DNA of 64,000 bases, from NCBI GenBank assembly GCA_963668425.1, contig OY764332.1:595896-659895 (forward strand). Reading direction: 5' to 3'. Origin of the DNA: Minisyncoccota bacterium (GTDB taxonomy: Bacteria > Patescibacteriota > Minisyncoccia > Phycocordibacterales > JABAAK01). Positions within the stretch are counted from its first letter, which is position 1; the number at the start of each line of letters is the position of its first letter. This document shows positions 1-64,000 of the stretch, piece by piece. The notes beneath the pieces were generated by a model. The model saw only the letters and a list, made by a program, of their open reading frames with translations, searched no databases and had not been told where the DNA came from. The position numbers and the translations under genes were made by a program.

Positions 1-136
1 TGCTCCCACTGCGCCACGAGATGCATGTGAAGTTCACTTTGCACACATAGATCTTGTCTTTAGCTTTTTTGCACCACGAGAGCTACGAGATACCGATCCA
101 ACCAGAGCACATAGTGACTATGAAGCAAAAAGAATC

Positions 137-2323
137 ATGATAGACTCAAACACTATTCCTTGTGCAGATTTTAAAGCAAACGCCGCCTTCTGGGAACAAG
201 TAAAAGCCGACCTCATAGCGGAAGGGATAGACGCTAACAACATCATCCTCCCCTACTCAGAGACCTGTGTATCAACCATCTCCACCGCAAATGGGTTTAT
301 CCGGCAAGCGTTTGTTAACAGAACACAAAAGTTGCGAGAAGAAGCAGCAGCAGTACACCCGGACTATCTTGATGCGACTCTCTTCCGATTTATTCCAATA
401 AGTGATATTCCACAGGTCTACGTACTAGGAGTAGGAGCAACCTCAGCAGAAAGACCTCCCATAGAGGTGCTAGGAGAGGGAAAGAGTGTCACGCATCCCT
501 TCTCTGTCACCATCACTGACAAAGCAGGAAACACTGTTAGCATACAAGCAGCAAAGCCACTCACCACAGATGCAGCTCCTCCCGTTGCAACGCTCTACAG
601 AGATGAGGAGGATTACTGGGTAGAGGCACGAGACCCTTCCTACACAAGGACCTTTGGAGAAGCAGGAGTAACATCTCCAACAAAGGTATTTATAGTAAAA
701 GGAGCAGAAGCAACCTACACCCAGCGATCAAAGAACTGTGGTGAACTCGCACAACAAAAAGATGACTTTATAGCACTAGGCGTACCTGCAGAAAATATCT
801 TTGCACCATTTACTTTCCCTTGTACTGATTCAGAAGCAGTTGCCACACGCGAAGAGATACTACAAAGTGGTGTTGCCTATGTGGCTCGTCAAACCGTACT
901 CATCCAAGAAAAGGTAGACGAAGATCCAAACGATGCAATCACACAAACCTCACACGTCACTTTTGCAATGCTTCCCACTCTCTACCAGTTAGGAGTAGGA
1001 GCATCCTCAAAGATGCAAGAGATCTCAGGAACACAACCTCTGGAGAACACCTGCTCTTCCGAAGGAGTGGCGCAAGTCAAAGGTCCTTTCCTCGGTATCT
1101 CTGATGATCGTATCGTTACCAAAGGAGAGATAGGAGACAGTGACTACAAAATCTCAATACTCAAACAAGATCACTTCACCACCGACTCCTTCGGACTCAA
1201 CGTATTCAACGAAGCGCTTGCCTCTGACCGCTACAGTGTAGAAGCGTTCTGTGTTGTCGTAACTGATGCCTTCGGTAGCCAAACCTTCCTTCTAAGCACT
1301 GAAGCAACAATAAAACAAAGAAAAAAACCAGGTAAAGAAGGAGGTATAGGAGGACGCATAGGAGGGAATGTTACCGGCAGTTTGATTCCCTCACTTTCTG
1401 ATCTGTTTGATACCGGTGAACAAGCGGAACAGAAAGCACCAACGACACCTGTCTTTGATGTAGGGCAACAGAGACAACAAGAGCAAACGGCTGCGTTTGT
1501 TGAAGAGGCAACCTCCTTTACTAGAGACCTCACCATCGGCTCAATCGGAGCAGATGTCAGAGCGCTCCAGAAGATGCTCAATGACCTCGGCTTCATCGTA
1601 TCTACAACTGGAGCAGGATCTCCAGGAAAAGAGAGTGTCTACTTTGGCGAGAAGACCAGACAAGCCCTTATCCGTTATCAAATTTCCAAAGGTATTACTC
1701 CAGCATCAGGTTACTTTGGACCACGTACCAGAGCGCAGATACAAGGACAAGCACAAGGACAACTTCAGCCAACAGCACCAGTAGAAGAAGTTAGATCATT
1801 TGTTGATACAGCGACAGAAGAAGAGCACCAACCAGCACCAACAGTGTCTGTTGCCGTTGAAAAAGCAACCTCCTTTACCAGAGACCTCACCATCGGCTCA
1901 ATCGGAGCAGATGTCAGAGCGCTCCAGAAGATGCTCAATGACCTCGGCTTCATCGTATCTACAACTGGAGCAGGATCTCCAGGAGAAGAGAGTGTCTACT
2001 TTGGCGAGAAGACCAGACAAGCCCTTATCCGTTATCAAGAGGCAAACAGTATCACCCCGGCATCAGGTTACTTTGGACCACGTACCAGAGCGCAGATACA
2101 AGGACAGCCAACAGCACCAGTAGAAGAGGTCAGATCATTTATTGAAACGGCAGAACAAGAGGAAGAGGAGCGACGAGAACAACAGTCATCTCCTGAACAA
2201 CAGCAAAAAGAAGAGCGACAAGAACAGCAGGTGTCTCCTGAGCCATTGCAACAGCAAGAAGTACAGACAGAGGATATCACGGACTATGACCCAATTACTA
2301 ACCTACTATTCCCCGTACGGTAA
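137..2323 (+). CDS. Large protein with two near-identical peptidoglycan-binding (PG_binding_1-like) modules and E/Q-rich low-complexity C-terminus
   Basis: 728-aa ORF; twice-repeated module 'LTIGSIGADVRALQKMLNDLGFIVSTTGAGSPG.ESVYFGEKTRQALIRYQ' matches the LxxGxxGxxVxxLQxxL...FGxxTxxAxxxFQ pattern of PG-binding domains; DNA of the two modules (about 1497-1740 and 1857-2100) nearly identical. Confidence 0.5.
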   Translation: MIDSNTIPCADFKANAAFWEQVKADLIAEGIDANNIILPYSETCVSTISTANGFIRQAFVNRTQKLREEAAAVHPDYLDATLFRFIPISDIPQVYVLGVGATSAERPPIEVLGEGKSVTHPFSVTITDKAGNTVSIQAAKPLTTDAAPPVATLYRDEEDYWVEARDPSYTRTFGEAGVTSPTKVFIVKGAEATYTQRSKNCGELAQQKDDFIALGVPAENIFAPFTFPCTDSEAVATREEILQSGVAYVARQTVLIQEKVDEDPNDAITQTSHVTFAMLPTLYQLGVGASSKMQEISGTQPLENTCSSEGVAQVKGPFLGISDDRIVTKGEIGDSDYKISILKQDHFTTDSFGLNVFNEALASDRYSVEAFCVVVTDAFGSQTFLLSTEATIKQRKKPGKEGGIGGRIGGNVTGSLIPSLSDLFDTGEQAEQKAPTTPVFDVGQQRQQEQTAAFVEEATSFTRDLTIGSIGADVRALQKMLNDLGFIVSTTGAGSPGKESVYFGEKTRQALIRYQISKGITPASGYFGPRTRAQIQGQAQGQLQPTAPVEEVRSFVDTATEEEHQPAPTVSVAVEKATSFTRDLTIGSIGADVRALQKMLNDLGFIVSTTGAGSPGEESVYFGEKTRQALIRYQEANSITPASGYFGPRTRAQIQGQPTAPVEEVRSFIETAEQEEEERREQQSSPEQQQKEERQEQQVSPEPLQQQEVQTEDITDYDPITNLLFPVR

Positions 2324-2574
2324 AGATTTTAGTCGCTGAGCACTCTCTTTTATCGTAGGATTGCACAGTGATGGTGTAGTTGTTGCACACATCGTACTCC
2401 TGCCAACTTTATCTTCTTCTGTTTTTCTACTTTTTTGCCTCTTATTGTAGGCACTATGCTATAAAATTATCCTGTTGTGCCGGTATAAGATGGGTTGCAG
2501 TTATACACATGGTATATTTTACTGATTTTTTTATATAGGATACTGTTTATATATAAATTAACCATTACTATTAT

Positions 2575-3024
2575 ATGAATATGAAATTACTATCTTGCGG
2601 TGCTGTGTGTTTTTATACCATTGGTGCTGTATTGCTGTCGCTCTTGTCCAGTTTGACACATAGTGTTCTTTCTCAAAGTTCTTTTAATCAAGGGAGTGAT
2701 AATCTGGCTTTTGCTGTTGGGAGTGTTGGTAAGGGGGCGGAAACGTTTGGGACTTTGGTGAGTTTGGGAACTACTATTGCGGTTTCTTTGGCATTCTTTT
2801 TCTTCTTTTGGAACTTGTTTAAGTTTATCAAAGCCGCTGATCCTGAAAGCAAAGAATCGGCGCAGGGTAAGATGGTGTGGTCGCTTGTGGCGATTATTGT
2901 GATAGTTTCTCTGTGGGGTATCATTGCCTTTGTTCGGGGAGTGTTGGGTATAGATGCTGGTCTGGATGATGTAAATGATGTTCCGGTTCCGGGGACTGTG
3001 TTGAACCCGTCAAGAGTGCAATAG
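2575..3024 (+). CDS. Small membrane protein (signal peptide + two TM helices; possibly TrbC/VirB2-like pilin fold)
   Basis: 149 aa, hydrophobic N-terminal leader then two long hydrophobic helices separated by a charged loop (FKFIKAADPESKESAQGK); AT-rich promoter-like upstream. Confidence 0.3.
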   Translation: MNMKLLSCGAVCFYTIGAVLLSLLSSLTHSVLSQSSFNQGSDNLAFAVGSVGKGAETFGTLVSLGTTIAVSLAFFFFFWNLFKFIKAADPESKESAQGKMVWSLVAIIVIVSLWGIIAFVRGVLGIDAGLDDVNDVPVPGTVLNPSRVQ

Positions 3025-3196
3025 TAAATAAGAGGATTGGTATTTCCTTTGTCATTCCACATCTGTTTTTTGACTTCTTGATTTACGGTGTGTTTGGCTC
3101 TTATTCTATTGTCACTTTTTTGTCCTTCAAGCGTATCGTTGCTATCTTTTCGTTTCTGTATCTGTTTTCACAGGTAGTTCGTATTCTTTATTTTCT

Positions 3197-4066
3197 CTAG
3201 TTTCTTTGCTCTTCAATCTCGTACGTGATTACTGCTGTTTGTTGTATCTTTTGCTCACCTTGTTGTATTGGCACTGCTGTCTCCTGTTGTGCTGGCTGAT
3301 TAAATGCGGTAGATGCAGATTCTAGCCGTGCGTATGGACGTGTTTTATTTTCATAGACGTTGATGTGGATTATTTTTTTGAGGCGAAGATTGGACAGTTG
3401 TGCGATTTTGTATGCTCGAATCTTTGCGTCGTGAATTGCTTTTATCGTTGCGATATCTTTTACATATCTTTCATGCTCTTCATCTGCAGCAAAGAGCGGT
3501 CCGGTTACTGTTTCAGGGTTGAGGTCGGTGAGCATGGTGAGTATAGTGCCAACGTTTTCAATGGCTCTGATAACTACTGTGGTGGTGTGGGAAACACGAT
3601 AGCCAAGAAGTTCAGGGGTTCTTTCTGTCAGGAAAGGAGGTATCTCTGGTAAGGAATATTCATATTCAGGGTATATAGTGTAGCCGGTTGTCTGTATGTC
3701 TGTATCGGCGATATTTGCTTGTGTAAGTACTGCATAGGCATCTTGAACTCGTGCGGTTACTATATCACGCGCTGCTGAGACGTCCTGTTGTAGATCGGAA
3801 AATGAGAATGTTATTTTTGCTGTGTTGTTTGTGATGAACTGTTCTCCGATGCCGGTAAATGACATCTCTGCTGACTCTTGGATAGTGTGCATGTATTCTC
3901 GTATACCCCATGCGCCTGTTAGAAGGAATATTGCAAGTGCTATACAAACTCCTATTCGGATTGAAATCCGCATTGCGTTGCAGGCAGACATCGTAGCAGT
4001 CCCGCTGGTCTTGCTTTTTGTGGTGTGCTTCCCGACACTTTTAACACTTTTTCTTTTTGTGACCAT
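3197..4066 (-). CDS. SIMPL/DUF541-family periplasmic protein (BP26/OMP28-like)
   Basis: 289 aa, N-terminal TM anchor, then sequence pattern typical of SIMPL domain (…GYTIYPEYEY…GYRVSHTTTVVIRA…IKAIHDAKIRAYKIAQLSNL…). Confidence 0.45.
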   Translation of the reverse strand: MVTKRKSVKSVGKHTTKSKTSGTATMSACNAMRISIRIGVCIALAIFLLTGAWGIREYMHTIQESAEMSFTGIGEQFITNNTAKITFSFSDLQQDVSAARDIVTARVQDAYAVLTQANIADTDIQTTGYTIYPEYEYSLPEIPPFLTERTPELLGYRVSHTTTVVIRAIENVGTILTMLTDLNPETVTGPLFAADEEHERYVKDIATIKAIHDAKIRAYKIAQLSNLRLKKIIHINVYENKTRPYARLESASTAFNQPAQQETAVPIQQGEQKIQQTAVITYEIEEQRN

Positions 4067-4083
4067 ACAATGGTACTATAGCA

Positions 4084-4554
4084 TTATTTTCTGCCGTAGA
4101 GTCCCATATAAGATGCTTCTTTCAACGTGTGCTTCTTCATTGTCTGTCTTATCTGTTCAGAATTCGGCAATGGCTTTTTGAAAGTAAGTTCAGAATCAAG
4201 TGCGTATAGTGTAAAGTAGTACCGATGAGGATTGTCTCCTCGTGGGGGACAGGGTCCGCCGTATCCTGCTTTGCCCCAACTGTTCGCACCACTTTGAAAA
4301 GAATCTATGTTTTTTGTGTGTATCTCTTTTGTCTCCGGGGGAATGTTAAATAGCAGACAATGATCCCATGTATCACCATCGGTTGCATCGGGATCGTTTA
4401 TGATAAGTACCAGTGAAGCAGTTTTTGTTGGAATATTTTTTATGGTTATGGTTGGGATGCTGTCCTTTCCGTCACACGAGTGTCTGCTTGGTATGTCTCC
4501 TCTGTCTTTGAACTCTTGTATTTTTATTTCCATACTTATTTTGTAGTGTAGCAC
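4084..4554 (-). CDS. PEBP/YbhB/YbcL-family (phosphatidylethanolamine-binding protein-like)
   Basis: 156 aa with hallmark motif 'GGPCPPRGDNPHRYYFTLYALD' (GPxPPxGxHRYxFxLYALD). Confidence 0.7.
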   Translation of the reverse strand: MLHYKISMEIKIQEFKDRGDIPSRHSCDGKDSIPTITIKNIPTKTASLVLIINDPDATDGDTWDHCLLFNIPPETKEIHTKNIDSFQSGANSWGKAGYGGPCPPRGDNPHRYYFTLYALDSELTFKKPLPNSEQIRQTMKKHTLKEASYMGLYGRK

Positions 4555-4666
4555 GTTTTATTTTGTGTACATTATATGTATCTTAATGGGCAGGATGTGT
4601 ATTATTTCTTTGTTTAGTGCTAATTCTATGGTACAATTGCTTTTGTTTCATTTTAATGAATACAGC

Positions 4667-6067
4667 ATGAAGACAAATATACCAAAAACAGTACACTTTG
4701 GCAAAGTTGTGGCAACAGTTGGTCCTGCATCTGAGTCAGAAGAGGGCATTGCGGCACTTGTTGAGGCAGGGGTGGATGTGTTTCGCCTTAACTTTTCTCA
4801 TGGTTCGCATGAGGAACAGGGGCAGCGAGTTGTGCATATACGTGACAAAGAGGAGAAATATAACAGACCAATCAGTATCATTGCTGACTTGCAGGGTCCC
4901 AAGTTGCGCATAGGGACATTTGCCGACGATGAAGGCGTTGAAGTCAAATCCGGGGCATCATTTGCGTTTCATTTGAAAGAGCGTGTTGGAGATGAGCAGG
5001 GGGTTTCGCTTATGCATCCTGAAATATTTGAGGCGGCGAAAGTCGGTATGGATATTTTGGTTGATGACGGACGATTGCAATTTCAAGTTACTGCTGTTAC
5101 TGACGAGGTGTTGGAGACATCTGTGATTACTGGTGGCAGGATAAAACAAAAGAAAGGGGTGAATATACCGACGGTGCAGTTACCGATTGGCGCGCTTACC
5201 GCGAAAGATGAGAGAGATATGGAGTTTGCACTTTCGCGAGGGGTTGATTGGGTGGCGCTTTCATTTGTGCAACGGCCAGAGGACGTGCAACAGGCACGAA
5301 AGATGGTAAATGAGGTAGATGACACAATTGGTATTATTGCAAAGATTGAAAAACCATCTGCGGTTGAGCATATTGAAGAGATTATTGCAGTAGTTGACGC
5401 GATTATGGTGGCGCGTGGTGACTTGGGTGTTGAGATACCGCCAGAAGATGTGCCGAGTATACAGAAAAAGATTATCAAGCTGTGCCGGCAGGCAGGGAAG
5501 CCCGTGATTGTTGCAACACATATGTTGGATTCAATGATTGATGCTCCTCGTCCTACTCGTGCAGAGGTGTCAGACGTTGCAAATGCTATCTATGATGGGA
5601 CTGATGCGGTAATGCTTTCCGCAGAGACAGCGGCAGGTAACTATCCGACTGAATCTGTTGAGATGATGCGGAGTATTGTGCGGCGCTCAGTTACTGATTC
5701 TGAGTTTTTTACTGCAGAAAAAGAAATAGATTTTGCCGCGCTTCGTTGTGACACTGACTCTGTTATTGTTGCTGCGCAAGACGTCATCACAAATGAAAGT
5801 CCGACTGTGATTATTGTTAACGACTCTATTGACGGACTTTCATTTGATAGCGTTATGTGCTATGCGCGGGAGCGGTGTCGACATCCTTTGGTTGTGCTAA
5901 CAGAGGATCAGCGACTTGCGCGTCGTCTTACCTTGGCGTGGGGTGTTTCTCCAGTGTATATTCCTGGTGCTGTTATGCAGGGAGATGATGGCATAGAACC
6001 TGCTATTAGGAAACGTCTTGGTATACCTGATGCTGTGAAGGTTGCCATGCTATGGGCAAAGATATAG
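4667..6067 (+). CDS. pyk: Pyruvate kinase
   Basis: Start moved to internal ATG (MKTNIPKTVHFGKVVATVGP…); motifs VFRLNFSHG, IIAKIEKP, MVARGDLGVEIP, ATHMLDSM; about 466 aa. Confidence 0.9.
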   Translation: MKTNIPKTVHFGKVVATVGPASESEEGIAALVEAGVDVFRLNFSHGSHEEQGQRVVHIRDKEEKYNRPISIIADLQGPKLRIGTFADDEGVEVKSGASFAFHLKERVGDEQGVSLMHPEIFEAAKVGMDILVDDGRLQFQVTAVTDEVLETSVITGGRIKQKKGVNIPTVQLPIGALTAKDERDMEFALSRGVDWVALSFVQRPEDVQQARKMVNEVDDTIGIIAKIEKPSAVEHIEEIIAVVDAIMVARGDLGVEIPPEDVPSIQKKIIKLCRQAGKPVIVATHMLDSMIDAPRPTRAEVSDVANAIYDGTDAVMLSAETAAGNYPTESVEMMRSIVRRSVTDSEFFTAEKEIDFAALRCDTDSVIVAAQDVITNESPTVIIVNDSIDGLSFDSVMCYARERCRHPLVVLTEDQRLARRLTLAWGVSPVYIPGAVMQGDDGIEPAIRKRLGIPDAVKVAMLWAKI

Positions 6068-6220
6068 TGGCTGTTGTCATGTGTGTTTGATACGAGTAGG
6101 GGAGTTGTTATGATTTAGATATGTGGCGTGTAGCACGAAGGGAGAAGATGCTATTGTTTACGCACAGGGCACGTCGTAGAGCTATTTTCAGTTGTATACT
6201 GTAGTCGGTGGGTACTATGT

Positions 6221-6889
6221 ATGATGCTTCCTGATTTTTCAAAAAATTTTGCAAATCAACCATCGCCCACACCGTCTAATGTCCCTGGGTCTACTATGTC
6301 TGCTGATGTTAAAGGTGCTGTGCAACGGGAGAAGATGATGCCACAGGAGGATCGACCTGTTAAACAGATAGATATTAGATACATACTGGCGGTGTTATTG
6401 CTTACATTTGCCATTATTAGCGTCGGTGGCATGTTTGGTTTTAATGCGTATCTGGATAGAGAGATCGTTGCTATTGAGAGTGGTATTGATGCATTGGAGG
6501 AAACTATAAAAATAAATGATATCCTTGATCTTGCCACATTTAATAAACAGATAGGAACGTTACAAGACCTTACTATTTCTCGTGGAGGGTACTCATTGTT
6601 ACTCACTGAAGCATCAAAGCTGGTCATACCTGGTGTGCATTACAGCTCTGTCTCCATAGCAACAAGTGACGACGGGTACACCGTCGTTGTAAAAGGGGTT
6701 GCCGGTTCACTTGCCCGGTATCATCAACAAATACAGCAAGTTGAGGCGGCTGAAGGACTGTTGGCAGATGGTAATTTTGATGGGTACTCATTGCAGCATA
6801 GTGAAAGTGGCGGTACTACAGTACTATTCACTGTAAGCTTCCTTGTTGAAGCAGCAGAAGTTGGTGAAACTCTTAATAATGTATCGTAG
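6221..6889 (+). CDS. Type IV pilus assembly protein, PilN-like (bitopic)
   Basis: 222 aa, cytoplasmic N-term, single TM (ILAVLLLTFAIISVGG), periplasmic domain; first of three small bitopic ORFs directly upstream of pilB. Confidence 0.35.
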   Translation: MMLPDFSKNFANQPSPTPSNVPGSTMSADVKGAVQREKMMPQEDRPVKQIDIRYILAVLLLTFAIISVGGMFGFNAYLDREIVAIESGIDALEETIKINDILDLATFNKQIGTLQDLTISRGGYSLLLTEASKLVIPGVHYSSVSIATSDDGYTVVVKGVAGSLARYHQQIQQVEAAEGLLADGNFDGYSLQHSESGGTTVLFTVSFLVEAAEVGETLNNVS

Positions 6890-6895
6890 CATCAT

Positions 6896-7462
6896 ATGAA
6901 AAACGGTTTTTTATTTTCAGTGGTTTTTATTGCTATTGCTGTCGGGCTTTATTCACAGATCATAAAACCATGGCTTGGTGATGCTCTTACAAAATATAAT
7001 CAGATTGAAGATTTGCGATCGGTGTTTGCGGAGGGGCAAAATTTGCAGGTACGTCGTGATGCATTGCGATCTGAATTGAATACTGTTTCAGTACCCCGAC
7101 AAAATTTGATAAAAAATGCAGTCCCTGAGTATTCACCCGGCAATGTTATTTTGTTTCTTCTTGCTTTGGATTCGTTGGTAAAAGAGAGGAGTGGGTTGCC
7201 GCTTGACACGAAGTATACTGTTGGATCGGAGCGAGAAGGTGCTGAAGGGGTTGTGCTGTTGCCGATTCTATTTAATTTTGGAGAGATTTCATATGATGTT
7301 CTGCGCCAGTTTATACAAAACTTGCAACGATGGGAGCGTGGAGTGCGCATTCAGTCAATGCAGATAGGAGTGCCCGCGGATGAGGATTTGGCGGAGCGAG
7401 GTTTTGTTCAGGCATCTATTTCTATTGAAGCTCTGTTTTCTTCAGTATCTGACACCTTATAA
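6896..7462 (+). CDS. Type IV pilus assembly protein, PilO-like (bitopic, coiled coil)
   Basis: 188 aa, N-terminal TM then coiled-coil segment; operonic with 6221 and pilB. Confidence 0.35.
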   Translation: MKNGFLFSVVFIAIAVGLYSQIIKPWLGDALTKYNQIEDLRSVFAEGQNLQVRRDALRSELNTVSVPRQNLIKNAVPEYSPGNVILFLLALDSLVKERSGLPLDTKYTVGSEREGAEGVVLLPILFNFGEISYDVLRQFIQNLQRWERGVRIQSMQIGVPADEDLAERGFVQASISIEALFSSVSDTL

Positions 7463-7476
7463 TACCTATTAATATC

Positions 7477-8049
7477 ATGAACTCGGGAAAAGTAAAATCT
7501 GTATTCATTTTTATTATTCTGACAGGCATTTTGTTTTATTTTGGTGATTTGGTTGCGCGAGAATCAGCATTTAGCATTGAGGACACTGAACAGTCGGCAC
7601 GATTTCTTGATATCGTTGCTGTTTTGAATGATATTCAATTTGATCTTGACTTTGTTAACTCACTTGGTGATACAGCTATAAAAACTAACGTATACATTCA
7701 GCCACTGTCGTCTTCTGATGCTGGAAGAGATAACCCATTTAGGAAGTCAAGTCCGTCTGCACTCTTTGAGAGTCCGCAGGATGTATTCCCCAGTCAAGAA
7801 GAGGTTCGTGCGATATTTGAGGGTGAGGTGCCGCCTCCTATTCCGCCTGATCTCCGCTCGTTGTTAGAGGGACAGGATATCGTTGTGCCATCGGAAGGAG
7901 GGCAAGATGTCGGTCCGCCGGAAGAGTTGGTAAATCAGCTACAAGATGTCGGTCCGCCGGAAGAGTTGGTAAATCAGCTGCAAGATGTCGCCCCGCCGGA
8001 TGGGCAGGAGGAGTTATCTGATCCGTCATCAGCAACGTTAACACGCTAA
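7477..8049 (+). CDS. Bitopic pilus-operon protein with acidic proline-rich tail containing a perfect 13-aa tandem repeat
   Basis: 190 aa; N-terminal TM; 'DVGPPEELVNQLQ' twice, encoded by a perfect 39-bp tandem duplication at 7906-7983. Confidence 0.3.
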   Translation: MNSGKVKSVFIFIILTGILFYFGDLVARESAFSIEDTEQSARFLDIVAVLNDIQFDLDFVNSLGDTAIKTNVYIQPLSSSDAGRDNPFRKSSPSALFESPQDVFPSQEEVRAIFEGEVPPPIPPDLRSLLEGQDIVVPSEGGQDVGPPEELVNQLQDVGPPEELVNQLQDVAPPDGQEELSDPSSATLTR

Positions 8050-9779
8050 TGCTGTTTAGTTATCATGGTATGCCTCTAAACAACAATACACAATCTCAAC
8101 AAAAAAAAGACACGGAGGTTGTCGCCCCAAATGAGGCGCGTGCTGTGCAGAAAGATGATGACGGTGCAGATGTGGTACCTGGGGTTAACGCAAACTATCA
8201 GATCTCAAATAAATTATTTAGGTTTGTTCCGCAAGAATCTGCTGAGTTATATAAAATTATTCCCCTAAAGCAAGAAGATACCACCTTGTATGTCGGAGCG
8301 GTTAATCCGAATGACTTGGATGCACGAGATGCATTGAACTTTATCACTACCGGTCAAGGTTTGCAGTATAAAGTCCAAAAAATTGAGGAAAAACTTTTCC
8401 AGATACTATTGAAGCAATATGATAGTGCTGATTTTACTATGGATGAGACGTTAGAGCAGTTGGTGGAGGAAGGGGAAGAAAGTGTGCTGCTTGATATAGG
8501 TGATGGGGATGATACTGAGCAGGGTGATGATGTTATTCGTGAAGAAGCACCGGTTATTAAATTGGTTAGTACCATCTTAGCGCAGGCGGTTGCTAAAGGG
8601 GTGTCTGATATACACATTGAGCCGAATGAGAAGTCAGCGGTAGTTCGGTATCGGCTGGATGGTATTTTGCAGAATCAGATGCAATTCTCAAGAAAAATAC
8701 TTGATTCTTTTGTTGCTCGTATTAAGATTTTGGCAAATTTGCGCATAGATGAACGACGAAGACCGCAGGACGGACGGTTTTCCAGTCGTATAAAAGATAA
8801 TCGTGTTGATTTTCGTGTTGCCATCTTCCCGACAGTAAATGGTGAGAAAGTGATTCTCCGTGTTCTTGATAAAGGTAAAGGGCTGCGTGATTTAGCATCT
8901 GTTGGTTTGGAGGAGCGTGCGTATGAGGGTATTCTTCGGGCGATTAAGCGACCATATGGACTTGTGCTTGCGACTGGTCCGACTGGCGCCGGTAAGACAA
9001 CGACTTTGTATGCTATTTTAAGTATGACAAATCGTGTTAATCAGAGCATTGTTTCATTAGAAGATCCGGTTGAGTACCGTCTTGAAGGGGTAAATCAATC
9101 AAATATTCGTCCTGAGATTGGGTATACGTTTGCAACAGGATTGCGCTCGGTGTTGCGTACTGACCCGGATCAGATATTTGTAGGTGAGATTCGTGATAAA
9201 GAGACAGCAAATTTGGCGGTGCAGGCAGCGCTGACAGGACATCTTGTGTATTCAACATTGCATACAAATAGTGCTATTGGTGCTGTGTCACGGTTGCTTA
9301 ACTTTGGTATTGATCCGTTCCTCCTTGCACCGACGTTGTCATTGGTTATTGGTCAGAGAATGGTACGTCGGCTTGATGGAGAGGGGACAGAAGTGCCGGT
9401 CAATGAGGGAATGAAGACGCACTTAGAAAAAAAGTTTGCTGATTTACCTCAGCGATATAAAAGTAAAATTCCTGATTTTACTTCTTTCCGTGATCCAGTG
9501 CCGACTGAACGTAGTCCTTCTGGTATGCGTGGACGAGTCGGAGTATTTGAGGTGTTTGAAATTGACGAAGAGATTCGTTCAATTATTTTTAATACTCCTT
9601 CGGAAACAAAAATGTATGAGGCGGCACGAAAAAATGGCTTTATGACTATGGGGGAGGATGCCATTCTGAAAGGTTTGAGGGGGATTATTCCGCTTTCTGA
9701 AGCAGTTAAGGTTGGCAATGAAGGAGTGCTGGGTGTTGAAGAAGGGGGAGAAGAACAACAGCAACAAGTTTCGCAATAG
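8049..9779 (+). CDS. pilB: Type IV pilus assembly ATPase PilB (GspE family)
   Basis: 576 aa; GSPII_E N-domain, Walker A 'GPTGAGKTTTLYA', Asp box, His box; ATGA overlap with upstream ORF. Confidence 0.85.
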   Translation: MLFSYHGMPLNNNTQSQQKKDTEVVAPNEARAVQKDDDGADVVPGVNANYQISNKLFRFVPQESAELYKIIPLKQEDTTLYVGAVNPNDLDARDALNFITTGQGLQYKVQKIEEKLFQILLKQYDSADFTMDETLEQLVEEGEESVLLDIGDGDDTEQGDDVIREEAPVIKLVSTILAQAVAKGVSDIHIEPNEKSAVVRYRLDGILQNQMQFSRKILDSFVARIKILANLRIDERRRPQDGRFSSRIKDNRVDFRVAIFPTVNGEKVILRVLDKGKGLRDLASVGLEERAYEGILRAIKRPYGLVLATGPTGAGKTTTLYAILSMTNRVNQSIVSLEDPVEYRLEGVNQSNIRPEIGYTFATGLRSVLRTDPDQIFVGEIRDKETANLAVQAALTGHLVYSTLHTNSAIGAVSRLLNFGIDPFLLAPTLSLVIGQRMVRRLDGEGTEVPVNEGMKTHLEKKFADLPQRYKSKIPDFTSFRDPVPTERSPSGMRGRVGVFEVFEIDEEIRSIIFNTPSETKMYEAARKNGFMTMGEDAILKGLRGIIPLSEAVKVGNEGVLGVEEGGEEQQQQVSQ

Positions 9780-9802
9780 CTGACTATTTTATATACTATA
9801 CA

Positions 9803-10468
9803 ATGAATACTCAAAAGCGGACAAGTCGCAAAGCTCAGGTGCGAACATTGATTCGTGCACTTAAAGTACTGTTTCCTGGCGCGAAGCTTGCGTTGCGGTA
9901 TCGCAGTCATTGGCAGTTGATGGTGGCGGTGCAATTGTCGGCGCAGTCCACTGATAAAAAGGTGAATGAAATTGTGCCCGGGTTATTTAAAAAGTATAAA
10001 ACAGTGAAGGATTTTGCAGAGGCAGATTTGAAAGAGTTGCAGGAGGCGATTAGTTCAGTGCTGTATTACAAGAATAAAGGAAAGAATATACAGGCGGCGG
10101 CGCAGAAAGTAGTTGCTAATTTTAATGGACGGTTGCCGCGTACTATGGAGGAAATGTTAACTTTGCCGGGGGTTGCGCGAAAAACGGCAAACGTAGTGCT
10201 TGGCACGCTGTTTCACGTGTACGAAGGTATTGTGGTTGATACCCATATGATACGGTTTGCGCGACGTTTTGATTTATCTGATTTCAAAGATGCAGTACGA
10301 ATAGAGCGGGACCTTATGGAAATTGTGCCGAAGAAAGAATGGTATCAATTTTCATATTTGGTCGTTGATTATGGACGATTGTACGGTAATCCACGAGGCA
10401 AGAGAGATTTGCACGAACAGGATCCGTTGACAGAGATATACCCAAAGGCAAAAGGGTACTGGCCATAG
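9803..10468 (+). CDS. nth: Endonuclease III-like HhH-GPD DNA glycosylase (no C-terminal Fe-S cysteine cluster)
   Basis: 221 aa; 'LPGVARKTANVVLG' helix-hairpin-helix, catalytic region conserved; lacks the Cx6Cx2Cx5C cluster. Confidence 0.75.
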   Translation: MNTQKRTSRKAQVRTLIRALKVLFPGAKLALRYRSHWQLMVAVQLSAQSTDKKVNEIVPGLFKKYKTVKDFAEADLKELQEAISSVLYYKNKGKNIQAAAQKVVANFNGRLPRTMEEMLTLPGVARKTANVVLGTLFHVYEGIVVDTHMIRFARRFDLSDFKDAVRIERDLMEIVPKKEWYQFSYLVVDYGRLYGNPRGKRDLHEQDPLTEIYPKAKGYWP

Positions 10469-10543
10469 AAACATGTTGCCTGAGTGTTTGTGGTGCCAAC
10501 CCCTTTATAACGCTTACTGACACTGAAATCATACGCAACAACT

Positions 10544-11275
10544 TTACAGCATGTAGGTACCTGGTTTTGTCCATTTGCCAATTTTGGTTCGTTTGATATG
10601 CGTGGTAACGGTTGGGCAGTCAATGTGATTGCCGATTTTGTGGACGATGGCGCGGATATATGTTCCACCACTTGCGGTTATGGTTGCTGAGTACTGCTGT
10701 AGTGTTCGGTTGGGTAGTGCTTGCCATTGCTGTACTACTTCTTCTTGTCGGAAATCGCCGATTACGTTTTGTATAGTGTTTATGATTTCTTTCGTGAGGA
10801 TGTCTGTGGTTGTGGCGTGTGTGTTGGTGATCTCGTGTTCTGTTATTCGTATTGTGCTGGTTGGCACAGATATGGTGTGCAATGTGTTTTCACGCGCGTA
10901 CTGAAAAAGTGGTACGCCGCGCACTGTTTTTGAAGAGTAGGGTGGGTAAGGGAGGGTCTGAGTATTTATAAGTGCTTTGATGACCTGTTGTATTTTCTTG
11001 TTAAGAGGTTTTTTAGGGTGGCGTGTATCTGTTATTTTTCCTAGGCAGTCATACGTGTCGGTGCTTATCCCGGTGATGAATGAGTATGTGTATGACTTGG
11101 TAAGATTGTAATACTGTTTTGCTTGTTTGCACTCTTCATTTTTAAGAACAAGCATCAATCCCTCTGCCATTGGGTCTAGGCGCCCTGCGTATGTGTATGT
11201 GTTAGTCGTAGTGTCAAACAGTCGTTGTATGCATTGTAGCGGTGTTTCACCGACTTGTTTGTAAACGATATGCAT
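10544..11275 (-). CDS. truB: tRNA pseudouridine(55) synthase TruB
   Basis: 243 aa; catalytic motif 'AGRLDPMAEGLMLVL' and C-terminal 'SGGTYIRAIV'. Confidence 0.75.
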   Translation of the reverse strand: MHIVYKQVGETPLQCIQRLFDTTTNTYTYAGRLDPMAEGLMLVLKNEECKQAKQYYNLTKSYTYSFITGISTDTYDCLGKITDTRHPKKPLNKKIQQVIKALINTQTLPYPPYSSKTVRGVPLFQYARENTLHTISVPTSTIRITEHEITNTHATTTDILTKEIINTIQNVIGDFRQEEVVQQWQALPNRTLQQYSATITASGGTYIRAIVHKIGNHIDCPTVTTHIKRTKIGKWTKPGTYML

Positions 11276-11477
11276 TGTTGTAGTTATACACTATATTGTG
11301 TTTGTGCACACATATACACAGGGTGCTTTATGAGTATTTTTTTATGGTATTCTAATGGTAATAGGGTAAAAACTTATAGGACGTCACCCTAGGAGCAAGA
11401 GCCGCTGGTCATTCAATCAGCGGTTTTTGTATTTTTAAGATAGCAAGTAATTTATTGTATAGTAAGGGTGGAGGAAT

Positions 11478-11548
11478 TGCCGGGTCGTCTAATGGTAGGA
11501 CGCTTGGTTCTGGCCCAAGTAATCTAGGTTCGAGTCCTAGCCCGGCAG
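11478..11548 (+). tRNA. tRNA-Gln (anticodon CUG)
   Basis: Cloverleaf by eye: U1:A72 acceptor pair typical of bacterial tRNA-Gln, anticodon stem CTTGG/CCAAG with loop TTCTGGC, T-arm GGTTCGAGTCC; CCA not encoded. Confidence 0.8.
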
Positions 11549-11637
11549 CTTACCTCAAACATTTGCAAAATAGTGCTAACAAGGACACAAAATGAGAAAA
11601 AGGTCAACGGTGTTGTTTTTTGCAGGAAAGTTGTATA

Positions 11638-11829
11638 ATGGGTGTAAAGAAGGAGGTGAGACACGCTAGTGATACATGCGATGGTAATTTTGATTGGTTC
11701 AGTATCTATCCCTTTTGTAATAAGGTTGTTGGTGGTGCAGATGCAAAGAGTGAAGAAGAGGAGGCAGTTGAAAAAGAGGTTGGAAAGGATACGGATAATC
11801 AGTTCAGTGTAATTTGGTTGTTCCAGTAG
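11638..11829 (+). CDS. Small acidic hypothetical protein (or non-coding transcript) with its own terminator
   Basis: about 63-aa ORF preceded by TATAAT at 11625-11630 and GGAGG-like SD; followed by hairpin terminator 11827-11864. Confidence 0.2.
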   Translation: MGVKKEVRHASDTCDGNFDWFSIYPFCNKVVGGADAKSEEEEAVEKEVGKDTDNQFSVIWLFQ

Positions 11830-11864
11830 CCCGGTACTAATAAGAAGTCCGGGCTACTCTTTTT
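11827..11864 (+). terminator. Rho-independent terminator (TAGCCCGG…CCGGGCTA + T-run)
   Basis: 8-bp GC-rich stem, 14-nt loop, TCTTTTT tail. Confidence 0.55.
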
Positions 11865-11869
11865 ATAAT

Positions 11870-11978
11870 GAGTGCTCAGGAGAGGAATCTCACTTGACGG
11901 TGCCAGAACCATTGAAAAAATGTCTGCGGGGCGCAGTATACATTTTTTCAATGGTTCTCGGCGCTCCGCTATCGCTCC
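11870..11978. repeat. 109-bp 'X' repeat copy A (starts with tRNA-Leu 3'-end core GAGTGCTCAGGAGAGGA; contains 19-bp-stem hairpin)
   Basis: Near-identical copies at 14126-14234 and 14476-14584; internal inverted repeat AGAACCATTGAAAAAATGT…ACATTTTTTCAATGGTTCT around CTGCGGGGCGCAG. Confidence 0.8.
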
Positions 11979-12106
11979 ACAGACAACACCTCGCCCGTTC
12001 AAAAATAAGATGGGCGTGCATACGCACCACCGTTTTATTTTTTCACTCTCTGGCTCGGTATGTCTGTTTCGCTTCGTTTTCCCACCTTTGTGTATACTAT
12101 ACGTAC

Positions 12107-12979
12107 ATGACAGTTAGCACCATAGAAAAAATTGATTTGTTCAATCAGGAGACCAAATCTAAGGTAAAAGCTGATGTTATTCTCGGAGATTGTCTTGATG
12201 TCTTAAAAAAGATGCCAGATGATTCTATTGACTTTGTTGTTACTTCACCCCCCTATGCAGATCAAAGAAAAAGTACCTATGGCGGAATTCATCCTAATGA
12301 ATATGTTGAATGGTTTTTACCGATCACGGCGGAACTCTTGCGGGTTTTGAATCCGAAAGGAACATTTGTCTTAAATATCAAAGAAAAAGTAGCAAATGGA
12401 GAGCGCCACACCTATGTTATGGAAATGATTATTGCAATGAGAGAACAGGGGTGGTTGTGGACAGAAGAATTTATTTGGCACAAAAAGAACTGTTTCCCGG
12501 GAAAATGGCCGAACCGTTTCCGTGATTCATGGGAACGACTCCTGCAGTTTAATAAATCAAAAAGTTTTAATATGTATCAGGATGAAGTGCGGGTACCTAT
12601 GGGTGACTGGGCAAAGACACGTTTAAAAAATCTTAGTGAAACAGACAAGAAAAGAGACAATTCAAAGGTCGGCAGCGGTTTTGGAAAAAATGTTTCTCAA
12701 TGGGTTGGTCGCGAGTTAGCGTATCCGACTAACGTATTAACGATAGCAACAGAAACTTCAAACAAAAAGCATAGTGCCGTTTTTCCTAAAGAATTACCGA
12801 GTTGGTTCATAAAATTATTTACTCAACCCGAAGATGTTGTATTAGATCCATTTTTGGGTTCTGGCACCACGTCAGTCGCCGCATTTCAGATTGATCGTAA
12901 CTCAATAGGAATTGAAATTCAAGAGGAGTATTGTCAGTTAGCGATTGATAATATAAATAAACAGAGGGAGCAGGCATGA
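12107..12979 (+). CDS. DNA methyltransferase, beta-class N6A/N4C (type II R-M)
   Basis: 290 aa from internal ATG (the listed ORF start at 11894 is an artefact of the upstream repeat); motif IV 'VVTSPPYAD' N-terminal, motif I 'DPFLGSGTT' C-terminal (beta-class order). Confidence 0.85.
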   Translation: MTVSTIEKIDLFNQETKSKVKADVILGDCLDVLKKMPDDSIDFVVTSPPYADQRKSTYGGIHPNEYVEWFLPITAELLRVLNPKGTFVLNIKEKVANGERHTYVMEMIIAMREQGWLWTEEFIWHKKNCFPGKWPNRFRDSWERLLQFNKSKSFNMYQDEVRVPMGDWAKTRLKNLSETDKKRDNSKVGSGFGKNVSQWVGRELAYPTNVLTIATETSNKKHSAVFPKELPSWFIKLFTQPEDVVLDPFLGSGTTSVAAFQIDRNSIGIEIQEEYCQLAIDNINKQREQA

Positions 12980-13737
12980 AAAAACTAAACTACAGAAAAC
13001 TAAACACCTTTATTGCATCAGATGTAATAAAACCCTTTTATGAAATGCGACTTGAACGACTTGAATCTGCAAAGTTGTCTGATATTTCAAAACAAAAAAA
13101 TCCATACCTCTTCAAAGCGAAGAATATTGAAACTGCCGGAGATCTAGCGAAAGGTATCCTTAACGCTTTTTTGTCATCACAGGAAGAAACAATGTTCGGT
13201 GACCTTATGGAGCGCCTTGCTGTCCATGTTTGTCACGAAGTTTTTGGCGGCAAAAAAGCAAAGGAAGGAAAATATAGGAGTGTCGATTTAATATTTGAAC
13301 GTGATAAAAAGATATATGTTGTTGGAATCAAATCCGGACCAAATTGGGGAAACTCTGATCAAGTGAGTATCCTCAGACGAAATTTAAAAACTGCCAAAAG
13401 CATGCTTCGCGCAAAAGTGGGAAAAAAGGAAATAGTATCTGTAAACGGATGTATGTATGGGCGTGACAATAAACCGCACAAAGTAAGCAAGAAAGATTCA
13501 GGCCTTAGTTATTATAAAATCTGCGGGCAGCCGTTCTGGGAACTCATTTCTGGAGATGATCAATTATACAAAAAGATTATTCAGCCACTCAGTAAAGAGG
13601 CAAAGAAAAAAGATGAGATCTTTAAAGATTTGTATTCCAAAAAAGTAAACGAAATGACGAAAGATACCGTTAATTGTTTTTATACTAACAATGATCTTGA
13701 TTGGGATAAAATTATTGAGTATGTTTCAAAAAAATAA
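12976..13737 (+). CDS. Putative cognate type II restriction endonuclease (uncharacterised family)
   Basis: 253 aa, start overlaps methyltransferase stop (ATGA coupling); size and position typical of a REase; no unambiguous PD-(D/E)XK motif assignable by eye. Confidence 0.45.
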   Translation: MKKLNYRKLNTFIASDVIKPFYEMRLERLESAKLSDISKQKNPYLFKAKNIETAGDLAKGILNAFLSSQEETMFGDLMERLAVHVCHEVFGGKKAKEGKYRSVDLIFERDKKIYVVGIKSGPNWGNSDQVSILRRNLKTAKSMLRAKVGKKEIVSVNGCMYGRDNKPHKVSKKDSGLSYYKICGQPFWELISGDDQLYKKIIQPLSKEAKKKDEIFKDLYSKKVNEMTKDTVNCFYTNNDLDWDKIIEYVSKK

Positions 13738-13740
13738 AGA

Positions 13741-14125
13741 CACCTTTGTTTTTTGATAAGTTGGTATATTATTCTCAGGCGATATTATCCGCGAGGAATA
13801 CACCCACAAGAAACAGAAACTCCTTGCTGAAAAAGCGGACACCAGAGAAAACCTGCGGAAGGACTTGGACGGTGCTGTTGCGTGGTTTGAACCCGCACTT
13901 TCCATACTTAACCAAGCAACTGCAATACCAAACGCTCTGAAAGATGCCGAACCTGCCGTTTTGGCGGATTGTTTCAGAGAGGTCGGTTTTGAACCCCACG
14001 CTTCGCGCCGAAACGATTGTATTCCAGCCACAGTGTGGTTGGAAAGCCCTGTATGACGGGCTGCGAAACAGCCCGTCTAAAAAGCCACATACGAGCGATA
14101 GCGAGTGTGTATCATTTGTTTCCTT
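13741..14125. other. GC-richer structured non-coding stretch (candidate ncRNA, unidentified)
   Basis: No convincing ORF; local GC visibly higher than surroundings; several strong hairpins, e.g. GACGGGCTG-CGAAA-CAGCCCGTC at about 14056-14078. Confidence 0.25.
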
Positions 14126-14475
14126 GAGTGCTCAGGAGAGGAATCTCACTTGACGGTGCCAGAACCGTTGAAAAAATGTCTGCGGGGCGCAGTATACATT
14201 TTTCCAACGGTTCTCGGCGCTCCGCTATCGCTCCGCTGACTCCATCCGTCAAGTTTTTGCTTCGCAAAAACCAATCGGCTATCGCCGACAGTTCTTGTTG
14301 TTTGTAAAGAGTATACTTGTTGTGTTTTGTGGTGGTGCTTGGTGTTTGGTGCTCAGGAGAGGACTTGAACCTCCATGGGATTGCTCCCACACGCCCCTCA
14401 AGCGTGCGCGTCTGCCCGTGCCGACAATCTTTGATTGTCGCTGATTATTAGTCGCCACCTTGGTGGCGGAGTCAT
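14126..14475. repeat. 350-bp tandem unit 1 (X repeat + spacer + pseudo-tRNA-Leu 3' half + two hairpins)
   Basis: Unit repeated head-to-tail at 14476-14825 with only a few substitutions; contains copy of tRNA-Leu positions about 22-3' end (14349-14412). Confidence 0.85.
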
Positions 14476-14825
14476 GAGTGCTCAGGAGAGGAATCTCACT
14501 TGACGGTGCCAGAACCGTTGAAAAAATGTCTGCGGGGCGCAGTATACATTTTTCCAACGGTTCTCGGCGCTCCGCTATCGCTCCGCTGACTCCATCCGTC
14601 AAGTTTTTGCTTCGCAAAAACCAATCGGCTATCGCCGACAGTTCTTGTTGTTTGTAAAGAGTATGCTTGTTGTGTTTTGTGGTGGTACTTGGTGTTTGGT
14701 GCTCAGGAGAGGACTTGAACCTCCATGGGATTGCTCCCACACGCCCCTCAAGCGTGCGCGTCTACCCGTGCCGACAATCTCTGATTGTCGCTGATTATTA
14801 GTCGCCACCTTGGTGGCGGAGTCAT
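14476..14825. repeat. 350-bp tandem unit 2
   Basis: Same as unit 1; pseudo-tRNA fragment at about 14699-14762; followed immediately by intact tRNA-Leu. Confidence 0.85.
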
Positions 14826-14828
14826 GAG

Positions 14829-14912
14829 TGCTCAGGAGAGGACTTGAACCTCCATGGGATTGCTCCCACACGCCCCTCAAGCGTGCGCGTCTACCAGTTC
14901 CGCCACCTGAGC
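14829..14912 (-). tRNA. tRNA-Leu (anticodon GAG), type II with long variable arm
   Basis: Reverse complement folds: acceptor GCTCAGG/CCTGAGC, anticodon stem CACGC/GCGTG with loop TTGAGGG, variable arm about 15 nt, T-arm GGTTCAAGTCC; CCA not encoded. Confidence 0.8.
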
Positions 14913-15154
14913 TGTATAGGTAGAGTATACCGCATTTGTCACTTCTGTATGGTATAGTATCAATAATGAGTTCGTTTTCTCGTGGCATCTTATTTTTGCG
15001 ATACCGATTTGTGTACTGTTTTGCGCGATTGTGTGGCAAGAATGTTGCTGATGCGACTGTTTCTGCGCGATGTGTATTGGCACATACAATCACCAAAGTA
15101 ATCAATACACGAACACAATCGTTGGCTAAACATATATGCACCAACTACTAATGA

Positions 15155-16357
15155 GTGAGTATGCAGGCAAGCCGTGAACAAGTACAAGCGTTATTTGAGC
15201 GAAACACCATTGCTGATGTCATTCCATCAAAGGAGGAATTTGAAAAACGATTAGTATCTGATAAGCCGTTTCATATCTATCTCGGCATAGATCCGACAGC
15301 AAAGCAAGTGCATTTGGGACACATTCAGAATATTCTGTTGCTTGAGGATTTGCGTAGGATGGGAGCAAAAATCACACTTCTTTTCGGATCATTCACTGGG
15401 TTGATTGGTGATCCGACCGGTAAAGAAAAAGCACGATCACAGTTAACGCGAGAACAAGTGCGGGAGCATATGCGCTCGTGGAAACGGCAGGTGTCTCCGG
15501 TGCTTGACTTGTCACTCTTGAGTAGTGCGCGAATTAACTATAATCATCGGTGGTTTGATACGGTTTCTTTGGAGCAATTTTTAACATTATTGCGAGAGAC
15601 AACTGTGCAACAGTTACTGGAACGAGACATGTTTCAAAAACGACTTGATTCCGGCAAACCATTGTATGCACATGAGATGATGTACCCGGTTTTGCAGGGG
15701 TATGATTCAGTTGCAATGCAGGTTGACGCGGAGCTGTGCGGAACAGATCAGACCTTTAATGCGTTGATGGGGCGAACAATGACGCAGCGGCACCTCAACA
15801 AAGAGAAATTTGTGGTAACCATGGAGTTGATACAAGCCGATGGGGTGCTGATGTCCAAAAGTGCCGGTACTGGTGTGTTTGTTGATATTGAACAGGGTGG
15901 TAATCACCGCATGTTTGGTGCGGTGATGGCGTTGCCTGATGGATTTATTGATCCGTTGTTTCGCGGATGTACCCGAATACCGATGGATGAGATCGCAAAG
16001 ATGGATGTGGGCGGAGGTGTGGCAACGAGAGATGCGAAACTGCGGTTGGCGCGGGAAATTGTCGGTATGTTTTGGGGGGTTGAGCAAGCAAAGGTAGCCG
16101 AGGAGAGTTATATCACACAATTTCGTGAAAAATCAGCACCGGACTCTGCATTGACCATTACTGTTAGTGAGGAGGTGTTGCTACTTGACCTTGTGGTTGA
16201 GCATACCGGCATTTCTCGGTCAGAGGCAAAGCGAAGGTTTGCACAAGGAGCAGTTTCCATTGATACTAAAAAAATAACAGACATCACTCATGCACTTACA
16301 AAGAGTAGTGCCGAGCGGGTGTTACGTGTTGGTCGGAAGGTGTTCCGAGTGCAGTAG
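15155..16357 (+). CDS. tyrS: Tyrosyl-tRNA synthetase
   Basis: 400 aa; HIGH-type motif 'AKQVHLGH', KMSKS-type 'LMSKSAGT', C-terminal S4 RNA-binding domain; GTG or nearby ATG start. Confidence 0.85.
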   Translation: MSMQASREQVQALFERNTIADVIPSKEEFEKRLVSDKPFHIYLGIDPTAKQVHLGHIQNILLLEDLRRMGAKITLLFGSFTGLIGDPTGKEKARSQLTREQVREHMRSWKRQVSPVLDLSLLSSARINYNHRWFDTVSLEQFLTLLRETTVQQLLERDMFQKRLDSGKPLYAHEMMYPVLQGYDSVAMQVDAELCGTDQTFNALMGRTMTQRHLNKEKFVVTMELIQADGVLMSKSAGTGVFVDIEQGGNHRMFGAVMALPDGFIDPLFRGCTRIPMDEIAKMDVGGGVATRDAKLRLAREIVGMFWGVEQAKVAEESYITQFREKSAPDSALTITVSEEVLLLDLVVEHTGISRSEAKRRFAQGAVSIDTKKITDITHALTKSSAERVLRVGRKVFRVQ

Positions 16358-16373
16358 GGTATACTACTGGTAA

Positions 16374-17213
16374 ATGCATACTAAAAAAGTAGTAAAAAGA
16401 AATGGAGTTGTGGTAGATTTTGATAAGAAAATCCTTGAGCGCTCATTGCTTCGCTCCGGTGCGGAGCGAGACCTTGCACGTGATATTACGATTGACATAG
16501 AGCAATTGATTCGGGATGGTGACTCAACAGATATGGTGTATAAAAAGGCGTTTGAAATGCTATATGAGCGGGCACGATCAGTGGCAATGCGGTACTCATT
16601 GAAAAAAGCGTTATTTGGTTTGGGTCCGACAGGGTTTCCGTTTGAAAAATTTGTTGCTGAACTATTTCAGCGGAAAGGGTATGCTACGCAAACTAATGTG
16701 CATTTACGTGGTGGCTGTATTGCTCATGAAGTTGATGTATTAGCAATCAGATCAGAGCGGGTTGCGATGGAAATCAAATTTCATAATGATATGCATATTC
16801 GGTCAGATGTAAAATCAGTGCTGTATGTGAAAGCGCGGTTTGATGATCTGCTGGGGCGGACTGTCTCAACATTTTCATTTCGAAAAAAGGGATCAGTTGA
16901 CAAGTGTATTTTAGTTACTAATACAAAGTTTACTAAAAATGCACTCGCCTACGCTAAATGTGCCGGTGTGTCCTTGCTCGGTTGGGGGTATCCGTTTCGT
17001 GATAATCTGCAATCCCTCATACAAAAAGTTGACGCACATCCAGTTACCTGTATTCCATCGCTTTCACCCTCACACATGCGTGCTTTGTTTGCTGAAGGAG
17101 TTGTAACGTGTAGAGGGTTGCTTGAACGGGATGATTTGCTACGCTCACTGCCGAATACTGATACTATTGTCTCTGAGGCAAAGATGCTGTGTCGACCAGA
17201 TGCTCGGCGATAA
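16374..17213 (+). CDS. ATP-cone domain protein fused to Mrr-like restriction-endonuclease (PD-(D/E)XK) fold
   Basis: 279 aa; N-terminal NrdR-like ATP-cone (VVKRNGVVVDFDKKIL), then 'FEKFVAELFQRKGY…HEVDVLAI…MEIKF' D…ExK signature. Confidence 0.5.
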   Translation: MHTKKVVKRNGVVVDFDKKILERSLLRSGAERDLARDITIDIEQLIRDGDSTDMVYKKAFEMLYERARSVAMRYSLKKALFGLGPTGFPFEKFVAELFQRKGYATQTNVHLRGGCIAHEVDVLAIRSERVAMEIKFHNDMHIRSDVKSVLYVKARFDDLLGRTVSTFSFRKKGSVDKCILVTNTKFTKNALAYAKCAGVSLLGWGYPFRDNLQSLIQKVDAHPVTCIPSLSPSHMRALFAEGVVTCRGLLERDDLLRSLPNTDTIVSEAKMLCRPDARR

Positions 17214-17223
17214 TTTTTATACT

Positions 17224-17994
17224 ATGAATATATACGCAACACGTAAAAGAAATATTTTTGATCCAGCAAGTGACGTGCCATTTGCGCTCTCACGTAGCAA
17301 GATAGATCTGTTTTTTCAATGTCCGCGATGCTTTTATCTGGACAGACGGCTAGGTGTCGCGCCGCCGCGTGGATTTCCATTTAATCTGAATGATGCGGTT
17401 GATTTGTTATTCAAAAAAGAGTTTGACACCTATCGGGTAAAAAAAGAACCTCACCCGCTGGTTGCTGCCGCTGGTTTATCACTAGTGCCGATGCAGCATG
17501 CACAACTGGAAGTATGGCGCAATCCGTTTGAGGGGGTGCGATATCATCATCAGCCATCAAACTTTATCGTGTTTGGTGGGGTAGATGATGTGTGGAGTGA
17601 CACGGACGGAGTGGTTACCGTTGTTGACTATAAGGCAACCAGCAAAGACAAGGAGGTAACTATAGATGCGCCGTGGCAGGATGCTTATAAGCGGCAATTG
17701 GAAGTGTACCAATGGTTGTTTCGTAACAACGGCTTTACTGTTTCTGATACAGGATATTTTGTATACACAAATGGAGATAGATCAGCTGAAGGTTTTCATG
17801 ACACCTTGCGATTCAAGACAAAGCTCATTCCATATGATGGTTCTGACAGTTGGATTGAAGATGTGTTGATGCGGGCAAAGGCAACTTTGATGAGTGATGC
17901 AATACCAGAGGCGGGAAGGTGGTGTGATTTTTGTCCCTACCGAGAAGCAGCAGGGAAGTCGTTTCGGGCGCATGCAGAAGAAACCACCTCATGA
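17224..17994 (+). CDS. Cas4-like/RecB-family PD-(D/E)XK nuclease with four-Cys cluster
   Basis: 257 aa from internal ATG; 'VVDYKATSK' (DxK), QxxxY-like 'EVYQWL'; Cys N-terminal 'QCPRC' and C-terminal 'RWCDFCPY' as in Fe-S Cas4/AddB nucleases. Confidence 0.55.
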   Translation: MNIYATRKRNIFDPASDVPFALSRSKIDLFFQCPRCFYLDRRLGVAPPRGFPFNLNDAVDLLFKKEFDTYRVKKEPHPLVAAAGLSLVPMQHAQLEVWRNPFEGVRYHHQPSNFIVFGGVDDVWSDTDGVVTVVDYKATSKDKEVTIDAPWQDAYKRQLEVYQWLFRNNGFTVSDTGYFVYTNGDRSAEGFHDTLRFKTKLIPYDGSDSWIEDVLMRAKATLMSDAIPEAGRWCDFCPYREAAGKSFRAHAEETTS

Positions 17995-18153
17995 TCTTTT
18001 GCTAGAGCGAAGATATGCATTAGAGCGTCTTGCTACAAACCCCAAACGTGAAAAACCTTCTTACCCACTACTACTACAGTGGTATACTAACAAGTGTAGA
18101 GGGCTTTTGCTCACTACACAATTATACAGATCTGTAATACATACTTAATTATT

Positions 18154-18831
18154 ATGTTTAGTGTAGCGTTATTATCATCAAGTGCTCAAAAGTTACTTGC
18201 TATTGTCTTCGGCATCTTACCACAGCTTATTGTCGCGATACTGATTGTACTCGTTGGGTGGGTAGTAGGCTGGCTCTTAGAACGGACCTTGCGAACCGTA
18301 TTTCGCAGTGTGCCGGTCTTTGATGAGACCTTACGAAACATCGGTCTTGACAAGGTACTGGAACGCGCAGGCATGCGTGTTGACCTCGGTAAGTTCTTCG
18401 GTGTCATCGTCAAGGTATTCGTCATGTTTGCCTTCCTCCTTGCCGCCTTTGATGTCCTCGGCTTCGGCGAGATCAACACCTTCTTAACTGAAACTGTCCT
18501 TGCCTACATCCCGAATGTCATCTCTGCTGCGTTAGTGATGGTACTCGGTCTGATTGTCGCTGACTTCGTCAGTAAAATCGTCTCAGGCAGTGCAAAAGTC
18601 ATCAAGGTACACGCAGGCCTTGCAACAAAAATCACCAAATGGTCAATCATCATCTTCTCTGCCCTCATCGCTTTCTCAGAACTCGGTGTCGCTCAGGAGA
18701 TCATTCAAGCAACCATCGGTGGCATCATCGCCGCAATCTCCCTTGCTCTCGGACTTGCCTTCGGTCTCGGTGGACAACAAGCCGCCTCTGACTTCTTAGA
18801 CAAAGTAAAAGGAGACATATCACATCGATAA
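18154..18831 (+). CDS. Polytopic membrane protein (conserved-TM-helix repeats, MscS-associated-like)
   Basis: 225 aa, about 5 TM helices with internally repeated pattern; followed by hairpin terminator. Confidence 0.4.
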   Translation: MFSVALLSSSAQKLLAIVFGILPQLIVAILIVLVGWVVGWLLERTLRTVFRSVPVFDETLRNIGLDKVLERAGMRVDLGKFFGVIVKVFVMFAFLLAAFDVLGFGEINTFLTETVLAYIPNVISAALVMVLGLIVADFVSKIVSGSAKVIKVHAGLATKITKWSIIIFSALIAFSELGVAQEIIQATIGGIIAAISLALGLAFGLGGQQAASDFLDKVKGDISHR

Positions 18832-18865
18832 CCGAATCAAAAAAAACAAGCACTTGTTTTACAAA

Positions 18866-18896
18866 GATCATCGCACTCGTTGCGATGATTTTTGTT
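18866..18896 (+). terminator. Rho-independent terminator
   Basis: ATCATCGCA-ctcgt-TGCGATGAT followed by TTTTTGTTTGTT. Confidence 0.55.
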
Positions 18897-18947
18897 TGTT
18901 GTGTGGATGGTGCTTTTAGTGGTGGTTGGTTATACAATGGTGGGTGC

Positions 18948-18977
18948 TTGACATATTGTCAAGCAGTGGGGTATACT
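18948..18977 (+). promoter_or_regulatory. Sigma70-like promoter; -35 TTGACA embedded in perfect palindrome TTGACATATTGTCAA, 18-nt spacer, -10 TATACT
   Basis: Consensus -35 hexamer 18948-18953; -10 at 18972-18977; palindrome 18948-18962 is a candidate operator. Confidence 0.45.
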
Positions 18978-19003
18978 GTATGCGAGTTTTAAGACACTCC
19001 TTT

Positions 19004-19040
19004 GAAGCCGACTTTTGCCAAGGTCGGCTTTTTCTTTTTT
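19004..19040 (+). terminator. Rho-independent terminator about 25 nt downstream of predicted TSS (attenuator or end of about 57-nt sRNA)
   Basis: AGCCGAC-ttttgccaag-GTCGGCT followed by TTTTTCTTTTTT. Confidence 0.5.
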
Positions 19041-19116
19041 GTTGAGAGGGACTCTGCGCGCGTCTCTCGGTTTTTGATGGGGATGGGATGGTTTTTAGCG
19101 GGTTACAATACTGGTA

Positions 19117-20190
19117 ATGTTTATCCATACAGCACGTGAGGGATTTGATCCTGCAGCATGTTTTGATGTAGTGCCACTGTATCAGGGGCTGTTTTTTCGG
19201 CGCTGGCAGGAACGGTATGGGCGGAAGGTGGTTACCTTGGTGTCTGACGATAGTGATGATGCGGTGCACGTGTCTGTGCAGTGTTTTGAATATGTATTAC
19301 CTGTTGTTGGGTCGTTGTGGGTTGCTCCGCTTGGTCCGATTGGCTCATTTAGATCAGAGAGTGCTGAGAAAGCGTTTTATAACGAATTGCGATCACTATG
19401 TACTGAGATTTCACCGAAGACCGTTGCCTTGCGGGTGCAGAAGGAGCCAGAATTTTCCTCTATTCGGATGGTGTTGGCAGAGCGGTCGGGCGGTAGTTTT
19501 GTGCAACCGCCTGTAGAGGAGATAGTTTCACTTGAGGAGAGTGTGGAGGATATGGTAGGTGGTTTTTCTAAGAATGTACGCCGAGTGGTGCGTCGGTACG
19601 AACAAGGGAAGTGTGAGGGTGTTCGCTTTCATATTGAGAGATCTGATTTTAAGCAGTATTTTGCCGTAGTGTATGACTTGCTTGAGCAGTTGGCACGTAC
19701 TAAGAAATTTGGCTTGCATTCTCGGATGTACTATGAAGCGTTGTTTGAGGAGTTGCAAGCACATCCGGAGAATGGTTTGCTCGTGCTTGGGTATGTTGCA
19801 GATGAGGAAAGCCCTGTTTCGTTTATGTTGGTGCTGTATACCGGATCAGAGGCGTATCATCTCCATTCTGCGGCTTCTGTCGCTGGGTATGAGTCCGATA
19901 TGCCAATACTCACGCATTATGTTGCTTTCAAGGAAGCGAAGGAGCGAGGAATGAGCCGATTTAATCTTGGTGGCATTACTTCTACTTCGCAGAGCAGTGC
20001 TGGTGATTTGTCTGTATTTAAAAAGAAGTTTGGCGGAGAACAGATTGAGCATCCGTTGTCTATGGATATTGTTGTCTCTGGTTGGCGATACGCCCTGTTT
20101 CGTTTTTTGCGGTTGCGCCTAATGCTGGCACTACGACGGTTGGTGTTGCGGTTTTATAAGATGGTTGAGGTTGAGTTGCAGGCAGAGTAG
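19117..20190 (+). CDS. FemAB-family peptidoglycan bridge aminoacyltransferase-like protein
   Basis: 357 aa; N-terminal '…FFRRWQERYGRKVV…APLGP' and C-terminal 'HYVAFKEAKERGMSRFNLGGI' resemble Fem/Mur peptide transferase fold. Confidence 0.5.
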   Translation: MFIHTAREGFDPAACFDVVPLYQGLFFRRWQERYGRKVVTLVSDDSDDAVHVSVQCFEYVLPVVGSLWVAPLGPIGSFRSESAEKAFYNELRSLCTEISPKTVALRVQKEPEFSSIRMVLAERSGGSFVQPPVEEIVSLEESVEDMVGGFSKNVRRVVRRYEQGKCEGVRFHIERSDFKQYFAVVYDLLEQLARTKKFGLHSRMYYEALFEELQAHPENGLLVLGYVADEESPVSFMLVLYTGSEAYHLHSAASVAGYESDMPILTHYVAFKEAKERGMSRFNLGGITSTSQSSAGDLSVFKKKFGGEQIEHPLSMDIVVSGWRYALFRFLRLRLMLALRRLVLRFYKMVEVELQAE

Positions 20191-20229
20191 TGCTGAAGTA
20201 GGCAAAAATTACATGTATATACCAAAAAC

Positions 20230-20262
20230 ACACCCCGCTGTTTTTAAACAGCGGGGTGTGTT
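20230..20262. terminator. Bidirectional rho-independent terminator between convergent genes
   Basis: ACACCCCGCTG-tttttaaa-CAGCGGGGTGT flanked by T-runs on both strands; identical copy at 62538-62572. Confidence 0.7.
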
Positions 20263-20313
20263 TATTTCTTCGGCTCTATCTCAATGATGTAATAGAAACT
20301 ATCTTTCTACGAT

Positions 20314-21120
20314 TTACATTCCTCTGTGTAGTCCGATTGTTTCCCATGCATCTGTGTTTACTGATCCACAATTCTTTCGCTCTGCAATAAGGCAGGTAAG
20401 GTAACCAGGGCGTATCGCACCAACTCCTTGACTTGCTCTCTCATCTCTCTTTACCTCAGTATCAGCGGTGTCAACAACAGGAGTATCAACAGTAGGAGTA
20501 TCAACAACAGGGGTGTCAGTATCAGCGGTGTCAACAACAGGAGTAGTAGTATCAACAACAGGAGTGTAGGTGTTAGATTTGCTTTCTGACAACGCACGCA
20601 CCAGATAAGAAGGGGCACTCACAATGGTTGGTGTGTATCTAGCAAAACCACTGACACGGGTTACAACAATAATTATATACTTATCGGTGAAACTCTGTTT
20701 CCATTCTGCGGCGTGTTCAGTGAATGTAGGAAGTTCTGCTGTTCTCCAGTCATAATAATCACTATCCCAGGTTGCTGATAACACTTTCTCTTCACCCAAA
20801 GGGGTAAATATGTCAGAATCTCGAAGGATGGTAGAGTTCACTGCACGGTAAGCGGCTACATCTGCAGGATCAGCCATTTTTATTTGGTAGTGTACATAAG
20901 CAGATGTTGGCAGATCTGAATAACCAGAACAAGTGAGTCCTGGAAGTAAGGAGATAGCACCCAAGGATTCAGAATCAAGATATGTTGAGCCAAGTTCAAT
21001 ATCAAGATTACATTCTGTACTCTGCGCATGAACATTTGCTGTGTGCATAGTTGCTACTGCAGTAACTACGGTAATTGCAACCACTAATACGGTAGTAAGT
21101 ATTTGTTTTGTATATTTCAT
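20314..21120 (-). CDS. Secreted tandem-repeat protein, paralog of 61711-62484 (T/P/V/D-rich repeats; conserved Cys-pair C-terminus)
   Basis: 268 aa; signal peptide …ANVHA-Q; 18-bp DNA tandem repeats at about 20440-20580 encoding TPVVDT units; C-terminus 'GAIRPGYLTC…RKNCGSVNTD' shared with paralog. Confidence 0.5.
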   Translation of the reverse strand: MKYTKQILTTVLVVAITVVTAVATMHTANVHAQSTECNLDIELGSTYLDSESLGAISLLPGLTCSGYSDLPTSAYVHYQIKMADPADVAAYRAVNSTILRDSDIFTPLGEEKVLSATWDSDYYDWRTAELPTFTEHAAEWKQSFTDKYIIIVVTRVSGFARYTPTIVSAPSYLVRALSESKSNTYTPVVDTTTPVVDTADTDTPVVDTPTVDTPVVDTADTEVKRDERASQGVGAIRPGYLTCLIAERKNCGSVNTDAWETIGLHRGM

Positions 21121-21377
21121 AATATGTTAATTTTAAGTATGTAAGTAATTAATGAATAGGGGGTTATAGGGTAGATACCCTATTAAATCTATATTTATTA
21201 TTACATACTTTTACTATTATGTCAAGTATGTATGGTGATATATGCTGTAGTAGTAGGGTTTTTTGGACAGATGTCCAGGTATCTAGGTGCTATGCAAAGA
21301 CCTATTTACACGTTTTTACAGGAAAATAACCAGTAATTACGGCATATATGCCCACAACGGAATAAAGAAAGACGGAT

Positions 21378-21391
21378 GGGGGGGGGGGGGG
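21378..21391. repeat. Homopolymeric G14 tract in divergent intergenic region
   Basis: Fourteen consecutive G between the starts of 20314-21120 (-) and 21625-22080 (+). Confidence 0.9.
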
Positions 21392-21624
21392 CGATGCATT
21401 AGCCCTATTATTACTAAGGAATTACCACATGGTGCGGTAGTATGAATTTTCGTCTCCGTGCCTAAATAGCTTTGAAATACTGGGTTTTTTGCCTGTTGCT
21501 GGACCTGCATTGTGCTATAGATACTGTCTATTTGGCGTGTGGCTTCTTCGCTGTATAGGTTGTAAACAGAGGATATGTGTAAAAGTGTGTTTTCGTGTAA
21601 TTGTTTTTGGTATAGTATTGGTAT

Positions 21625-22080
21625 ATGAGGTATTTATTATTATTAGTACTTTTTTTGATAGTTGTTGGTGTGCTTGTTGGTGTGGGTATGTATACGCCTG
21701 TGGGACAGGGAGTTGTTACTCGTATTTTTGATGGTGGGGCAGTTGAGGTGCTTCTTGATCCTTCGGAAGAAGCCGCTCGCGAAAAACAAGCAATCATTGA
21801 AAGTCGTGTTAATGAGATAGAGGATGTTAGTTTTGTACCTGACTCGTTTCTGTTTAGTGTTGATTTTATAGAAGATGAGGAAGACGGTTATTCTACTGTT
21901 GTAACGCGATTAGAGGATGGTCGGCAATATGAGATGTTCGTACATCCTTCCCACCTTCGGGATGTGAGTATTTCTTTGGAGGTTGGGGATATTATCCAAG
22001 TAGAGGTTGATTCTATAGTGGAAAGGGAACCTCCTACTCCTTCTATTCTTTATCCGATAACGATAACAGTAGAGGGGTAA
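21625..22080 (+). CDS. Hypothetical membrane-anchored protein containing a greA-derived segment
   Basis: 151 aa; N-terminal TM; 21772-21828 is about 94% identical at DNA level to greA 32648-32700 (…AAR.KQ.IIESRVNEIE…). Confidence 0.4.
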   Translation: MRYLLLLVLFLIVVGVLVGVGMYTPVGQGVVTRIFDGGAVEVLLDPSEEAAREKQAIIESRVNEIEDVSFVPDSFLFSVDFIEDEEDGYSTVVTRLEDGRQYEMFVHPSHLRDVSISLEVGDIIQVEVDSIVEREPPTPSILYPITITVEG

Positions 22081-22712
22081 TTCAAACAGATGTTGTGCTT
22101 CCATGCACTTCTCTGCCTGTAGCACTATGCATTTTCTGATAGCTTGTATTTTGCTGTATGTGGATGGGGCGATATTTGACTCTTGTATGGTTGAGAGAAA
22201 GTAATCGTTGCCATCTCTGAGATTGTACTTATTACATGTAATGGAGCATTGAAAAAAAACAAACGGGGCACTAAGAGTACTTCCTATGTGTGGAATACGC
22301 TTAGTGCCCCGTTTGCCAATGTAAAGTGTTACATCTATGGTGTATAATTTGTAATTCTTTTCGTCCTGCCATGGACTCTTCAGGCGACTGGCATCAAGTC
22401 GCGAAGTTGCTAAAACTTATCATTTCTTATCTAATATATATAATAACATATAGATTTCTGTGTGTCAACCCTTATACTATACCTCGCTTGCTAGATTAAA
22501 AAATATAGTTTTTATAAGGTTTTTTGACGAAAGTTGCCTATGTTTTTACCTTTTCTTCCTTTGAGTTATACACGTTAGGTGTAGTTATAGGTTTGCAGGG
22601 CTGGTATACTTTATTGGTATAATCGGCTTGTCGTAGGCGATTGATGTGATAGATAGGTGCAACAAGTGAAGCACACAGCAGGAGATATGTGGCGAGTGCG
22701 TTGTAGCATGTT

Positions 22713-23141
22713 ATGAATAGTAAAAAAGATATTTTTACTTTGTTAGCGATTCCGGAGTCGTCGGTCTCCTTGCGGTTTGTTCGTGCTGGTGGTCCAGGGG
22801 GGCAAAAGGTGAATAAAACTTCTTCAGCGGTTCGCCTTTTTTTTAATATCCGCTGTTTGGATGAGTCGGTACAAAAACGATTGTCTCGTGTCCCTAAGGC
22901 AAAATTGAGTAAGAATGGGACGTTGCTTATCGTTGCGCGAGAGTATCGTTTACAGCAGCAAAATATAGCCGCCGCATACCAGCGTCTTGCTGACATGCTT
23001 GCAATTGCTCGACGGAAACCAAAAGTGCGTATTCCCACTAAGCCCTCTCAGGCATCGCATGAGCGTCGTTTAACCAAGAAAAAGCAACATAGTCAAAAAA
23101 AGGCGGATAGGAAGTTTGGCTCTGTTTCGCTGTATACGTAG
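22713..23141 (+). CDS. arfB: Alternative ribosome-rescue factor ArfB (peptidyl-tRNA hydrolase, GGQ domain + basic tail)
   Basis: 142 aa; 'AGGPGGQKVNKTSSAVRL', then 'EYRLQQQN…' and K/R-rich C-terminal tail, closely matching E. coli YaeJ/ArfB architecture. Confidence 0.8.
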   Translation: MNSKKDIFTLLAIPESSVSLRFVRAGGPGGQKVNKTSSAVRLFFNIRCLDESVQKRLSRVPKAKLSKNGTLLIVAREYRLQQQNIAAAYQRLADMLAIARRKPKVRIPTKPSQASHERRLTKKKQHSQKKADRKFGSVSLYT

Positions 23142-23168
23142 GTATTTTAATGAGAGGAAGAGGAGAGG

Positions 23169-23540
23169 ATGTGGAATTGGAGTATACTGTGCGTAATGAA
23201 ATTGAAATATGGGTTGCGGATTCTGCTTATTTGGTTGGGATTGTATTTGAGTATTGAGTATTTTGATGGCATATCGCTGGAGCCAACTCAGTACGGCATA
23301 CTTGTTTCTTTTGTGCTCCTTTTTTTGCTTTTTGCTGCTGTTGAATTGTTGTTGTATCCGATGATGAAAATGTTGATACTTCCATTGCGTATTCTCACAC
23401 TTGGCTTTGCATCAATGGCGCTTTCGGTAAATTTAGTATATATTATTGCCTTTCTACTTCCATTTTTTATTGTGTCTTCGTTGTGGCAAGCGGCTGTGCT
23501 TGGTGTGGGTATCGGCTTTGTTCGGATACTAACAAAATGA
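23169..23540 (+). CDS. Small polytopic membrane protein
   Basis: 123 aa, three to four hydrophobic helices; 4-bp gap to obg. Confidence 0.3.
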   Translation: MWNWSILCVMKLKYGLRILLIWLGLYLSIEYFDGISLEPTQYGILVSFVLLFLLFAAVELLLYPMMKMLILPLRILTLGFASMALSVNLVYIIAFLLPFFIVSSLWQAAVLGVGIGFVRILTK

Positions 23541-23543
23541 GGT

Positions 23544-24500
23544 ATGTTTGTAGATGAACGAACAATCACAATAGCTGGTGGTAAGGGTGGTGATGGTATG
23601 GTGCATTGGCGTCGGGAGAAATTTGTTGCCAAAGGTGGTCCTGATGGTGGGAATGGTGGCAGAGGAGGTAATGCATATATAGAGGCGGTGCGGAATATCC
23701 GAGCACTTGAGCGATATACCGAGGGTGAGGTTCTGTGTGCAGGAGGTGGCGTGCAGGGAGGTGGTGTGTTGCGAGATGGCAGAGGAGGGCAAGATATCGT
23801 AGTGAAGGTTCCAGTTGGGTCGGTGGTGTTGAACACCTATACCTTAGAGCGGTTTGAAATGGTTGAGGAGGGGCAACGGGTATTGGTGGCGGCAGGCGGG
23901 AAGGGAGGATTTGGCAATGCACACTTTAAGAGTTCGGTGAATACGACACCTACTGTTGCAACTGCAGGACAGGAAGGGCAGTCGTATACCTTTGCTATAG
24001 AATTGCATATCATTGCGGATGTTGGGATTATTGGCTTTCCGAATGCAGGAAAGTCAACATTGTTGAATACCCTTACTAATGCGTCCGCGAGGGTTGCCGC
24101 GTATCCTTTCACTACGCTTGAGCCAAACCTCGGTATGTTTCATGTTTATACACTTGCTGATATTCCGGGGCTCATAGAAAATGCATCAGAGGGAAAAGGG
24201 TTGGGGCATAAGTTTTTGCGGCATATTTCACGAACCAAGATGCTGGTTCATTTAATTTCTGCGGAGGAGCATGATCCACTGAGAGCATACCAGACGATTC
24301 GTGATGAGTTGTCAGCGTATGATCAAGCACTTCTTAAGAAAAAGGAGATTGTTGTACTGTCTAAGGTGGATATGGTTAGTGCTACTGTTGCCGAGGAGCG
24401 TCTCAGGATGTTGCCCGAGAGTGCGCTTTCACTCACCGTACTTGATGATGAATCGGTTGTTGCGTTTAGTAAAACACTTTCTCAGGCATTAACATCTTGA
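23544..24500 (+). CDS. obg: GTPase Obg (short form, no TGS domain)
   Basis: 318 aa; glycine-rich Obg fold (GGKGGDG…GGNGGRGGN), G1 'GFPNAGKSTLLN', G3 'DIPGLIE'. Confidence 0.85.
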   Translation: MFVDERTITIAGGKGGDGMVHWRREKFVAKGGPDGGNGGRGGNAYIEAVRNIRALERYTEGEVLCAGGGVQGGGVLRDGRGGQDIVVKVPVGSVVLNTYTLERFEMVEEGQRVLVAAGGKGGFGNAHFKSSVNTTPTVATAGQEGQSYTFAIELHIIADVGIIGFPNAGKSTLLNTLTNASARVAAYPFTTLEPNLGMFHVYTLADIPGLIENASEGKGLGHKFLRHISRTKMLVHLISAEEHDPLRAYQTIRDELSAYDQALLKKKEIVVLSKVDMVSATVAEERLRMLPESALSLTVLDDESVVAFSKTLSQALTS

Positions 24501-24797
24501 GATGCCCTTTTGGGGGACTATGCCAGCTTAAAGAAGTAGCGTAAGCATATGTGATGTACACATTTTTAGCACGATGACTTGTAATAAACCTCTTGTGTCG
24601 CTTTGAGTATATCCTGTGTTGCTGTGAATATGTGCTTTTTGGTACGATAGGTGGGCTGTTGTTGTTATCTTGCGTGTATCTCGGCCTGCTGTGTTTGCAT
24701 TGCTCTCTCACAATATATTTCGGCGTAGAAGTCAAATTTTTTGTGTTTTTTGCGTTGGTTTTTTACTGTGGCTTATGTTTTCGTGATTTAGAATGGT

Positions 24798-25226
24798 ATG
24801 GTATATACTGTATGTATGAAGAAAGACACACATCCTGAGATGCATCCTGTGCTATTCCGTGATACAAGTGCGGGGGTTGATTTTATTGGTTTTTCAACGG
24901 CAATGTCTGAGGAAAAAGAGACGGTTGATGGTGTTGAGCGTTTTGTGATTCCTGTTGAAATTAGTTCTGCCAGCCATCCTTTTTATACCGGTGAGGAAAA
25001 TATTATTGATACTGCTGGGCGGGTTGAGAAGTTTAAGGCACGTGCAGAGAAGAAGGCGGCATCTGGGAAGCGCCAACGGGAGATGCAAGCCACGAAAGAT
25101 CGTGCTGCGAGAAATGTGTTGCTATCTGAGCAGAAACAGGATGCTTCTTTGGAAAAGAGAGCGACAAAAAAGACAACAAAAAAGGTGGCAAAGAGTGTGG
25201 CAAAGAAGACGGAAGCGCATCAGTAG
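24798..25226 (+). CDS. rpmE: 50S ribosomal protein L31 (type B, no zinc Cys) with Lys-rich C-terminal extension
   Basis: 142 aa; 'MKKDTHPE…HPFYTGEE…GRVEKF' matches L31 core. Confidence 0.75.
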   Translation: MVYTVCMKKDTHPEMHPVLFRDTSAGVDFIGFSTAMSEEKETVDGVERFVIPVEISSASHPFYTGEENIIDTAGRVEKFKARAEKKAASGKRQREMQATKDRAARNVLLSEQKQDASLEKRATKKTTKKVAKSVAKKTEAHQ

Positions 25227-25251
25227 TAATGATGCTTTTGCCGGTGTTTAT

Positions 25252-28261
<3,010 letters not shown>

Positions 28262-28264
28262 ATC

Positions 28265-29605
28265 TTGTGTTTTGGCGAGGCGGGTGATATACTGTTCAGC
28301 ACCGTGAAAAGAAAAACAGACAATTGGCCGAAAAGGGATATTTTGGCCAGTAAACTTAGATTTGATACAAAGAACCCTCGGTTTCAGCATGAGGTGGAAG
28401 GTTCGTTAAGTCAAAAGCAGATACATGACCGGTTAATGAAGGATTTTGATGCAATAGAACTATCTGAGCAAATGAGATCTGATGGCTTTCACAGCAGCGA
28501 GATATTGATTGTGCTTAAGGAAGGAGATGTTTTTGTTGTTTTAGATGGTAATAGGCGACTTGCTGCTTTTCGGCACGCTCATACATTAGGATGGATTCCT
28601 AATAGTCGCAACACTTTGCCTGTTACTGTGGCACCTTCAAGAGAAGAGGCAGATAAGGTAATAATTGTTAAGCATGTTGGCGCTCTTAAGAAAAATTGGA
28701 CCACTCCAAATCAGTTAAATAAGTTGCGAGAGATAGTTAGTCGTTCTCCTGGCAAAACAATAAAAGAAATAGTGGAGAAGTATCCTTCTCTTGGTTCAGA
28801 AAAAGCGGTTACAAGAAGCTTGCTAGATTTAGAAATATATAATTTGCTGATTAAAAGTGATTGGCTCAATTCTGACGATAAGGGTAAGGTGATGAAGAGA
28901 GGTATTAATATGATACACCGTTTTTACACTTCAAAGTTGGGGAAGAAGTATTTTAATTTGAATGATTTATCGTATCCTTTTGAAAAAAACAGATTGCATG
29001 GAATTATTAACGGTCGTGAGAGCCAACACATTGTTAGGGACTATATTGTGAGAAGAACATCAGCACAAATAAAAGCACCTGAAATTGAAGATATATTCAG
29101 GTTTTTATTTGATAAGCCGAATAAACCAAAAAAGAAGATTGCTCAAGCAGAAAAGAGGGCAACAGATAGAAAAAACCTTATTCCGGCTGGGTGTAGAATG
29201 GTGGTGAAGCATGGTAGGGTATCTGATATATACTTAGAGTTGCGGGATTGCATACAGGTTAATGAAGCGCCAAACGCGGTTGCCGCACTGTTTCGGATTT
29301 TTATGGAGTTGAGTTTGGATTACTATATAGAGAAAAATTTTTTGTTGAATAAAAAAAGTGCTTATGCGAGTATTAAGCAAAAGATATCTTTGGTGACTGG
29401 TTATATGGAGGAGAGGGGTGTTGCCAAAACGGAAGATTTGAAAAACGTCAGAAGAGTTGGGTCAGAGAAAAACAGTTATTTGGGTGTTGAAGTTTTTAAT
29501 GAATATATGCACTCATTGAAAACTAATCCTGAGCCGTCTGATTTGAAAACAAAATGGGATAACCTTGAGGGCTTTTTTGAGATACTTTGGAGTGATGTAT
29601 CATAA
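28265..29605 (+). CDS. ParB/Srx-fold (DUF262-like) nuclease-domain protein, about 446 aa
   Basis: N-terminal 'SEILIVLKEGDVFVVLDGNRRLAAF' (DGxxR ParB-like NTPase/nuclease motif); unknown C-terminal half; TTG/GTG start uncertain; 6-bp gap to Dam methyltransferase. Confidence 0.5.
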   Translation: MCFGEAGDILFSTVKRKTDNWPKRDILASKLRFDTKNPRFQHEVEGSLSQKQIHDRLMKDFDAIELSEQMRSDGFHSSEILIVLKEGDVFVVLDGNRRLAAFRHAHTLGWIPNSRNTLPVTVAPSREEADKVIIVKHVGALKKNWTTPNQLNKLREIVSRSPGKTIKEIVEKYPSLGSEKAVTRSLLDLEIYNLLIKSDWLNSDDKGKVMKRGINMIHRFYTSKLGKKYFNLNDLSYPFEKNRLHGIINGRESQHIVRDYIVRRTSAQIKAPEIEDIFRFLFDKPNKPKKKIAQAEKRATDRKNLIPAGCRMVVKHGRVSDIYLELRDCIQVNEAPNAVAALFRIFMELSLDYYIEKNFLLNKKSAYASIKQKISLVTGYMEERGVAKTEDLKNVRRVGSEKNSYLGVEVFNEYMHSLKTNPEPSDLKTKWDNLEGFFEILWSDVS

Positions 29606-29611
29606 AGGTGT

Positions 29612-30430
29612 ATGAAGACGCCGCTTAGGTATCCGGGAGGGAAGGCGAAGTTTTTTAATTATTTTGTTGCACTTTTGGAAAGTAAGAATGTGCAAAATCC
29701 AATATTTGTTGAGCCATATTGCGGTGGGGCAGGAGCTGCAATCAAACTTTTGTTGACTGGTAAGGTGAAAGCGATCTATTTAAATGATGCTGATAGGAGT
29801 ATTTATGCGTTTTGGCATGCTGTTCTTAATGATTGTGATCGATTGGTGAGGAAGATGTATAGGACACCAGTAACGCTTGATACATTTGACAAGCAAAAAG
29901 ATGTGCAAGCAAGGAAAGGCGCAGTAAGTTTATTTGATTTAGGTTTTTCAACCTTGTTTCTAAACCGAACTGCGTTTTCTGGTGTTATTTCTGGAGGTCC
30001 GATTGGTGGGAGAAAACAAACTAGTAAATATAGGTTGGATTGCAGATTTAATAAAAAAAATATTGCAGAAAGGATTAGAGATATAGCAAGGCATAAAGGG
30101 AGTATTGAAATTTTTAACAAGGATGCGGAGGATTTTTTGAGGTTGTCGAGAATAGAAAAATTGCCGAAAGAGAAAACTATCTTTTATATGGATCCGCCAT
30201 ACTTTGAAAAAGGTGTTCTCTTATATCAAAATAATTACCTTTTGGAGGATCATAAAAGGATTGAAAGATTTTTGAGGAATTATGATAAAAATGTCTATGT
30301 TTCTTATGATGATTGTAAGGAGATAAGAAAGATTTATGCTGTGTGGAACAAGAACAGGGTTAAGGTTCCACATTGTGCCGGGAGGTTTAAGATGGGTCAA
30401 GAAGTCATTTTGTGCAAGAGTGGTGTATAG
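29612..30430 (+). CDS. dam: Dam-family (D12 class) DNA N6-adenine methyltransferase
   Basis: 272 aa; 'RYPGGK', 'EPYCGGAGAA' (FxGxG-like), 'DPPY' catalytic motif. Confidence 0.8.
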   Translation: MKTPLRYPGGKAKFFNYFVALLESKNVQNPIFVEPYCGGAGAAIKLLLTGKVKAIYLNDADRSIYAFWHAVLNDCDRLVRKMYRTPVTLDTFDKQKDVQARKGAVSLFDLGFSTLFLNRTAFSGVISGGPIGGRKQTSKYRLDCRFNKKNIAERIRDIARHKGSIEIFNKDAEDFLRLSRIEKLPKEKTIFYMDPPYFEKGVLLYQNNYLLEDHKRIERFLRNYDKNVYVSYDDCKEIRKIYAVWNKNRVKVPHCAGRFKMGQEVILCKSGV

Positions 30431-30513
30431 TGAGAGGCTTTATTGTAAGTGATGCTTTGTATTTGATGCCTCTTATGTATTGATTGTGGTGATGTGATTT
30501 GTTGGTGTAGTGA

Positions 30514-31419
30514 GTGGGTATGTGTTACACTGTCTTTGAATTGCATATGCAAAAAGAAGAACGAGAAAGGAGGGTACAGGAACTTGAAGCGGCGATGGGG
30601 TTACCTGATTTTTGGGAGGATAAGGAGGAGGCGCAACGCATGGTGCGTGAATATAATGAGTTAAAAGAGGTCGGATCGGTGCGGGAATTTTTTCCGGCGG
30701 TTCTACATATCATTGCGGGAGTTGGTGGAGATGATGCGGAAGATTTTGCCCGTATGCTTGCCGCTATGTATCAGCGATATGCTGAGCATAAGGGGTTTGT
30801 TGTGTACGAGGTGGATCGGCATGAGACATCGCGGGGTGGGTATAAAAATATTAGTATTGAGATTGCAGATAAGCAGGCATATGAGCTATTGAAACATGAA
30901 ACCGGTGTACATCGGCTTGTTCGTATTTCTCCGTTTAATGCAAAGAAGCAACGACATACTTCATTTGCATTGGTGGATGTTACTCCCAAATTGCCGCCAT
31001 TACAGGAAGTAGATATTCCGGAGCGTGATATTGAAATTGACTTTACAAACTCAAGTGGCCCGGGTGGGCAGAATGTAAACAAGCGAGAAACAGCAGTGCG
31101 AGTTAAGCATATTCCGTCTGGTATTACTGTTCGGGTTGAGCGAGAGCGATCGCAGGCACAGAACAAAGAGGTTGCGCTGGAGATATTGCGTGGAAAACTT
31201 TTCGTGTTAATGAAACAGAAACGTGTGGAAACATTGCGTGATCTTTCGTTTGACAAAACCACTGATATTGAGTGGGGGAATCAAATTCGCTCGTATGTGT
31301 TGCACCCGTATAAAATGGTGAAAGATTTGCGTGTCAATTATGAAGAACGTAATCCAGAAGAGGTTTTTGATGGTAAATTGGATGGCTTTATAGAGGCATT
31401 GAAAGGGTATACGGAATAG
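30514..31419 (+). CDS. prfB: Peptide chain release factor 2 (N-terminal domain strongly reduced)
   Basis: 301 aa; 'SPF' tripeptide (RISPFNAKK), 'GGQ' (SSGPGGQNVNKRE); GTG (30514) or ATG (30520) start. Confidence 0.85.
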   Translation: MGMCYTVFELHMQKEERERRVQELEAAMGLPDFWEDKEEAQRMVREYNELKEVGSVREFFPAVLHIIAGVGGDDAEDFARMLAAMYQRYAEHKGFVVYEVDRHETSRGGYKNISIEIADKQAYELLKHETGVHRLVRISPFNAKKQRHTSFALVDVTPKLPPLQEVDIPERDIEIDFTNSSGPGGQNVNKRETAVRVKHIPSGITVRVERERSQAQNKEVALEILRGKLFVLMKQKRVETLRDLSFDKTTDIEWGNQIRSYVLHPYKMVKDLRVNYEERNPEEVFDGKLDGFIEALKGYTE

Positions 31420-31452
31420 TGCACGTTACGGTTGTGTTAGTATGATAAATGT

Positions 31453-32259
31453 ATGGATTCGGTTATGTCCCTATTTATTTTGGCTGTTGTGCAGGGGTTG
31501 ACTGAGTTTCTACCGATTTCATCATCGGCACATTTGGTATTATTTTCTGATGTATTGGGGGGTGGTGAGCATGATGTAGGTATTGTTATTGTATTACATG
31601 CTGCCACACTACTGGCGTCTGTGGTGTACTTTCGGAAGGATATCTATCGCCTTGCGCTTGCATTGTTCTCTCGTGTGGCATCTGCGGATCGTTCAGAGGC
31701 ATATGCAGTGCTGTTAGGAACGCTACCAATTGCATTTGTAGGATTTTTTATATATCCAATATTTTCATCGGTGCAGACGGTATCAGTCGTGGCAATTGCG
31801 TTAGCTGTGTCGGGCTCACTCTTGATTCTCGCTGATTATAGCATGCAAAAAGGGTGGGTAGGTGGTGTTGGTGTATCGCTATGGCGAAAAGGTCTTGGTA
31901 TTGGGATGATGCAAATATTTGCCCTATTACCCGGTGTGTCTCGGTCTGGTGTTACTATTGCTGGTGGACGACTATTTGGCTTTTCACGACGGCAGGCAAC
32001 CCGATTTTCTTTTTTGCTTGCTATTCCAACCATTGTTGGCGCTTTACTGTTACTCCTTGTTCAGTCGCCTCTGACTGCTACGTCATTTGGTGGTGTTAGC
32101 ATTGAAGTACTCTTGCTTGCCGCGTGTGTTTCAGGGGGCATTGCTTATACCACTATACATTTTTTCCTTAAATTTGTAGAGCGTATCGGTTTTGTGCCGT
32201 TTTTTGGGTATCAGGTGTTGCTAGGTGTTGTGTTACTCCTACTGCCGATTGTTGTTTAG
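31453..32259 (+). CDS. uppP: Undecaprenyl-diphosphatase UppP/BacA
   Basis: 268 aa; 'GLTEFLPISSSAHL', 'PGVSRSG' motifs, about 8 TM. Confidence 0.85.
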   Translation: MDSVMSLFILAVVQGLTEFLPISSSAHLVLFSDVLGGGEHDVGIVIVLHAATLLASVVYFRKDIYRLALALFSRVASADRSEAYAVLLGTLPIAFVGFFIYPIFSSVQTVSVVAIALAVSGSLLILADYSMQKGWVGGVGVSLWRKGLGIGMMQIFALLPGVSRSGVTIAGGRLFGFSRRQATRFSFLLAIPTIVGALLLLLVQSPLTATSFGGVSIEVLLLAACVSGGIAYTTIHFFLKFVERIGFVPFFGYQVLLGVVLLLLPIVV

Positions 32260-32491
32260 TCCCGGATATTGGTCACGAACTCTTTGTAATGTGATTTCAT
32301 CGTGTGTTTCTGGTGTTCTGTTTAGTCCGTATGGTGGCTCGGTGACAACGATGTAATACAGCCAGAGAAACCCAATGACTAGTACGAATATATACGGCAT
32401 TTTCATATGGGCAGTGTACCATTATTGTGATTTTTTTTGGGGTAATCCACAATCTGCCTATTGACTGAAAAAAGCGTGTTATATTTAAGGG

Positions 32492-32950
32492 ATGGTAAAT
32501 CAAAGTGAAAATTTTATAACTGCTGACGAGAAGAAGGAGATTGAGGCGGAATTACAGAAACTTATCACGGTAAAGCGTCCAGAGGTTATTGAGGACCTTC
32601 GTGTTGCGCGGGCATATGGTGATTTAAGTGAAAATGCCGAGTACGATGCCGCTCGCAAAAAACAAGGTATCATTGAAAGTCGTGTTAATGAGATAGAGTC
32701 CATTTTGAGAACAGCGGAGGTCGTTGAGGAAGATCACACTAAAGAGGTTGTTACTATTGGTAATTCAGTTGAGGTGAACGTGCAGGGTGAAGGAAAGAAG
32801 ATGTATACTATAGGTGCTGAAGGAAAGGGTACGGAGGTATCTTCGCATTCGCCTATAGCGGAAGCGTTGCTTGGCAAGCAGCAGGGGGATGTTGTTGTTG
32901 CTGTTTTACCAAAAGGCAAGGTGGAAATGACTATTCAAAAGATACGATAA
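32492..32950 (+). CDS. greA: Transcription elongation factor GreA
   Basis: 152 aa; coiled-coil N-domain, 'ARAYGDLSENAEYDAAR', FKBP-like C-domain. Confidence 0.85.
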   Translation: MVNQSENFITADEKKEIEAELQKLITVKRPEVIEDLRVARAYGDLSENAEYDAARKKQGIIESRVNEIESILRTAEVVEEDHTKEVVTIGNSVEVNVQGEGKKMYTIGAEGKGTEVSSHSPIAEALLGKQQGDVVVAVLPKGKVEMTIQKIR

Positions 32951-33031
32951 GTTTTGTGCCTCTGTTTCATAGTATTTGTTTTACTGGGAGGACATATTAC
33001 AGGTGGGATTATATATACAAATATACAAATC

Positions 33032-33766
33032 ATGAAAGAAGGAGTGCCTATAACAAAAAGGAAGCGTATTCTGCGAGATGTTGCTCGGCAAAGGGGGCTG
33101 TTTAAAAAACCAGGATTTTTTCGATCACTTGTTTATTCATCTGCTATTTTTTGGGAGTCCTTCGCTGGGTTTAGGTTTATTTCTCATTTTGGCAAGTCGG
33201 TGTCCTTTTTTGGTTCTGCGCGACAATCATTGCCTGAGCGATTTTATACAGATTGTGAGGAATTAGCAGCTCGCCTGAGTACTCATGGTTTTGCAATTAT
33301 TAGCGGAGGGAGTGGTGGTATTATGGAAGCGGCAAATAAGGGGGCAAATCGAGTTGATGGGGAATCAGTTGGTGTGAATATTGCTCTTTCAAGCCAAGAG
33401 CGAAGTAATAGGTTTTTGAAGCATTTTCGGGTATTTAAGTACCTTTTTTTACGAAAAACTATCCTTTCTTGTGCATCTGAGGTGTATATCTTTTTCCCCG
33501 GTGGATTTGGTACTTTGGATGAGGTGTTTGAGATGTTAACCCTGGTACAACTCGGTTTTGTGGATAGATTGCCGATTATCTTTTATGGTAAGGATTATTG
33601 GGATCCGATTATTTCTTTTTTGAAACGTGATTTGGCTGAGACATATAAAACGATATCAAAGGAAGATGCTGATTTGTTTGTTGTTATGGACTCTGTTGAC
33701 GAAGCGGAGTATTATATTACATCATTGCAATTATCAGAAACTCATTCCTGTCGGTTGCGTTTATAG
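33032..33766 (+). CDS. LOG-family nucleotide-binding protein (TIGR00730; cytokinin riboside 5'-monophosphate phosphoribohydrolase-like)
   Basis: 'GGSGGIMEAANKGA', 'PGGFGTLDEVFE' (PGGxGTxxE) motifs; start moved to internal ATG. Confidence 0.7.
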   Translation: MKEGVPITKRKRILRDVARQRGLFKKPGFFRSLVYSSAIFWESFAGFRFISHFGKSVSFFGSARQSLPERFYTDCEELAARLSTHGFAIISGGSGGIMEAANKGANRVDGESVGVNIALSSQERSNRFLKHFRVFKYLFLRKTILSCASEVYIFFPGGFGTLDEVFEMLTLVQLGFVDRLPIIFYGKDYWDPIISFLKRDLAETYKTISKEDADLFVVMDSVDEAEYYITSLQLSETHSCRLRL

Positions 33767-33941
33767 AGTGCTTTATATAGGAGTTGATGGTACTGTAGCT
33801 CTGGCTATAAATATGTCACAATGTCGCAAAAGGTATATTGTGCGACATGATGATTTCTCGTTTCCTAATACTCGTGCATCAGGTTGTAGGTAATAGAAAA
33901 ACACCCCGCTGTATACGGGGTGTTTGTGGTGTAGTGTAAGT

Positions 33942-34451
33942 TTAAGGTGTCGTTATGCTTCCATCGTCCCAGAATATTTCTCGCTGGATTCTGGACTCTT
34001 CTCCTCCGTTAAAATAAACGAATAGAACTGCTGCGTCACCAGCGTGCCCCTTTATAAGGACAATTCTTCCAAACTTCAGTGCCTCGGGATCATTAGGAAG
34101 TATCTCTGCTATCTGCTGAGCGCCATTTTGGCTAACGTCAAAAATATGGACAGTGCCTCTGCCCTCGTCGGCGTTTGGCATGCCGACAGCTAGTAGGTAG
34201 GCATTATTCCCCAGAGGATGGCTTGCTACTGCTCTCTCCTCGTCTTGGAATTGGGGGTGCTGAAGCAGTGTTTGAATTTGCTCAAGGACTTCAATCTCAA
34301 TCTTGGCCTCATCAGGTGCTATGACAATGTCTTGAGCTTCAGGTGCCATGACAATGTCTTGAGCTGGGCCAGAAACTCTTTCACACCCAGTAATAAACGC
34401 CATAAAAAATACAATACCTAACACAAAAAAATTTTTCATTTTCTCCTCCAA
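33942..34451 (-). CDS. Hypothetical lipoprotein
   Basis: Signal peptide with lipobox 'FITGC'; internal 24-bp tandem repeat (APEAQDIV×2). Confidence 0.35.
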   Translation of the reverse strand: MEEKMKNFFVLGIVFFMAFITGCERVSGPAQDIVMAPEAQDIVIAPDEAKIEIEVLEQIQTLLQHPQFQDEERAVASHPLGNNAYLLAVGMPNADEGRGTVHIFDVSQNGAQQIAEILPNDPEALKFGRIVLIKGHAGDAAVLFVYFNGGEESRIQREIFWDDGSITTP

Positions 34452-34677
34452 AAATTCTACTACAGTTTAAATTTTCTTTACCTAATAACGAACAATACTA
34501 ACATCATACAAGAAAAATATAATATGTCAAATACCCCCCCCCAAGAAAACCCTTATTCTACAAGATATTTTGACTATTCGTACCTATTTCTAAAGGACAC
34601 TCTTGCCGCAAAAATGATGAACTAATATGCATCAGGTTGTAGGTAATAGAAAAACACCCGGAGTAATTAGAAAGATT

Positions 34678-36069
34678 TCAACTACTATTTATTGTATCTT
34701 GTAAATATTTTATGAGGTCTTTTATAAGTACTCGCTCTTGTTGCATTGAGTCACGGTGGCGTACTGTTACGGTTTCATCTTTGTCTGTGTCGTAATCAAT
34801 AGTAACTGCAAATGGTGTGCCTATCTCATCTGCTCTGCGATAGCGCTTGCCAATGGCACCTGTCTCATCATAGTATGTGCTGTACTGCTGTGCCAGGTTG
34901 CTGTATACCTCTTTTGCTTTTTCTGGATGGCCATCTTTTCGCATCAGTGGTAGAATCGCAACCGTCATCGGTGCGATAGACGGCTGTAGTCGTAGTACCA
35001 CCCGCTTGCTACCGTCTTTGAGTGTTTCTTCAGTGTATGCGTCAGAGAGTACTGCTAAGAACAGTCGTCCAGCACCAATGGATGTCTCAATGATGTTTGG
35101 AGTGATGTGTTTATTTGTTTCTTGGTCAAAGTAGGTAAGTTTCTCTCCTGAGTGTTTTGTGTGTTGTGTTAAGTCGTAGTTGCCTCGGTCATGGATACCT
35201 TCCAGCTCTTTCCAGCCGAACGGATATTGGTATTCAATGTCAACTGCAGCTTTTGCATAGAAAACCAATCGCTCGTGTGGTGTTGTGCGAATGTGTTCTT
35301 TTTTGATGCCTATGTTTTGTAATGCTTGCAATCGTAGTGCTAAAAATTCTTCAAAGTACCGTTTGCTATCCTGTTCGTGTATAAAGTACTGCATTTCCAT
35401 TTGTTCAAATTCTCTGGTTCGGAATAAAAATTGCCTCGGTGATATTTCATTGCGAAATGCCTTTCCAATTTGTGCGATACCGAATGGTAGCTTCATATGC
35501 ATGGAGTCCAACACCTGCTTGAAGTTAACATAGATGCCTTGGCATGTTTCTCCGCGTAGATATGTGACTTCGTCTTTTCCGATGGTGCCTAGGTTTGATG
35601 TTACTAGTAGATTTTGAAACTCTGGCTCAGATAAATCGTTTGGATTGCATCCGTCAATTTTTAATGATTGCTTGTTTTGTGTGAATACTTCACGGAATTC
35701 CTCAATACTCATTCGTTCATCAGCAGAGACGCCAATTTCTTCAAGAAGATGATCTGCTCGGAACCGCTTCCCTGTTTTTTGGCAGGTGGTTACTGGATCA
35801 GCAAATCCTTCTGTATGCCCTGATGCTTTCCATATGTTCGGATGCATGGCGATGCCAGAGTCAAGTCCCACAATGTCAGGACGTGTGCGTACCATCGTAT
35901 GCCACCAGTTGTTCTTCAGATTATTCAACATCTCCACTCCGAGTGGTCCGTAGTCATATACTCCTGCAAAACCGTCGTATATTTCAGAGGAAAGAAACAC
36001 AAACCCTCGTCGTTTTGCTAATTGCATCATCGCTTCAAGTGTGGCCATAGTGCCTTTAGTATGCCACAT
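34678..36069 (-). CDS. glyQS: Glycyl-tRNA synthetase, alpha2 (archaeal/eukaryal-like) type
   Basis: 463 aa; 'LAKRRGFVFLSSEIYDGFAGVYDYGPLG' N-terminal signature, class II motifs, C-terminal anticodon-binding domain. Confidence 0.85.
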   Translation of the reverse strand: MWHTKGTMATLEAMMQLAKRRGFVFLSSEIYDGFAGVYDYGPLGVEMLNNLKNNWWHTMVRTRPDIVGLDSGIAMHPNIWKASGHTEGFADPVTTCQKTGKRFRADHLLEEIGVSADERMSIEEFREVFTQNKQSLKIDGCNPNDLSEPEFQNLLVTSNLGTIGKDEVTYLRGETCQGIYVNFKQVLDSMHMKLPFGIAQIGKAFRNEISPRQFLFRTREFEQMEMQYFIHEQDSKRYFEEFLALRLQALQNIGIKKEHIRTTPHERLVFYAKAAVDIEYQYPFGWKELEGIHDRGNYDLTQHTKHSGEKLTYFDQETNKHITPNIIETSIGAGRLFLAVLSDAYTEETLKDGSKRVVLRLQPSIAPMTVAILPLMRKDGHPEKAKEVYSNLAQQYSTYYDETGAIGKRYRRADEIGTPFAVTIDYDTDKDETVTVRHRDSMQQERVLIKDLIKYLQDTINSS

Positions 36070-36403
36070 TGGGTGTTATGTCAGTAAGTGTAAGAAGTTT
36101 TTTTGGTATACTGTATGCAGGAGGTGATACTTATATGCAGAGAGTGTGTGTATGTCCACATTGTACGGCAGATGTAGAGGAAGCAGTGTGGTATTTTGGA
36201 CTCTTTTGTGAGTATGACGTAGAAGAATTTCGTCCGATTGCTGCTGCCCCAACGTTACATCTTGGTCTTGGTATTGTTGCGAGACAAGAAGAATTGGACT
36301 GCTTGTGGCATGACGGAGATGAAGATATATCTTAAAGGCAATACAAAAACCCAAAAAATTCACATAGAATTTTTTGGGTTTTTTAGAAAGTTATTGGTCG
36401 TGG

Positions 36404-37018
36404 TTAATAATATACTTTAAACCGTCGCACTAGATCTCTGCTTGATTCTGTTTCCCCAGATGAACAGATGCTGTACCCTTTCACTTCTGTTGAAGATTCT
36501 ATCAGCCCTTCAGTGCAGATGTTGCTGTTCGTTACCCCTTTGCTACATACCTTTTTGACGGTTATATGTGCACATGGTACTTTTGAGATGCCGTTGAGAT
36601 TTTTTGCTGGGGAATCTATCACAACAAATTGATACGTTCCGGTTCCAATTGGCGTGCTGTCATCTTCATCTGATGAGGGCTTGTACAAGATAGACCAGTC
36701 AGATCCTTTTCGTACCTGGTATAGTTCCCCACAATCCAAAGCATCGTACTTTCTGCTAAGCAATTTCTCAAATGTTTGCCGTCTAAAATCATTAAACAAA
36801 ACGCATTCTAGTGCGGAATTTGCTATGTTCATAGCGATTTGCGATCGTTTGCCGTATACTTGTCGCGTGACATCTTTTTCAAGAATAGAAGTGAGTGTTA
36901 TTCCGATTGCTAGCAATACTGCGGTGACAGCAATGGTGGTAACTAAGACCGATCCTTTATTTTTGTTTTGTTTGTATGTGTGCTTCATAGTACTATCTTC
37001 TTTTTTGTATCCATTCAA
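36404..37018 (-). CDS. Pilin-like/pseudopilin protein
   Basis: 204 aa; basic N-terminus then hydrophobic helix (KGSVLVTTIAVTAVLLAIGITL); overlaps upstream pilin gene by 26 nt. Confidence 0.35.
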   Translation of the reverse strand: MNGYKKEDSTMKHTYKQNKNKGSVLVTTIAVTAVLLAIGITLTSILEKDVTRQVYGKRSQIAMNIANSALECVLFNDFRRQTFEKLLSRKYDALDCGELYQVRKGSDWSILYKPSSDEDDSTPIGTGTYQFVVIDSPAKNLNGISKVPCAHITVKKVCSKGVTNSNICTEGLIESSTEVKGYSICSSGETESSRDLVRRFKVYY

Positions 37019-37721
37019 ATACTGATTCTTGTGTTTTCACTTGTTTACTTGTATTGGTTTTATCAGACCATGAGATGCACGGTACTGCCGTTGCATACTG
37101 CACTTCGGTGTCTTCCTGCGGAATAATGATATGTAATGTGGTAGTGAATTCATTATTTCTTTTTGGTGCATTGCCGTCACATGTGTTTGTATTTTTTCCA
37201 CGAATATTGTTTGTTGTCGCTATGCCGGCAATGGCTCCGTTATATATTTTGTTGCCCTGGCCAGTTGTGCCACACTCCCCTTGTGCAGTTTTGTCATCTC
37301 CATTGAAGCACTCAACGGTGCAGTAGTTTTTATGATTTCCTAGTATCCAATCATCGGCGTATAGTATGCAGTTGTTATATTCATTTTTAGATTGTGGATC
37401 ATAGAGTGTGTCAAACCAGTCGCCTCCGTTTGGATCAAGTATGTCCGAGTCCCGTGTGTATCGCACATATTCTGTAATTTCTTGTGCTAATAATCCCGCT
37501 GTAACTCTATTTTCTGTCAAAGCATTTCTTATAAGGTAATCTGAGACAATAGAAATCGGCAGAAACCCGATGATCGTAATGACCGCTATTGCCACTAACA
37601 CCTCAACCAGTGTAAAACCTGCGTGTTTGTTATTCTTATGTACGTGCCACGTCAGAGAGTTCTTGTCGTGTAAGGAGATCATACCCGTGTGATGCCAGTA
37701 TAGCAAGAAAATAGAGGGCAT
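36993..37721 (-). CDS. Type IV pilin/pseudopilin with prepilin-type N-terminal cleavage/methylation domain
   Basis: Class III signal 'KHAG|FTLVEVLVAIAVITII'; start codon uncertain (several in-frame ATG). Confidence 0.6.
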   Translation of the reverse strand: MPSIFLLYWHHTGMISLHDKNSLTWHVHKNNKHAGFTLVEVLVAIAVITIIGFLPISIVSDYLIRNALTENRVTAGLLAQEITEYVRYTRDSDILDPNGGDWFDTLYDPQSKNEYNNCILYADDWILGNHKNYCTVECFNGDDKTAQGECGTTGQGNKIYNGAIAGIATTNNIRGKNTNTCDGNAPKRNNEFTTTLHIIIPQEDTEVQYATAVPCISWSDKTNTSKQVKTQESVFEWIQKRR

Positions 37722-37762
37722 GAAGTTTGTTCTTTTGGTGAAGCGTCTGCGAGAGGAATGTT

Positions 37763-39115
37763 TTATGCATGCTCAATCTGTAACTCTTCTCGTATGATTG
37801 CTCGTTCATCCCATGGTACTGATTCTCCACAAACCTCCATGGTCACCTCTGCTCCTTTGCCGGCTACAATCACTATATCCCCTGTTTGTGCTATTTTAAG
37901 TGCTTTCCGTATTGCTTTTCGTCTGTCTATCTCCACATACCACTCGGCTTCTGGATGTTTTTGAATGCCAGAGACAACCGCACACGCTATTTCTTCTGGA
38001 TCGTCAAAAAACGGATCAACCTCTGTTATTACGGTGATGTCGGCGTATTGTCCAGCAACTTCACCAATCTCAACAGCATTATATTTCCATCGTGATGCTC
38101 CGACTGCACCAACTACCAGAATTATCCGCCCTTGGTTTGGAGATGCTTGCTGTTTCAATGCAACGCAAACACTTTCAATGCTCAGTGGTTCGTGCGCATA
38201 GTCACAAAACACCCGAAATGGTTGTCCTGCATGTATCTCTTCTAATCGTCCGGGTATTGTTGTGGATGCAAGTGCTTGATTAATATGCGCCGGGGAAACA
38301 GCACCATATCGCTTTGCTAGCAGTATTGCCGGTGTCGCATTTCGCACTGTTATCATGCCTGGCAGTGGTACCGCATAGCGATCGCCTTCTAATGTGAATG
38401 TATTTGCCTCACTTGTCTCTTCAGCAGTAATTGGTACTGTTGCTTTTGTGCTGAAGCCAACCAGCATGTGTTTGTTGTTGGACACGGCAGAGAGTTTTTG
38501 AAAGTAGTCAACATTGCCATCATCAACGTTCAAAATGATATATCGTTTCACCGGTACATTATTCAGTTTCTTTTGAGGTGATCGTGACTGCTGTTTAAAA
38601 AGTAGTCCTTTGGCATGTCGGTAGCGTTCAAATGTTTTATGGGTTACTAAATGTTCTGGTGATAGGTTTGTAAATACTAGTGAGTCATACCACACGCCCA
38701 ATACTCGGAATTGCCGAATCCCTTCAGATGGTGTTTCAATGATGGCATACCGACACCCTGCGTCCACCATTTTTTTCAGTTGTTTTTGTACATATCCCCG
38801 ACCGGGCAGTGTCATATGCTTTTTGTTGATGGACACTTCACTTCCGATTCGTACTTCGGCTGTTGAGAGCAGTCCAACTGTTTCTCCACTAGCGGAAAGA
38901 GTAGCGTGAATGAATGAGGCGGTTGAGGTCTTCCCTTTTGTGCCGGTTATACCGATAACAATTATCTTTTTTGATGGATGCTGATACCACAGCAGCGCAG
39001 CGATGGCGAATATATAGTGATATCCGAGTAATAAAAACTCTGGCAACAAACGTGCTATGAAGCGTTTTGCTCGTGCCAACACTTTCTTGATATCACTTTC
39101 TCTCATATAGCACAA
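37763..39115 (-). CDS. murE: Mur ligase family, MurE-like (UDP-MurNAc-tripeptide synthetase)
   Basis: 450 aa; P-loop 'GITGTKGKTST', 'DYAHEP' motif characteristic of MurE (DYAHTP), N-terminal hydrophobic segment. Confidence 0.6.
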   Translation of the reverse strand: MCYMRESDIKKVLARAKRFIARLLPEFLLLGYHYIFAIAALLWYQHPSKKIIVIGITGTKGKTSTASFIHATLSASGETVGLLSTAEVRIGSEVSINKKHMTLPGRGYVQKQLKKMVDAGCRYAIIETPSEGIRQFRVLGVWYDSLVFTNLSPEHLVTHKTFERYRHAKGLLFKQQSRSPQKKLNNVPVKRYIILNVDDGNVDYFQKLSAVSNNKHMLVGFSTKATVPITAEETSEANTFTLEGDRYAVPLPGMITVRNATPAILLAKRYGAVSPAHINQALASTTIPGRLEEIHAGQPFRVFCDYAHEPLSIESVCVALKQQASPNQGRIILVVGAVGASRWKYNAVEIGEVAGQYADITVITEVDPFFDDPEEIACAVVSGIQKHPEAEWYVEIDRRKAIRKALKIAQTGDIVIVAGKGAEVTMEVCGESVPWDERAIIREELQIEHA

Positions 39116-39142
39116 GTATACACCTGTTGCGCGTCAGTTGTC

Positions 39143-39460
39143 TTACTGAACAGTGTCAATTCGCACCTTTAAAAATGGCTGTCTATGTCCGTAATGGCGA
39201 CGATAATTTGATTTTGCTCGAAATCGAACAACTGATATTTTCTTGTATTTGCCTACTTCTTCAACGGTACCTGTTACTTTTTTCCCTTCCACATACGGTG
39301 CGCCTATTTCTGTTTTTGTGCCGTCATCAAATAGTACCACTTTATCAAAGGAAACCGTGTCTCCTTCTTTATGCTCTTTTAGCAACTCAATCGTAATACG
39401 ATCACCGTCGTTTATTGCATACTGCTTCCCCCCTGTTTCTATCACTGCGAAATTACTCAT
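39143..39460 (-). CDS. rplU: 50S ribosomal protein L21
   Basis: 105 aa; 'MSNFAVIETGGKQY…' canonical L21 N-terminus. Confidence 0.9.
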   Translation of the reverse strand: MSNFAVIETGGKQYAINDGDRITIELLKEHKEGDTVSFDKVVLFDDGTKTEIGAPYVEGKKVTGTVEEVGKYKKISVVRFRAKSNYRRHYGHRQPFLKVRIDTVQ

Positions 39461-39708
39461 ATATTGTATGTGTAGTAATATAGTAGCAGTATATACCTAT
39501 TTTTCACTATTTTGCAACATATATGTATAGATTTGGTACCTTGTCGTGTCGTTATAGGGCACGGGTGGTGTTTGTGGAGATATGGGTCTATTTTGCATAT
39601 ATAACTTGACTTTTTGCGATTTTAAGGTATAATTTATATGATTATGGTGTCGCTATGGTTGTGGGGAAATGGTGTGTAATTTGTAAGAGAAATCTAACAA
39701 AATACACA

Positions 39709-40560
39709 ATGAAATTAACTACTAAAATCTATACTGTAGTATTGCTGTTGAGCATCATTGCCGGTATTCTATTTGCTTTGAAGACGGATGCTGATATTGC
39801 CGTACGCACTACACTACAGACCGAAATACACGCAATACAGCGGTCTGTTGCTGATTTGGAACGGTTTATTTCAGTATCTGCAGAGATGCACGACATAGAA
39901 TCGTTTAAGCACATGATGCGTTCTGTGGCGCTGTTGCTGTCATTTGAGCCGACAGAAGCTGAAACTGAAGATGCTTCAGCAGAGGAGGTTGTACAGAATC
40001 CGCCCATCACCACAGAAACTGCAGCGTCAGTACAAAATCTGACTACGCAGGAGTCACAGGTTGATTTAGTAGAAACTGAAAAGTCAATGGCGTGGGAAAT
40101 CGCACAAGCTGTACACCGAGAGGTAAATGCGGTCCGAGATGCTCATGGGGCTCCTCTGGTTGTTGATCATGTCGCAATAACATCTGTGACGCTGCGGCAC
40201 AGTATTGACATGCAAAACAACGCTTATTTTGCACACATAAACCCTCGTGGGCAAAAACCGTTGGCTAGATTTGGTGGTATGGAGCAGTTAACCAATCGTA
40301 CTGGGTGTCGTGCACTGTATTCAGAAAACCTTGCTATGTTGACAACCGGAGATAACTACAGAGCTTTTATTGCCGGTGAATGGCGCCTTGATCCAGAGCA
40401 GATCGCGGAGAAAGTGGTTCGGATGTGGATGGCAAGCACACAAGGGCATCGAGAAAACATGCTCATGCTGACGCATCGCCTAAGCGGTATCGGGGTTGCA
40501 GTTGGTGTAGATCAAGGGCCTGGCTATACCATATACGTTACGCAGAACTTTTGTTCATAG
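39709..40560 (+). CDS. CAP/SCP/YkwD-domain secreted protein
   Basis: Signal/TM 'MKLTTKIYTVVLLLSIIAGILFAL'; C-terminal CAP region with 'HREVNAVRDAHG', 'HINPRG', 'GHRENML' motifs. Confidence 0.6.
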   Translation: MKLTTKIYTVVLLLSIIAGILFALKTDADIAVRTTLQTEIHAIQRSVADLERFISVSAEMHDIESFKHMMRSVALLLSFEPTEAETEDASAEEVVQNPPITTETAASVQNLTTQESQVDLVETEKSMAWEIAQAVHREVNAVRDAHGAPLVVDHVAITSVTLRHSIDMQNNAYFAHINPRGQKPLARFGGMEQLTNRTGCRALYSENLAMLTTGDNYRAFIAGEWRLDPEQIAEKVVRMWMASTQGHRENMLMLTHRLSGIGVAVGVDQGPGYTIYVTQNFCS

Positions 40561-40622
40561 CAGAACGTGTGTGGTAACTTGACAAAATAGTCAATATTCT
40601 TTATAATTGACTATAGAAACTA

Positions 40623-41411
40623 TTGAAAATAAGGAGAAAAAACATGAGAGGTTTTTTAACACTCCTCTTTATTTTTGTTACCTTTTCATCGCTGCTTGGT
40701 TGTGGTGATGACAAAAGTGGTGGTGATTTATTGCAACCACTAGAGGAAACGGAAATGCTTGAGGAGGAGGAATTAGTTGACGTTGCCGATGTTAACGTTA
40801 CCGATGAGGTTGATGCTGATCAAGACGACGTGGCGGATGTCCTTTTGTATGGGACAATCCCGTTAGGAACCACAGCGATAGACGTGTTTGAGTTCACCGA
40901 CCAGAAAGATATTATCTTTGCTGAGTTGGTACGCCACCCCAACGGCATTGGGGAGGATTGGCTCACAAAACGAGTGGAACGGCAGACCGGGTTCCCTTTG
41001 AACATCATTGAGCAAGTGCTCACTGAAGCCAAGGCGGAGCTAGAGTTGATTATCTCTTTCTTTTCTAAGAAGGAAGGGGTAGATCGGTACTCCCGGTTTG
41101 TTGAGGCGGAGCGTCAGATTGTCCTCGACAATAAGGATGATTTGGGCTCTCTTCCTGAAAAGTTGGGGACGTTGTTTGAAGCGGAATTTGGGATTTCGTT
41201 CCAACTTGCCCATGACACGCTTCTCAAGATCCACTTAGAAGAGAATCCACATGACGCTCCGAAGGTGTTGGGAACATTATATGGGTACTCCGATCTGGTC
41301 TTCATCTTTGGGCTTGGGAGGGAGTTATTCCCAGAGATGCCCGAAGAAGAGGCCTTGAAGCGATTCAGAATGCTGGCACGCGCCGGACGAACGAATCTCA
41401 TACCGCACTAG
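40623..41411 (+). CDS. Hypothetical acidic lipoprotein
   Basis: Lipobox 'SLLGCGDD'; highly acidic N-terminal region (EEEELVDVADVNVTDEVDADQDD). Confidence 0.4.
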   Translation: MKIRRKNMRGFLTLLFIFVTFSSLLGCGDDKSGGDLLQPLEETEMLEEEELVDVADVNVTDEVDADQDDVADVLLYGTIPLGTTAIDVFEFTDQKDIIFAELVRHPNGIGEDWLTKRVERQTGFPLNIIEQVLTEAKAELELIISFFSKKEGVDRYSRFVEAERQIVLDNKDDLGSLPEKLGTLFEAEFGISFQLAHDTLLKIHLEENPHDAPKVLGTLYGYSDLVFIFGLGRELFPEMPEEEALKRFRMLARAGRTNLIPH

Positions 41412-41642
41412 TTGCATACTATACATCCACGACATGGTAAAACACGTCGTGGATTTTTTATTTATATATCACTGATGTCATGGTTATGTATGGTCTATGC
41501 CATTTTTGGTTTGCTGCCATGAACTTGACAATATAGTAGATATAATATATAATATTTTTATAGGTAGTGAGGTCTGTAATGGTCTCCACGCTACATGCTC
41601 AATCCTTTAAAAACACCCATTATTACATACATACACCACATT

Positions 41643-41756
41643 ATGAAGTTATACCAAAAACTCATGGCAGCTGTTGTTGTTGCTACCCTAATGACTGTTA
41701 TTGCTGCTATTACCACTGCGTCAACTATTGTGTTTTATAGTGTTGCATACGCATAA
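41643..41756 (+). CDS. Possible 37-aa hydrophobic small peptide
   Basis: MKLYQKLMAAVVVATLMTVIAAITTASTIVFYSVAYA; no obvious SD; followed by strong terminator. Confidence 0.15.
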   Translation: MKLYQKLMAAVVVATLMTVIAAITTASTIVFYSVAYA

Positions 41757-41778
41757 AGACGTAGGTATTACAAAAAAT

Positions 41779-41815
41779 AAGACGACCGAGAAACATCTCG
41801 GTCGTCTTATTTTTA
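41779..41815. terminator. Bidirectional rho-independent terminator (13-bp perfect stem)
   Basis: AAGACGACCGAGA-aaca-TCTCGGTCGTCTT with T/A runs on both sides; lies between small ORF (+) and pilC (-). Confidence 0.7.
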
Positions 41816-41824
41816 TAGATGCCA

Positions 41825-43021
41825 TTATATTTGTGATGATATGGAATATATTGGAATAATAACTGAGCCAATTAATAGTCCGACCCCAACCCCCAAAAAC
41901 ACAATAATTGTTGGTTGAATTAAGTCAAATAGAGTGTCAATGGTATTACGAAGTTGTTTTTCATACAAATCAGCGATAGTTTCAAGCATGCGTTGCAGTT
42001 CTCCTGCCTCTTCACCTACTCGTATGATTTGTGCGATATTTTTGCCGATGTACTTTCTTCTGGATATTGTACTGGATAGTTTTATTCCTTGTTGTACTTC
42101 TATGCTCATGTCTCGTACCAACTTTTGGTACACTGTATTGACCATACCCCGACTTAGTATTTGGAGTGATGTGACAATTGGCACACCGCTTCCAAGCATG
42201 ACACTTAGGTTGCGAGTGAAGCGTACCAAGAAGAATTCCCGAAACATGTTCTTTAGCAGTGGCGTGTCCACAAGAAAATTATCAAATGCTTCTCGTCCAT
42301 CTTTAGTTTGTATATAGTAAAGCAGACCCACGATACTACCGATGAATGTGACAAGGATAATAATAATATTATTTTTTAGAAAATAACTAGTGGCAATCAC
42401 TATTTTAGTAATGAGTGGCAACTCAGCATTGGATTGCGTGAGAATTGTAGAAATTTGTGGAATAACTGTTGTCATGATTAGTCCCATTACCAAAAAAAAC
42501 ATTACTATAACAAACGTCGGATAGGTTAGTGCCTTACGCATTTTTGCAGACATGTCAGCACTACGTTCTACATGATCGGCAAGGTATGAAAATGATCGCG
42601 GAAGTGTCCCTGATTGTTCACCGATTGCAACAATGGATACAAAAAACTCACCGAATATGTTCTGGTGTTTCAATAACGCCTTCTCAACAGATAGCCCCTG
42701 CTCAATACTTTTTACAATGTCAATTAAAACACTTTGAAAGTACTTGTTTTGCATGTTTTCAGAAACCAAACTAAACGCTCGCAGAGCTGATATTTCCGCT
42801 GTGAAAAGAGTGGCAATTTGACGAGAGAAGATAACCAAATCTTTTTTGCGTACCTTTTGAAAAATATTTATATCTAATATGTCTTTTGACTCGTGTTCCA
42901 GCGAAAGTACCGTATATCCCCTGTCAAGCAATAACGTAATCGCATTGGTGCGACTTGTCGCTTCCAATTGCCCGGAAAACTCTTTTCCCTCTTTGTCTAT
43001 GACCGTGTATAAAAAAATCAT
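41825..43021 (-). CDS. pilC: Type IV pilus inner-membrane platform protein PilC (GspF family)
   Basis: 398 aa; two T2SSF domains, three TM segments. Confidence 0.85.
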   Translation of the reverse strand: MIFLYTVIDKEGKEFSGQLEATSRTNAITLLLDRGYTVLSLEHESKDILDINIFQKVRKKDLVIFSRQIATLFTAEISALRAFSLVSENMQNKYFQSVLIDIVKSIEQGLSVEKALLKHQNIFGEFFVSIVAIGEQSGTLPRSFSYLADHVERSADMSAKMRKALTYPTFVIVMFFLVMGLIMTTVIPQISTILTQSNAELPLITKIVIATSYFLKNNIIIILVTFIGSIVGLLYYIQTKDGREAFDNFLVDTPLLKNMFREFFLVRFTRNLSVMLGSGVPIVTSLQILSRGMVNTVYQKLVRDMSIEVQQGIKLSSTISRRKYIGKNIAQIIRVGEEAGELQRMLETIADLYEKQLRNTIDTLFDLIQPTIIVFLGVGVGLLIGSVIIPIYSISSQI

Positions 43022-43035
43022 ATAGTATTTCTTTC

Positions 43036-44139
43036 TTATAGATAACGAGCCAATGTCTGCTCGTTAGATGCATGCAGCGTTGCAACTTCAAGTGCCACCT
43101 CGTTTCGTTTTACTAGGTCAGCAAGATATCGTTCTAAGCTGATCATCCCTTCTTCCTTCCCCGTTTGAATGGTTGATTTAATGCTTTCTATCCTGCCCTC
43201 GCGGATGAGGTTGGCGACTGCGTCGTTGTTAATGAGTATCTCACATGCTGGTATCAATCCGCCGGATACTCGTGGTAGTAGTCGTATTGCACACACTCCT
43301 AGTAATGAGCCAGCCAACTGGTGTGCTATTTGTCTTTGCTGTTCAGGTGGAAATGAGTCAATAATACGATTTATCGCACCGTATGCAGAATTTGCATGCA
43401 CTGTTGAAAGTGCCAAATGTCCCACTTCTGCTGCTGTCATGACTGCCTTCATTGTTTCAATCTCACGCATTTCACCGATCATGAGAATGTCGGCATCTGT
43501 TCGTAGTGCGGTATCTAGTGCAGAGCGGAATGTGGGTGCGTCCCAAGGGATTTCTTGTTGTGTGATAGTTGACTTGCGTTTTTTGAAAACAAATTCAATA
43601 GGGTCTTCAATAGTGAGAATATGTTTTCGGACTGTATTGTTACAGTGGGCAAGCATTGCTGCGAGTGCGGTTGATTTTCCGTTGCCGGTTGCGCCGACAA
43701 TTAGAAATAACCCATTCGGTTCATGCATGACTTCTTTCAGCATTGATGGCAGGTTTAACTCTTCCAGTGTACGTTCATTTTCTTGTATCAGTCGCATAGC
43801 GATGGCAATATTTCCCATCTCAAGGTATGCAGTAACCCGTAAGTTCACCCGTTTTTCGGCTTTGGTCGTGTGTGTGTACCTGAACATCAGGTTTTTCTGC
43901 TTTTTTAATACTTCTTCAGCATTCTCCACATGAGATTCTGTAATAATGCGAAAGAACTCTCTTGTGTCTGCTTCAGTGATAACTTCTTTTTGAATGAACG
44001 GTGTTAATTCCCGCTGTACTCTAAATAGTGGTTTTGTGCCGGCAATGATATGAATGTCAGAGCCACCGCGTACCATTAAGGTGTCAATAAAATCTTGCAA
44101 TTCTTTAGAATACTCCATCACTCTTAGTATGGCATACAC
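43036..44139 (-). CDS. pilT: Twitching-motility/retraction ATPase PilT
   Basis: 367 aa; Walker A 'GATGNGKSTALAAM', Asp box, His box 'ALSTVHANSA', C-terminal AIRLLPRV…. Confidence 0.8.
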   Translation of the reverse strand: MYAILRVMEYSKELQDFIDTLMVRGGSDIHIIAGTKPLFRVQRELTPFIQKEVITEADTREFFRIITESHVENAEEVLKKQKNLMFRYTHTTKAEKRVNLRVTAYLEMGNIAIAMRLIQENERTLEELNLPSMLKEVMHEPNGLFLIVGATGNGKSTALAAMLAHCNNTVRKHILTIEDPIEFVFKKRKSTITQQEIPWDAPTFRSALDTALRTDADILMIGEMREIETMKAVMTAAEVGHLALSTVHANSAYGAINRIIDSFPPEQQRQIAHQLAGSLLGVCAIRLLPRVSGGLIPACEILINNDAVANLIREGRIESIKSTIQTGKEEGMISLERYLADLVKRNEVALEVATLHASNEQTLARYL

Positions 44140-44171
44140 TTCACATCTTTGAATGTGCTATTAACATAACA

Positions 44172-45392
44172 CTATGTTTTTTTTGCTATTGGTAATTGTC
44201 TTTTTATGCATCGTACCAGTGCTCTCGTTGCTTGCTTTGTTGTTGTAGGCAAGACACCAATTCGTAGAAATCCATCTGCTGGTTCGTTGCATGCGCTTCC
44301 TGTTGAGACGGCAAATCCTTTCGTGTCCAGCAGTGTGGCAAGGTACAGATGATTGGTGTTAGGGAAAGAAGTGTACAGTAAGTGCGGCGCAATTTTTTTC
44401 CAGTCGGCAGATTTTACTTCTTTTACGTTTTTTTCAATGCCGTGTATGTGTGTATCAGGTAGATATTGTTTCAATCCCATTATGACATTGTTACGCGCAT
44501 TTTGCGCATGTGTATATAACCGCTTTCTATTTTTATGGGTCTCATGAAGGGCGGTTGCAAATCCATAGAGTAGTGCAACTGAAGGGGTTCCTGGGCGTAT
44601 GTCCCATGCACTATGTTCACCTTGCAATCCTGTATAGAGATGCGCTTTTTGGAAAAGCAGTGCACCCACACCTTGCGGACCGAAACTTTTTGTACTATCT
44701 ATAGTAACCGCATTAACGCCTAATGAGACCGGTGAGCAGTTGAAGTAGGCAGTTGCTTGTGCCGCATCTGTATGGATAAAAAGAGAAGGGTTCTTTTCTC
44801 TGCATGTACGGGCAATCTCTGTAATTGGTTGCACGATACCGTGTTGACTATTTACTAGTTGCAATGAAATCGCGATAGTGTTTTTGCGAATATGTTTCGC
44901 AATGTCTGTTGGTAAAAATTGTCGACCATCTTTTGGTGTTGCAACGGTGCACTGTATGCCGAATGTTTGAAAATATTCAATATGCTTGTACATTGACGCA
45001 TGCTCTTCGTTGCCGACAATAATATGCATGTCGGCAACATCACTGCCGTGTCTTTTAGCATGTAGTACAGCTGTACGAATGGCAATCAGATTTGCTTCGG
45101 TTGCACCAGAAGTGAACACGACATTACTTGTTTTTATTTGGTATTTTCGCGCCAACATTGTCTGTGCTTGCTCAAAATATTCCTTTGCGTTTCGACCTGG
45201 TCTGTGTGTTGCAATTGGATTGCCCATTCCACATTTTGTTTGCACCTGCAGGACACACTGCATGGCATTAGCGGCTTTCCGATGTATTGGGGTGAATGAT
45301 CCAGAGTCAAAGTAGTGTCGTTTTTTAAGCACAAGAGCCATTGTGTCATTAGCATACCACAATTCCGCGTGGTAGGTTTGCCCTCTCCACAT
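44172..45392 (-). CDS. Cysteine desulfurase-like class V aminotransferase (IscS/NifS family)
   Basis: 406 aa; 'VVFTSGATEANLIAI', PLP-lysine region 'DSTKSFGPQGVGALL', active-site 'STGSACNE'. Confidence 0.65.
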   Translation of the reverse strand: MWRGQTYHAELWYANDTMALVLKKRHYFDSGSFTPIHRKAANAMQCVLQVQTKCGMGNPIATHRPGRNAKEYFEQAQTMLARKYQIKTSNVVFTSGATEANLIAIRTAVLHAKRHGSDVADMHIIVGNEEHASMYKHIEYFQTFGIQCTVATPKDGRQFLPTDIAKHIRKNTIAISLQLVNSQHGIVQPITEIARTCREKNPSLFIHTDAAQATAYFNCSPVSLGVNAVTIDSTKSFGPQGVGALLFQKAHLYTGLQGEHSAWDIRPGTPSVALLYGFATALHETHKNRKRLYTHAQNARNNVIMGLKQYLPDTHIHGIEKNVKEVKSADWKKIAPHLLYTSFPNTNHLYLATLLDTKGFAVSTGSACNEPADGFLRIGVLPTTTKQATRALVRCIKRQLPIAKKT

Positions 45393-45424
45393 GCGTTAGC
45401 ACTTGTTGCACAGATAATAATGTC

Positions 45425-45637
45425 TTACTTGCGATTTAACATGCTGATTAGCACTATAAGTGTGGCAACACCAACTATGAGGTATAGCACGCTACTCACG
45501 ATTGGTGCGTTTAATAGATTGTATCCGATGTACTCAACAAGATCAAAATGACCACCTAGTATGTTGGTAATACCGACCAATCCCCAGTTTAGGCCACCGA
45601 TGATGACTAATGCTTTTGCAATTTTATAATATATCAT
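45425..45637 (-). CDS. DUF378-family small membrane protein
   Basis: 70 aa; 'ALVIIGGLNWGLVG' signature. Confidence 0.5.
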   Translation of the reverse strand: MIYYKIAKALVIIGGLNWGLVGITNILGGHFDLVEYIGYNLLNAPIVSSVLYLIVGVATLIVLISMLNRK

Positions 45638-45757
45638 ATTGAAAAAAGAACGTATATTTGTTAATGTGTACAGAGATGTATTCTATACAGCCCCAGTGTG
45701 CCACAGTATTAGATGTTTTAATTGATATGCTTGTATTACCGTGTGTTGTCCATGGTA

Positions 45758-46723
45758 CTATAGCGTCTCTTCGTTGTGAAATGATTCTCGTAACATCTTC
45801 TCTGCCGCTTCTGTTTCGGATAACTTTTTTGCTTTTTCTTTTTTCTGAGGGAATTGTTGATGCCATAGGAGAAGCAGTGACGGCGCAAAGAAAAGTGATG
45901 AGTATGTTCCTGCGATGATGCCGGCAAATAACGCGACACTGAACCACTGTGTTGCTGCTACGAATATGAATAGGAGTATTAGTGGTGTTACTGTGGAAAC
46001 CGAGGTGTATATTGATCTGCGTAAACTACTTCGTACTCCATAGTCAACAGTATCGGCAAACGGCTCTTTTTTGTTTTTTTCTCGATTTATGCGTAGTCGG
46101 TCGCGCATACGGTCAAATATCACAATGGTGTCATTAATTGAATAACCCAGTGTTGCCAGTAGTGCAGTTACAAATAATGTGTCAATTGTCGCGGTGGTGA
46201 ATGGCGCAATGATTGCGAACAGTCCAAGTGGAATGATGGTGTCATGTAGCAGGGCAAGTGTTGCCGTGATGCCATATTTCCATGATGCGACTGGATGTGA
46301 TGATTTTTTGAATACGAGTGATATGTATATAATAATGATGATGATCGCGGCAAGTAGTGCCATCACCGCTTTATACAGTAGTTCCCTGCTGATAGATGGT
46401 GAGAACGATTGGTACTCTTTTACTTCGAATACGCCTATGTTCTCGGTAATGTGCGTTTGTAAGGAATTGTATTCTTGGGCACTTAATGATCGTGTGGTAA
46501 ACGTGTATTCTGTTGCGGATGTTTGATGTGTCATGACTTCATATCCGATGTCATTGAAACGTGTTGTGACATCTTGTTGTGCTTCGGTGAAAACCACCTG
46601 CAGTTTGGCACTGCCGCTGAATTCTGGAGCGATGTTCGGTTTGATGACGATAGTACAGATAATAGATACTATGATTAGTCCAATGCCGATTGATGCGTGT
46701 ATTTTTGCGTGTTTGCTTGCCAT
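45758..46723 (-). CDS. secF: Protein translocase subunit SecF
   Basis: 321 aa; SecF topology and conserved TM region; follows secD. Confidence 0.85.
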   Translation of the reverse strand: MASKHAKIHASIGIGLIIVSIICTIVIKPNIAPEFSGSAKLQVVFTEAQQDVTTRFNDIGYEVMTHQTSATEYTFTTRSLSAQEYNSLQTHITENIGVFEVKEYQSFSPSISRELLYKAVMALLAAIIIIIIYISLVFKKSSHPVASWKYGITATLALLHDTIIPLGLFAIIAPFTTATIDTLFVTALLATLGYSINDTIVIFDRMRDRLRINREKNKKEPFADTVDYGVRSSLRRSIYTSVSTVTPLILLFIFVAATQWFSVALFAGIIAGTYSSLFFAPSLLLLWHQQFPQKKEKAKKLSETEAAEKMLRESFHNEETL

Positions 46724-46737
46724 ATGACTATATTACT

Positions 46738-48021
46738 TTAGTTTATATACCATTTTTCCAGGTGTTTTTTGAAAACGCCGGACGTTGTCCACAGGAAGAG
46801 CCGTGTTAACACATATGCAGAGAGCATGCTTACAAGCACGCCGATAATAAATGCAAATGCAAACCCTTTGATTATAGAGGTGCCGAACCAAAAGAGCAAA
46901 AAGGCGATGATCATGCTGGTTAGATTGGCATCTCGGATTGCCACCCATGCACGTGCACAGCCATTTTTTATTGCCTTTGTGCGTGATTCTCCCCGTTTGA
47001 CTTCTTCTCGCATCCGTTCAAAAATGAGAACATTTGCGTCAACTGCAAATCCGATAGACATAATAAAGCCGGATAAACCTGCTGCTGTCAGCACAATCGG
47101 TACCCCTTTAAATATTGCCAACACAATCACGCAGTATACCGTTAGTGCTACTATTGCGACTATGCCGACAAAGCGGTACACCGCTAAGAAGAGAAACGCA
47201 ATGATGATGAGTGCAATTAGTCCAGCAAACACACTTTTTTCTGACACTTCTGCGCCCAAGGAGGGGTTTACTGTTAACGTCTCGGATAGTTCAATTGGTA
47301 CCGGTAACGCACCGAGATTTAGTCCGTTTACTAACTCTTTTGCTGATTCTAGGGTAAAGTTTCCCTGTATTTGTGTGGTGCCGCCGGTGATTGGCTCGGA
47401 AATGGTAGGAGATGAGATGACATTGCCGTCAAGGAAAATCATCAATCGTCTTCCAGTGTTCTCTCGTGTTATATCAGCAAACATTTTCCCGCCTTCGCGG
47501 TTAAAGTGGATTACTACTACTGGTTCGTTGGTCAGTGTACCACCGATACCCGGTAGAAATTGTACCTCCGCGGATGTAATGTGTGTTCCCTGCAGATTGG
47601 TATCTTGTATCTCTACTGGTTCGTCAGTCAGTATTTTGAATTCAAGATATGGTGTTTCTCCTATTGCCTTAGTTGCTTCGTTCGTGTTTGTTACTCCGGG
47701 TAATTCAACAACTAGACGGTGTGCGGCAGGATTGCCGCCAATTGCCAGTCCAGTAACAGTATAGACATTTGGCTCTGATACCCCAAGTGCATTTACCCGT
47801 TGTTCAATCACCCGCTGTAGTGCAGTCATTCGTCCTGAAATCTCTTCTGGAGGTACTTCCGATACGTCGGCAGTGTAGGTTACTTGTGTACCACCTGCGA
47901 GATCTAGTCCGAAAGAGAACGGAAATTGCTCTATGTCATACACGTATAAAACCGCCAATGCAGCGGTAAGCGCGATAATGAGAGAGCTGAGTATCCATGG
48001 TGAGACGCCTTTTTTCCTCAT
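46738..48021 (-). CDS. secD: Protein translocase subunit SecD
   Basis: 427 aa; N-terminal TM, periplasmic domain, C-terminal 6-TM SecD_SecF region. Confidence 0.85.
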   Translation of the reverse strand: MRKKGVSPWILSSLIIALTAALAVLYVYDIEQFPFSFGLDLAGGTQVTYTADVSEVPPEEISGRMTALQRVIEQRVNALGVSEPNVYTVTGLAIGGNPAAHRLVVELPGVTNTNEATKAIGETPYLEFKILTDEPVEIQDTNLQGTHITSAEVQFLPGIGGTLTNEPVVVIHFNREGGKMFADITRENTGRRLMIFLDGNVISSPTISEPITGGTTQIQGNFTLESAKELVNGLNLGALPVPIELSETLTVNPSLGAEVSEKSVFAGLIALIIIAFLFLAVYRFVGIVAIVALTVYCVIVLAIFKGVPIVLTAAGLSGFIMSIGFAVDANVLIFERMREEVKRGESRTKAIKNGCARAWVAIRDANLTSMIIAFLLFWFGTSIIKGFAFAFIIGVLVSMLSAYVLTRLFLWTTSGVFKKHLEKWYIN

Positions 48022-48059
48022 AGTACCCTTTTACTATACCATAGTAAGGTATGTGCATT

Positions 48060-49187
48060 TTATTTGTGATACGGATGTTTAGTGTTTGCTGTGTTGACGG
48101 AGGTTTGTAGTCGTGCCATGCCGAGCACCATAGCAACTGCTAATACCTCCGCAATGAGGTGCGAACCACCGTAACTCATGAATGGTAATGTTATGCCGGT
48201 AACTGGGAGTATCCCCGTGTTGACTCCAATGTGTAGCACTATGTGTGAAAAAATGAAGATGAACACGCCGATGGCAAACAAGGTTTCAAAGTTTGTTCGT
48301 CCGCGCGTTGCATGATACAGTAGACGCCAGCCGATTATTATGTACAGCATGAGGAGCACTATTGTGCCAATGAATCCCCACTCTTCGGCAAATGCAGAGT
48401 ATACGAAATCAGATTCATAGAGTGGTAGAAATCCAAGTTTAGATTGTGTTCCTGCGCCAATACCCTTTCCGAACATCCCGCCTGAACCAATTGCTATTTT
48501 TGATTGGTATGCGGTATAGCCAGATGATTGTAGATTTTCCAATGGCGCGACGAATGACAGTACTCGCTCTCGTTGATATTGTGGCATAAATTGCCATGCA
48601 ATCAACGATCCGGCAATAGCGCATACGAGTAGCGCAACGATGTGCTTTTTAGAAACACCAGATATACCTATCATGCCTGCCCAAATTGCGAGCAAGATTA
48701 CTGATGAACCGAGATCTGGCTGCTTGAATACCAGTAAAAATACTATGCCAGCTAAACTGAGCGAGATAAGTACATGGCGAATGTGGTGAATGTGGATATG
48801 TCTACTTGTGAAATAACGCGCCAATATAATGATTAAAATAATCTTTACAAATTCTACTGGCTGCAGTGCTATTGGACCGAATGTAAACCAGCTTTTTGCG
48901 CCGTTAATTTCTTGTCCAAATAGGAGTAGTGCTCCTAATATGCCCACACCGCCCAGGAAGAGAATAGAAGAAACGAAAGGTCCTTTGAGTGCCGTGTAAG
49001 TACTCATTGAAAGAAAAAGTAGTATGCTTGTACTGATACCCGTAAAGATTAGCTGTTTAAAAAAAAGGGAGTCGGTAGAGAAGCCCTCCATAGGGAAATT
49101 TGTTATTAAACCAATTCCCATTACAAGGAGGATTGGTATGATGAGTAACCAGTCAACTGTTTGAAAATGCTTCAGTAGTGTGTTCAT
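48060..49187 (-). CDS. ftsW: SEDS-family peptidoglycan glycosyltransferase FtsW/RodA
   Basis: 375 aa; about 10 TM, conserved 'PDLGS', 'SGGMFGKGIG…' regions. Confidence 0.8.
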   Translation of the reverse strand: MNTLLKHFQTVDWLLIIPILLVMGIGLITNFPMEGFSTDSLFFKQLIFTGISTSILLFLSMSTYTALKGPFVSSILFLGGVGILGALLLFGQEINGAKSWFTFGPIALQPVEFVKIILIIILARYFTSRHIHIHHIRHVLISLSLAGIVFLLVFKQPDLGSSVILLAIWAGMIGISGVSKKHIVALLVCAIAGSLIAWQFMPQYQRERVLSFVAPLENLQSSGYTAYQSKIAIGSGGMFGKGIGAGTQSKLGFLPLYESDFVYSAFAEEWGFIGTIVLLMLYIIIGWRLLYHATRGRTNFETLFAIGVFIFIFSHIVLHIGVNTGILPVTGITLPFMSYGGSHLIAEVLAVAMVLGMARLQTSVNTANTKHPYHK

Positions 49188-49193
49188 ACTGCC

Positions 49194-49991
49194 TTACCAT
49201 ATGCGGATTATTGGAATGATGTCAACTCGCTCCACTTGTTTCTCGCACTGTCCACCTGGGCATTGCCCTTTTCGTAGTGTCAACGGGTTTATCCATGAGA
49301 ATTGGATTATTCGTTCTTCTTTCGGCTGTATATCTTTTTCAAATGTTCTAGACGCGGCAACGGCGATTCCACTTTCGTCGTAGAGAATGATAATAAAGTC
49401 AACTTCTTTCGTTACTTTTTCTCCTGTGTTGACTGCCGTTGCACGCACGTATGGCGTTGTGTTTCTTTCAATGTCTTTATATATATCTTTGATTTCAAAA
49501 CCGTATGGATATGGCTGTTCTTTAAATATTGGTTCTCTCACAAAGCGAAATGAAGTAGATGCCACTTCTTGCTGATCAACCACAATATGTGGGATAAATA
49601 TCGGTGTTATGCCATTGGGCATAATGGATGTTATTTGCGATACTCGCCCTATTAACGTGCCGAATGTATCGTATAGCTCAATTTCAAATTGTACCTCAGG
49701 TACATAGAGGGTTTCATTTTGATTTTCAATATAAGCAATTGCCGCGTATACTCCATCTGCAATCGGAAATGCTCGTCGCCATAGGTCACGTAACTGTGTT
49801 GGTGGGTCAGTACAAAAAGTTGTACAAGAGCCACCGCAGTCAACTCCCTCTTCAAGCCCATTTTGAATACCATCGTCACAAGATGGTGGGTTGTAGAAGA
49901 TAGAAAACAGAATGGCGCTAATACTGAATACTCCAATAACTGCTATTGTTAGGATAATATACAGTTTTCTTTGCTGAGACCATGCTGACAT
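49194..49991 (-). CDS. Hypothetical membrane-anchored protein (Cys-rich segment)
   Basis: Start moved to internal ATG to avoid 65-nt overlap with upstream gene; one TM; 'CDDGIQNGLEEGVDCGGSCTTFC'. Confidence 0.3.
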   Translation of the reverse strand: MSAWSQQRKLYIILTIAVIGVFSISAILFSIFYNPPSCDDGIQNGLEEGVDCGGSCTTFCTDPPTQLRDLWRRAFPIADGVYAAIAYIENQNETLYVPEVQFEIELYDTFGTLIGRVSQITSIMPNGITPIFIPHIVVDQQEVASTSFRFVREPIFKEQPYPYGFEIKDIYKDIERNTTPYVRATAVNTGEKVTKEVDFIIILYDESGIAVAASRTFEKDIQPKEERIIQFSWINPLTLRKGQCPGGQCEKQVERVDIIPIIRIW

Positions 49992-50025
49992 ACAACAGTA
50001 GTATACACCGTACGTGAAAATATAC

Positions 50026-51144
50026 TTATTTGTGTTTGATGCTGTTTTGTATATCCTGAATGAATTGGTTAAGTATTTTTTTGGTAGCATGCTGCATCAC
50101 TACAATGTGAGATGTATCTTTCTGTGATGCAAGTTGCCACTTTTTTCTAATTTCTGCAGGCGGTTTATCAAAAAGCACTATGTTGGAAAAATCATTTAAG
50201 TATGCAGAATACCCAATCTCTTTCAGGCGGTTGTATAGGTATCGTGCATTTGCAATGCACGTGTTCGCCTCTTTTTTGAAACCGTTGTAACCTCGTTCTT
50301 CAATGGCATACCAGAGCATCATTGGACTAAATGCGTTTCTGGAACCAGATATGGTAGTGTCCATGGTTTCAATATACTCAATTGGGCGAGTAACTTTCTT
50401 AACGTACTCTTTTTTAGTCAATGATACACCGCATGGTATTGGTGATCCGATAAATTTGTGTCCGGAAATGGCGACACTGTCAATTGGTTTAGTAAAATCA
50501 ATAACTGGTGCGCCTTCTAAGAACGGGAGTAGCATACCGTAGAGTGCCGCATCGCAGTGGATATAGTAGTTTTGTATACCGTGTTTGCGTAGCACATCAA
50601 TCACCCCATCAACAGGATCCACAGCTCCTTTCATGGTGGTGCCTATATTCAGATTGAATATAGGCGTACGATCCTGTCTTTCGTGTAGGAGGTTTTCAAG
50701 ATGTTGCAAATCCATACTTCCCGTGGCGGTAGAGCGAATCATGGCTGACTGCATGTTTAACACTCGTATGATTTTGGTAATGGAATAGTGTGAATCAGCA
50801 GAGAAGTATAGTGTGCTGTTTGGGTGTAATTCACGTGCGAGAAAAAGTCCGTGCATATTTCCTTCAGTTCCACCGTTTGTGATATAACCCCAAAAGTTAC
50901 TTTCAGAGATCTTGTACAGTCGGGCAAAAAATGCTAACACTTCTTGTTCAAACTCTCGAGTGCCGAGCAGGTAGCTGGAATCATCATAGGGATCTCCTAG
51001 ATTGTTGATTGGGTATCGCAGGAAATCAAATAGCGGTGAGTAGTCAAATTTTGCATTAGAAGGATACCCTAAAAATGATTGCGCCAGATGTTTCATTTCC
51101 CTCTTTTTGTCTTTCAACCGTTTTGTTGTTGACTTTTTACTCAT
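50026..51144 (-). CDS. hdc: Pyridoxal-dependent histidine decarboxylase-like (group II decarboxylase)
   Basis: about 373 aa from internal ATG; 'GYITNGGTEGNMHG', 'NIGTTMKGAVD', 'SGHKFIGSPIPCGV' align closely with Gram-negative PLP-HDC. Confidence 0.7.
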   Translation of the reverse strand: MSKKSTTKRLKDKKREMKHLAQSFLGYPSNAKFDYSPLFDFLRYPINNLGDPYDDSSYLLGTREFEQEVLAFFARLYKISESNFWGYITNGGTEGNMHGLFLARELHPNSTLYFSADSHYSITKIIRVLNMQSAMIRSTATGSMDLQHLENLLHERQDRTPIFNLNIGTTMKGAVDPVDGVIDVLRKHGIQNYYIHCDAALYGMLLPFLEGAPVIDFTKPIDSVAISGHKFIGSPIPCGVSLTKKEYVKKVTRPIEYIETMDTTISGSRNAFSPMMLWYAIEERGYNGFKKEANTCIANARYLYNRLKEIGYSAYLNDFSNIVLFDKPPAEIRKKWQLASQKDTSHIVVMQHATKKILNQFIQDIQNSIKHK

Positions 51145-51297
51145 GGCGTGACAAATGTGTTGTTGGCAAAGAAACAACAAAAGAAATCATAGTAGTATAC
51201 CAGCATCCTTGTTTTTCAGCATGTTGGTTATCAACAGGTGTTTAGCGGTATTGTCTCTTGCATACGTGCATGATGTATATAGAGCTTATATATATTT

Positions 51298-53334
51298 CTA
51301 TTGATTGAGAGATTCCAAATGTCGAATTTCATCTCGTACTAGTGCCGCTGTCTCAAAATCCAATTCAGCAACTGCGTTTGCCATTTGTCGTTCTTTCTCG
51401 CGGATGGTTTTTTTCGGTGCCTTGCGATACTGCTCAATATCAAACTCAGCAAGCGTGGTAATAGTTTTTGCCCTCCTCTCCTCTAATTCTTCAGTGATAT
51501 CTTTGATATTTTTAATAACTGTTTTTGGTGTGATGTTGTGTTTTTTATTATGGGCGATTTGTAATTTTCGCCGTCGCTCGGTTTTCTCCATTGCCTTCTG
51601 TAGCGAATTTGTCAGCTTATCAGCGTATAGTATTACTCGTCCGTCAACATTTCTTGCTGCTCTGCCGATGGTTTGGATGAGTGAAGTTTCTGATCGTAAG
51701 AAACCTTCTTTATCAGCATCCAAAATTGCTACCAGTGTTACTTCTGGCAGGTCTAATCCCTCGCGTAGTAAATTTACTCCGACCAATACATCAAAGCTAC
51801 CTTTGCGAAATTTGGTGAGCAGTTCAATCCGCTCAATAGTTTTTACCTCACTGTGTAGGTACTCTGCCCGCATTCCTGCGTCAGCCAGATATTCTGCCAA
51901 TTCTTCTGCTGTTTTTTTTGTTAATGTTGTTACCAATACCCGACCACCTTTTGTAATATCTTTTTGTGCCTCACTGATAAAATCTTTCACTTGTCCGATG
52001 TACTTGTCAGTGCCGGTTACTGGATGTACTGTAGTCAGTGGATCTGTTAACCCAGTTGGACGAATAACTTGTTCCACAATATATCCATTGCTATGTTTTT
52101 GTTCGTATGCATCGGGAGTTGCGGATGTATATATGACCCAGCCAACCCGTTTTTCAAATTCTTCGAATGTTAATGGACGATTGTCTCGTGCGGATGGTAG
52201 TCGAAAGCCGTGTTCTATTAAGGTGTCTTTTCGTGACCGGTCCCCTGCGTACATTCCGCCGATTTGTGGCACTGTTACATGTGATTCGTCAATTATTGTC
52301 AGGAAGTTTGGTTTGCCATCTGCATCTTTTGGAAAATATGAAAGTAGGGTGTATGGCGGGATACCTGCCGCACGACGATCAAAATGCCGTGAGTAATTCT
52401 CAATTCCATTGCAATATCCGATTTCCTTTATCAGTGCCAAATCTTGTGCGGTGCGCCTTCGCAGACGTTCATACTCCAGCACTTTTCCTTGTCTGTCTAG
52501 TTCAGTCAGCCGTTCTTTCATCTCTTGTTCAATGGATGTGATTGCCATTTTTTGCGCTTCTTTGTTTGATACGAAATGCTTTGCTGGAAATAGGAAAAAT
52601 GTGTCAACAGATGTGTTTTCTATTGCACGCGTGAGCGCATTAATTTGTGCAATATTGCTGACAGTGGATCGGTCAAATGAAATACGATAGATGACTTCTT
52701 CGTTTACTGGCATAATCTCAACCGCATCGCTGATAACTCGCACCTTGCCGGGCTGTAACTCGTTAGTTGTCCTTTCAAAGTAGAGTGAAATCGCTTTTCG
52801 GATTAGATCTTCTCGTGTTACTACCGCACCTTTTTCAATTTTCATATGTACTTTCTCGTACTCTTCAGGACTTCCTAATCCATAGATACAAGATACAGAT
52901 GCAACTACAATTACATCATTCCGTGTCAGTAGTGCTTGTGTCGCCGCATGTCGTAGGCGATCAATCTCTCGGTTAACTAGCGCTTCTTTTGCAATATAAG
53001 TGTCAGAGCCAGGTACGTATGCTTCTGGCTGATAGTAGTCATAGTATGAAACAAAGTAATGTACCGGACTGTTTGGGAATAGTTCTTTGTACTCTTGTGC
53101 TAATTGTGCAGCAAGTGTTTTATTGTGTGCAATAACTAAGGTTGGCTTGTTCCATTGTGCGATAACATTTGCCGCGGTGAATGTTTTTCCAGAACCGGTC
53201 ACACCAAGCAGTGTTTGGTGTTGTGCGTTTTTACGCAAGCCCTCTAGTAATGTCTCTATTGCCTTCGGTTGATCTCCTGCAGGTTTTTTATCACTTGTAA
53301 GGACAAACTTATTCTTTGACCTCATACAACTCAA
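51298..53334 (-). CDS. uvrB: Excinuclease ABC subunit B
   Basis: 678 aa; Walker A 'GVTGSGKTFT', helicase motifs, beta-hairpin, C-terminal UVR domain. Confidence 0.9.
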   Translation of the reverse strand: MSCMRSKNKFVLTSDKKPAGDQPKAIETLLEGLRKNAQHQTLLGVTGSGKTFTAANVIAQWNKPTLVIAHNKTLAAQLAQEYKELFPNSPVHYFVSYYDYYQPEAYVPGSDTYIAKEALVNREIDRLRHAATQALLTRNDVIVVASVSCIYGLGSPEEYEKVHMKIEKGAVVTREDLIRKAISLYFERTTNELQPGKVRVISDAVEIMPVNEEVIYRISFDRSTVSNIAQINALTRAIENTSVDTFFLFPAKHFVSNKEAQKMAITSIEQEMKERLTELDRQGKVLEYERLRRRTAQDLALIKEIGYCNGIENYSRHFDRRAAGIPPYTLLSYFPKDADGKPNFLTIIDESHVTVPQIGGMYAGDRSRKDTLIEHGFRLPSARDNRPLTFEEFEKRVGWVIYTSATPDAYEQKHSNGYIVEQVIRPTGLTDPLTTVHPVTGTDKYIGQVKDFISEAQKDITKGGRVLVTTLTKKTAEELAEYLADAGMRAEYLHSEVKTIERIELLTKFRKGSFDVLVGVNLLREGLDLPEVTLVAILDADKEGFLRSETSLIQTIGRAARNVDGRVILYADKLTNSLQKAMEKTERRRKLQIAHNKKHNITPKTVIKNIKDITEELEERRAKTITTLAEFDIEQYRKAPKKTIREKERQMANAVAELDFETAALVRDEIRHLESLNQ

Positions 53335-53857
53335 TCATAAACTGAAGAGTTGTATTTGGTGGGATGTCTCCGGCCTGTTGATTGCCGTAGCCCATCTCAG
53401 GTTTTATGATAACAAGTCGTGTGCCTCCGACACGCATGCCGGTAACTCCTTGTTCAAATCCAGAAATTACTGCACCAGAACCAAGTTGAAATGCAAATGG
53501 TGATTCTTTGTCTAGGTTTTGATCAAAAATAATTTCTTCATTAGTGTTTGGGTCAAGGCGAGTACCAATGTAGCCGACATGTACTGTCTTTGGTGCTTCA
53601 GCGAGTTCTCCATCGCCGATCTGCAGATCAAGAATGGTTACCGGCTCAGATAGATTGTTGAGACCTATACTATTATCACTTTCATTTCTGCTGGCTGTTG
53701 AGCCAGTAGTGTTGACAATATTGCCACCAAAGAAACCTCTTTGCAATACCGTAAACGGAAAGATGTTTGGGAATATCCGACTGCCAAAAATAATAGGGGC
53801 AAATAGTAATAACACCACACCAATCGCGATGTATTTTTTTATGTGCTCTTGCTTCAT
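53309..53857 (-). CDS. FKBP-type peptidyl-prolyl cis-trans isomerase with N-terminal TM anchor
   Basis: 182 aa; 'VHVGYIGTRLDPNTNEEIIFDQ…FAFQLGSGAVISGFEQGVTGMRVGG…IPPNTTLQFMIEL'. Confidence 0.7.
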   Translation of the reverse strand: MKQEHIKKYIAIGVVLLLFAPIIFGSRIFPNIFPFTVLQRGFFGGNIVNTTGSTASRNESDNSIGLNNLSEPVTILDLQIGDGELAEAPKTVHVGYIGTRLDPNTNEEIIFDQNLDKESPFAFQLGSGAVISGFEQGVTGMRVGGTRLVIIKPEMGYGNQQAGDIPPNTTLQFMIELYEVKE

Positions 53858-53927
53858 ACGTTAGTAGTATACTACAGTATTTTTCTTGTCAAGTAAATTA
53901 TGTTATCCTGTAGATATATAGTATAAC

Positions 53928-54002
53928 GGCCCTATCGTCTAGCGGCTAGGACACAGCCCTCTCACGGCTGAGACCGGGGTTCAATTCCCCGTAGGGTCAC
54001 CA
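53928..54002 (+). tRNA. tRNA-Glu (anticodon CUC), CCA encoded
   Basis: Acceptor GGCCCTA/TAGGGTC, anticodon stem CAGCC/GGCTG loop CTCTCAC, T-arm GGGGTTCAATTCCCC, 3' ACCA. Confidence 0.8.
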
Positions 54003-54115
54003 ATCAGCCAATATACCTCACTCTGTGTTTTTGTATTCGCCTCCGGTCTCAGCCGATCACGGCTGCCAGTAGTCAGGTTTTTGTCAGAGCCAAAAACACG
54101 GGGGTTTGATTCCAC

Positions 54116-54192
54116 GGTACAGCGTTAGAACTGAAGAAACATTTTGAAAATACCTCGTCCGTTCCACCCTCCTCTTAACTTAACCCCAACCC
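54116..54192. repeat. Left terminal inverted repeat of island
   Basis: Reverse complement aligns with 61201-61278 (…GGTTAAGTTAAGAGGAGGGTGGAACGGACGAGGTATTTTCAAAATGTTTCTTCAGTTCTAACGCTGTACC). Confidence 0.8.
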
Positions 54193-54296
54193 TTATGCTC
54201 GGTGCGACTGTTTCGTTTCGTTTTCCCATCTTCGTTCTTTTGCTCTGCTCTGTAAAAGTCCGAGGGAGGGAATGCTTATGTTAAATCACCTTTTCC

Positions 54297-55082
54297 TTAA
54301 ATTCTCTTCCGTGTTCCTCCTATTCTCCTCCTTGCAATATTTACATACTCACTGTCCCTCTCTATTCCCACCCATTGACATCCACATTGTTTAGCAACAC
54401 ACGCCGTCGTCCCGCTTCCCAAAAACGGATCTAAAACAATATCTTCCTTGTTTGCACTCGCAAGAATAATCCGCCGCAGCATTTCCTCAGGTTTTTGTGT
54501 TGGATGTAGCGCCTTTCCATCGTCGCCCCGTAACCGTTCATCCCCTTGCACAAGCGGCAATTCCCACACATCACGCATTTGCTTTACTTTTCCATTTTTC
54601 TGTCTTTCAGGGTTAATTTCTTTCACTTTTTCGTAATTAAAAGTCCACCCCTTCCCTTTGACTGCCCATATAATAAATTCTGTGGAATGTGTAAAAACTC
54701 GTCTCGTCATGTTCGGCATAGCATTTGTCTTATGCCAGGTAATTACATTGTTTATCTTGAATCCAATCTGTTTTATTGCAGTCATGACCTCGCTAATATT
54801 GTGATAACTGCAGGAGATATAAAATGAACCAGTGTCTTTTAATACTCGATTACAAGCACCGATCCATTGACGGGTAAATTGCACATATTCTGGTACGGTC
54901 ATTTTATCCCAGTGTGCGTCAACCATATACCAATCCCCGCCTGTTTTGTTTCCCTCCCACTTCAAACCATTGCCAGAAAGGTTGTACGGCGGATCCGCAA
55001 AAATTAAATCAATTGTTTGTTCATTAATTTTTTTATTCAAAATCTCTACACAATCACCATTGTAAATAATATTTGTTTTCAT
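54297..55082 (-). CDS. DNA methyltransferase, beta-class (DPPY then FxGxG), M2 of M-R-M operon
   Basis: 261 aa; 'IFADPPYNLSG' N-terminal, 'LDPFLGSGTTACVA' C-terminal; 4-nt overlap with upstream REase. Confidence 0.85.
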   Translation of the reverse strand: MKTNIIYNGDCVEILNKKINEQTIDLIFADPPYNLSGNGLKWEGNKTGGDWYMVDAHWDKMTVPEYVQFTRQWIGACNRVLKDTGSFYISCSYHNISEVMTAIKQIGFKINNVITWHKTNAMPNMTRRVFTHSTEFIIWAVKGKGWTFNYEKVKEINPERQKNGKVKQMRDVWELPLVQGDERLRGDDGKALHPTQKPEEMLRRIILASANKEDIVLDPFLGSGTTACVAKQCGCQWVGIERDSEYVNIARRRIGGTRKRI

Positions 55083-56908
55083 GTTGTTTTTTCAGAAGTG
55101 AGTTTCTTGCCCCACGAAGCGATAACAGTCGGGACAGATTCCAACCATTCATTTGAACTTTTCGACTTCTTTGATAGTGCGACAACTTCATCATAAAGAG
55201 ACATAATGTCCGCATGATGCAGAAAAGCATCTTTTACTTTTATTTCAAGAAGGATGTTTAGTACAGAAATAAATTGGGTAATTGAAAGCGGGATAATTTT
55301 TTGCTTTTTTCCTTCATACTCATATTTAACCGCATTCCAAAATGTATTTACAGTATCTCTATGTAATTGCGGAGCAATAAACAGGCAGTAAGATGGCTTA
55401 TCACTATACATGTTTTCAAAATTTCGTAAGTGTCGCATGATTGGCTGTCCCTCGTTGTACCATTGGTCCCGCCCGGTCAACATGGTAACTTCACATATTG
55501 CATTAAATGTTTCATAAAAACATTCGATGTCTGGCATATTGCCTGGCGCGGTGAAAGTCGGCTCATTATCATCACCAACCGGATAATTCGGCTGTATGTT
55601 TAGTGCATCGTTAAGCGCGGTCAGTCCAAGAGCAGACAATTTTTCAAGCAGTAATGGGCGGTCTTCTTGTTCAAAAATATTTTTCAACAATTCAACATAC
55701 GATGCAACATGTTCTGCGCTCTGCGACTCTCTTTGCACCATTTCATCTTGTAATGTTTTCCTATATGCACGCAATTCTGTAACATATTCTTTCAAAACAC
55801 TATCATCCATCTTTTTATAATCCTCAATTATACGCATTTGTTGCTGCAAATCCTTTTCATGTGTCTGTATATCAGAAATAAGATTGGTAATAATTTCTGT
55901 ATGTTTTGCCCTTGTTTCCCATGGTAGTTGAGGTTGAGATATGTCGGAAATATACTCAAGGTACACTTCCTTTGATTCAAATGATTGTGATTGTGCGGTA
56001 TCGCGCTCAAGCAATGATGTAATTTCAACCATTCTTCTCGGCTCAAGATCAACATAGAAACCGCCACCACGAATATACAAATATTTAGTCAGACGAAAAT
56101 ACCGTATCGCATTATCACCATAATCCTTTAGATTGTTCAAAAGAGATTGGACATCTTTATCGTTATCAGTTCCTAAAAATTCAGCAGCAAACTCTTTTCT
56201 GTATTTCTCAAAAAATTTATTCTGTTGCTGCCGTTCTTTTCCTTGAAGATCCGCCCGCAATGTGATAATCTCATTGGTATATTTTTGTACATCACTATAA
56301 TGTACCAAGGTTGGAACAAAAAGAGCAAACTCTTTTTTGCTAATTCCTTTTGCTTTATTCCCATTATACCCCTCCTTTTCATTTATCGCATTAATCAGAT
56401 GTAACATTCCGACAAATGGTTTAATATCATACTCTGCATCCGAAGAGTAGTCATCACTATCAGGATTTGGTATTTGCCATTTCAAAAAACTTCTCAAAAA
56501 CACTTCGCCTAAGTCAAAGTCATCTTGTAAAAACAGCTTCCCTAAATCGGTGACGCATACCTTGCCATCCCGAATGGCGACAAAGCCGAGTTTTCTCAAG
56601 GGATTAATTGACTGCCTGCCGCGCATTGCTGGATCTTCATATTGTTTTCCCAGAAAAATCTTTTCTGCCTCTTTAAATGGGACATCTTTTGAAAAATTAT
56701 CCAATAACTTTACTTGGTTTTTTGAAAGGGTGTTATAAAACTGTGTATTGCCGTAACCGTACAATCTGCTTTGAATTAATAAAATTTGAAACTTTTTTTG
56801 ATTTTCAAAATCCCAGTCCATTCCTTCAAGCTGACTTAACACACCTAGGAAACCCCGTAATCTTTCCGGGCTCCGTAGTGTTGTAGTGATTGACCATGGC
56901 TTTTTCAT
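55079..56908 (-). CDS. Putative type IIS-like restriction endonuclease (uncharacterised about 610-aa protein between two methyltransferases)
   Basis: Start set to ATG 1 nt after upstream methyltransferase stop; tightly coupled on both sides with methyltransferases of different classes, the usual arrangement for asymmetric-site type IIS systems; no family recognisable by eye. Confidence 0.4.
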   Translation of the reverse strand: MKKPWSITTTLRSPERLRGFLGVLSQLEGMDWDFENQKKFQILLIQSRLYGYGNTQFYNTLSKNQVKLLDNFSKDVPFKEAEKIFLGKQYEDPAMRGRQSINPLRKLGFVAIRDGKVCVTDLGKLFLQDDFDLGEVFLRSFLKWQIPNPDSDDYSSDAEYDIKPFVGMLHLINAINEKEGYNGNKAKGISKKEFALFVPTLVHYSDVQKYTNEIITLRADLQGKERQQQNKFFEKYRKEFAAEFLGTDNDKDVQSLLNNLKDYGDNAIRYFRLTKYLYIRGGGFYVDLEPRRMVEITSLLERDTAQSQSFESKEVYLEYISDISQPQLPWETRAKHTEIITNLISDIQTHEKDLQQQMRIIEDYKKMDDSVLKEYVTELRAYRKTLQDEMVQRESQSAEHVASYVELLKNIFEQEDRPLLLEKLSALGLTALNDALNIQPNYPVGDDNEPTFTAPGNMPDIECFYETFNAICEVTMLTGRDQWYNEGQPIMRHLRNFENMYSDKPSYCLFIAPQLHRDTVNTFWNAVKYEYEGKKQKIIPLSITQFISVLNILLEIKVKDAFLHHADIMSLYDEVVALSKKSKSSNEWLESVPTVIASWGKKLTSEKTT

Positions 56909-56909
56909 G

Positions 56910-58127
56910 CTATTTCTTGACTTCGCAATAAAAAATTCTTTCCGCATTATTTTCTCCATCGCTTTTCCCAGTTGTAAATGCCTTGTACCTTTTCTCAAAA
57001 ATCTCAACTGCTCCACGCTTTTTTAAAACTTGTACGATATCCTCATCGTTCATTCGTGCATTTGATCGACCATCTTTTAAATCACCGGTATTGTTATACG
57101 AAAGTAGAATATACTTACAGTTCGCATGCTCAATCAAATCAGCAAAGGCAGATGTTGCATCCTTGAGACAGTATTTACTTTTTATGTGCGAACGATCCAT
57201 TTTTTTAGCAACGCCAAACACATCAGGCTTTTCCCATGTGACCAAATTTTCCAAAAGGTGATATGCATCGGAATACTGCCGAGAGTTATATGGCGGATCA
57301 ATATAAAGTACATCACAAGAGATCTTTCTTATAAGGTCATTTGCATCTTCTCTATATACCTCATTACCTGCATTCTTTCTGTATGACACCTCTGGATTCA
57401 AAAGTTGCACAGGATTTAACATGTCCATCTTCCTCCTAAACGCATCATAGTGACCGACAGTATTTGCCGCACGATCAACTGAGTATAGAAGTGAGCATAG
57501 TAAGATATTTTTTTCATCATCATTTTTCACAACATTCTCTATTTCTTCCCGAATGGCACCAATCTTTTGAGCATTCCTTTTTGAGAAATAGGTTCCACCA
57601 AAATGTTTTGAAAAATAATTTTCTGTTTCATCTGATAATCTATTAAGGTATTTTATTTTTTCTGAAACATTTTCATACATTCCACCATCATCAATATCCA
57701 AAAATGTTCGTAAACACACATAGTTAGCGGAAAGAAAATCATTGGAGATAATTTTTATTTCTCTGGTGTTAAAACTCTCTCCGACAACGCCAGTGCCAGC
57801 AAATATGTCGCAGAAAGAATTCACTTCTTTGCACTTACTGAAGACAATGCTTTTAATAAAATCAATTAGTCTGTACTTATTGCCTAAATACCTCCTGCTT
57901 TGTATCTGAAAATATCCGTCATTTGGCTTTTTTTGTTCAAAATACTTTTTTGTTTTTAGTGATTTAATAAGAGATGCAGTATCAATCCCAGGAACATCAA
58001 AAAGTGCTTGCTGTTCCCTATCTTTGGTGTGCCAAAAACCTTCATCACAGTATCCATCTGTGCATATAAAATTATCCTCATGATTTATACACCGCTCAAC
58101 AATTCTATCTTTTTCATTATTCTTCAT
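56910..58127 (-). CDS. DNA N6-adenine methyltransferase, alpha-class (FxGxG then DPPY), with Cys-rich N-terminal extension, M1 of M-R-M operon
   Basis: 405 aa; 'CDIFAGTGVVGESF' followed by 'VLYIDPPYNSRQY'; N-terminal 'CINHEDNFICTDGYCDEGFWH'. Confidence 0.8.
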   Translation of the reverse strand: MKNNEKDRIVERCINHEDNFICTDGYCDEGFWHTKDREQQALFDVPGIDTASLIKSLKTKKYFEQKKPNDGYFQIQSRRYLGNKYRLIDFIKSIVFSKCKEVNSFCDIFAGTGVVGESFNTREIKIISNDFLSANYVCLRTFLDIDDGGMYENVSEKIKYLNRLSDETENYFSKHFGGTYFSKRNAQKIGAIREEIENVVKNDDEKNILLCSLLYSVDRAANTVGHYDAFRRKMDMLNPVQLLNPEVSYRKNAGNEVYREDANDLIRKISCDVLYIDPPYNSRQYSDAYHLLENLVTWEKPDVFGVAKKMDRSHIKSKYCLKDATSAFADLIEHANCKYILLSYNNTGDLKDGRSNARMNDEDIVQVLKKRGAVEIFEKRYKAFTTGKSDGENNAERIFYCEVKK

Positions 58128-58166
58128 ATGTATTTAGTATATCTCACAAATGGGAAATCCTTATTT

Positions 58167-59330
58167 TCAAAGTAATTCCCTCTGTCTTCTTACCTTATTC
58201 CATTTCTCAACATCTTCAAATTCATCGTTTTCAGCATAATCATATATTATGCCTACGCTATGCCTTGCCCTTGTAATTGCAATATAAAATTTACAACGGG
58301 TAGTATCCTTTAATTGATTTTCGTGATCTTTAATCCATTTTTTAATATCGTCCGTTGGATAAATAAGAACTTTGTCAAATGTCAAACCTTTTGATTTTCC
58401 ATAATTTATTGCTGGATATTCTGACAATTTTAGTTTCAAGATTTGCGGCGAGTGTGTATTGATGTAATCACACTCATCATCACTTCTGACCAAAAAAACG
58501 CCTTCGTGATCTGTTACATGTTTTCTGCATTTTGCACAGATACAAGGGGTAGAAGATTCATATTGAGGAGGAGGAAAAAGTTTGGATGAAAAATCACAGA
58601 TAGATTGATTATTCCTGTGTGTTCTGTTCAATGTTTCTTGATCTATTACACAACCAAAAGCACAACACTCTGTTTCAATAAATTCTTTAATTTTTCCATT
58701 TTTATATTTTATATTTTTTCTCGCATGACTTGTTAAGTAGGCGACTTGTCTTGGATCACCAACCAATAAAATCCTTGATTGTGTGCCAAGGAGTATTTTT
58801 ATTACCTCTAAATCCCATCCGGCAAGATCCTGCACTTCATCAATAAAAATATGCTGATATATTCTTGAGATTCTATCAATTACTTTTCCGCCTGTTTTGT
58901 CGTTACATTTAAGAATAAACTTTGAAATCTTATCTGAGTATATTTTCCAACCCTCTGTAAAATAGTATTGAGGAAAATCATTCTCTCCCCAATATATCGG
59001 TTTTTCTTTTTTCTTTCTGTTTCTATTTTTACAAGCAGATATTTCTGATGACAAATAAAACCCTATTCTTTTTCCAAATAAACCGTCATTCATTGACCCC
59101 TGATACGGTCTCACACCATGTTGCAAGAGAAAAGAAAACCACGTTTGAACCGTTATGTTTGGCGGTATGTTTCCATTCTTTTCTGTAATTTTTCTTCTAA
59201 TCTCTTGTTCGTTTTCTTCTGTATAAGTAGTAATCAAAATATTCTCTTTCTTAACTTTCAATGCTTCTGTGATAAGATGTGTTGTCTTGCCCGATCCTGC
59301 AACCGCAATTATTAATTTATTTTGATTCAT
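58167..59330 (-). CDS. gajB: GajB-like UvrD/SF1 helicase (short, 387 aa)
   Basis: Walker A 'AVAGSGKTTHL', Walker B 'IFIDEVQDLAGWD', 'VGDPRQ', motif VI 'IAITRARHS'; 14-nt overlap with upstream gajA-like gene. Confidence 0.6.
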   Translation of the reverse strand: MNQNKLIIAVAGSGKTTHLITEALKVKKENILITTYTEENEQEIRRKITEKNGNIPPNITVQTWFSFLLQHGVRPYQGSMNDGLFGKRIGFYLSSEISACKNRNRKKKEKPIYWGENDFPQYYFTEGWKIYSDKISKFILKCNDKTGGKVIDRISRIYQHIFIDEVQDLAGWDLEVIKILLGTQSRILLVGDPRQVAYLTSHARKNIKYKNGKIKEFIETECCAFGCVIDQETLNRTHRNNQSICDFSSKLFPPPQYESSTPCICAKCRKHVTDHEGVFLVRSDDECDYINTHSPQILKLKLSEYPAINYGKSKGLTFDKVLIYPTDDIKKWIKDHENQLKDTTRCKFYIAITRARHSVGIIYDYAENDEFEDVEKWNKVRRQRELL

Positions 59331-60960
59331 GTTCCCATTTAATTGCCTCTAAAATATATTCAGGAAAATTTATGTCTTGATCTGATTCAAATAATTCCAA
59401 CGCACATTTGGTTTTGTTATTTTTCATATGTTCTTCAAGATCTTTGTTGTTCTGATTATCAAGCTTAAAAATACCTGCTAATACATCCAATTGCTTATGA
59501 TTGGCATTTATAATCTGAGGCTCCAATGTCGGCAACTTGTCATTCTTGCTTGCACAGATTTTTATATTTTTTGATTTTTCATAATCTTTGTACTTCTTTT
59601 TAACCTTATTCTCATAATCACCGTCGTTATCGGTCACAACCACCACTGTTTTATTAATCTTATCTGCAATTTCAAGAAATCTTAAAAAAGATGTTCCCAC
59701 AGAAATAACATCAACCTGATCATCAATTGGTGATTTATTTTTTTCCTTCATGTACGCCTTTTGTACTGTTAATTCATCAGACGGACCCTCCACTAAAATA
59801 GCTTTCCTGCAAAGAATCATTCTCAATGTGTCATATCCGGGAAGTTTTTCAAAAAACTTTTGAGTTTCAGGAGTCAAATCATTCATTCTCACTTGATTTA
59901 TGCTATCATCGGGTTCTTTGTTGAGAATAATTAGATTCGCTAAATTAAATTTATTCGCTACAAAATTGCTATGTGTTGAGACTATAGCCTGTTTCTTATT
60001 AGTGTCATCTGTCTTATTATCCTTCAGATGTTTAATTAATTTATTTAGATTTGCGTGTGATAAGTGGTTCTCTGGCTCTTCAAGTAATAATATATTCGCC
60101 TCTTTCGCTTTTTTGTGATTAAGTGCTAATTGAGTTTTGACTAAGGATTGCTCACCTTTCCCAATAAAATCAAAAGGTATGTTGTTCAGATAGGTTTTTA
60201 AGCTTGTTTCCCATGCAGTTTTTGTTGAAACATCGGCTGATAAGGTGATTTTCTTGTTAGATATATTATTCTGACTTAACTTTTCATTTATTTTGTTGAC
60301 GATGTCTTCTTCGGCAAATGAATCTTTAAGCTTTCTATGTGCTTGAGCTATTTTTACTTTTTCACCATCTTCAAGAAGGTCACGAATTATGTGAGATATA
60401 TAAACATCAGATCCATTTTGATAACGACCACTTGTTGAATCTATAAAGGAAGATTTAAATGGTATACTTCGTGGGGTTATGCTCTCCCTTGCAAATGATT
60501 GCCACTCACAGTCATAGTACTCAATCGGCAAAGATTTTAAATCACCATCATCTAAGAGTGCGTCGTGTTCCGATTTGTATCGTTCTTGAAATAAAATCTC
60601 AAATCGTATACCACACCCCTTCTGTCTGGTGGTATTATTATCTCCCTCAAAATTTGCTTTTATCACATCATTATCAATTTCAAAAAACAATTCAATTCTG
60701 ACATGCGGAGGATCCACATTTTCATTTTGATCGGAAATGTATTTTTCCATAACTTCCTTGTTGAAGAGTGCCTCACTATGTCCTGTTCGTATATGTCTAC
60801 CGTGAAACCAGCCAGAAAGTGCAAGATGAACCGCCTCTAAAATTGTAGATTTTCCAGATTCATTATCCCCAACTAATATATTTAAACCCTCATTAAGTTC
60901 CAAAATAAACTCACCTTTGAAACATTTAAAATTTTCAATTACTATCTTTTTCAATCTCAT
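59317..60960 (-). CDS. gajA: GajA-like OLD-family ABC ATPase with C-terminal Toprim nuclease domain
   Basis: 547 aa; Walker A 'GDNESGKSTILEA', Walker B/D-loop 'ILLLEEPENHLS', Toprim 'ILVEGPSDE' and 'VVVVTDNDGDYE'. Confidence 0.7.
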   Translation of the reverse strand: MRLKKIVIENFKCFKGEFILELNEGLNILVGDNESGKSTILEAVHLALSGWFHGRHIRTGHSEALFNKEVMEKYISDQNENVDPPHVRIELFFEIDNDVIKANFEGDNNTTRQKGCGIRFEILFQERYKSEHDALLDDGDLKSLPIEYYDCEWQSFARESITPRSIPFKSSFIDSTSGRYQNGSDVYISHIIRDLLEDGEKVKIAQAHRKLKDSFAEEDIVNKINEKLSQNNISNKKITLSADVSTKTAWETSLKTYLNNIPFDFIGKGEQSLVKTQLALNHKKAKEANILLLEEPENHLSHANLNKLIKHLKDNKTDDTNKKQAIVSTHSNFVANKFNLANLIILNKEPDDSINQVRMNDLTPETQKFFEKLPGYDTLRMILCRKAILVEGPSDELTVQKAYMKEKNKSPIDDQVDVISVGTSFLRFLEIADKINKTVVVVTDNDGDYENKVKKKYKDYEKSKNIKICASKNDKLPTLEPQIINANHKQLDVLAGIFKLDNQNNKDLEEHMKNNKTKCALELFESDQDINFPEYILEAIKWEHESK

Positions 60961-60967
60961 ACCTATT

Positions 60968-61147
60968 ACTTTAATAATGCCAAATGCCTACCTTTCTCAA
61001 TAGCCAGCCAGTTAACGGATAAGCAATAAAAACTGCTATAAGCGCTGGTTTTACTGGTTCATTGAAAATATTCCAAAGCAAGGCAAAAATAACAATGGTG
61101 ATTACTTTATTTACCACGCTTCCTAATGTTGAGTGAAAGTTTTTCAT
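60968..61147 (-). CDS. Unannotated 59-aa two-TM small membrane protein heading the Gabija-like operon
   Basis: Translation by hand of the minus strand: MKNFHSTLGSVVNKVITIVIFALLWNIFNEPVKPALIAVFIAYPLTGWLLRKVGIWHY; stop 8 nt before gajA-like start; below the ORF-track size cut-off. Confidence 0.3.
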
Positions 61148-61200
61148 AAAAACATTTTACCATTATTTGGTTAAGGTGTTTACGGTGCGGTCCGAGCGTA

Positions 61201-61278
61201 GGGGTTGGGTTTAAGTTAAGAGGAAGGTGGAACGGATGAGGTGTTTTCAAAATGTTTCTTCGGCTCTAACGCTGTACC
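61201..61278. repeat. Right terminal inverted repeat of island
   Basis: See TIR-L; abuts DR2 at 61280. Confidence 0.8.
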
Positions 61279-61380
61279 ATAAGGTCACCAATCAGCCAGC
61301 AGATACCGTATTTCATGCCTCTGTATTTATCTCTGATTTTAGAAATTTAGGCATTTCTCTGGTGGTACACTATAAACATC

Positions 61381-61454
61381 GGGCGATTAGCTCAGTTGGC
61401 TAGAGCGCTCCCTTGACGTGGGAGAGGTCACAGGTTCAAGTCCTGTATCGCCCA
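61381..61454 (+). tRNA. tRNA-Val (anticodon GAC)
   Basis: Acceptor GGGCGAT/ATCGCCC, D-arm GCTCAGTTGGCTAGAGC, anticodon stem CTCCC/GGGAG loop TTGACGT, T-arm GGTTCAAGTCC. Confidence 0.8.
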
Positions 61455-61710
61455 CCTAAAAACAGCATATTTGCTGGTGTTTGTGAGGTATCTATTTTGG
61501 CATATGTATCCTTGAGATGACTTGTCTATTGCCAAAATATCCTTATTTATAGGGCTTTTCTAAAGATATTGCCATAGGTAGCATATTATAATATATAGTT
61601 GACATTTTGACAAAAATATGTAATAATAAGTGTAGATTATACAAGGAATTACCTTGTAAACTACTCTTTTAATTACTTACTATATTACATTAATAAAAAT
61701 AACTAATATT

Positions 61711-62484
61711 ATGAATTACACAAAAAAAATAATTACTAGCGTGTTAATAGTTGTAATTGCTGTATTACTAGCAGTAGCAACCATTCACACATCAAGTGCT
61801 TACGCACAGGATGGAGAATGTACTTTCTATGTCTCTTCTATAGAGCGTGACGGTTCAAAAATTTCTCTACATCCTTCAACTTGTACTGCTGCGGATGAGC
61901 AACTTTTGCCAAATTCTGTTTCTCTGCGTTACAAAATCAATTTGTACGCTGCTGTTGATACAGTAAACTATGACTCACTAGAAATAATGGGTTCAGAAGA
62001 GAGAGTAGTACAAATGGAAAAAGTAGTAACAGATTCCGATCTTGGAATTTATCATTATGAAGCAACAACCCCTACGATTGATAACAGTTACTGGGCAACA
62101 AGTTTTGTTGAGGGAAGCGTATATGTTCTTGCTACTACTCTTGTTAATAACGTTCAAGGGTCTACAGCAATGCTTTTGGATTGTGATACGAGCGAATGTG
62201 AGCTTTATGTAAAGTATGTTGAGTCCTATACTCACACCTCTACTGGCACCACTGTTGTTGACACCCCTACTGTTGTTGTTGATACTCCTGTTGTTGATAC
62301 TCCTGTTGTTGATACTCCTGTCGCTGACACCGCTGATACTGAGGTCAAGAGAAACAAGAGAGCAAGTCAAGGATCTGGTGCGATACGCCCTGGTTACCTT
62401 ACCTGCCGTGTTGCAGGCCGAAAGAACTGTGGATCAGTAAATACAGATGTATGGCAAACAATCGGACTATACATAGGAATGTAA
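61711..62484 (+). CDS. Secreted tandem-repeat protein, paralog of 20314-21120
   Basis: 257 aa; signal peptide …SSAYA-Q; 15-bp tandem repeats at about 62250-62330 (TPVVD units); shared C-terminal 'GAIRPGYLTC…RKNCGSVNTD'. Confidence 0.5.
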   Translation: MNYTKKIITSVLIVVIAVLLAVATIHTSSAYAQDGECTFYVSSIERDGSKISLHPSTCTAADEQLLPNSVSLRYKINLYAAVDTVNYDSLEIMGSEERVVQMEKVVTDSDLGIYHYEATTPTIDNSYWATSFVEGSVYVLATTLVNNVQGSTAMLLDCDTSECELYVKYVESYTHTSTGTTVVDTPTVVVDTPVVDTPVVDTPVADTADTEVKRNKRASQGSGAIRPGYLTCRVAGRKNCGSVNTDVWQTIGLYIGM

Positions 62485-62537
62485 ATCGTAGAAAGATAGT
62501 TTCTATTACATCATTGAGATAGAGCCGAAGAAATAAA

Positions 62538-62574
62538 CACACCCCGCTGTTTTTAAACAGCGGGGTGTGTTTTG
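62538..62574. terminator. Bidirectional terminator, identical to the one at 20230-20262
   Basis: ACACCCCGCTG-ttttaaa-CAGCGGGGTGTG + TTTTG. Confidence 0.7.
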
Positions 62575-62691
62575 TATGAAAGTAAGGTACATCTCTATGC
62601 TTATCTAATTTCCAAAATAATGTCATAGTTCACTCAAATCACCCCTATATACATTTTATTACGAGAAATGTTTGTTCAATTTTGTGCTGTG

Positions 62692-62769
62692 TGGCGCAGC
62701 GGACGGGAGTTGAACCCGCGACCTCTCGCGTGACAGGCGAGCGCTCTAACCAAGCTGAGCTACCGCTGC
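62692..62769 (-). tRNA. tRNA-Asp (anticodon GUC), CCA encoded
   Basis: Reverse complement: acceptor GCAGCGG/CCGCTGC, anticodon stem CTCGC/GCGAG loop CTGTCAC, T-arm GGTTCAACTCC, 3' GCCA. Confidence 0.75.
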
Positions 62770-62798
62770 AATGTAGATAGTGTAGCATGGGCGGATGA

Positions 62799-63647
62799 TT
62801 ATACAAAAAACATGTATTGCACCGTATACATCACATCAATAAATGATATGCCCGTAAAGAGTACTAGGAAATATGCCACTGCCATACAGGGGATGAGGGG
62901 TATTTGCATACCTTTTTGTACCGTTACCTTGCCTTTTGTTGCCAGTTGATACAGTATGTAGCCAAGCAACACTACTAAGCCAACCCAAAACGAGAGCATA
63001 AATACAGAAACTGCACTTATGAGTGATGGTAACAGGAAGCCGAGTGATATGGCAACTTTTGCATCACCTAACCCTATTGCTCTCCCCGATGAAAAGAGCC
63101 AGAGTAAGAAGAATGGCAATGCTAATATTACTCCGCTTAATACCGCTCCTATCCCGCCGGTTACTATGCCAACGATGAGAGCTGCATATGCAAATACCAG
63201 TGATAAATGTTCCGGCACCTCCATTGTTTCAATGTCTTGCAGTACAATCGGAACTAAAAATATCGCAGAAAGCAGTGCGACACCGGCAATATATGCTGAA
63301 CCACCCATCAGAGCATACAAAAAAGCGATAACGAATAGCAACCCCATCACAATCTCAGATGCAAGGTGATATATCGGAATGGATTTTTTACAGGCGTAAC
63401 ATCTGCCCCACAGTATCACATATGAGACAATCGGTAGTAATTCGTACCAGCAGAGTTCTTTTTTACAGCTTTGGCATTTTGATCGTCCACGTACCACTTT
63501 TTTCCAGGATGCTCGGACTCTTGAGACATCCATGAAGCTTCCTATACATGCTCCAAATAGAAATACTAACCCTGAAAAACAAGTGAGAAATAGTATGTAG
63601 TAATGAGCAAATTGCATATTTGAAGTGTACCATTGTAAAATTAGCAT
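62799..63647 (-). CDS. pilD: Prepilin peptidase PilD (A24 family) with N-terminal Zn-ribbon
   Basis: CxxC…CxxC N-terminal (CQSCKK…CYACKK), catalytic Asp regions 'DIETMEVP' and 'GLGDAKV', polytopic. Confidence 0.75.
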   Translation of the reverse strand: MLILQWYTSNMQFAHYYILFLTCFSGLVFLFGACIGSFMDVSRVRASWKKVVRGRSKCQSCKKELCWYELLPIVSYVILWGRCYACKKSIPIYHLASEIVMGLLFVIAFLYALMGGSAYIAGVALLSAIFLVPIVLQDIETMEVPEHLSLVFAYAALIVGIVTGGIGAVLSGVILALPFFLLWLFSSGRAIGLGDAKVAISLGFLLPSLISAVSVFMLSFWVGLVVLLGYILYQLATKGKVTVQKGMQIPLIPCMAVAYFLVLFTGISFIDVMYTVQYMFFV

Positions 63648-63721
63648 ATACTTTGTGGTGTGTATTTTTTGTTTTTCTGATATACTATAGGTAGATTGTT
63701 ATCATTATTTTGGAGGTGGAA

Positions 63722-64000
63722 AATGGGAGTTGTAATTAGTGGTGCCAGAAATGAGGAGAAAATAATTTTCTCTTGTGATCATGGGCAGTGCTCCAGAAGG
63801 ACAATGAGAAAGGTGTGTTTTCATTGGTATGATAGGCGGACCGGGGAAACGTATAGAAAAGTTCGTCGCTTGAGGAGGCCACTTGCTTATTGGGCAAAGG
63901 TTTTGCGTAAACCCAGGAGAAGAAACATGACAGCGTTTTTTCTTTGTGGGCGTGAAATTGAGTGGCCGGAAAAGATTGAAGTGTTTTGTAAGGAGCATTA
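63722..64000 (+). CDS. Cys/His-rich small protein, 3'-partial (runs off window end)
   Basis: Strong SD GGAGGTG 6 nt upstream of ATG; MGVVISGARNEEKIIFSCDHGQCSRR…FLCGREIEWPEKIEVFCKEH; preferred over antisense ORF 63705-63998. Confidence 0.3.

What the first reader, a model, noticed from the sequence alone, without database searches (positions are those of the whole stretch)
53928..61298. About 7.3 kb recombinase-less defence island inserted at tRNA-Glu, with both direct repeats and about 77-bp terminal inverted repeats
The 3' end of tRNA-Glu (TAGGGTCACCAATCAGCCA, 53992-54010) recurs as TAAGGTCACCAATCAGCCA at 61280-61298. Immediately inside these direct repeats, 54116-54192 and 61201-61278 are about 90% identical in inverted orientation. 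The enclosed cargo is entirely minus-strand and purely defensive: M-R-M restriction-modification, a Gabija-like gajA/gajB pair and a small TM ORF. It contains no integrase or transposase. Between DR1 and TIR-L (54011-54115) there are tRNA-Glu-derived fragments. The first, 'cgggggtttgattccacggtacagcg', mimics the T-arm/acceptor 3' half. The second, 'ccggtctcagccgatcacggctg', contains inverted and direct pieces of the anticodon arm. These fragments suggest an earlier integration scar. A direct repeat combined with long TIRs and no recombinase is unusual. It suggests a non-autonomous element mobilised in trans, or a decayed integrative element with distinctive ends. Chromosomal genes resume on both sides: the FKBP/uvrB block on the left and tRNA-Val on the right.
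Basis: seen in the sequence. Interest (0 to 1): 0.75.

Follow-up and report, generated by a model that had tools for sequence, protein, structure and literature searches.

The report
Defence island in tRNA-Glu repeat hotspot
A 7.2-kb block of anti-phage genes (a restriction-modification system plus Gabija) with no recombinase gene sits inside a short array of tRNA-Glu-derived repeats, a site where related tiny-genome (CPR) bacteria carry different defence cassettes; the island is real and strain-specific, but the reported direct repeats pre-date it, and its inverted ends are two copies of an end sequence shared with other such islands.

Summary
tRNA-Glu(CTC) lies at 53928-54002. A 22-nt direct repeat (20/22) lies at 53989-54010 and 61277-61298. 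An 87-nt inverted repeat (91%) lies at 54116-54202 and 61192-61278. The cargo is M-R-M (AlwI family), GajB/GajA and a 58-aa ORF, with no recombinase.

A relative (L024) lacks the island. Homology to it stops at 54116 and resumes at 61282, so the inverted repeats mark the boundaries. The direct repeat was not made by the insertion. L024 already carries four copies of it, as members of a tandem array of ~126-nt tRNA-Glu-derived units.

The presence/absence difference lies inside a diverged tract of at least 14 kb, next to 6.4 kb of 100% identity. This points to exchange by homologous recombination. Four other relatives hold other defence cassettes in the same array, none with a recombinase.

The island is a mosaic. 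Its R-M cassette recurs at other tRNA sites at 81-87% nt identity, and its Gabija block elsewhere at 80%. The inverted-repeat arms are copies of a noncoding end module found once per island elsewhere.

A second tRNA-linked R-M island in the window keeps a serine-recombinase pseudogene.

Verdict: a decayed integrative island in a tRNA hotspot. It is a new variant of a known kind, of moderate interest.

The parts
53928..54002 (+). tRNA-Glu(CTC), intact; left anchor of the hotspot
   Evidence: ARAGORN; Rfam tRNA, 61.1 bits
54003..54115 (+). One tRNA-Glu-derived repeat unit (landing pad). It comprises a spacer (54003-54042); an inverted copy of the anticodon-stem 3' strand plus variable loop (54043-54054); an anticodon-arm-like hairpin (54050-54065); the near-invariant hairpin CAGGTTTTTGTCAGAGCCAAAAAC (54074-54097); and a T-arm 5' half (54100-54113) that is cut by the island.
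   Evidence: Same unit occurs as 3.x tandem copies in island-free L024 and in 9 other genomes; 14-unit alignment
54116..54202 (+). Left arm of the inverted repeat (IR-L): the outer 87 nt of the island-end module, reading inward
   Evidence: I1. Homology to L024 ends at 54116. Outer 26 nt matches the L034 island end. Homologous to the L039 end module.
54189..54296 (+). Conserved noncoding inner segment of the end module, lying 3' of the R-M operon
   Evidence: Aligns with L037 12660-12774 at 77%, with L039 and with window island 2 at 11986-12091
54297..55082 (-). N4/N6 DNA methyltransferase (M2 of the type IIS-like R-M system)
   Evidence: PF01555, E 1e-62; PADLOC MTase_II, E 1.9e-85
55079..57016 (-). 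AlwI-family restriction (or nicking) endonuclease (ORF from GTG; the identical database protein is 609 aa, which puts the likely true start near 56908)
   Evidence: PF09491, E 7.8e-88; PADLOC REase_II 'nicking endonuclease' model, E 9.4e-143; P0187 609 aa, 100% identity
56910..58127 (-). D12-class N6-adenine methyltransferase (M1)
   Evidence: PF02086, E 2.3e-32; PADLOC MTase_II, E 3.9e-113
54215..58222 (-). R-M cassette block shared with other CPR genomes at other tRNA sites
   Evidence: 87% nt identity to L037/L038 (next to tRNA-Ser) and 81% to L039 (between tRNA-Ile and tRNA-Glu(TTC))
58167..59330 (-). GajB (UvrD-like helicase)
   Evidence: PADLOC GajB, E 2.5e-133; PF00580
59317..60960 (-). 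GajA (OLD-family ATPase plus TOPRIM nuclease)
   Evidence: PADLOC GajA, E 6.3e-198; PF13175 and PF20469
58197..61020 (-). Gabija block shared at 80% nt identity with unrelated defence islands
   Evidence: BLASTN to L028/L029; junction alignment
60971..61147 (-). 58-aa ORF with two hydrophobic segments; doubtful gene
   Evidence: Translation; no family hit. Its 3' third is homologous to noncoding DNA upstream of gajA in L028.
61154..61182 (-). Promoter-like site (TAAACA, 17 nt, TG-TAAAAT) facing the Gabija operon, inside the inner extension of the right end module
   Evidence: a consensus match only
61167..61278 (-). Right end module. The IR-R arm is 61192-61278; a 24-nt inner extension (61167-61191) is absent from IR-L but present in L039.
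   Evidence: I1; L039 alignment, 62.5% over 144 nt, E 8e-6; alignment A3; match to the L034 end, 0/2000 shuffles
61277..61298 (+).
   Evidence: D10; alignment with L024 units. Homology to L024 resumes at 61282.
61381..61456 (+). tRNA-Val(GAC), right anchor of the hotspot
   Evidence: the same tRNA pair brackets the hotspot in L001, L024, L025, L026, L034, L035 and L036
49731..64000 (.). Diverged (recombinant) tract containing the island, relative to strain L024
   Evidence: 0 differences at 43309-49730; then 1.8% at 49731-54116 and about 4% at 61282-64000

Best explanation
This is a decayed, recombinase-less, mosaic defence island: a Gabija cassette joined to a type IIS-like M-R-M cassette. 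It occupies a lineage-wide cassette hotspot between tRNA-Glu(CTC) and tRNA-Val in a Kaiserbacteria-like CPR bacterium.

The hotspot is a tandem array of tRNA-Glu-derived units. The island splits one unit between the T-arm and the acceptor 3' strand (gattcc|cc gt|agggtcacca).

Its 'terminal inverted repeats' are two inverted copies of a family-specific noncoding end module. That module also occurs, as a single copy, at one end of other tRNA-linked defence islands.

Inferred: the module is what remains of the recombination site of a site-specific integrative element, most likely of the large-serine-recombinase type, which gives clean insertion with no long duplication and with inverted half-sites at the ends. 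The recombinase gene has been lost.

Shown: between present-day strains the island is gained or lost as part of a larger segment, by homologous recombination in the conserved flanks. No island-encoded recombinase is needed for that.
For: 1. An empty site exists. In L024, homology runs without interruption to 54116 and resumes at 61282, and the two flanks are adjacent parts of one repeat unit.

2. The direct repeat pre-exists as array members.

3. There is a recombination tract. The two strains show 0 differences over 6.4 kb, then 1.8-4% divergence from 49731 across the island to the window end.

4. The site is a hotspot. L025 has an EcoO109I R-M system, L001/L032 an MTase plus an unknown ORF, and L034 an M78 peptidase cassette. 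L024, L026, L035 and L036 are empty. No recombinase lies inside any of the inserted cassettes; the only recombinase-family hit in these loci is a weak rve fragment in L036, about 3 kb beyond tRNA-Val and outside the hotspot.

5. The island is a mosaic. The R-M block is 81-87% nt identical to cassettes next to tRNA-Ser (L037/L038) and next to tRNA-Ile/tRNA-Glu(TTC) (L039). The Gabija block is 80% identical to L028/L029. L037 keeps 26 nt of the gajB 3' end.

6. The IR arms are homologous to a single-copy end module in L039 (144 nt, E 8e-6) and L034 (26-29 nt, 0/2000 shuffles). In L034 the module sits at the same junction type, next to an acceptor remnant.

7. A second tRNA-linked R-M island in the window (11.9-14.1 kb) shares the inner segment of the module. 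It also retains a C-terminal pseudogene fragment of a large serine recombinase.

8. The junction is clean. No duplication longer than about 2-4 nt flanks the arms.
Against: No recombinase remnant lies in this island; tblastn with the serine-recombinase hits finds only island 2.

The serine-recombinase link rests on a neighbouring island that shares only the inner part of the module.

Arms of 87 nt are far longer than the ~25-bp half-sites of known serine-integrase attP sites (my own knowledge).

The central dinucleotide cannot be read consistently from the two junctions.

The other islands carry the module at one end only. The inverted pair could therefore be a secondary duplication, or the meeting of two cassettes, rather than a primary feature.

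The right junction (module next to ATARGG(A)TCACC and a similar spacer) is shared by L034 and the window. It may be ancestral to the locus rather than the result of an independent integration.

No circular or excised form has been seen.
Confidence: 0.55

Rival explanations
1. It is a non-autonomous cargo transposon. The 87-nt arms are transposase-binding terminal inverted repeats, and the element is moved in trans by a transposase encoded elsewhere, with a preference for the T-arm hairpin of the tRNA-Glu-derived units.
For: The arms coincide with the island boundaries. The outermost 26-29 nt are the best-conserved part and recur at an island end in L034. The cargo encodes no recombinase.
Against: There is no target-site duplication. 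There is no third copy in the window, in 39 related loci, in IMG/VR or in JGI metagenomes. No transposase was found among about 36 other ORFs in the window. L034 and L039 have the module at one end only. IR-L looks like a deletion derivative of a ~480-nt module, not a defined terminus. The strain difference lies inside a homologous-recombination tract.
Confidence: 0.12
2. It is a classical tRNA-integrated island. The 22-nt repeat (tRNA-Glu 3' end plus ATCAGCCA) is the att core of a tyrosine-integrase element spanning 54011-61276, and the integrase has been lost.
For: The 22-nt repeat is real. The L039 end module is followed by a similar CACCAAAACAGCCA even though it lies at a different tRNA locus. 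The unit has an attR-like layout: an inverted half-site, a loop, then a displaced tRNA 3' half.
Against: The island-free strain already has four copies of the core. It also shares the 106 nt between the first repeat and IR-L at 98-99% identity, so that stretch is host DNA and not element DNA. No integrase or remnant of one is present.
Confidence: 0.13
3. It is a pure replacement island with no site-specific step at any time. Cassettes are swapped by transformation and homologous recombination between conserved tRNA genes, units and shared noncoding modules. The inverted repeat is then an incidental inverted duplication, or a regulatory boundary (terminator/promoter) sequence.
For: The recombination tract. 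Different cargo in the same slot in different genomes. The same cassettes at different tRNA slots, carrying flanking noncoding DNA with them. A promoter-like site and terminator-like hairpins inside the module. Type IV pilus/competence-type genes in the window.
Against: The two arm termini abut the two halves of one T-arm/acceptor with no loss or gain of more than about 4 nt, which is hard to obtain without a site-specific event. There are recurrent breakpoints at the same nucleotide of the unit in unrelated genomes: AGGT| in L025 and L033, and gattcc| in the window and L034. A serine-recombinase pseudogene lies in island 2.
Confidence: 0.2

Closest known systems
Core defence hotspots, and 'replacement' versus 'additive' defence islands flanked by core genes and a tRNA (P. 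aeruginosa cDHS1/2; PMC10250203, read)
   Same: A fixed chromosomal slot bounded by conserved genes and tRNA genes. Unrelated defence cassettes occupy it in different strains. It is often not assignable to any mobile element, and transfer by homologous recombination in the flanks has been proposed.
   Different: Here the slot is only 0.2-7 kb, in a ~0.7-Mb CPR genome. It consists of a tandem array of tRNA-derived hairpin units with recurrent nucleotide-level breakpoints. The cassettes carry a shared noncoding end module.
tRNA-targeting integrative islands with a T-loop or anticodon-loop sublocation (Williams 2002, NAR 30:866; seen only as reference 26 of PMC10250203; the content is from my own knowledge)
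   Same: Insertion is within the symmetric T-arm of a tRNA(-like) sequence. Partial tRNA 3' copies accumulate next to the gene.
   Different: There is no integrase. The target is a non-functional tRNA-derived unit, not the gene itself. The flanking tRNA-end repeat is not created by the insertion.
Large-serine-recombinase integrative elements (phiC31, Bxb1, A118 type; my own knowledge)
   Same: Clean insertion without a long duplication. The element ends (P' and P half-sites) are inverted repeats of each other. A serine-recombinase pseudogene exists in the sister island of the same window.
   Different: No recombinase gene or remnant lies in this island. The arms are 87 nt rather than ~25 bp. 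I know of no serine integrase that targets tRNA T-arms.
Neisseria minimal mobile elements (my own knowledge)
   Same: Recombinase-less cassettes, often R-M systems, are exchanged between conserved flanking genes by transformation and homologous recombination.
   Different: Those elements have no tRNA-derived landing array and no shared end module or inverted ends.
Integron cassette arrays, CALINs, and pdif modules of Acinetobacter plasmids (my own knowledge)
   Same: Recombinase-less cassettes are bounded by structured or inverted recombination sites and are moved by a recombinase encoded elsewhere.
   Different: No intI gene and no attC or dif-like consensus was seen here. This is an analogy only.
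Gabija (GajA/GajB) and AlwI-family type IIS R-M systems
   Same: The cargo genes match the family models over their full length.
   Different: Nothing unusual was seen in the cargo. GajB, at 387 aa, is at the short end of the family: its best PADLOC matches are the 365-369-position GajB models.

Membership tests
Gabija defence system | GajA: an N-terminal ABC-type ATPase plus a C-terminal TOPRIM (OLD-family) nuclease | tested here: met
   PF13175/PF13304 plus PF20469; PADLOC GajA PDLC00102, E 6.3e-198, covering 1-542 of 547 aa
Gabija defence system | GajB: a UvrD-like helicase encoded immediately downstream of gajA | tested here: met
   PF00580/PF13361; PADLOC GajB PDLC00148, E 2.5e-133; the genes overlap by 14 nt
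Gabija defence system | Confers phage resistance | not testable with these tools
   Needs an experiment
Type IIS R-M system (AlwI / PleI / N.BstNBI family) | Endonuclease with the RE_AlwI domain | tested here: met
   PF09491, E 7.8e-88, full-length; the best PADLOC model is labelled 'nicking endonuclease', E 9.4e-143
Type IIS R-M system (AlwI / PleI / N.BstNBI family) | Two methyltransferases, one per strand of an asymmetric site | tested here: met
   PF01555 and PF02086 MTases flank R in one operon. The same M-R-M order occurs in L037, L038 and L039.
Type IIS R-M system (AlwI / PleI / N.BstNBI family) | Recognition sequence, and whether the enzyme cuts both strands or only nicks | not testable with these tools
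   Needs biochemistry or methylome data
Classical tRNA-integrated genomic island (tyrosine integrase) | Integrase gene at one end | tested here: not met
   No integrase family hit in any of the six ORFs
Classical tRNA-integrated genomic island (tyrosine integrase) | Direct repeats of the tRNA 3' end created by integration and bounding the element | tested here: not met
   The repeat exists, but it is present four times in the island-free strain, and host homology continues 106 nt inside the first repeat
Classical tRNA-integrated genomic island (tyrosine integrase) | Absent from close relatives and compositionally deviant | tested here: met
   Absent in L024; GC 0.32-0.38 against 0.42
Non-autonomous TIR transposon (MITE or cargo transposon) | Terminal inverted repeats at the exact element ends | tested here: met
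Non-autonomous TIR transposon (MITE or cargo transposon) | Target-site duplication flanking the TIRs | tested here: not met
   The flanks gattccac and ataaggtc are adjacent parts of one unit; nothing is duplicated
Non-autonomous TIR transposon (MITE or cargo transposon) | Multiple copies, and an autonomous partner with matching ends | tested here: inconclusive
   None in the window, in 39 loci, in IMG/VR or in JGI metagenomes. The rest of the ~0.7-Mb source genome could not be read.
Large-serine-recombinase integrative element | Resolvase + Recombinase + Zn-ribbon recombinase gene in the element | tested here: not met
   Absent from this island. A C-terminal pseudogene fragment exists only in island 2 at 13772-14141.
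Large-serine-recombinase integrative element | Insertion with only a ~2-bp shared core, and ends that are inverted half-sites | tested here: inconclusive
   The clean junction and inverted ends fit, but the central dinucleotide cannot be assigned consistently and the arms are much longer than known half-sites
Core defence hotspot / replacement island | The same conserved flanks with different defence cargo, or none, in related genomes | tested here: met
   Of 9 related tRNA-Glu(CTC) loci beside the window (L001/L032 and L026/L027 are duplicate samplings of the same genomes), 3 distinct cargo types plus empty states were seen
Core defence hotspot / replacement island | Exchange by homologous recombination in the flanks | tested here: met
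   An abrupt switch from 0 differences per 6.4 kb to 1.8-4% divergence across the island
Integron / CALIN | intI integrase and attC sites with the R''/L''/L'/R' structure | not tested
   No integrase-family hit among about 42 ORFs scanned in the window. No attC model was run.

The most novel reading that the evidence does not exclude
The tRNA-Glu-derived unit array and the shared ~135-480-nt end module may together form a dedicated cassette-capture platform in CPR bacteria, working like an integron. The units include the 24-nt hairpin CAGGTTTTTGTCAGAGCCAAAAAC, which is almost invariant among genomes whose FKBP proteins are only 55-65% identical. Under this reading, recombinase-less defence cassettes carrying the end module are inserted, in either orientation, into the T-arm or hairpin of a unit by a recombinase encoded elsewhere, perhaps a large serine recombinase. 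The host keeps the array because it supplies defence genes to a minimal genome.
Probability: 0.12. Interest if true: 0.8.

Novelty: new variant of a known kind. Interest (0 to 1): 0.5.

Why it matters
CPR/Patescibacteria have genomes of about 0.7 Mb, and to my knowledge few mobile elements have been described in them. How they acquire and exchange anti-phage systems is poorly understood.

This locus shows a compact slot that recurs across the lineage, built from tRNA-derived repeats. R-M, Gabija and M78-type cassettes come and go in it without carrying a recombinase. The same cassettes, with the same noncoding end sequence, reappear at other tRNA genes in other CPR genomes.

If the end module and the invariant hairpin turn out to be recombination sites, this would define a new cassette-exchange system. 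If they do not, the locus is still a clean example of defence-island turnover driven by homologous recombination in a minimal genome.

For annotation practice, it is a warning. A tRNA-end direct repeat bracketing an island is not proof that the repeat was made by that island.

Tried and rejected
1. The IR arms as the 3' ends of a gene. The arms read inward as GTALE[L/P]KKHFENTSSVPPSS*, and 4 of the 5 differences between the arms in that frame are synonymous. Rejected: the homologous L039 module has indels and does not keep the frame, and degenerate-codon pattern scans found nothing.

2. Further IR copies. Pattern scans of IMG/VR and of JGI metagenomes gave 0 hits. BLAST against the window and all fetched loci gave no third copy.

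3. Retrieving the source genome. GajA (P0067) and R (P0187) are 100% identical to proteins on a 696,550-nt contig. Exact look-ups of FKBP and GajA returned nothing, so the rest of the genome could not be searched.

4. The closest GajA relatives as carriers of the same element. They are only 76% identical at the protein level and sit in unrelated defence islands without the IR.

5. Known RNA families in the IR or the unit. Rfam at E<=1 hits only the true tRNAs.

6. An inverted copy of the end motif at the left end of the L034 island, or similarity between that left end and IR-L. Not significant.

7. Serine-recombinase remnants in island 1 or in relatives' islands. tblastn finds none. A scan of viral contigs for the P0313-type recombinase gave nothing.

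8. A strand fold of the end module failed on a length limit and was not repeated.

Full report
**1. Checking the observation**

- tRNA-Glu(CTC) is at 53928-54002 and tRNA-Val(GAC) at 61381-61456.
- The tRNA 3' end plus 8 nt recurs at 61277-61298: 22 nt, 20 identical (D10).
- The inverted repeat is 87 nt, not ~77. Its arms are 54116-54202 and 61192-61278, 91% complementary, and seven of the eight differences are transitions.
- A 33-nt core of the repeat occurs exactly twice in the window, against none expected by chance. BLAST finds no third copy.
- The six ORFs between the arms are all on the minus strand: N4/N6 MTase, AlwI-family endonuclease, D12 MTase, GajB, GajA and a 58-aa ORF with two hydrophobic segments. 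None matches a recombinase family.
- GC drops from ~0.42 to 0.32-0.38 inside.

**2. Host and empty site**

The adjacent FKBP gene places the window in a Kaiserbacteria-like CPR bacterium; the closest named genome is 61% identical at the protein level. GajA and R are 100% identical to proteins on a 696,550-nt contig that I could not retrieve.

A metagenome contig, L024, has a 97% identical FKBP and the same gene order but no island.

In L024, tRNA-Glu is followed by three tandem ~126-nt units and a truncated fourth, then tRNA-Val. Each unit contains:

- a spacer beginning ATCAGCCA;
- an inverted copy of the tRNA's anticodon-stem 3' strand and variable loop;
- an anticodon-arm-like hairpin;
- the hairpin CAGGTTTTTGTCAGAGCCAAAAAC;
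- a T-arm, acceptor 3' strand and CCA.

Window-to-L024 homology runs without interruption to 54116, the first base of IR-L, and resumes at 61282. The two flanks are neighbouring parts of one unit: gattcc|cc gt|agggtcacca.

Two conclusions follow. The island is a genuine insertion/deletion polymorphism whose limits are the outer ends of the inverted repeat.

The truncated last unit of L024 lacks exactly the 11 nt (attccccgtag) that span the window's insertion point. This could be a deletion scar.

**3. How the two strains came to differ**

The difference profile is abrupt:

| Window region | Differences from L024 |
|---|---|
| 43309-49730 (6.4 kb) | 0 |
| 49731-54116 | 79 (1.8%, rising to 2.6% near the island) |
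| 61282-64000 | about 4% (102 differences in 2.6 kb) |

The island therefore lies inside a segment of at least 14 kb that one of the two strains received from a relative 2-4% diverged. Its gain or loss between these strains was an allelic replacement by homologous recombination. That needs no island-encoded recombinase. This step is shown.

**4. The locus is a hotspot**

The same uvrB-FKBP-tRNA-Glu ... tRNA-Val frame, with the same kind of unit array, is present in every relative fetched.

| Locus | State |
|---|---|
| L026, L035, L036 | Empty, with 1, 1.5 and 5 units |
| L025 | N4/N6 MTase + EcoO109I endonuclease |
| L001 / L032 | MTase plus an unknown ORF |
| L034 | M78 peptidase plus a small ORF |

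No recombinase lies inside any of these inserted cassettes. The only recombinase-family hit in these loci is a weak rve fragment in L036, about 3 kb beyond tRNA-Val and outside the hotspot.

A scan for the hairpin in JGI metagenomes found the same unit behind tRNA-Glu(TTC) in another lineage (L030, L031, L033; also L039). There the unit's anticodon-like loop carries TTC.

Across 14 units from 10 loci, the 24-nt hairpin is almost invariant, while the anticodon-like stem covaries with the resident tRNA. Spacers differ completely between genomes but are homogenised within a genome.

Breakpoints recur at the nucleotide level. Cargo starts after ...CAGTAGTYAGGT| in both L025 and L033. A T-arm is cut at gattcc| in both the window and L034.

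**5. The island is a mosaic**

The R-M block (54215-58222) is 87% nt identical to a cassette directly downstream of tRNA-Ser(GGA) in L037/L038. It is 81% identical to one lying between tRNA-Ile and tRNA-Glu(TTC) in L039.

The Gabija block (58197-61020) is 80% identical to Gabija loci in unrelated defence islands, L028/L029. The two blocks abut at about 58197.

L037 keeps 26 nt of the gajB 3' end upstream of its R-M cassette. That cassette therefore descends from a Gabija-R-M composite like this one.

**6. What the inverted repeat is**

In L039, about 480 nt of noncoding DNA follows the R-M operon. Its outer ~135 nt aligns with IR-R (144 nt, E 8e-6). The alignment includes a 24-nt inner extension (GTAAACACCTTMACCAA) that IR-L lacks, and a flank resembling CACCAATCAGCCA.

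In L034, the M78 island ends with a 26-29-nt match to the outer terminus of both arms (0 of 2000 shuffles reach the score). It sits at the same junction type, directly before ATAGGGATCACC.

By my reading of the aligned sequences, IR-L corresponds to the L039 module with about 330 nt deleted between GCTCSG microhomologies (inference). The segment just inside IR-L is conserved in L037, L039 and a second island of the window.

The 'TIRs' are therefore two inverted copies of a family-specific noncoding end module. Elsewhere this module occurs once per island and accompanies at least four cargo types. The two copies differ by 9%, yet the island is missing from a strain that is identical over the adjacent 6.4 kb. 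The pair therefore pre-dates the island's arrival in this strain.

The module has no Rfam match. It contains a promoter-like site facing the Gabija operon and a terminator-like hairpin. The idea that it encodes protein was rejected.

**7. A recombinase remnant next door**

The window holds a second tRNA-linked R-M island between tRNA-Gln and two tandem tRNA-Leu copies. It consists of an MTase plus an EcoO109I endonuclease, at 12088-13738. This cassette is 84.7% nt identical to the one sitting in the tRNA-Glu hotspot of L025.

Island 2 is flanked by 117-nt direct repeats that begin with a tRNA-Leu 3' end broken in the T-loop. Its left edge carries the inner segment of the module.

Its right edge (13772-14141) is a frameshifted C-terminal fragment of a large serine recombinase. 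The best hits have E 7e-20 to 1e-8. They include a 512-aa protein with Resolvase, Recombinase and Zn-ribbon domains, matched at residues 375-469.

No intact recombinase or transposase was found among about 36 other ORFs of the window. tblastn finds no serine-recombinase remnant in island 1 or in the relatives' islands.

**8. Most likely mechanism**

Shown:
- The island is strain-specific and bounded by the inverted repeat.
- It sits in a pre-existing tRNA-derived array that is a lineage-wide hotspot.
- It moves between strains by homologous recombination.
- Its parts and its end module circulate among tRNA-linked sites of several CPR genomes.

Inferred:
- The original insertion into the T-arm was site-specific. 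The two arm termini meet the two halves of one T-arm with no more than about 4 nt gained or lost, and breakpoints recur.
- It was most likely made by a large serine recombinase that has since been lost. That chemistry leaves no long duplication and places inverted half-sites at the element ends, and a decayed gene of this type survives in the sister island.

Weak points:
- The arms are much longer than known half-sites.
- The central dinucleotide cannot be assigned.
- Relatives have only one module copy.
- The right-hand junction may be ancestral to the locus rather than newly formed.

I give the combined explanation 0.55. The rivals are: purely recombination-driven replacement with an incidental inverted duplication (0.20); a tyrosine-integrase island with the 22-nt repeat as its core (0.13); and a non-autonomous TIR transposon (0.12).

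**9. Comparison and novelty**

The cargo is ordinary Gabija plus an AlwI-family type IIS-like R-M system.

The setting is closest to the core defence hotspots and replacement islands described next to tRNA genes in Pseudomonas, for which transfer through conserved flanks was proposed (PMC10250203). From my own knowledge, it also resembles the Neisseria minimal mobile elements and tRNA T-loop integration.

Three features are unusual:
- the landing pad, a tandem array of tRNA-Glu-derived hairpin units with a nearly invariant 24-mer;
- a shared noncoding end module on otherwise unrelated cassettes;
- two copies of that module forming 87-nt inverted ends.

I found no description of these in two literature searches, which is weak evidence of absence.

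I rate the finding a new variant of a known kind, with interest 0.5. The boldest reading not excluded is an integron-like cassette-capture platform in CPR bacteria, at about 0.12 probability.

Noticed in passing
window 11478-14912: A second tRNA-linked R-M island. After tRNA-Gln (11478-11549) comes an MTase plus an EcoO109I endonuclease (about 12100-13737). This cassette is 84.7% nt identical to the one in the tRNA-Glu hotspot of L025. It is flanked by 117-nt direct repeats (11868-11984, 14125-14240, 14474-14590) that begin with a tRNA-Leu 3' end broken in the T-loop, and it lies next to two tandem tRNA-Leu(GAG) copies inside a 350-nt tandem repeat.
   Followed up: partly
window 13772-14141 (+): A frameshifted C-terminal pseudogene fragment of a large serine recombinase. 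It matches residues 375-469 of a 512-aa protein carrying Resolvase, Recombinase and Zn-ribbon domains. It is the only recombinase trace found in the window.
   Followed up: yes
window 54074-54097; also L024, L025, L026, L001, L033, L035, L036, L039, L034: The 24-nt hairpin CAGGTTTTTGTCAGAGCCAAAAAC occupies the variable-loop position of tRNA-Glu-derived units. It is almost invariant across genomes whose FKBP proteins are only 55-65% identical, and it follows both tRNA-Glu(CTC) and tRNA-Glu(TTC). Its function is unknown: it could be a protein-binding site, a recombination site or an RNA element.
   Followed up: partly
L034 9800-9960 (minus strand): A second, disrupted tRNA-Glu copy lies upstream of the intact one. 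It has a full 5' half and anticodon arm, then two copies of the hairpin in the variable-loop position, then a T-arm 5' half broken at ggttcgattcc|. This is the same position as the window's left junction. It suggests the units derive from a tRNA-Glu gene that carried an insert in its variable loop.
   Followed up: partly
L033 1812-3110 and L034 8320-9430: The same M78 (ImmA/IrrE-like) peptidase cassette, including about 130 nt of upstream noncoding DNA that ends at the same nucleotide (GGTRCGTGRATGTG...), sits in opposite orientations. One copy is in a tRNA-Glu(TTC) array and the other in a tRNA-Glu(CTC) array of different lineages.
   Followed up: partly
window 62578-62681 versus L024 7377-8205: Another indel between the two near-identical strains, next to tRNA-Asp. 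L024 has about 830 extra nt holding a 182-aa ORF with no family hit; the window lacks it.
   Followed up: no
window 61711-62484 and 20219-21241: The 257-aa repeat-rich ORF right of tRNA-Val (15-nt tandem repeats at 62247-62327) appears to have an inverted partial paralogue at about 20.2-21.2 kb. This rests on L024's orthologue of it matching window 20219-20566 at 87.6% over 348 nt, and on a 14-nt word shared between 20265-20278 and 62520-62533; no direct self-comparison was run.
   Followed up: no
window 16374-17994 and 29612-30430: Further restriction-related genes lie outside the island: an Mrr_cat protein and a PD-(D/E)XK nuclease (16374-17994), and a solitary D12-class MTase (29612-30430). 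The solitary MTase sits between a DNA ligase/unknown ORF and a release-factor gene. The 64-kb window is unusually rich in R-M genes.
   Followed up: no
window 49731: A sharp left breakpoint of a recombination tract relative to strain L024: 100% identity over the preceding 6.4 kb, then 1.8-4% divergence to the window end.
   Followed up: yes
L037 12700-14620 versus L038 12663-12702: Two contigs from the same sample carry the same R-M cassette next to tRNA-Ser. They differ by about 1.9 kb (56-aa and 461-aa ORFs) inserted between the R-M cassette and a SocA/Panacea-domain gene. This looks like another small cassette polymorphism.
   Followed up: no

What the first reader, a model, noticed from the sequence alone, without database searches (positions are those of the whole stretch)
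54297..58127. M-R-M operon: two methyltransferases of opposite motif order flanking an unclassifiable 610-aa putative endonuclease
Gene 56910-58127 is alpha-class (FxGxG before DPPY) with a Cys-rich N-terminal extension. Gene 54297-55082 is beta-class (DPPY before FxGxG). Between them, with start/stop coupling on both sides (1-nt gap upstream, 4-nt overlap downstream), is a large protein with no motif I can assign. Two separate strand-specific methyltransferases plus one nuclease is the classic solution for asymmetric (type IIS) sites. The endonuclease may represent an undescribed family.
Basis: partly seen in the sequence, partly recalled or inferred. Interest (0 to 1): 0.5.

Follow-up and report, generated by a model that had tools for sequence, protein, structure and literature searches.

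The report
Ordinary AlwI-family type IIS restriction-modification operon
The three genes are a real restriction-modification operon, but the "unclassifiable" middle protein clearly belongs to the known AlwI/N.BstNBI family of type IIS restriction endonucleases, so this is a new member of a known kind.

Summary
Three translationally coupled genes lie on the minus strand. M1 (56910-58127, 405 aa) is a D12/alpha-class m6A methyltransferase. R (55079-56908) is 609 aa, not 610. M2 (54297-55082, 261 aa) is a beta-class methyltransferase.

The claim that R is unclassifiable fails. R matches Pfam RE_AlwI end to end (E 6.6e-88) and solved Nt.BspD6I (E 2.5e-37). An AlphaFold model superposes on Nt.BspD6I over its full length (TM 0.71-0.73). 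All four BspD6I catalytic acidic residues are invariant in 45 relatives. More than 2,400 homologues exist, and NCBI already names several "AlwI family type II restriction endonuclease".

The M1-R-M2 order recurs in most of 80 genomes from many phyla. No BspD6I-type small subunit is encoded nearby. The type IIS reading is therefore supported. The recognition site is unknown: M2 is CcrM-like (GANTC type), a weak hint of GAGTC.

The Cys-rich N-terminus of M1 is not conserved. Relatives carry RadC, LexA or HTH domains at that position.

The operon sits beside a complete Gabija system. Both lie in a low-GC 7.2-kb block bounded by 87-nt inverted repeats, next to tRNA-Glu.

Interest is low.

The parts
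56910..58127 (-). M1: D12-class (alpha) N6-adenine DNA methyltransferase, 405 aa. The core is residues ~76-405. Residues 1-75 are a non-conserved N-terminal extension.
   Evidence: Pfam PF02086 E 2.3e-32 over residues 80-336. PADLOC MTase_II PDLC03373 E 3.9e-113. FAGTG at 109 and DPPY at 277. The extension is not conserved in L083/L081.
55079..56908 (-). R: AlwI-family type IIS restriction endonuclease, 609 aa.
   Evidence: Pfam PF09491 E 6.6e-88 over residues 106-549. PDB Nt.BspD6I E 2.5e-37. PADLOC PDLC03393 E 7.6e-143, full length. AF2 model with pLDDT 81 gives Foldseek 2ewf E 1.5e-23, TM 0.71/0.73.
55919..56908 (-). R residues ~1-330: predicted DNA-recognition domain made of helical/winged-helix subdomains.
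   Evidence: Aligns to the N-terminal domain of Nt.BspD6I. Foldseek also hits the BpuJI recognition domain bound to DNA, E 2e-4.
55082..55660 (-). R residues ~417-609: PD-(D/E)XK catalytic domain with E422, D460, E473 and E486.
   Evidence: These residues align to BspD6I E418, D456, E469 and E482. They are invariant in 45 homologues. D456A and E418A inactivate Nt.BspD6I (PMC6261011). The domain matches the BspD6I small subunit 2p14, TMt 0.79.
54297..55082 (-). M2: beta-class N6-adenine (CcrM/HinfI-like) DNA methyltransferase, 261 aa, catalytic domain only.
   Evidence: Pfam PF01555 E 1e-62. PDB CcrM 6pbd E 4e-64. NCBIfam CcrM model 263.8 bits, below its 830-bit cut-off. DPPY at 30 and FLGSG at 220.
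58128..58166 (-). 39-nt spacer between the gajB stop and the M1 start. It holds a stretch conserved upstream of M1 in relatives (..AAATAAGRATTTYC..AGATATACTAAATACATATG). It is a possible own promoter giving a very short or absent leader (inferred).
   Evidence: Alignment with L081 and L083. There is no Shine-Dalgarno-like sequence before the ATG. The generic promoter scan found nothing above chance.
58167..59330 (-). Context: gajB (UvrD-like helicase, 387 aa).
   Evidence: PADLOC GajB PDLC00148 E 2.5e-133. Pfam UvrD-helicase.
59317..60960 (-). Context: gajA (OLD-family ATPase plus TOPRIM nuclease, 547 aa).
   Evidence: PADLOC GajA PDLC00102 E 6.3e-198. Pfam AAA_15 plus OLD-like_TOPRIM.
54116..54202 (.). 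Context: left arm of the 87-nt inverted repeat that bounds the Gabija plus R-M block.
   Evidence: the repeat finder pair I1, 91% complementary. 79 of 87 positions identical.
61192..61278 (.). Context: right arm of the 87-nt inverted repeat.
53928..54002 (+). Context: tRNA-Glu(ctc). A degenerate copy of its 3' half follows, and the block interrupts that copy.
   Evidence: ARAGORN. Rfam tRNA 61.1 bits. Joined-flank reconstruction.

Best explanation
This is a type IIS restriction-modification operon of the AlwI/MlyI/PleI/N.BstNBI family.

How it most likely works:
- R binds an asymmetric site, probably 5 bp, as a monomer through its N-terminal recognition domain.
- Its C-terminal PD-(D/E)XK domain (E422, D460, E473, E486) cuts a few bases to one side of the site.
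- No BspD6I-type small subunit is encoded nearby. The second strand is therefore most likely cut by a second R monomer that dimerises transiently through the catalytic domain, as in MlyI and AlwI.
- M1 (alpha/D12 class) and M2 (beta class, CcrM-like) each N6-methylate an adenine on one strand of the site, protecting host DNA.
- The three genes are translationally coupled (a 1-nt gap and an ATGA overlap), so methyltransferase and nuclease are made from one message.
- The cassette is a horizontally mobile unit. Here it is linked to a Gabija system in a low-GC defence block next to tRNA-Glu.

Shown: family membership, fold, intact catalytic residues, both methyltransferase motif sets, conserved gene order, and absence of a small-subunit gene.

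Inferred: asymmetry of the site, cleavage geometry, dimerisation, the one-strand-each division of labour, and the site itself. GAGTC/GACTC is my leading guess, at roughly 40-50%.
For: R is an AlwI-family endonuclease:
- Pfam RE_AlwI, 296 bits, E 6.6e-88.
- Nt.BspD6I E 2.5e-37 over residues 83-571, and its small subunit E 3.4e-6 over residues 432-550.
- PADLOC REase_II PDLC03393 E 7.6e-143.
- AF2 model with pLDDT 81 and pTM 0.76 matches 2ewf at E 1.5e-23, TM 0.71/0.73, and the BpuJI recognition domain at E 2e-4.
- E422, D460, E473-V-T and E486 are invariant in 45 homologues of 60-87% identity. They align to BspD6I E418, D456, E469 and E482. D456A and E418A are catalytically dead (PMC6261011).

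The methyltransferases:
- Pfam PF02086 and PF01555, with motifs at the expected positions.
- M2 is closest to CcrM (GANTC), E 4e-64. It keeps DPPY, the Tyr93-His94 pair, Lys118 and the Loop-45 N-x-M-P-N stretch (residue roles from PMC6787082).

Conservation:
- M1-R-M2 in the same order and strand occurs in ~55 of 80 genome loci. These span Patescibacteria, Gammaproteobacteria, Spirochaetes, Chloroflexi, Nitrospirae, Omnitrophota, Cloacimonadota, Planctomycetota and archaea.
- The same cassette occurs in the three closest relatives at unrelated genomic sites.

No second copy of the catalytic domain was found in the window or in any locus.

Literature:
- Type IIS systems usually carry strand-specific methyltransferases. 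AlwI has two fused, and MlyI has one (PMC4081073).
- A beta plus D12 pair methylates GATG/CATC in MhoVII (PMC12898733).

Weak hint for the site: GAGTC/GACTC has O/E 0.89 (rank 44 of 512) in 63 close loci and 0.75 (rank 13 of 512) in 21 distant loci. GGATC has 1.00 and 1.08.
Against: Nothing here measures activity, site or cleavage geometry.
- R is only ~21% identical to BspD6I, so specificity cannot be transferred.
- The best PADLOC profile is labelled 'Type II nicking endonuclease'. With no small subunit present, a stand-alone nickase is not excluded.
- In M2 several CcrM recognition or dimer residues differ: Arg44 to Lys, Arg129 to Val, and the Asp113/His134 pair is lost. Loop-2B is remodelled and the C-terminal domain is absent. 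M2 need not read GANTC.
- GAGTC is not avoided in the window itself (O/E 0.86, rank ~95). The pooled depletion has no matched control.
- If M2 did methylate GANTC on both strands, M1 would be redundant for a GAGTC site.
Confidence: 0.88

Rival explanations
1. R is a natural stand-alone nicking endonuclease, like Nt.BstNBI without a partner. The system would restrict by strand-specific nicking rather than double-strand cleavage.
For: - The best-scoring PADLOC profile (PDLC03393, E 7.6e-143) is labelled 'Type II nicking endonuclease'.
- The closest solved structure is the nickase Nt.BspD6I.
- No small-subunit gene lies in the window or in 83 related loci.
Against: - The PADLOC label comes from database naming by similarity, not from an assay of this clade.
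- Family members without a small subunit (MlyI, AlwI, PleI) cut both strands by dimerising (PMC3017599).
- Two methyltransferases covering both strands would be more than is needed if only one strand were attacked. BstNBI systems are, however, also fully methylated.
Confidence: 0.15
2. R is the large subunit of a heterodimeric BspD6I/BstNBI-type (type IIT) enzyme whose small catalytic subunit is encoded elsewhere in the genome.
For: Homology to the large subunit of R.BspD6I across the full length.
Against: - In BspD6I the small subunit is the adjacent ORF (PMC3017599).
- Here the operon is tightly packed, with only 294 nt to the tRNA downstream.
- tblastn with the catalytic domain finds no second copy in the 64-kb window or in any of 83 related loci.
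- The three-gene cassette moves as a unit between genomes.
Confidence: 0.03
3. One reading: the middle protein is an endonuclease of an undescribed family.
For: R has no NCBIfam model hit.
Against: - Pfam RE_AlwI at 296 bits.
- PDB and fold matches to Nt.BspD6I.
- 2,454 homologues at E<=1e-10, several named AlwI family by NCBI.
Confidence: 0.01

Closest known systems
Nt.BspD6I / Nt.BstNBI (large subunit of R.BspD6I; GAGTC 4/6; PDB 2EWF)
   Same: - Length: 609 vs 604 aa.
- Three-part architecture: recognition domain, helical linker, PD-(D/E)XK catalytic domain.
- Full-length fold match (TM 0.71-0.73).
- All four catalytic acidic residues conserved.
   Different: - Only ~21% identical.
- No adjacent small-subunit gene.
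- Recognition site unknown.
- It belongs to a different PADLOC cluster: PDLC03393 at E 7.6e-143, against PDLC03394 at E 6.3e-36. My reading that PDLC03394 is the BstNBI-like cluster is an inference from its similar score to the PDB hit.
MlyI / PleI (GAGTC) and AlwI (GGATC): homodimerising type IIS enzymes of the same Pfam family
   Same: - Single endonuclease gene with no small subunit.
- Same Pfam family.
- Adenine methyltransferases as partners (PMC3017599, PMC4081073).
   Different: - MlyI has one methyltransferase (GASTC).
- AlwI has two methyltransferases fused in one chain (PMC4081073).
- Here two separate genes of different classes flank R.
- I could not compare sequences directly, because no MlyI, PleI or AlwI sequence was available to the tools.
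MhoVII of Mycoplasma hominis (GATG/CATC)
   Same: A YhdJ-type (beta) methyltransferase and a D12 (alpha) methyltransferase methylate complementary strands of an asymmetric site for one endonuclease (PMC12898733).
   Different: - In MhoVII the two methyltransferases are fused.
- Its endonuclease clusters outside the AlwI family (PMC12898733).
CcrM / M.HinfI-type beta-class GANTC methyltransferases (for M2)
   Same: - 4e-64 match to the CcrM catalytic domain.
- DPPY, Tyr93-His94, Lys118 and the Loop-45 N-x-M-P-N stretch conserved.
   Different: - No C-terminal DNA-binding domain.
- Arg44 to Lys and Arg129 to Val.
- The Asp113/His134 dimer pair is lost.
- Far below the NCBIfam CcrM cut-off: 263.8 vs 830 bits.

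Membership tests
AlwI family restriction endonuclease (Pfam PF09491) | Profile match above the curated threshold over most of the model | tested here: met
   296 bits against a 23.1-bit cut-off, model positions 2-441 of 441.
AlwI family restriction endonuclease (Pfam PF09491) | FokI-like modular fold: N-terminal recognition domain, linker, C-terminal PD-(D/E)XK domain | tested here: met
   AF2 model with pLDDT 81. Foldseek hits: 2ewf E 1.5e-23 (TM 0.71/0.73), 2p14 TMt 0.79, BpuJI recognition domain E 2e-4.
AlwI family restriction endonuclease (Pfam PF09491) | Catalytic acidic residues equivalent to BspD6I E418, D456, E469 and E482 | tested here: met
   E422, D460, E473 and E486 align and are invariant in 45 sequences.
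Type IIS restriction-modification system | Asymmetric recognition sequence with cleavage at a fixed distance outside it | not testable with these tools
   This needs a methylome or in vitro cleavage mapping. The only support is inference from family membership.
Type IIS restriction-modification system | Companion methyltransferase activity able to cover both strands, encoded next to the endonuclease | tested here: met
   Two adenine-methyltransferase genes with complete motif I and motif IV flank R. The arrangement is conserved in ~55 of 80 loci. Strand assignment was not tested.
Heterodimeric BspD6I/BstNBI-type (type IIT) enzyme | Adjacent ~186-aa small catalytic subunit homologous to the large subunit's C-terminal domain | tested here: not met
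   tblastn with R residues 421-609 finds only R itself in the window and in 83 loci. There is no free ORF in the operon.
CcrM orthologue (NCBIfam NF050803), considered for M2 | Score above the equivalog cut-off, plus a C-terminal non-specific DNA-binding domain | tested here: not met
   263.8 bits against an 830-bit cut-off. M2 ends at the catalytic domain, 261 aa against 358.
N6_N4_Mtase beta class (Pfam PF01555), for M2 | Profile match, with DPPY before FxGxG | tested here: met
   212 bits, model 1-220 of 221. DPPY at 30 and FLGSG at 220.
D12-class alpha m6A methyltransferase (Pfam PF02086), for M1 | Profile match, with FxGxG before DPPY and the target-recognition region between them | tested here: met
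   113 bits. FAGTG at 109 and DPPY at 277. M1 is not a Dam-subfamily member: TIGR00571 scores 24.4 against a 114.85-bit cut-off.
Gabija (context genes) | Adjacent GajA (ATPase plus TOPRIM) and GajB (UvrD-like helicase) | tested here: met
   PADLOC GajA E 6.3e-198 and GajB E 2.5e-133, both full length. The genes overlap by 14 nt.

The most novel reading that the evidence does not exclude
The ~605-aa clade to which R belongs is only ~21% identical to any solved or characterised relative, and its members always travel as M(alpha)-R-M(beta). It could have a recognition sequence or cleavage mode not yet in the enzyme catalogue, for example a partner-less natural nickase or a new 5-6 bp asymmetric site. 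Separately, the whole Gabija plus R-M block could be a transposase-less, TIR-bounded mobile defence cassette that targets tRNA-Glu 3'-half repeats.
Probability: 0.2. Interest if true: 0.4.

Novelty: new member of a known kind. Interest (0 to 1): 0.15.

Why it matters
It matters little for basic biology. This is one more predicted type IIS system of a family known since about 2001, and close relatives are already labelled by automatic annotation.

Modest practical value:
- The clade is large, uncharacterised and distant from BstNBI, MlyI and AlwI. One cloned member could yield a new type IIS or nicking specificity for biotechnology.
- The operon marks a compact defence block (Gabija plus R-M) in what is probably a small Patescibacteria-type genome. 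The exact proteins sit on a single 696-kb contig. This is useful for anyone trying to transform or culture such organisms.

Tried and rejected
- **Site avoidance in the window, to infer the recognition site.** GAGTC has O/E 0.86 and GGATC 1.14, which is not informative. Pooling 84 related loci gave only a weak GAGTC depletion, with no control set.
- **Zinc-finger reading of the Cys-rich M1 N-terminus.** Rejected: only 1 of 3 Cys is conserved in L083, the extension is replaced in L081, and there is no Pfam hit there.
- **Small-subunit search.** Negative.
- **PDB sequence search with M1.** No hit at E<=1e-3.
- **Exact-protein context look-up for R (P0001).** Not on record.
- **Primary papers on N.BstNBI/MlyI/PleI, N.MlyI and N.AlwI** (PMC55753, PMC1084030, PMC60812). 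Not held. I therefore could not check the MlyI dimerisation residues or the methyltransferase gene layouts of those systems.
- **Inverted-repeat and hairpin sequences scanned in public collections.** No matches in viral or metagenome contigs.
- **Rfam scan of the block.** Only the two tRNAs.
- **Generic sigma-70 and terminator scan.** Nothing above shuffled expectation.
- **Classical tRNA att-site duplication as the explanation of the 22-nt direct repeat.** Set aside in favour of a tandem tRNA-3'-half unit interrupted by the block.
Full report
**1. The observation**

ORF listing shows three minus-strand genes at the stated coordinates:
- 56910-58127, 405 aa, called M1 here.
- 55079-56908, called R here.
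- 54297-55082, 261 aa, called M2 here.

The mechanical ORF for R runs up to a GTG at 57016. Homologues, the Nt.BspD6I alignment and the PADLOC profile all begin at the ATG at 56908.

The junctions are as described. M1 ends in TAG, one base follows, and R starts at ATG. The R stop and the M2 start share ATGA.

M1 has FAGTG at residue 109 and DPPY at residue 277. M2 has DPPY at residue 30 and FLGSG at residue 220. The alpha and beta motif orders are therefore correct.

**2. What the middle protein is**

R is not unclassifiable.
- It matches Pfam PF09491 (RE_AlwI) at 296 bits, E 6.6e-88, covering model positions 2-441 of 441.
- It matches the solved nickase Nt.BspD6I at E 2.5e-37 over residues 83-571. 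It matches the BspD6I small catalytic subunit at E 3.4e-6 over residues 432-550.
- It matches a PADLOC type II endonuclease profile end to end at E 7.6e-143.
- An AlphaFold2 model built on 45 homologues has mean pLDDT 81.1 and pTM 0.76. It superposes on Nt.BspD6I over the whole chain: Foldseek E 1.5e-23, TM 0.71/0.73, 21% identity.
- The model's C-terminal domain matches the BspD6I small subunit (TMt 0.79). Its N-terminal part matches the DNA-bound recognition domain of BpuJI (E 2e-4).

The catalytic core is intact. In the HMMER alignment, R residues E422, D460, E473 and E486 fall on BspD6I E418, D456, E469 and E482. The surrounding sequences in R are LLLEK, MPD, CEVT and NEGQP. D456A and E418A are catalytically deficient in Nt.BspD6I (PMC6261011). 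All four residues are invariant in 45 relatives of 60-87% identity, as is the EVT triplet.

The family is large. The protein search found 2,454 proteins at E<=1e-10 among the 8,000 candidates scored. More than 100 are ~605-aa proteins at 60-67% identity. Several carry the NCBI name "AlwI family type II restriction endonuclease". The exact R, M1 and M2 sequences are already in NCBI/ENA on a single 696,550-bp contig.

**3. The methyltransferases**

M1 is a D12-class adenine methyltransferase (PF02086, E 2.3e-32; PADLOC MTase_II, E 3.9e-113). It is not a Dam-subfamily member: TIGR00571 scores 24.4 against a cut-off of 114.85.

M2 is a beta-class enzyme (PF01555, E 1e-62). Its nearest solved relative is CcrM (GANTC) at E 4e-64. 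Using the residue roles in the CcrM-DNA structure (PMC6787082):
- M2 keeps DPPY, the Tyr93-His94 pair, Lys118, Phe130 and the Loop-45 N-x-M-P-N stretch.
- M2 has Lys for Arg44 and Val for Arg129, and it loses the Asp113/His134 dimer pair.
- Loop-2B is remodelled and the C-terminal domain is absent.
- M2 scores far below the NCBIfam CcrM cut-off, 263.8 against 830 bits.

M2 is therefore CcrM-like but not a CcrM orthologue. Its exact motif cannot be read from sequence.

**4. Conservation of the cassette**

A scan of one genome per species returned 80 loci encoding relatives of R at 41-65% identity.
- About 55 of the 80 loci have M1 immediately upstream and M2 immediately downstream on the same strand.
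- These hosts include Patescibacteria, Gammaproteobacteria, Spirochaetes, Chloroflexi, Nitrospirae, Omnitrophota, Cloacimonadota, Planctomycetota and two archaea.
- The three closest relatives (R 83-87% identical) carry the same three genes at unrelated chromosomal sites, one beside tRNA-Ser and one near tRNA-Glu. The cassette therefore moves as a unit.
- In the more distant loci (R 41-47% identical), M2 is absent. M1 is instead fused to a second D12 domain, giving ~711 aa. This is the AlwI-style layout of two methyltransferases in one chain (PMC4081073).

No second copy of the catalytic domain, that is no BspD6I-type small subunit, occurs in the window or in any of the 83 loci.

**5. Mechanism**

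Characterised family members fall into two groups (PMC3017599, PMC4081073):
- MlyI, PleI and AlwI are monomers that dimerise on DNA to cut both strands.
- BstNBI/BspD6I is a large subunit that nicks alone and needs an adjacent 186-aa subunit to cut the second strand.

R has an intact catalytic site and no small subunit, so the dimerising model is the best fit. A stand-alone nickase remains possible at about 15%. The best PADLOC profile is labelled "nicking endonuclease", but that label reflects naming by similarity.

Two separate adenine methyltransferases of different classes acting on complementary strands have a published precedent in MhoVII, GATG/CATC (PMC12898733).

The site is unknown. 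M2's likeness to CcrM and the family's GAGTC members make GAGTC/GACTC the leading guess.
- GAGTC shows mild depletion in loci that carry relatives: O/E 0.89 (rank 44 of 512) in 63 close loci and 0.75 (rank 13 of 512) in 21 distant loci.
- GGATC shows 1.00 and 1.08 in the same sets.
- This is a weak hint without a control set, and the window itself shows no avoidance of GAGTC.

**6. The N-terminal extension of M1**

The Cys and His residues are there but are not conserved. In L083 only one of the three Cys survives, and L081 has a different, shorter N-terminus.

Residues ~28-75 align with a linker that precedes the methyltransferase core in relatives. In those relatives the linker follows a fused domain:
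- A complete RadC-like protein (UPF0758_N plus JAB domain) in 28 of 58 complete homologues, giving ~602 aa.
- A complete LexA (DNA-binding domain plus S24 peptidase) in 5 homologues, giving ~557 aa.
- An HTH_3 domain, or a MerR-like helix-turn-helix by eye, in others.

The window's M1 appears to be a version that has lost such a domain.

**7. Context**

Directly upstream on the same strand is a complete Gabija pair: GajA E 6.3e-198 and GajB E 2.5e-133. The gajB stop lies 39 nt before the M1 start.

L081 keeps a ~55-nt remnant of the gajB 3' end between a tRNA-Ser and its M1. The Gabija/R-M junction is therefore older than this genome.

The five genes plus a 58-aa membrane ORF form a 7,163-bp block (54116-61278). 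Its GC content is 0.356, against 0.428 for the rest of the window. The block is bounded by 87-nt inverted repeats that are 79/87 identical.

Joining the outer flanks re-creates a T-arm plus acceptor end about 30/36 identical to the 3' part of the adjacent tRNA-Glu. The block therefore interrupts a degenerate second copy of the tRNA's 3' half.

In L083 a tRNA-Glu is followed by 4.2 tandem 128-nt copies of such a unit. Each copy contains the same 26-nt hairpin, exactly conserved.

No transposase or integrase lies in the block. The repeat sequences have no matches in the viral or metagenome collections.

**8. Verdict**

- The type IIS interpretation is supported by homology.
- The novelty claim is not supported. 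This is a new, uncharacterised member of the AlwI family in a conserved M(alpha)-R-M(beta) cassette.
- Interest is low (0.15).
- What remains unknown is the recognition site, the cleavage mode, and the nature of the TIR-bounded defence block.

Noticed in passing
window 54116-54202 and 61192-61278 (block 54116-61278): 87-nt inverted repeats (79/87 identical) bound a 7,163-bp low-GC block (0.356 vs 0.428). The block holds M2, R, M1, gajB, gajA and a 58-aa membrane ORF, with no transposase or integrase. The repeat sequences have no exact matches in the viral or metagenome collections.
   Followed up: partly
window 53928-54115 plus 61279-61298; L083 7151-7735: After tRNA-Glu comes a degenerate copy of its 3' half: an anticodon-stem-like element, a 26-nt hairpin GTCAGGTTTTTGTCAGAGCCAAAAAC and a T-arm. 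The block splits this copy, and the joined flanks restore the acceptor end. A relative (L083) has tRNA-Glu followed by 4.2 tandem 128-nt copies of the same kind of unit, with the identical hairpin. The nature of these tRNA-half repeats is unexplained.
   Followed up: partly
whole window (sites at 142, 18267, 30435, 57225, 57868, 59518, 59979, 59986): The palindrome AGNCT is almost absent. AGACT/AGTCT occurs 3 times against 64 expected, and AGCCT/AGGCT 5 times against 41. Five of the 8 sites lie inside the 7.2-kb block. TCGA (O/E 0.22), GGCC (0.26), AGCT (0.44) and GCWGC (0.58) are also depleted. This suggests strong restriction avoidance by the host and recent arrival of the block.
   Followed up: partly
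L001, L003-L013, L015, L016, L018, L019 and others (M1 homologues, e.g. L005:4190-5995): In 28 of 58 complete homologues, the M1 methyltransferase is fused in frame to a full RadC-like protein (UPF0758_N plus JAB domain; ~602 aa).
   Followed up: partly
L037:4323-5993, L038, L053, L059, L063: In five genomes M1 is fused in frame to a complete LexA (DNA-binding domain plus S24 peptidase). This hints at SOS-linked control of the methyltransferase. Other homologues carry HTH_3 or MerR-like N-termini.
   Followed up: partly
L062-L080 (e.g. L064:724-2856; L080:3766-7791): More distant relatives of R (41-47% identity) lack M2. They have a fused double D12 methyltransferase (~711 aa) upstream instead. 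In Harryflintia acetispora (L080) the methyltransferases and R read as one 1,341-aa ORF.
   Followed up: no
window 58167-60960; L081 8789-8886; L064 4680-7313: A complete Gabija pair (gajA, gajB) lies 39 nt upstream of M1. A close relative (L081) keeps only a ~55-nt remnant of the gajB 3' end between tRNA-Ser and M1. L064 has a divergent Gabija pair just downstream of its R gene.
   Followed up: partly
window 60971-61147 (-): A 58-aa ORF with two hydrophobic stretches (MKNFHSTLGSVVNKVITIVIFALLWNIF...) lies just upstream of gajA, inside the block. Its function is unknown and it was not searched.
   Followed up: no

Follow-up and report, generated by a model that had tools for sequence, protein, structure and literature searches.

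The window analysed here (the whole stretch of 64,000 nt) carries on its minus strand, between positions 58167 and 61147, a small reading frame followed by an OLD-type nuclease gene and a helicase gene. The first-pass annotation read the two large genes as a Gabija-like module with an unusually short GajB, and the small ORF as a membrane protein that would make a third gene of a variant architecture. The locus thus raises the question whether a new form of Gabija is present or a known system with an additional gene at its side. The gajA and gajB genes very probably make up an ordinary two-gene Gabija anti-phage system whose subtype, compact and widespread, is catalogued in PADLOC as PDLC00102/PDLC00148, with the small gene as a real neighbor and not a component. 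Neither the short GajB nor the adjoining small ORF should therefore be taken as a new Gabija architecture, and the earlier reading is corrected on this point.

The GajA and GajB proteins

The gajA gene (59317-60960, minus strand) encodes a protein of 547 aa, of which residues 1-542 align with positions 1-531/532 of the PADLOC profile PDLC00102 (E 6.3e-198, 656 bits). Pfam recovers the AAA_15, AAA_21 and OLD-like_TOPRIM families, and together with the full-length PADLOC match this bears out the arrangement of an ABC/OLD-type ATPase and a Toprim domain proposed from the letters of the sequence. The motifs quoted for this protein (GDNESGKSTILEA, LLLEEPENHLS, ILVEGPSDE and VTDNDGD) are all found in its translation. 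Among 20 GajA homologues, Walker A (G31-T39), the segment E294-S301 (EEPENHLS), the Toprim residues E391, D395 and E396, and D444-N445-D446 are invariant. The top Foldseek match of the GajA model in the PDB is the GajA of Bacillus cereus (8sm3_A, E 1.8e-15), with a TM-score of 0.37 for a model of moderate confidence (pLDDT 70.5).

The gajB gene (58167-59330, minus strand) encodes a compact SF1A helicase of the UvrD/Rep type with 387 aa. Its ORF shares 14 nt with that of gajA, and the ORF coordinates agree with the overlap and the size of 387 aa given previously. The PADLOC profile PDLC00148 (369 positions) is covered by GajB nearly in its whole length (E 2.5e-133, 443 bits). In Pfam the protein matches UvrD-helicase, whereas UvrD_C appears only below the threshold (23.7 bits vs. 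a cut-off of 25.6), so the GajB-like SF1/UvrD assignment is upheld with this single restriction. The motifs GSGKTT, FIDEVQD, VGDPRQ and ITRARHS are all located in the translation as quoted, the catalytic motifs are invariant across 30 homologues, and the top Foldseek match of the GajB model in the PDB is a Gabija GajB chain (8tk1_F).

As to the length of GajB, 387 aa is shorter than the 494 aa of the B. cereus protein, yet it is typical within its own subtype and the claim of an unusually short protein does not hold there. A length of 364-402 aa is seen in the best 120 GajB homologues. Across 73 surveyed loci whose gajB is intact, the protein has a median length of 378 aa (range 328-401), and all but one (72/73) fall within 355-405 aa; the position of gajB relative to the end of gajA varies from -14 to +21 nt. 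Compact GajB models of 365-382 positions already exist in PADLOC. Relatives number 560 in GTDB species genomes of many phyla, including Saccharimonadales, Nomurabacteria, Paceibacterota and Shapirobacteria. Lack of a 2B subdomain and a length of about 380 aa are the rule for GajB in this large subtype across many phyla.

The helicase motifs IV and V of the window GajB are only about 70 residues apart, which indicates that the 2B subdomain is essentially missing. At the position of 2B, the GajB proteins of the subtype have a short loop in which four cysteines, C245, C263, C265 and C268, are invariant. These constitute a testable structural feature and possibly form a metal site in place of 2B. 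A compact SF1A core lacking 2B is also found in DarH of DarHTG (PMC13069673) and in the Rep variant without 2B that is cited there, and the GajB model can be aligned to Rep (633 aa) over about 319 residues. Those helicases, however, have other partner proteins, and the conserved loop with its four cysteines is a specific feature of the GajB subtype of the window.

In comparison with the PDLC00102/PDLC00148 subtype, both window proteins align end to end, and the gene order and overlap are as in the 73 surveyed loci. There is no substantive difference; the C-terminal tail of the window GajB is about 15 residues longer than in its nearest relatives, since nucleotide homology to them ends at position 58197. 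The GajAB of B. cereus VD045 (PDB 8SM3, 8J4T and 8TK1; PMC10781630) has the same arrangement of a nuclease with OLD-type ATPase and Toprim domains and, after it, an SF1A helicase carrying a DEXQD box. Sequence similarity between the two pairs is nevertheless very low: phmmer recovers neither B. cereus chain, and of the subtype profiles, that of GajA does not match the B. cereus protein at E<0.01 and that of GajB matches only over residues 4-48. The B. cereus GajB also possesses the 2B subdomain, where the window protein has the four-cysteine loop.

By sequence, the closest solved relative of the window GajA is not the B. cereus GajA but the OLD protein of Thermus scotoductus (6P74), whose Walker B and Toprim region is matched with E 5e-9 by the single sequence and 8e-12 by the profile. 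This protein, a class 1 OLD according to PMC10568477, is encoded by a stand-alone gene. Class 2 OLDs, to which Gabija belongs, are defined by an adjoining UvrD/PcrA/Rep-like SF1 helicase gene on the same strand (PMC10568477), and in the window the OLD gene directly adjoins such a gene on one strand. A published variant architecture is the Type II Gabija (GajB and GajC, Liu-DS1; PMC13069673), in which GajA is exchanged for a MazF-like GajC. In contrast, the window retains GajA, and the product of its extra gene, a membrane protein of 58 aa, is not similar to GajC.

By analogy with the B. cereus Gabija (PMC10781630, PMC8136825, bioRxiv 10.1101/2023.05.02.539174), the two window proteins are expected to form a GajA-GajB complex, within which the Toprim site of GajA would cut invading DNA once nucleotide inhibition is relieved, and GajB would act on DNA ends or single-stranded DNA, hydrolysing (d)ATP and (d)GTP.

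The small two-TM gene upstream of gajA

The small ORF exists on the same strand upstream of gajA, as the first-pass annotation had noticed, but its details needed revision: the span of 60968-61147, the length of 59 aa and the distance of 8 nt become 60971-61147 (minus strand), 58 aa plus stop, and 10 nt before the ATG of gajA. The claim of two transmembrane segments agrees with a Kyte-Doolittle scan, in which hydrophobic segments are located at about residues 11-28 and 34-50. The distribution of basic residues suggests a small hairpin protein with both ends in the cytoplasm, and we would guess that it is a self-standing small membrane protein.

A profile search against 1.84 billion representatives added six relatives that are full length (59-67 aa). 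In the respective hmmsearch, nine proteins were found at E<=1e-3, with the window protein at 3.6e-37 and its relatives from 1.9e-12 to 6e-4, six of them full length. In the alignment of the family (58-67 aa), G9, Y43, G47, L50, R51, G54 and W56 are invariant, and the window protein has all of the family motifs, that is, LGS...N, (A/S)YPLTG and LR..G.W(H/Y)Y, together with the two hydrophobic segments. The protein has no match in Pfam, PHROG, PADLOC or NCBIfam. Relatives were found neither in INPHARED phages and PLSDB plasmids (tblastn) nor in JGI metagenome contigs and IMG/VR (alignment-based search).

It could be argued that a frame of this size is a chance product of AT-rich intergenic DNA, as it has no recognisable Shine-Dalgarno sequence ahead of it, no family annotation and no entry in the ORF track supplied to the first-pass annotation. 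This is extremely improbable. Gene callers picked up the ORF both in the source record and in further assemblies, and its full-length relatives share the conserved motifs. Compared with the homologue in locus L001, the differences at the three codon positions are 12/4/28, with pS 0.72, pN 0.11 and all 12 substitutions conservative; the resulting dN/dS of 0.05 refers to this one close homologue. The small ORF is, on this pattern of substitutions and conserved residues, a real gene under selection that encodes a small membrane hairpin, and its rare, unannotated family turns up near defense genes.

The gene is probably co-transcribed with gajAB, and no terminator is predicted between it and gajA. 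A promoter-like site (TAAACA-17-TAAAAT with TG, 61154-61182, minus strand) is a candidate for the small ORF, gajA and gajB, with the end of its -10 hexamer 6 nt before the ATG of the small ORF; it comes from a consensus scan only (9/12 matches), and in total such sites are no more numerous in the region than in a shuffled one. Terminator-like matches inside gajB were judged to be due to chance (11 in the region vs. 7.1 +/- 2.3 in shuffled sequence).

Association of the small gene with Gabija

The proposal of a third gene was examined in homologous Gabija loci. None of 80 loci of the subtype from GTDB species genomes, about eight of them from CPR, contains the small gene: tblastn gave no match in these loci and the family HMM on six-frame translations nothing below E 0.4, and only truncated fragments are present in the closest relatives. 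An unrelated two-TM ORF of any kind (<=150 aa) lies within 200 nt upstream in only 2 of about 78 loci. Both cases (L044 and L046) were rejected as a recurrent membrane partner, being of unrelated sequence and 112-157 nt away from gajA. The first-pass annotation had held that an ORF not conserved in homologous loci would be spurious. The absence from these loci is confirmed, but the ORF is not spurious, as its dN/dS and its family demonstrate.

The fragments in the closest relatives provide information on the history of the locus. The five closest gajAB loci (GajA identity 72-81%) carry codons 32-58 of the small ORF or fewer, with the start codon lost or the frame broken. Nucleotide homology (about 80-82%) to L085, L086 and L089 extends from position 61053/61054 of the window to 58197; with L003 and L004, the homology begins at 61020 and 60995, respectively. 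Judged by nucleotide homology, the piece of the small ORF carried along with gajAB to other genomes is its 3' part at 60971-61053 (minus strand). In L085 and L089, the 27-codon fragments show dN/dS of 0.15-0.30, which is indistinguishable from that of gajA (about 0.2) and therefore cannot show neutrality; their decay is recognized from the loss of start codons and the disruption of frames. As this shared homology shows, the small gene and gajA were already neighbors before the split from the 76% clade (dS about 0.6). A later move of gajAB into other genomes was probably cut inside the small gene, carrying along only its 3' 83 nt, and the remnant in the recipient genomes is now truncated or disrupted in frame. 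The fragment upstream of gajA in other genomes would then show exactly where, on its 5' side, a horizontally transferred gajAB cassette was broken off.

The five family members whose contexts were retrieved are found in different surroundings. The small gene is placed beside HSDR_N-like, NERD and CapP-like M78 genes in L001, beside a PDC-M50 TIR pair in L092 and beside a HEPN-like gene (borderline match) in L090. In L091, which has three paralogues, it occurs with DEAD-helicase fragments, and in L093 with a gene for a PKD-domain protein. In L001, L090 and L092, a variable gene follows 10-66 nt downstream with defense-type genes close by; the next genes of L090 (185 aa) and L092 (190 aa) have no mutual homology. 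The variable downstream gene and the defense neighbors (3/5 contexts, a tiny sample) could point to a modular role.

Two readings of the small gene compete with that of a mere neighbor. According to the one, the two-TM protein is a dedicated subunit of a three-gene Gabija in this lineage and serves GajAB as membrane anchor, effector or regulator. The gene and gajA do lie on one strand 10 nt apart with no predicted terminator, the gene is under purifying selection, and the junction is older than the local clade, since relatives carry the 3' fragment. This reading is nevertheless very unlikely: besides the absence from all 80 subtype loci with their CPR members, all five retrieved family members adjoin non-Gabija genes, gajA and gajB are intact in at least three of the closest relatives (L085, L003 and L086, with gajA dN/dS about 0.2) despite the destroyed small ORF, no PADLOC model matches the protein, and the Gabija literature cited here describes a two-protein system with no membrane third component mentioned. 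According to the other, the family is a portable accessory of many defense cassettes, or a marker of cargo hotspots in mobile islands of small genomes. The defense-type neighbors in three of six contexts (Gabija and the restriction-modification system in the window, L001 and L092, with the borderline HEPN of L090), the variable next gene in three of the five retrieved contexts and the paralogues of L091 agree with this. Yet only six contexts are known, most of them on contigs of 2-5 kb, no defense gene is seen in L093 and L091, and the phage, plasmid, viral and metagenome collections searched hold no relatives; this reading is unlikely, if less so than the former.

The small gene is best described as an independent accessory of such islands and not as a Gabija subunit. 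As the adjacency is old and the gene is intact in this lineage, there may still be a lineage-specific functional link with Gabija. A broader and quite unlikely proposal is that the family represents an undescribed hairpin membrane protein of defense islands in small genomes, directly 5' of interchangeable cassettes, which are Gabija in the window and NERD, a TIR pair or HEPN-like genes in other contexts; the protein would be either a membrane module common to these cassettes (such as a sensor, effector or anchor) or the product of a conserved gene flanking the hotspot. If so, the window would keep the ancestral arrangement of the small gene and gajAB, and gajAB would have been exported later with half of the gene attached.

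The tRNA-Glu island and its restriction-modification system

The small ORF, gajAB and a Type IIS-like restriction-modification system make up a 7.3-kb island of low GC at the 3' end of tRNA-Glu (53928-54002). The GC content of the island is 0.32-0.36, against 0.40-0.48 elsewhere. An att-like direct repeat (53989-54010, plus strand) comprises the last 14 nt of tRNA-Glu and the 8 nt that follow, and 20 of its 22 nt are identical to the second copy at 61277-61298 (plus strand), 82 nt before tRNA-Val (61381-61456). Islands integrated at tRNA genes are recognized by a copy of the tRNA 3' end repeated directly at their far boundary and by an atypical base composition, and both features are present here. 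The six ORFs between the repeats encode two methyltransferases, an endonuclease, GajB, GajA and the small protein; the island contains no integrase or recombinase gene.

The boundaries are also marked by an inverted repeat of 87 bp, with the left copy at 54116-54202 and the right copy at 61192-61278, which is 90.8% identical to the reverse complement of the left (E 4e-30). This element has no Rfam match and no stable fold (z-score 0.19), so it was dropped as an RNA candidate and is taken as a repeat at the DNA level.

The three genes of the restriction-modification system are all on the minus strand. A D12-class N6-adenine DNA methyltransferase is encoded at 56910-58127 (Pfam MethyltransfD12, E 2e-32; PADLOC MTase_II, E 4e-113). 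The endonuclease at 55079-57016 belongs to the AlwI family (Type IIS or nicking type; Pfam RE_AlwI, E 8e-88); residues 38-640 match the PADLOC model REase_II, "Type II nicking endonuclease" (E 9e-143), and its true start is probably Met37. The second methyltransferase of the system, of the N6_N4 (CcrM-like) type, is located at 54297-55082 (Pfam N6_N4_Mtase, E 1e-62; PADLOC MTase_II, E 2e-85).

As a separate observation, two genes of the window are present as near-identical copies on a sister contig of 54,934 bp.

The Gabija pair and its compact GajB

The small ORF (60971-61147, 58 aa), gajA (59317-60960, 547 aa) and gajB (58167-59330, 387 aa) lie consecutively on the minus strand, according to the ORF listing. 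The two gaj genes overlap by 14 nt, and a gap of 10 nt separates the end of the small ORF from the ATG of gajA. The first-pass annotation had correctly placed the small ORF upstream of gajA, but its end at 60968, its length of 59 aa and its spacing of 8 nt did not hold. Every sequence motif quoted there was found in the translations.

The assignment of the two large proteins to Gabija is supported by Pfam, PADLOC and the fold class. In detail, the anticipated families AAA_15, AAA_21 and OLD-like_TOPRIM were all found in the 547-aa protein, together with SMC_N, and UvrD-helicase was found with AAA_19 in the 387-aa protein, in which the UvrD_C match stays under the gathering cut-off. Both proteins match the PADLOC profiles of the compact subtype end-to-end, i.e., GajA with PDLC00102 (E 6.3e-198, residues 1-542, profile positions 1-531 of 532) and GajB with PDLC00148 (E 2.5e-133, residues 3-379, profile positions 2-367 of 369). 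No NCBIfam equivalog was above cut-off for either protein.

The window proteins are distant in sequence from the solved Gabija proteins. With phmmer against PDB chains, GajB had no match and the top match of GajA was the class 1 OLD protein 6p74, which the subtype profile also recognizes (E 8e-12). The subtype profiles did not match Bacillus cereus GajA, and B. cereus GajB was matched only in the Walker A region (E 9e-8), at a level with UvrD. AF2 models were built for GajB from its homologue alignment (pLDDT 84.4) and for GajA likewise (pLDDT 70.5). In Foldseek searches of the PDB, Gabija chains were on top for both models (8tk1_F for GajB, E 1.3e-11; 8sm3_A for GajA, E 1.8e-15), with UvrD and TsOLD close behind. 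The Gabija label is thus justified by the arrangement that defines class 2 (PMC10568477), in which a UvrD-like helicase accompanies an OLD nuclease in tandem, by the curated subtype HMMs and by the fold class; it is not founded on close similarity to a characterized system. The pair is a further member of an already known Gabija subtype.

GajB had been described as unusually short, and this description is not upheld, as 387 aa is a typical size for this subtype. PADLOC models of 365, 369 and 382 positions exist alongside longer ones, and the best 120 homologues from a 5.8-billion-protein collection are all 364-402 aa long. Scanning of the GTDB species genomes with the GajA alignment confirmed 560 relatives, in Pseudomonadota, Bacteroidota, Bacillota, Omnitrophota, Chloroflexota, one archaeon and several CPR lineages, and the best 80 of these 560 loci were retrieved. 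In the 73 loci with an intact gajB, the median length of GajB is 378 aa (range 328-401) and the gene is positioned from -14 to +21 nt relative to the end of gajA.

The compactness appears to stem from the region between motif IV (about residue 238) and motif V (311-319), as judged from the motif spacing of about 70 residues and the secondary structure of the model, not from superposition. The 2B subdomain occupies this position in B. cereus GajB and in UvrD (PMC10781630). Four cysteines of this stretch (C245, C263, C265 and C268) are invariant in 30 GajB homologues, and C222 and C227 are near-invariant in the same set. The short cysteine-bearing stretch in place of 2B (residues 222-268) may be a metal-binding loop. 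Precedents for UvrD-like helicases that lack 2B exist among defence systems, e.g., DarH (PMC13069673).

A real small gene and its truncated copies

The small ORF is a real gene, which encodes an unannotated small membrane protein. Besides the protein itself, a word-indexed search recovered a single relative, which is also 58 aa long (79% identity) and is encoded in L001. The two coding sequences show 12/4/28 differences by codon position (pS 0.72, pN 0.11, dN/dS 0.05), all 12 replacements are conservative, and the homology starts 6 nt 5′ of the ATG and ends at the stop codon. When a profile of these two sequences was run exhaustively with HMMER against 1.84 billion representatives, six more full-length proteins of 59-67 aa and a 110-aa fusion ORF were recovered. 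The family alignment shows two hydrophobic segments and the invariant residues G9, Y43, G47, L50, R51, G54 and W56; no family match was found in Pfam, PHROG, PADLOC or NCBIfam. It had been argued that the ORF would be spurious if unconserved in homologous loci. It is indeed absent from the 80 retrieved GTDB Gabija loci, but its dN/dS and its six full-length relatives show that it is not spurious.

The closest gajAB relatives (L003, L004, L085, L086 and L089; GajA identity 72-81%) are about 80-82% identical to the window in nucleotide sequence from 61053/61054 down to 58197. The shared stretch begins at codon 32 of the small ORF, 5′ of which homology is lost, and ends shortly before the gajB stop. 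The small-ORF fragment is a frame without a start codon in L085, is frame-shifted in L086, and is reduced to 13 codons in L003 and about 8 in L004. In L089 (3007-3339), the 3′ fragment continues in frame from an unrelated N-terminus of 83 residues, forming the 110-aa ORF, and the neighbouring gajA (3350-4944) is split into pieces of 414 aa and 117 aa. Both gajA and gajB are intact in L085, L003 and L086, with a dN/dS of about 0.2 for gajA against the window.

Since the C-terminal half is ancient in the small-protein family, the fragments must descend from a full gene. In the simplest history, gajAB would first have adjoined a complete small gene, as in the window, and a later transfer of gajAB would have cut through that gene. 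The 27-codon fragments have a dN/dS of 0.15-0.30, a statistic that lacks the power to strengthen this case. The small gene and gajA have long been adjacent (dS about 0.6), and the window lineage has kept the small gene intact.

Relation of the small gene to Gabija

The small gene had been proposed as a possible third gene of the system. Its position is compatible with a common transcript: the 10-nt gap, the lack of a predicted terminator and a candidate promoter-like site ending 6 nt 5′ of its ATG indicate that it is probably co-transcribed with gajAB. Gabija is described as a two-protein system of GajA and GajB (PMC10568477), and type II Gabija differs in having a MazF-like GajC in place of GajA (PMC13069673); no membrane component was found in these Gabija papers or when full texts were searched, noisily, for third genes or transmembrane genes. 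The expected conservation upstream of gajA failed to appear. Among the best 80 of the 560 GTDB loci, including the CPR loci L009, L025, L030, L038, L039, L041 and L046, neither tblastn nor the family HMM on six-frame translations recovered a relative (best E 0.46). Only 2 of these loci have a small two-TM ORF of any kind in the 200 nt upstream of gajA, and both ORFs are unrelated to this family. Moreover, all five family members with a retrieved context are located away from Gabija. Finally, gajAB has stayed intact in L085, L003 and L086, where just remnants of the small gene are left. The small membrane gene is therefore adjacent to, and not part of, the Gabija system, and a Gabija-specific role is very improbable.

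A general modular role of the family is only slightly less improbable. In three of the five contexts (L001, L090 and L092), a variable gene directly follows the small gene and defence-type genes are nearby. In L001, the gene comes after a tRNA-Gln, with a split HSDR_N-like gene on one side and, on the other, a 53-aa ORF together with a NERD gene and one for a CapP-like M78 peptidase. In L090, genes for an unknown 185-aa protein and a protein with a borderline HEPN match come after it, and in L092 it adjoins a PDC-M50 pair including a ThsB-like TIR protein. Two of the three paralogues of L091 adjoin DEAD-helicase fragments, and in L093 the gene follows a PKD-domain protein. With six contexts in all, the association with defence is anecdotal.

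Two of these loci have features of their own. The pair in L092 (367-1305) is the PADLOC candidate system PDC-M50 (A, 143 aa, E 2e-44; B, ThsB-like TIR, E 5e-60), about 400 nt upstream of the small gene. On the 4.8-kb contig L091, the paralogues are found at 2062-2247 (-), 2681-2860 (-) and 4512-4691 (+); two of them adjoin DEAD/Helicase_C fragments within an inverted duplication, and a MazG-like gene is close by.

The island around Gabija

A Type IIS-like RM system (54297-58127, minus strand) is located directly downstream of gajB. It consists of a D12-class MTase (405 aa), an AlwI-family nicking-type endonuclease and a CcrM-like N6_N4 MTase (261 aa). The endonuclease ORF is listed from a GTG codon; its true start is probably Met37, right behind the D12 MTase stop. 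The GC content of the 54-61.3 kb block is 0.32-0.36, against 0.40-0.48 elsewhere. The island is flanked by tRNA-Glu (53928-54002) on the left and tRNA-Val (61381-61456) on the right. A 22-nt direct repeat (53989-54010 and 61277-61298, 20/22 identical) comprises the last 14 nt of tRNA-Glu and 8 nt more, and an 87-bp inverted repeat (54116-54202 and 61278-61192, 90.8% identity, E 4e-30), for which neither an Rfam match nor a notable fold was found, flanks the six genes. No integrase or transposase was found between the island repeats. The N6_N4 MTase (54297-55082) has relatives of at least 90% identity on five further contigs (12-492 kb), and GajA, GajB and the small protein each stand alone at this identity, which suggests that the island is a mosaic whose Gabija part was acquired separately.

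Just past tRNA-Val and outside the island, a 257-aa ORF (61711-62484, plus strand) has a hydrophobic N-terminus, a VVDTP-like repeat run near its C-terminus and no Pfam match. Elsewhere in the window, tandem tRNA-Leu(GAG) genes (14701-14785 and 14828-14912) are 42 nt apart, and only one of them passes the Rfam gathering score.
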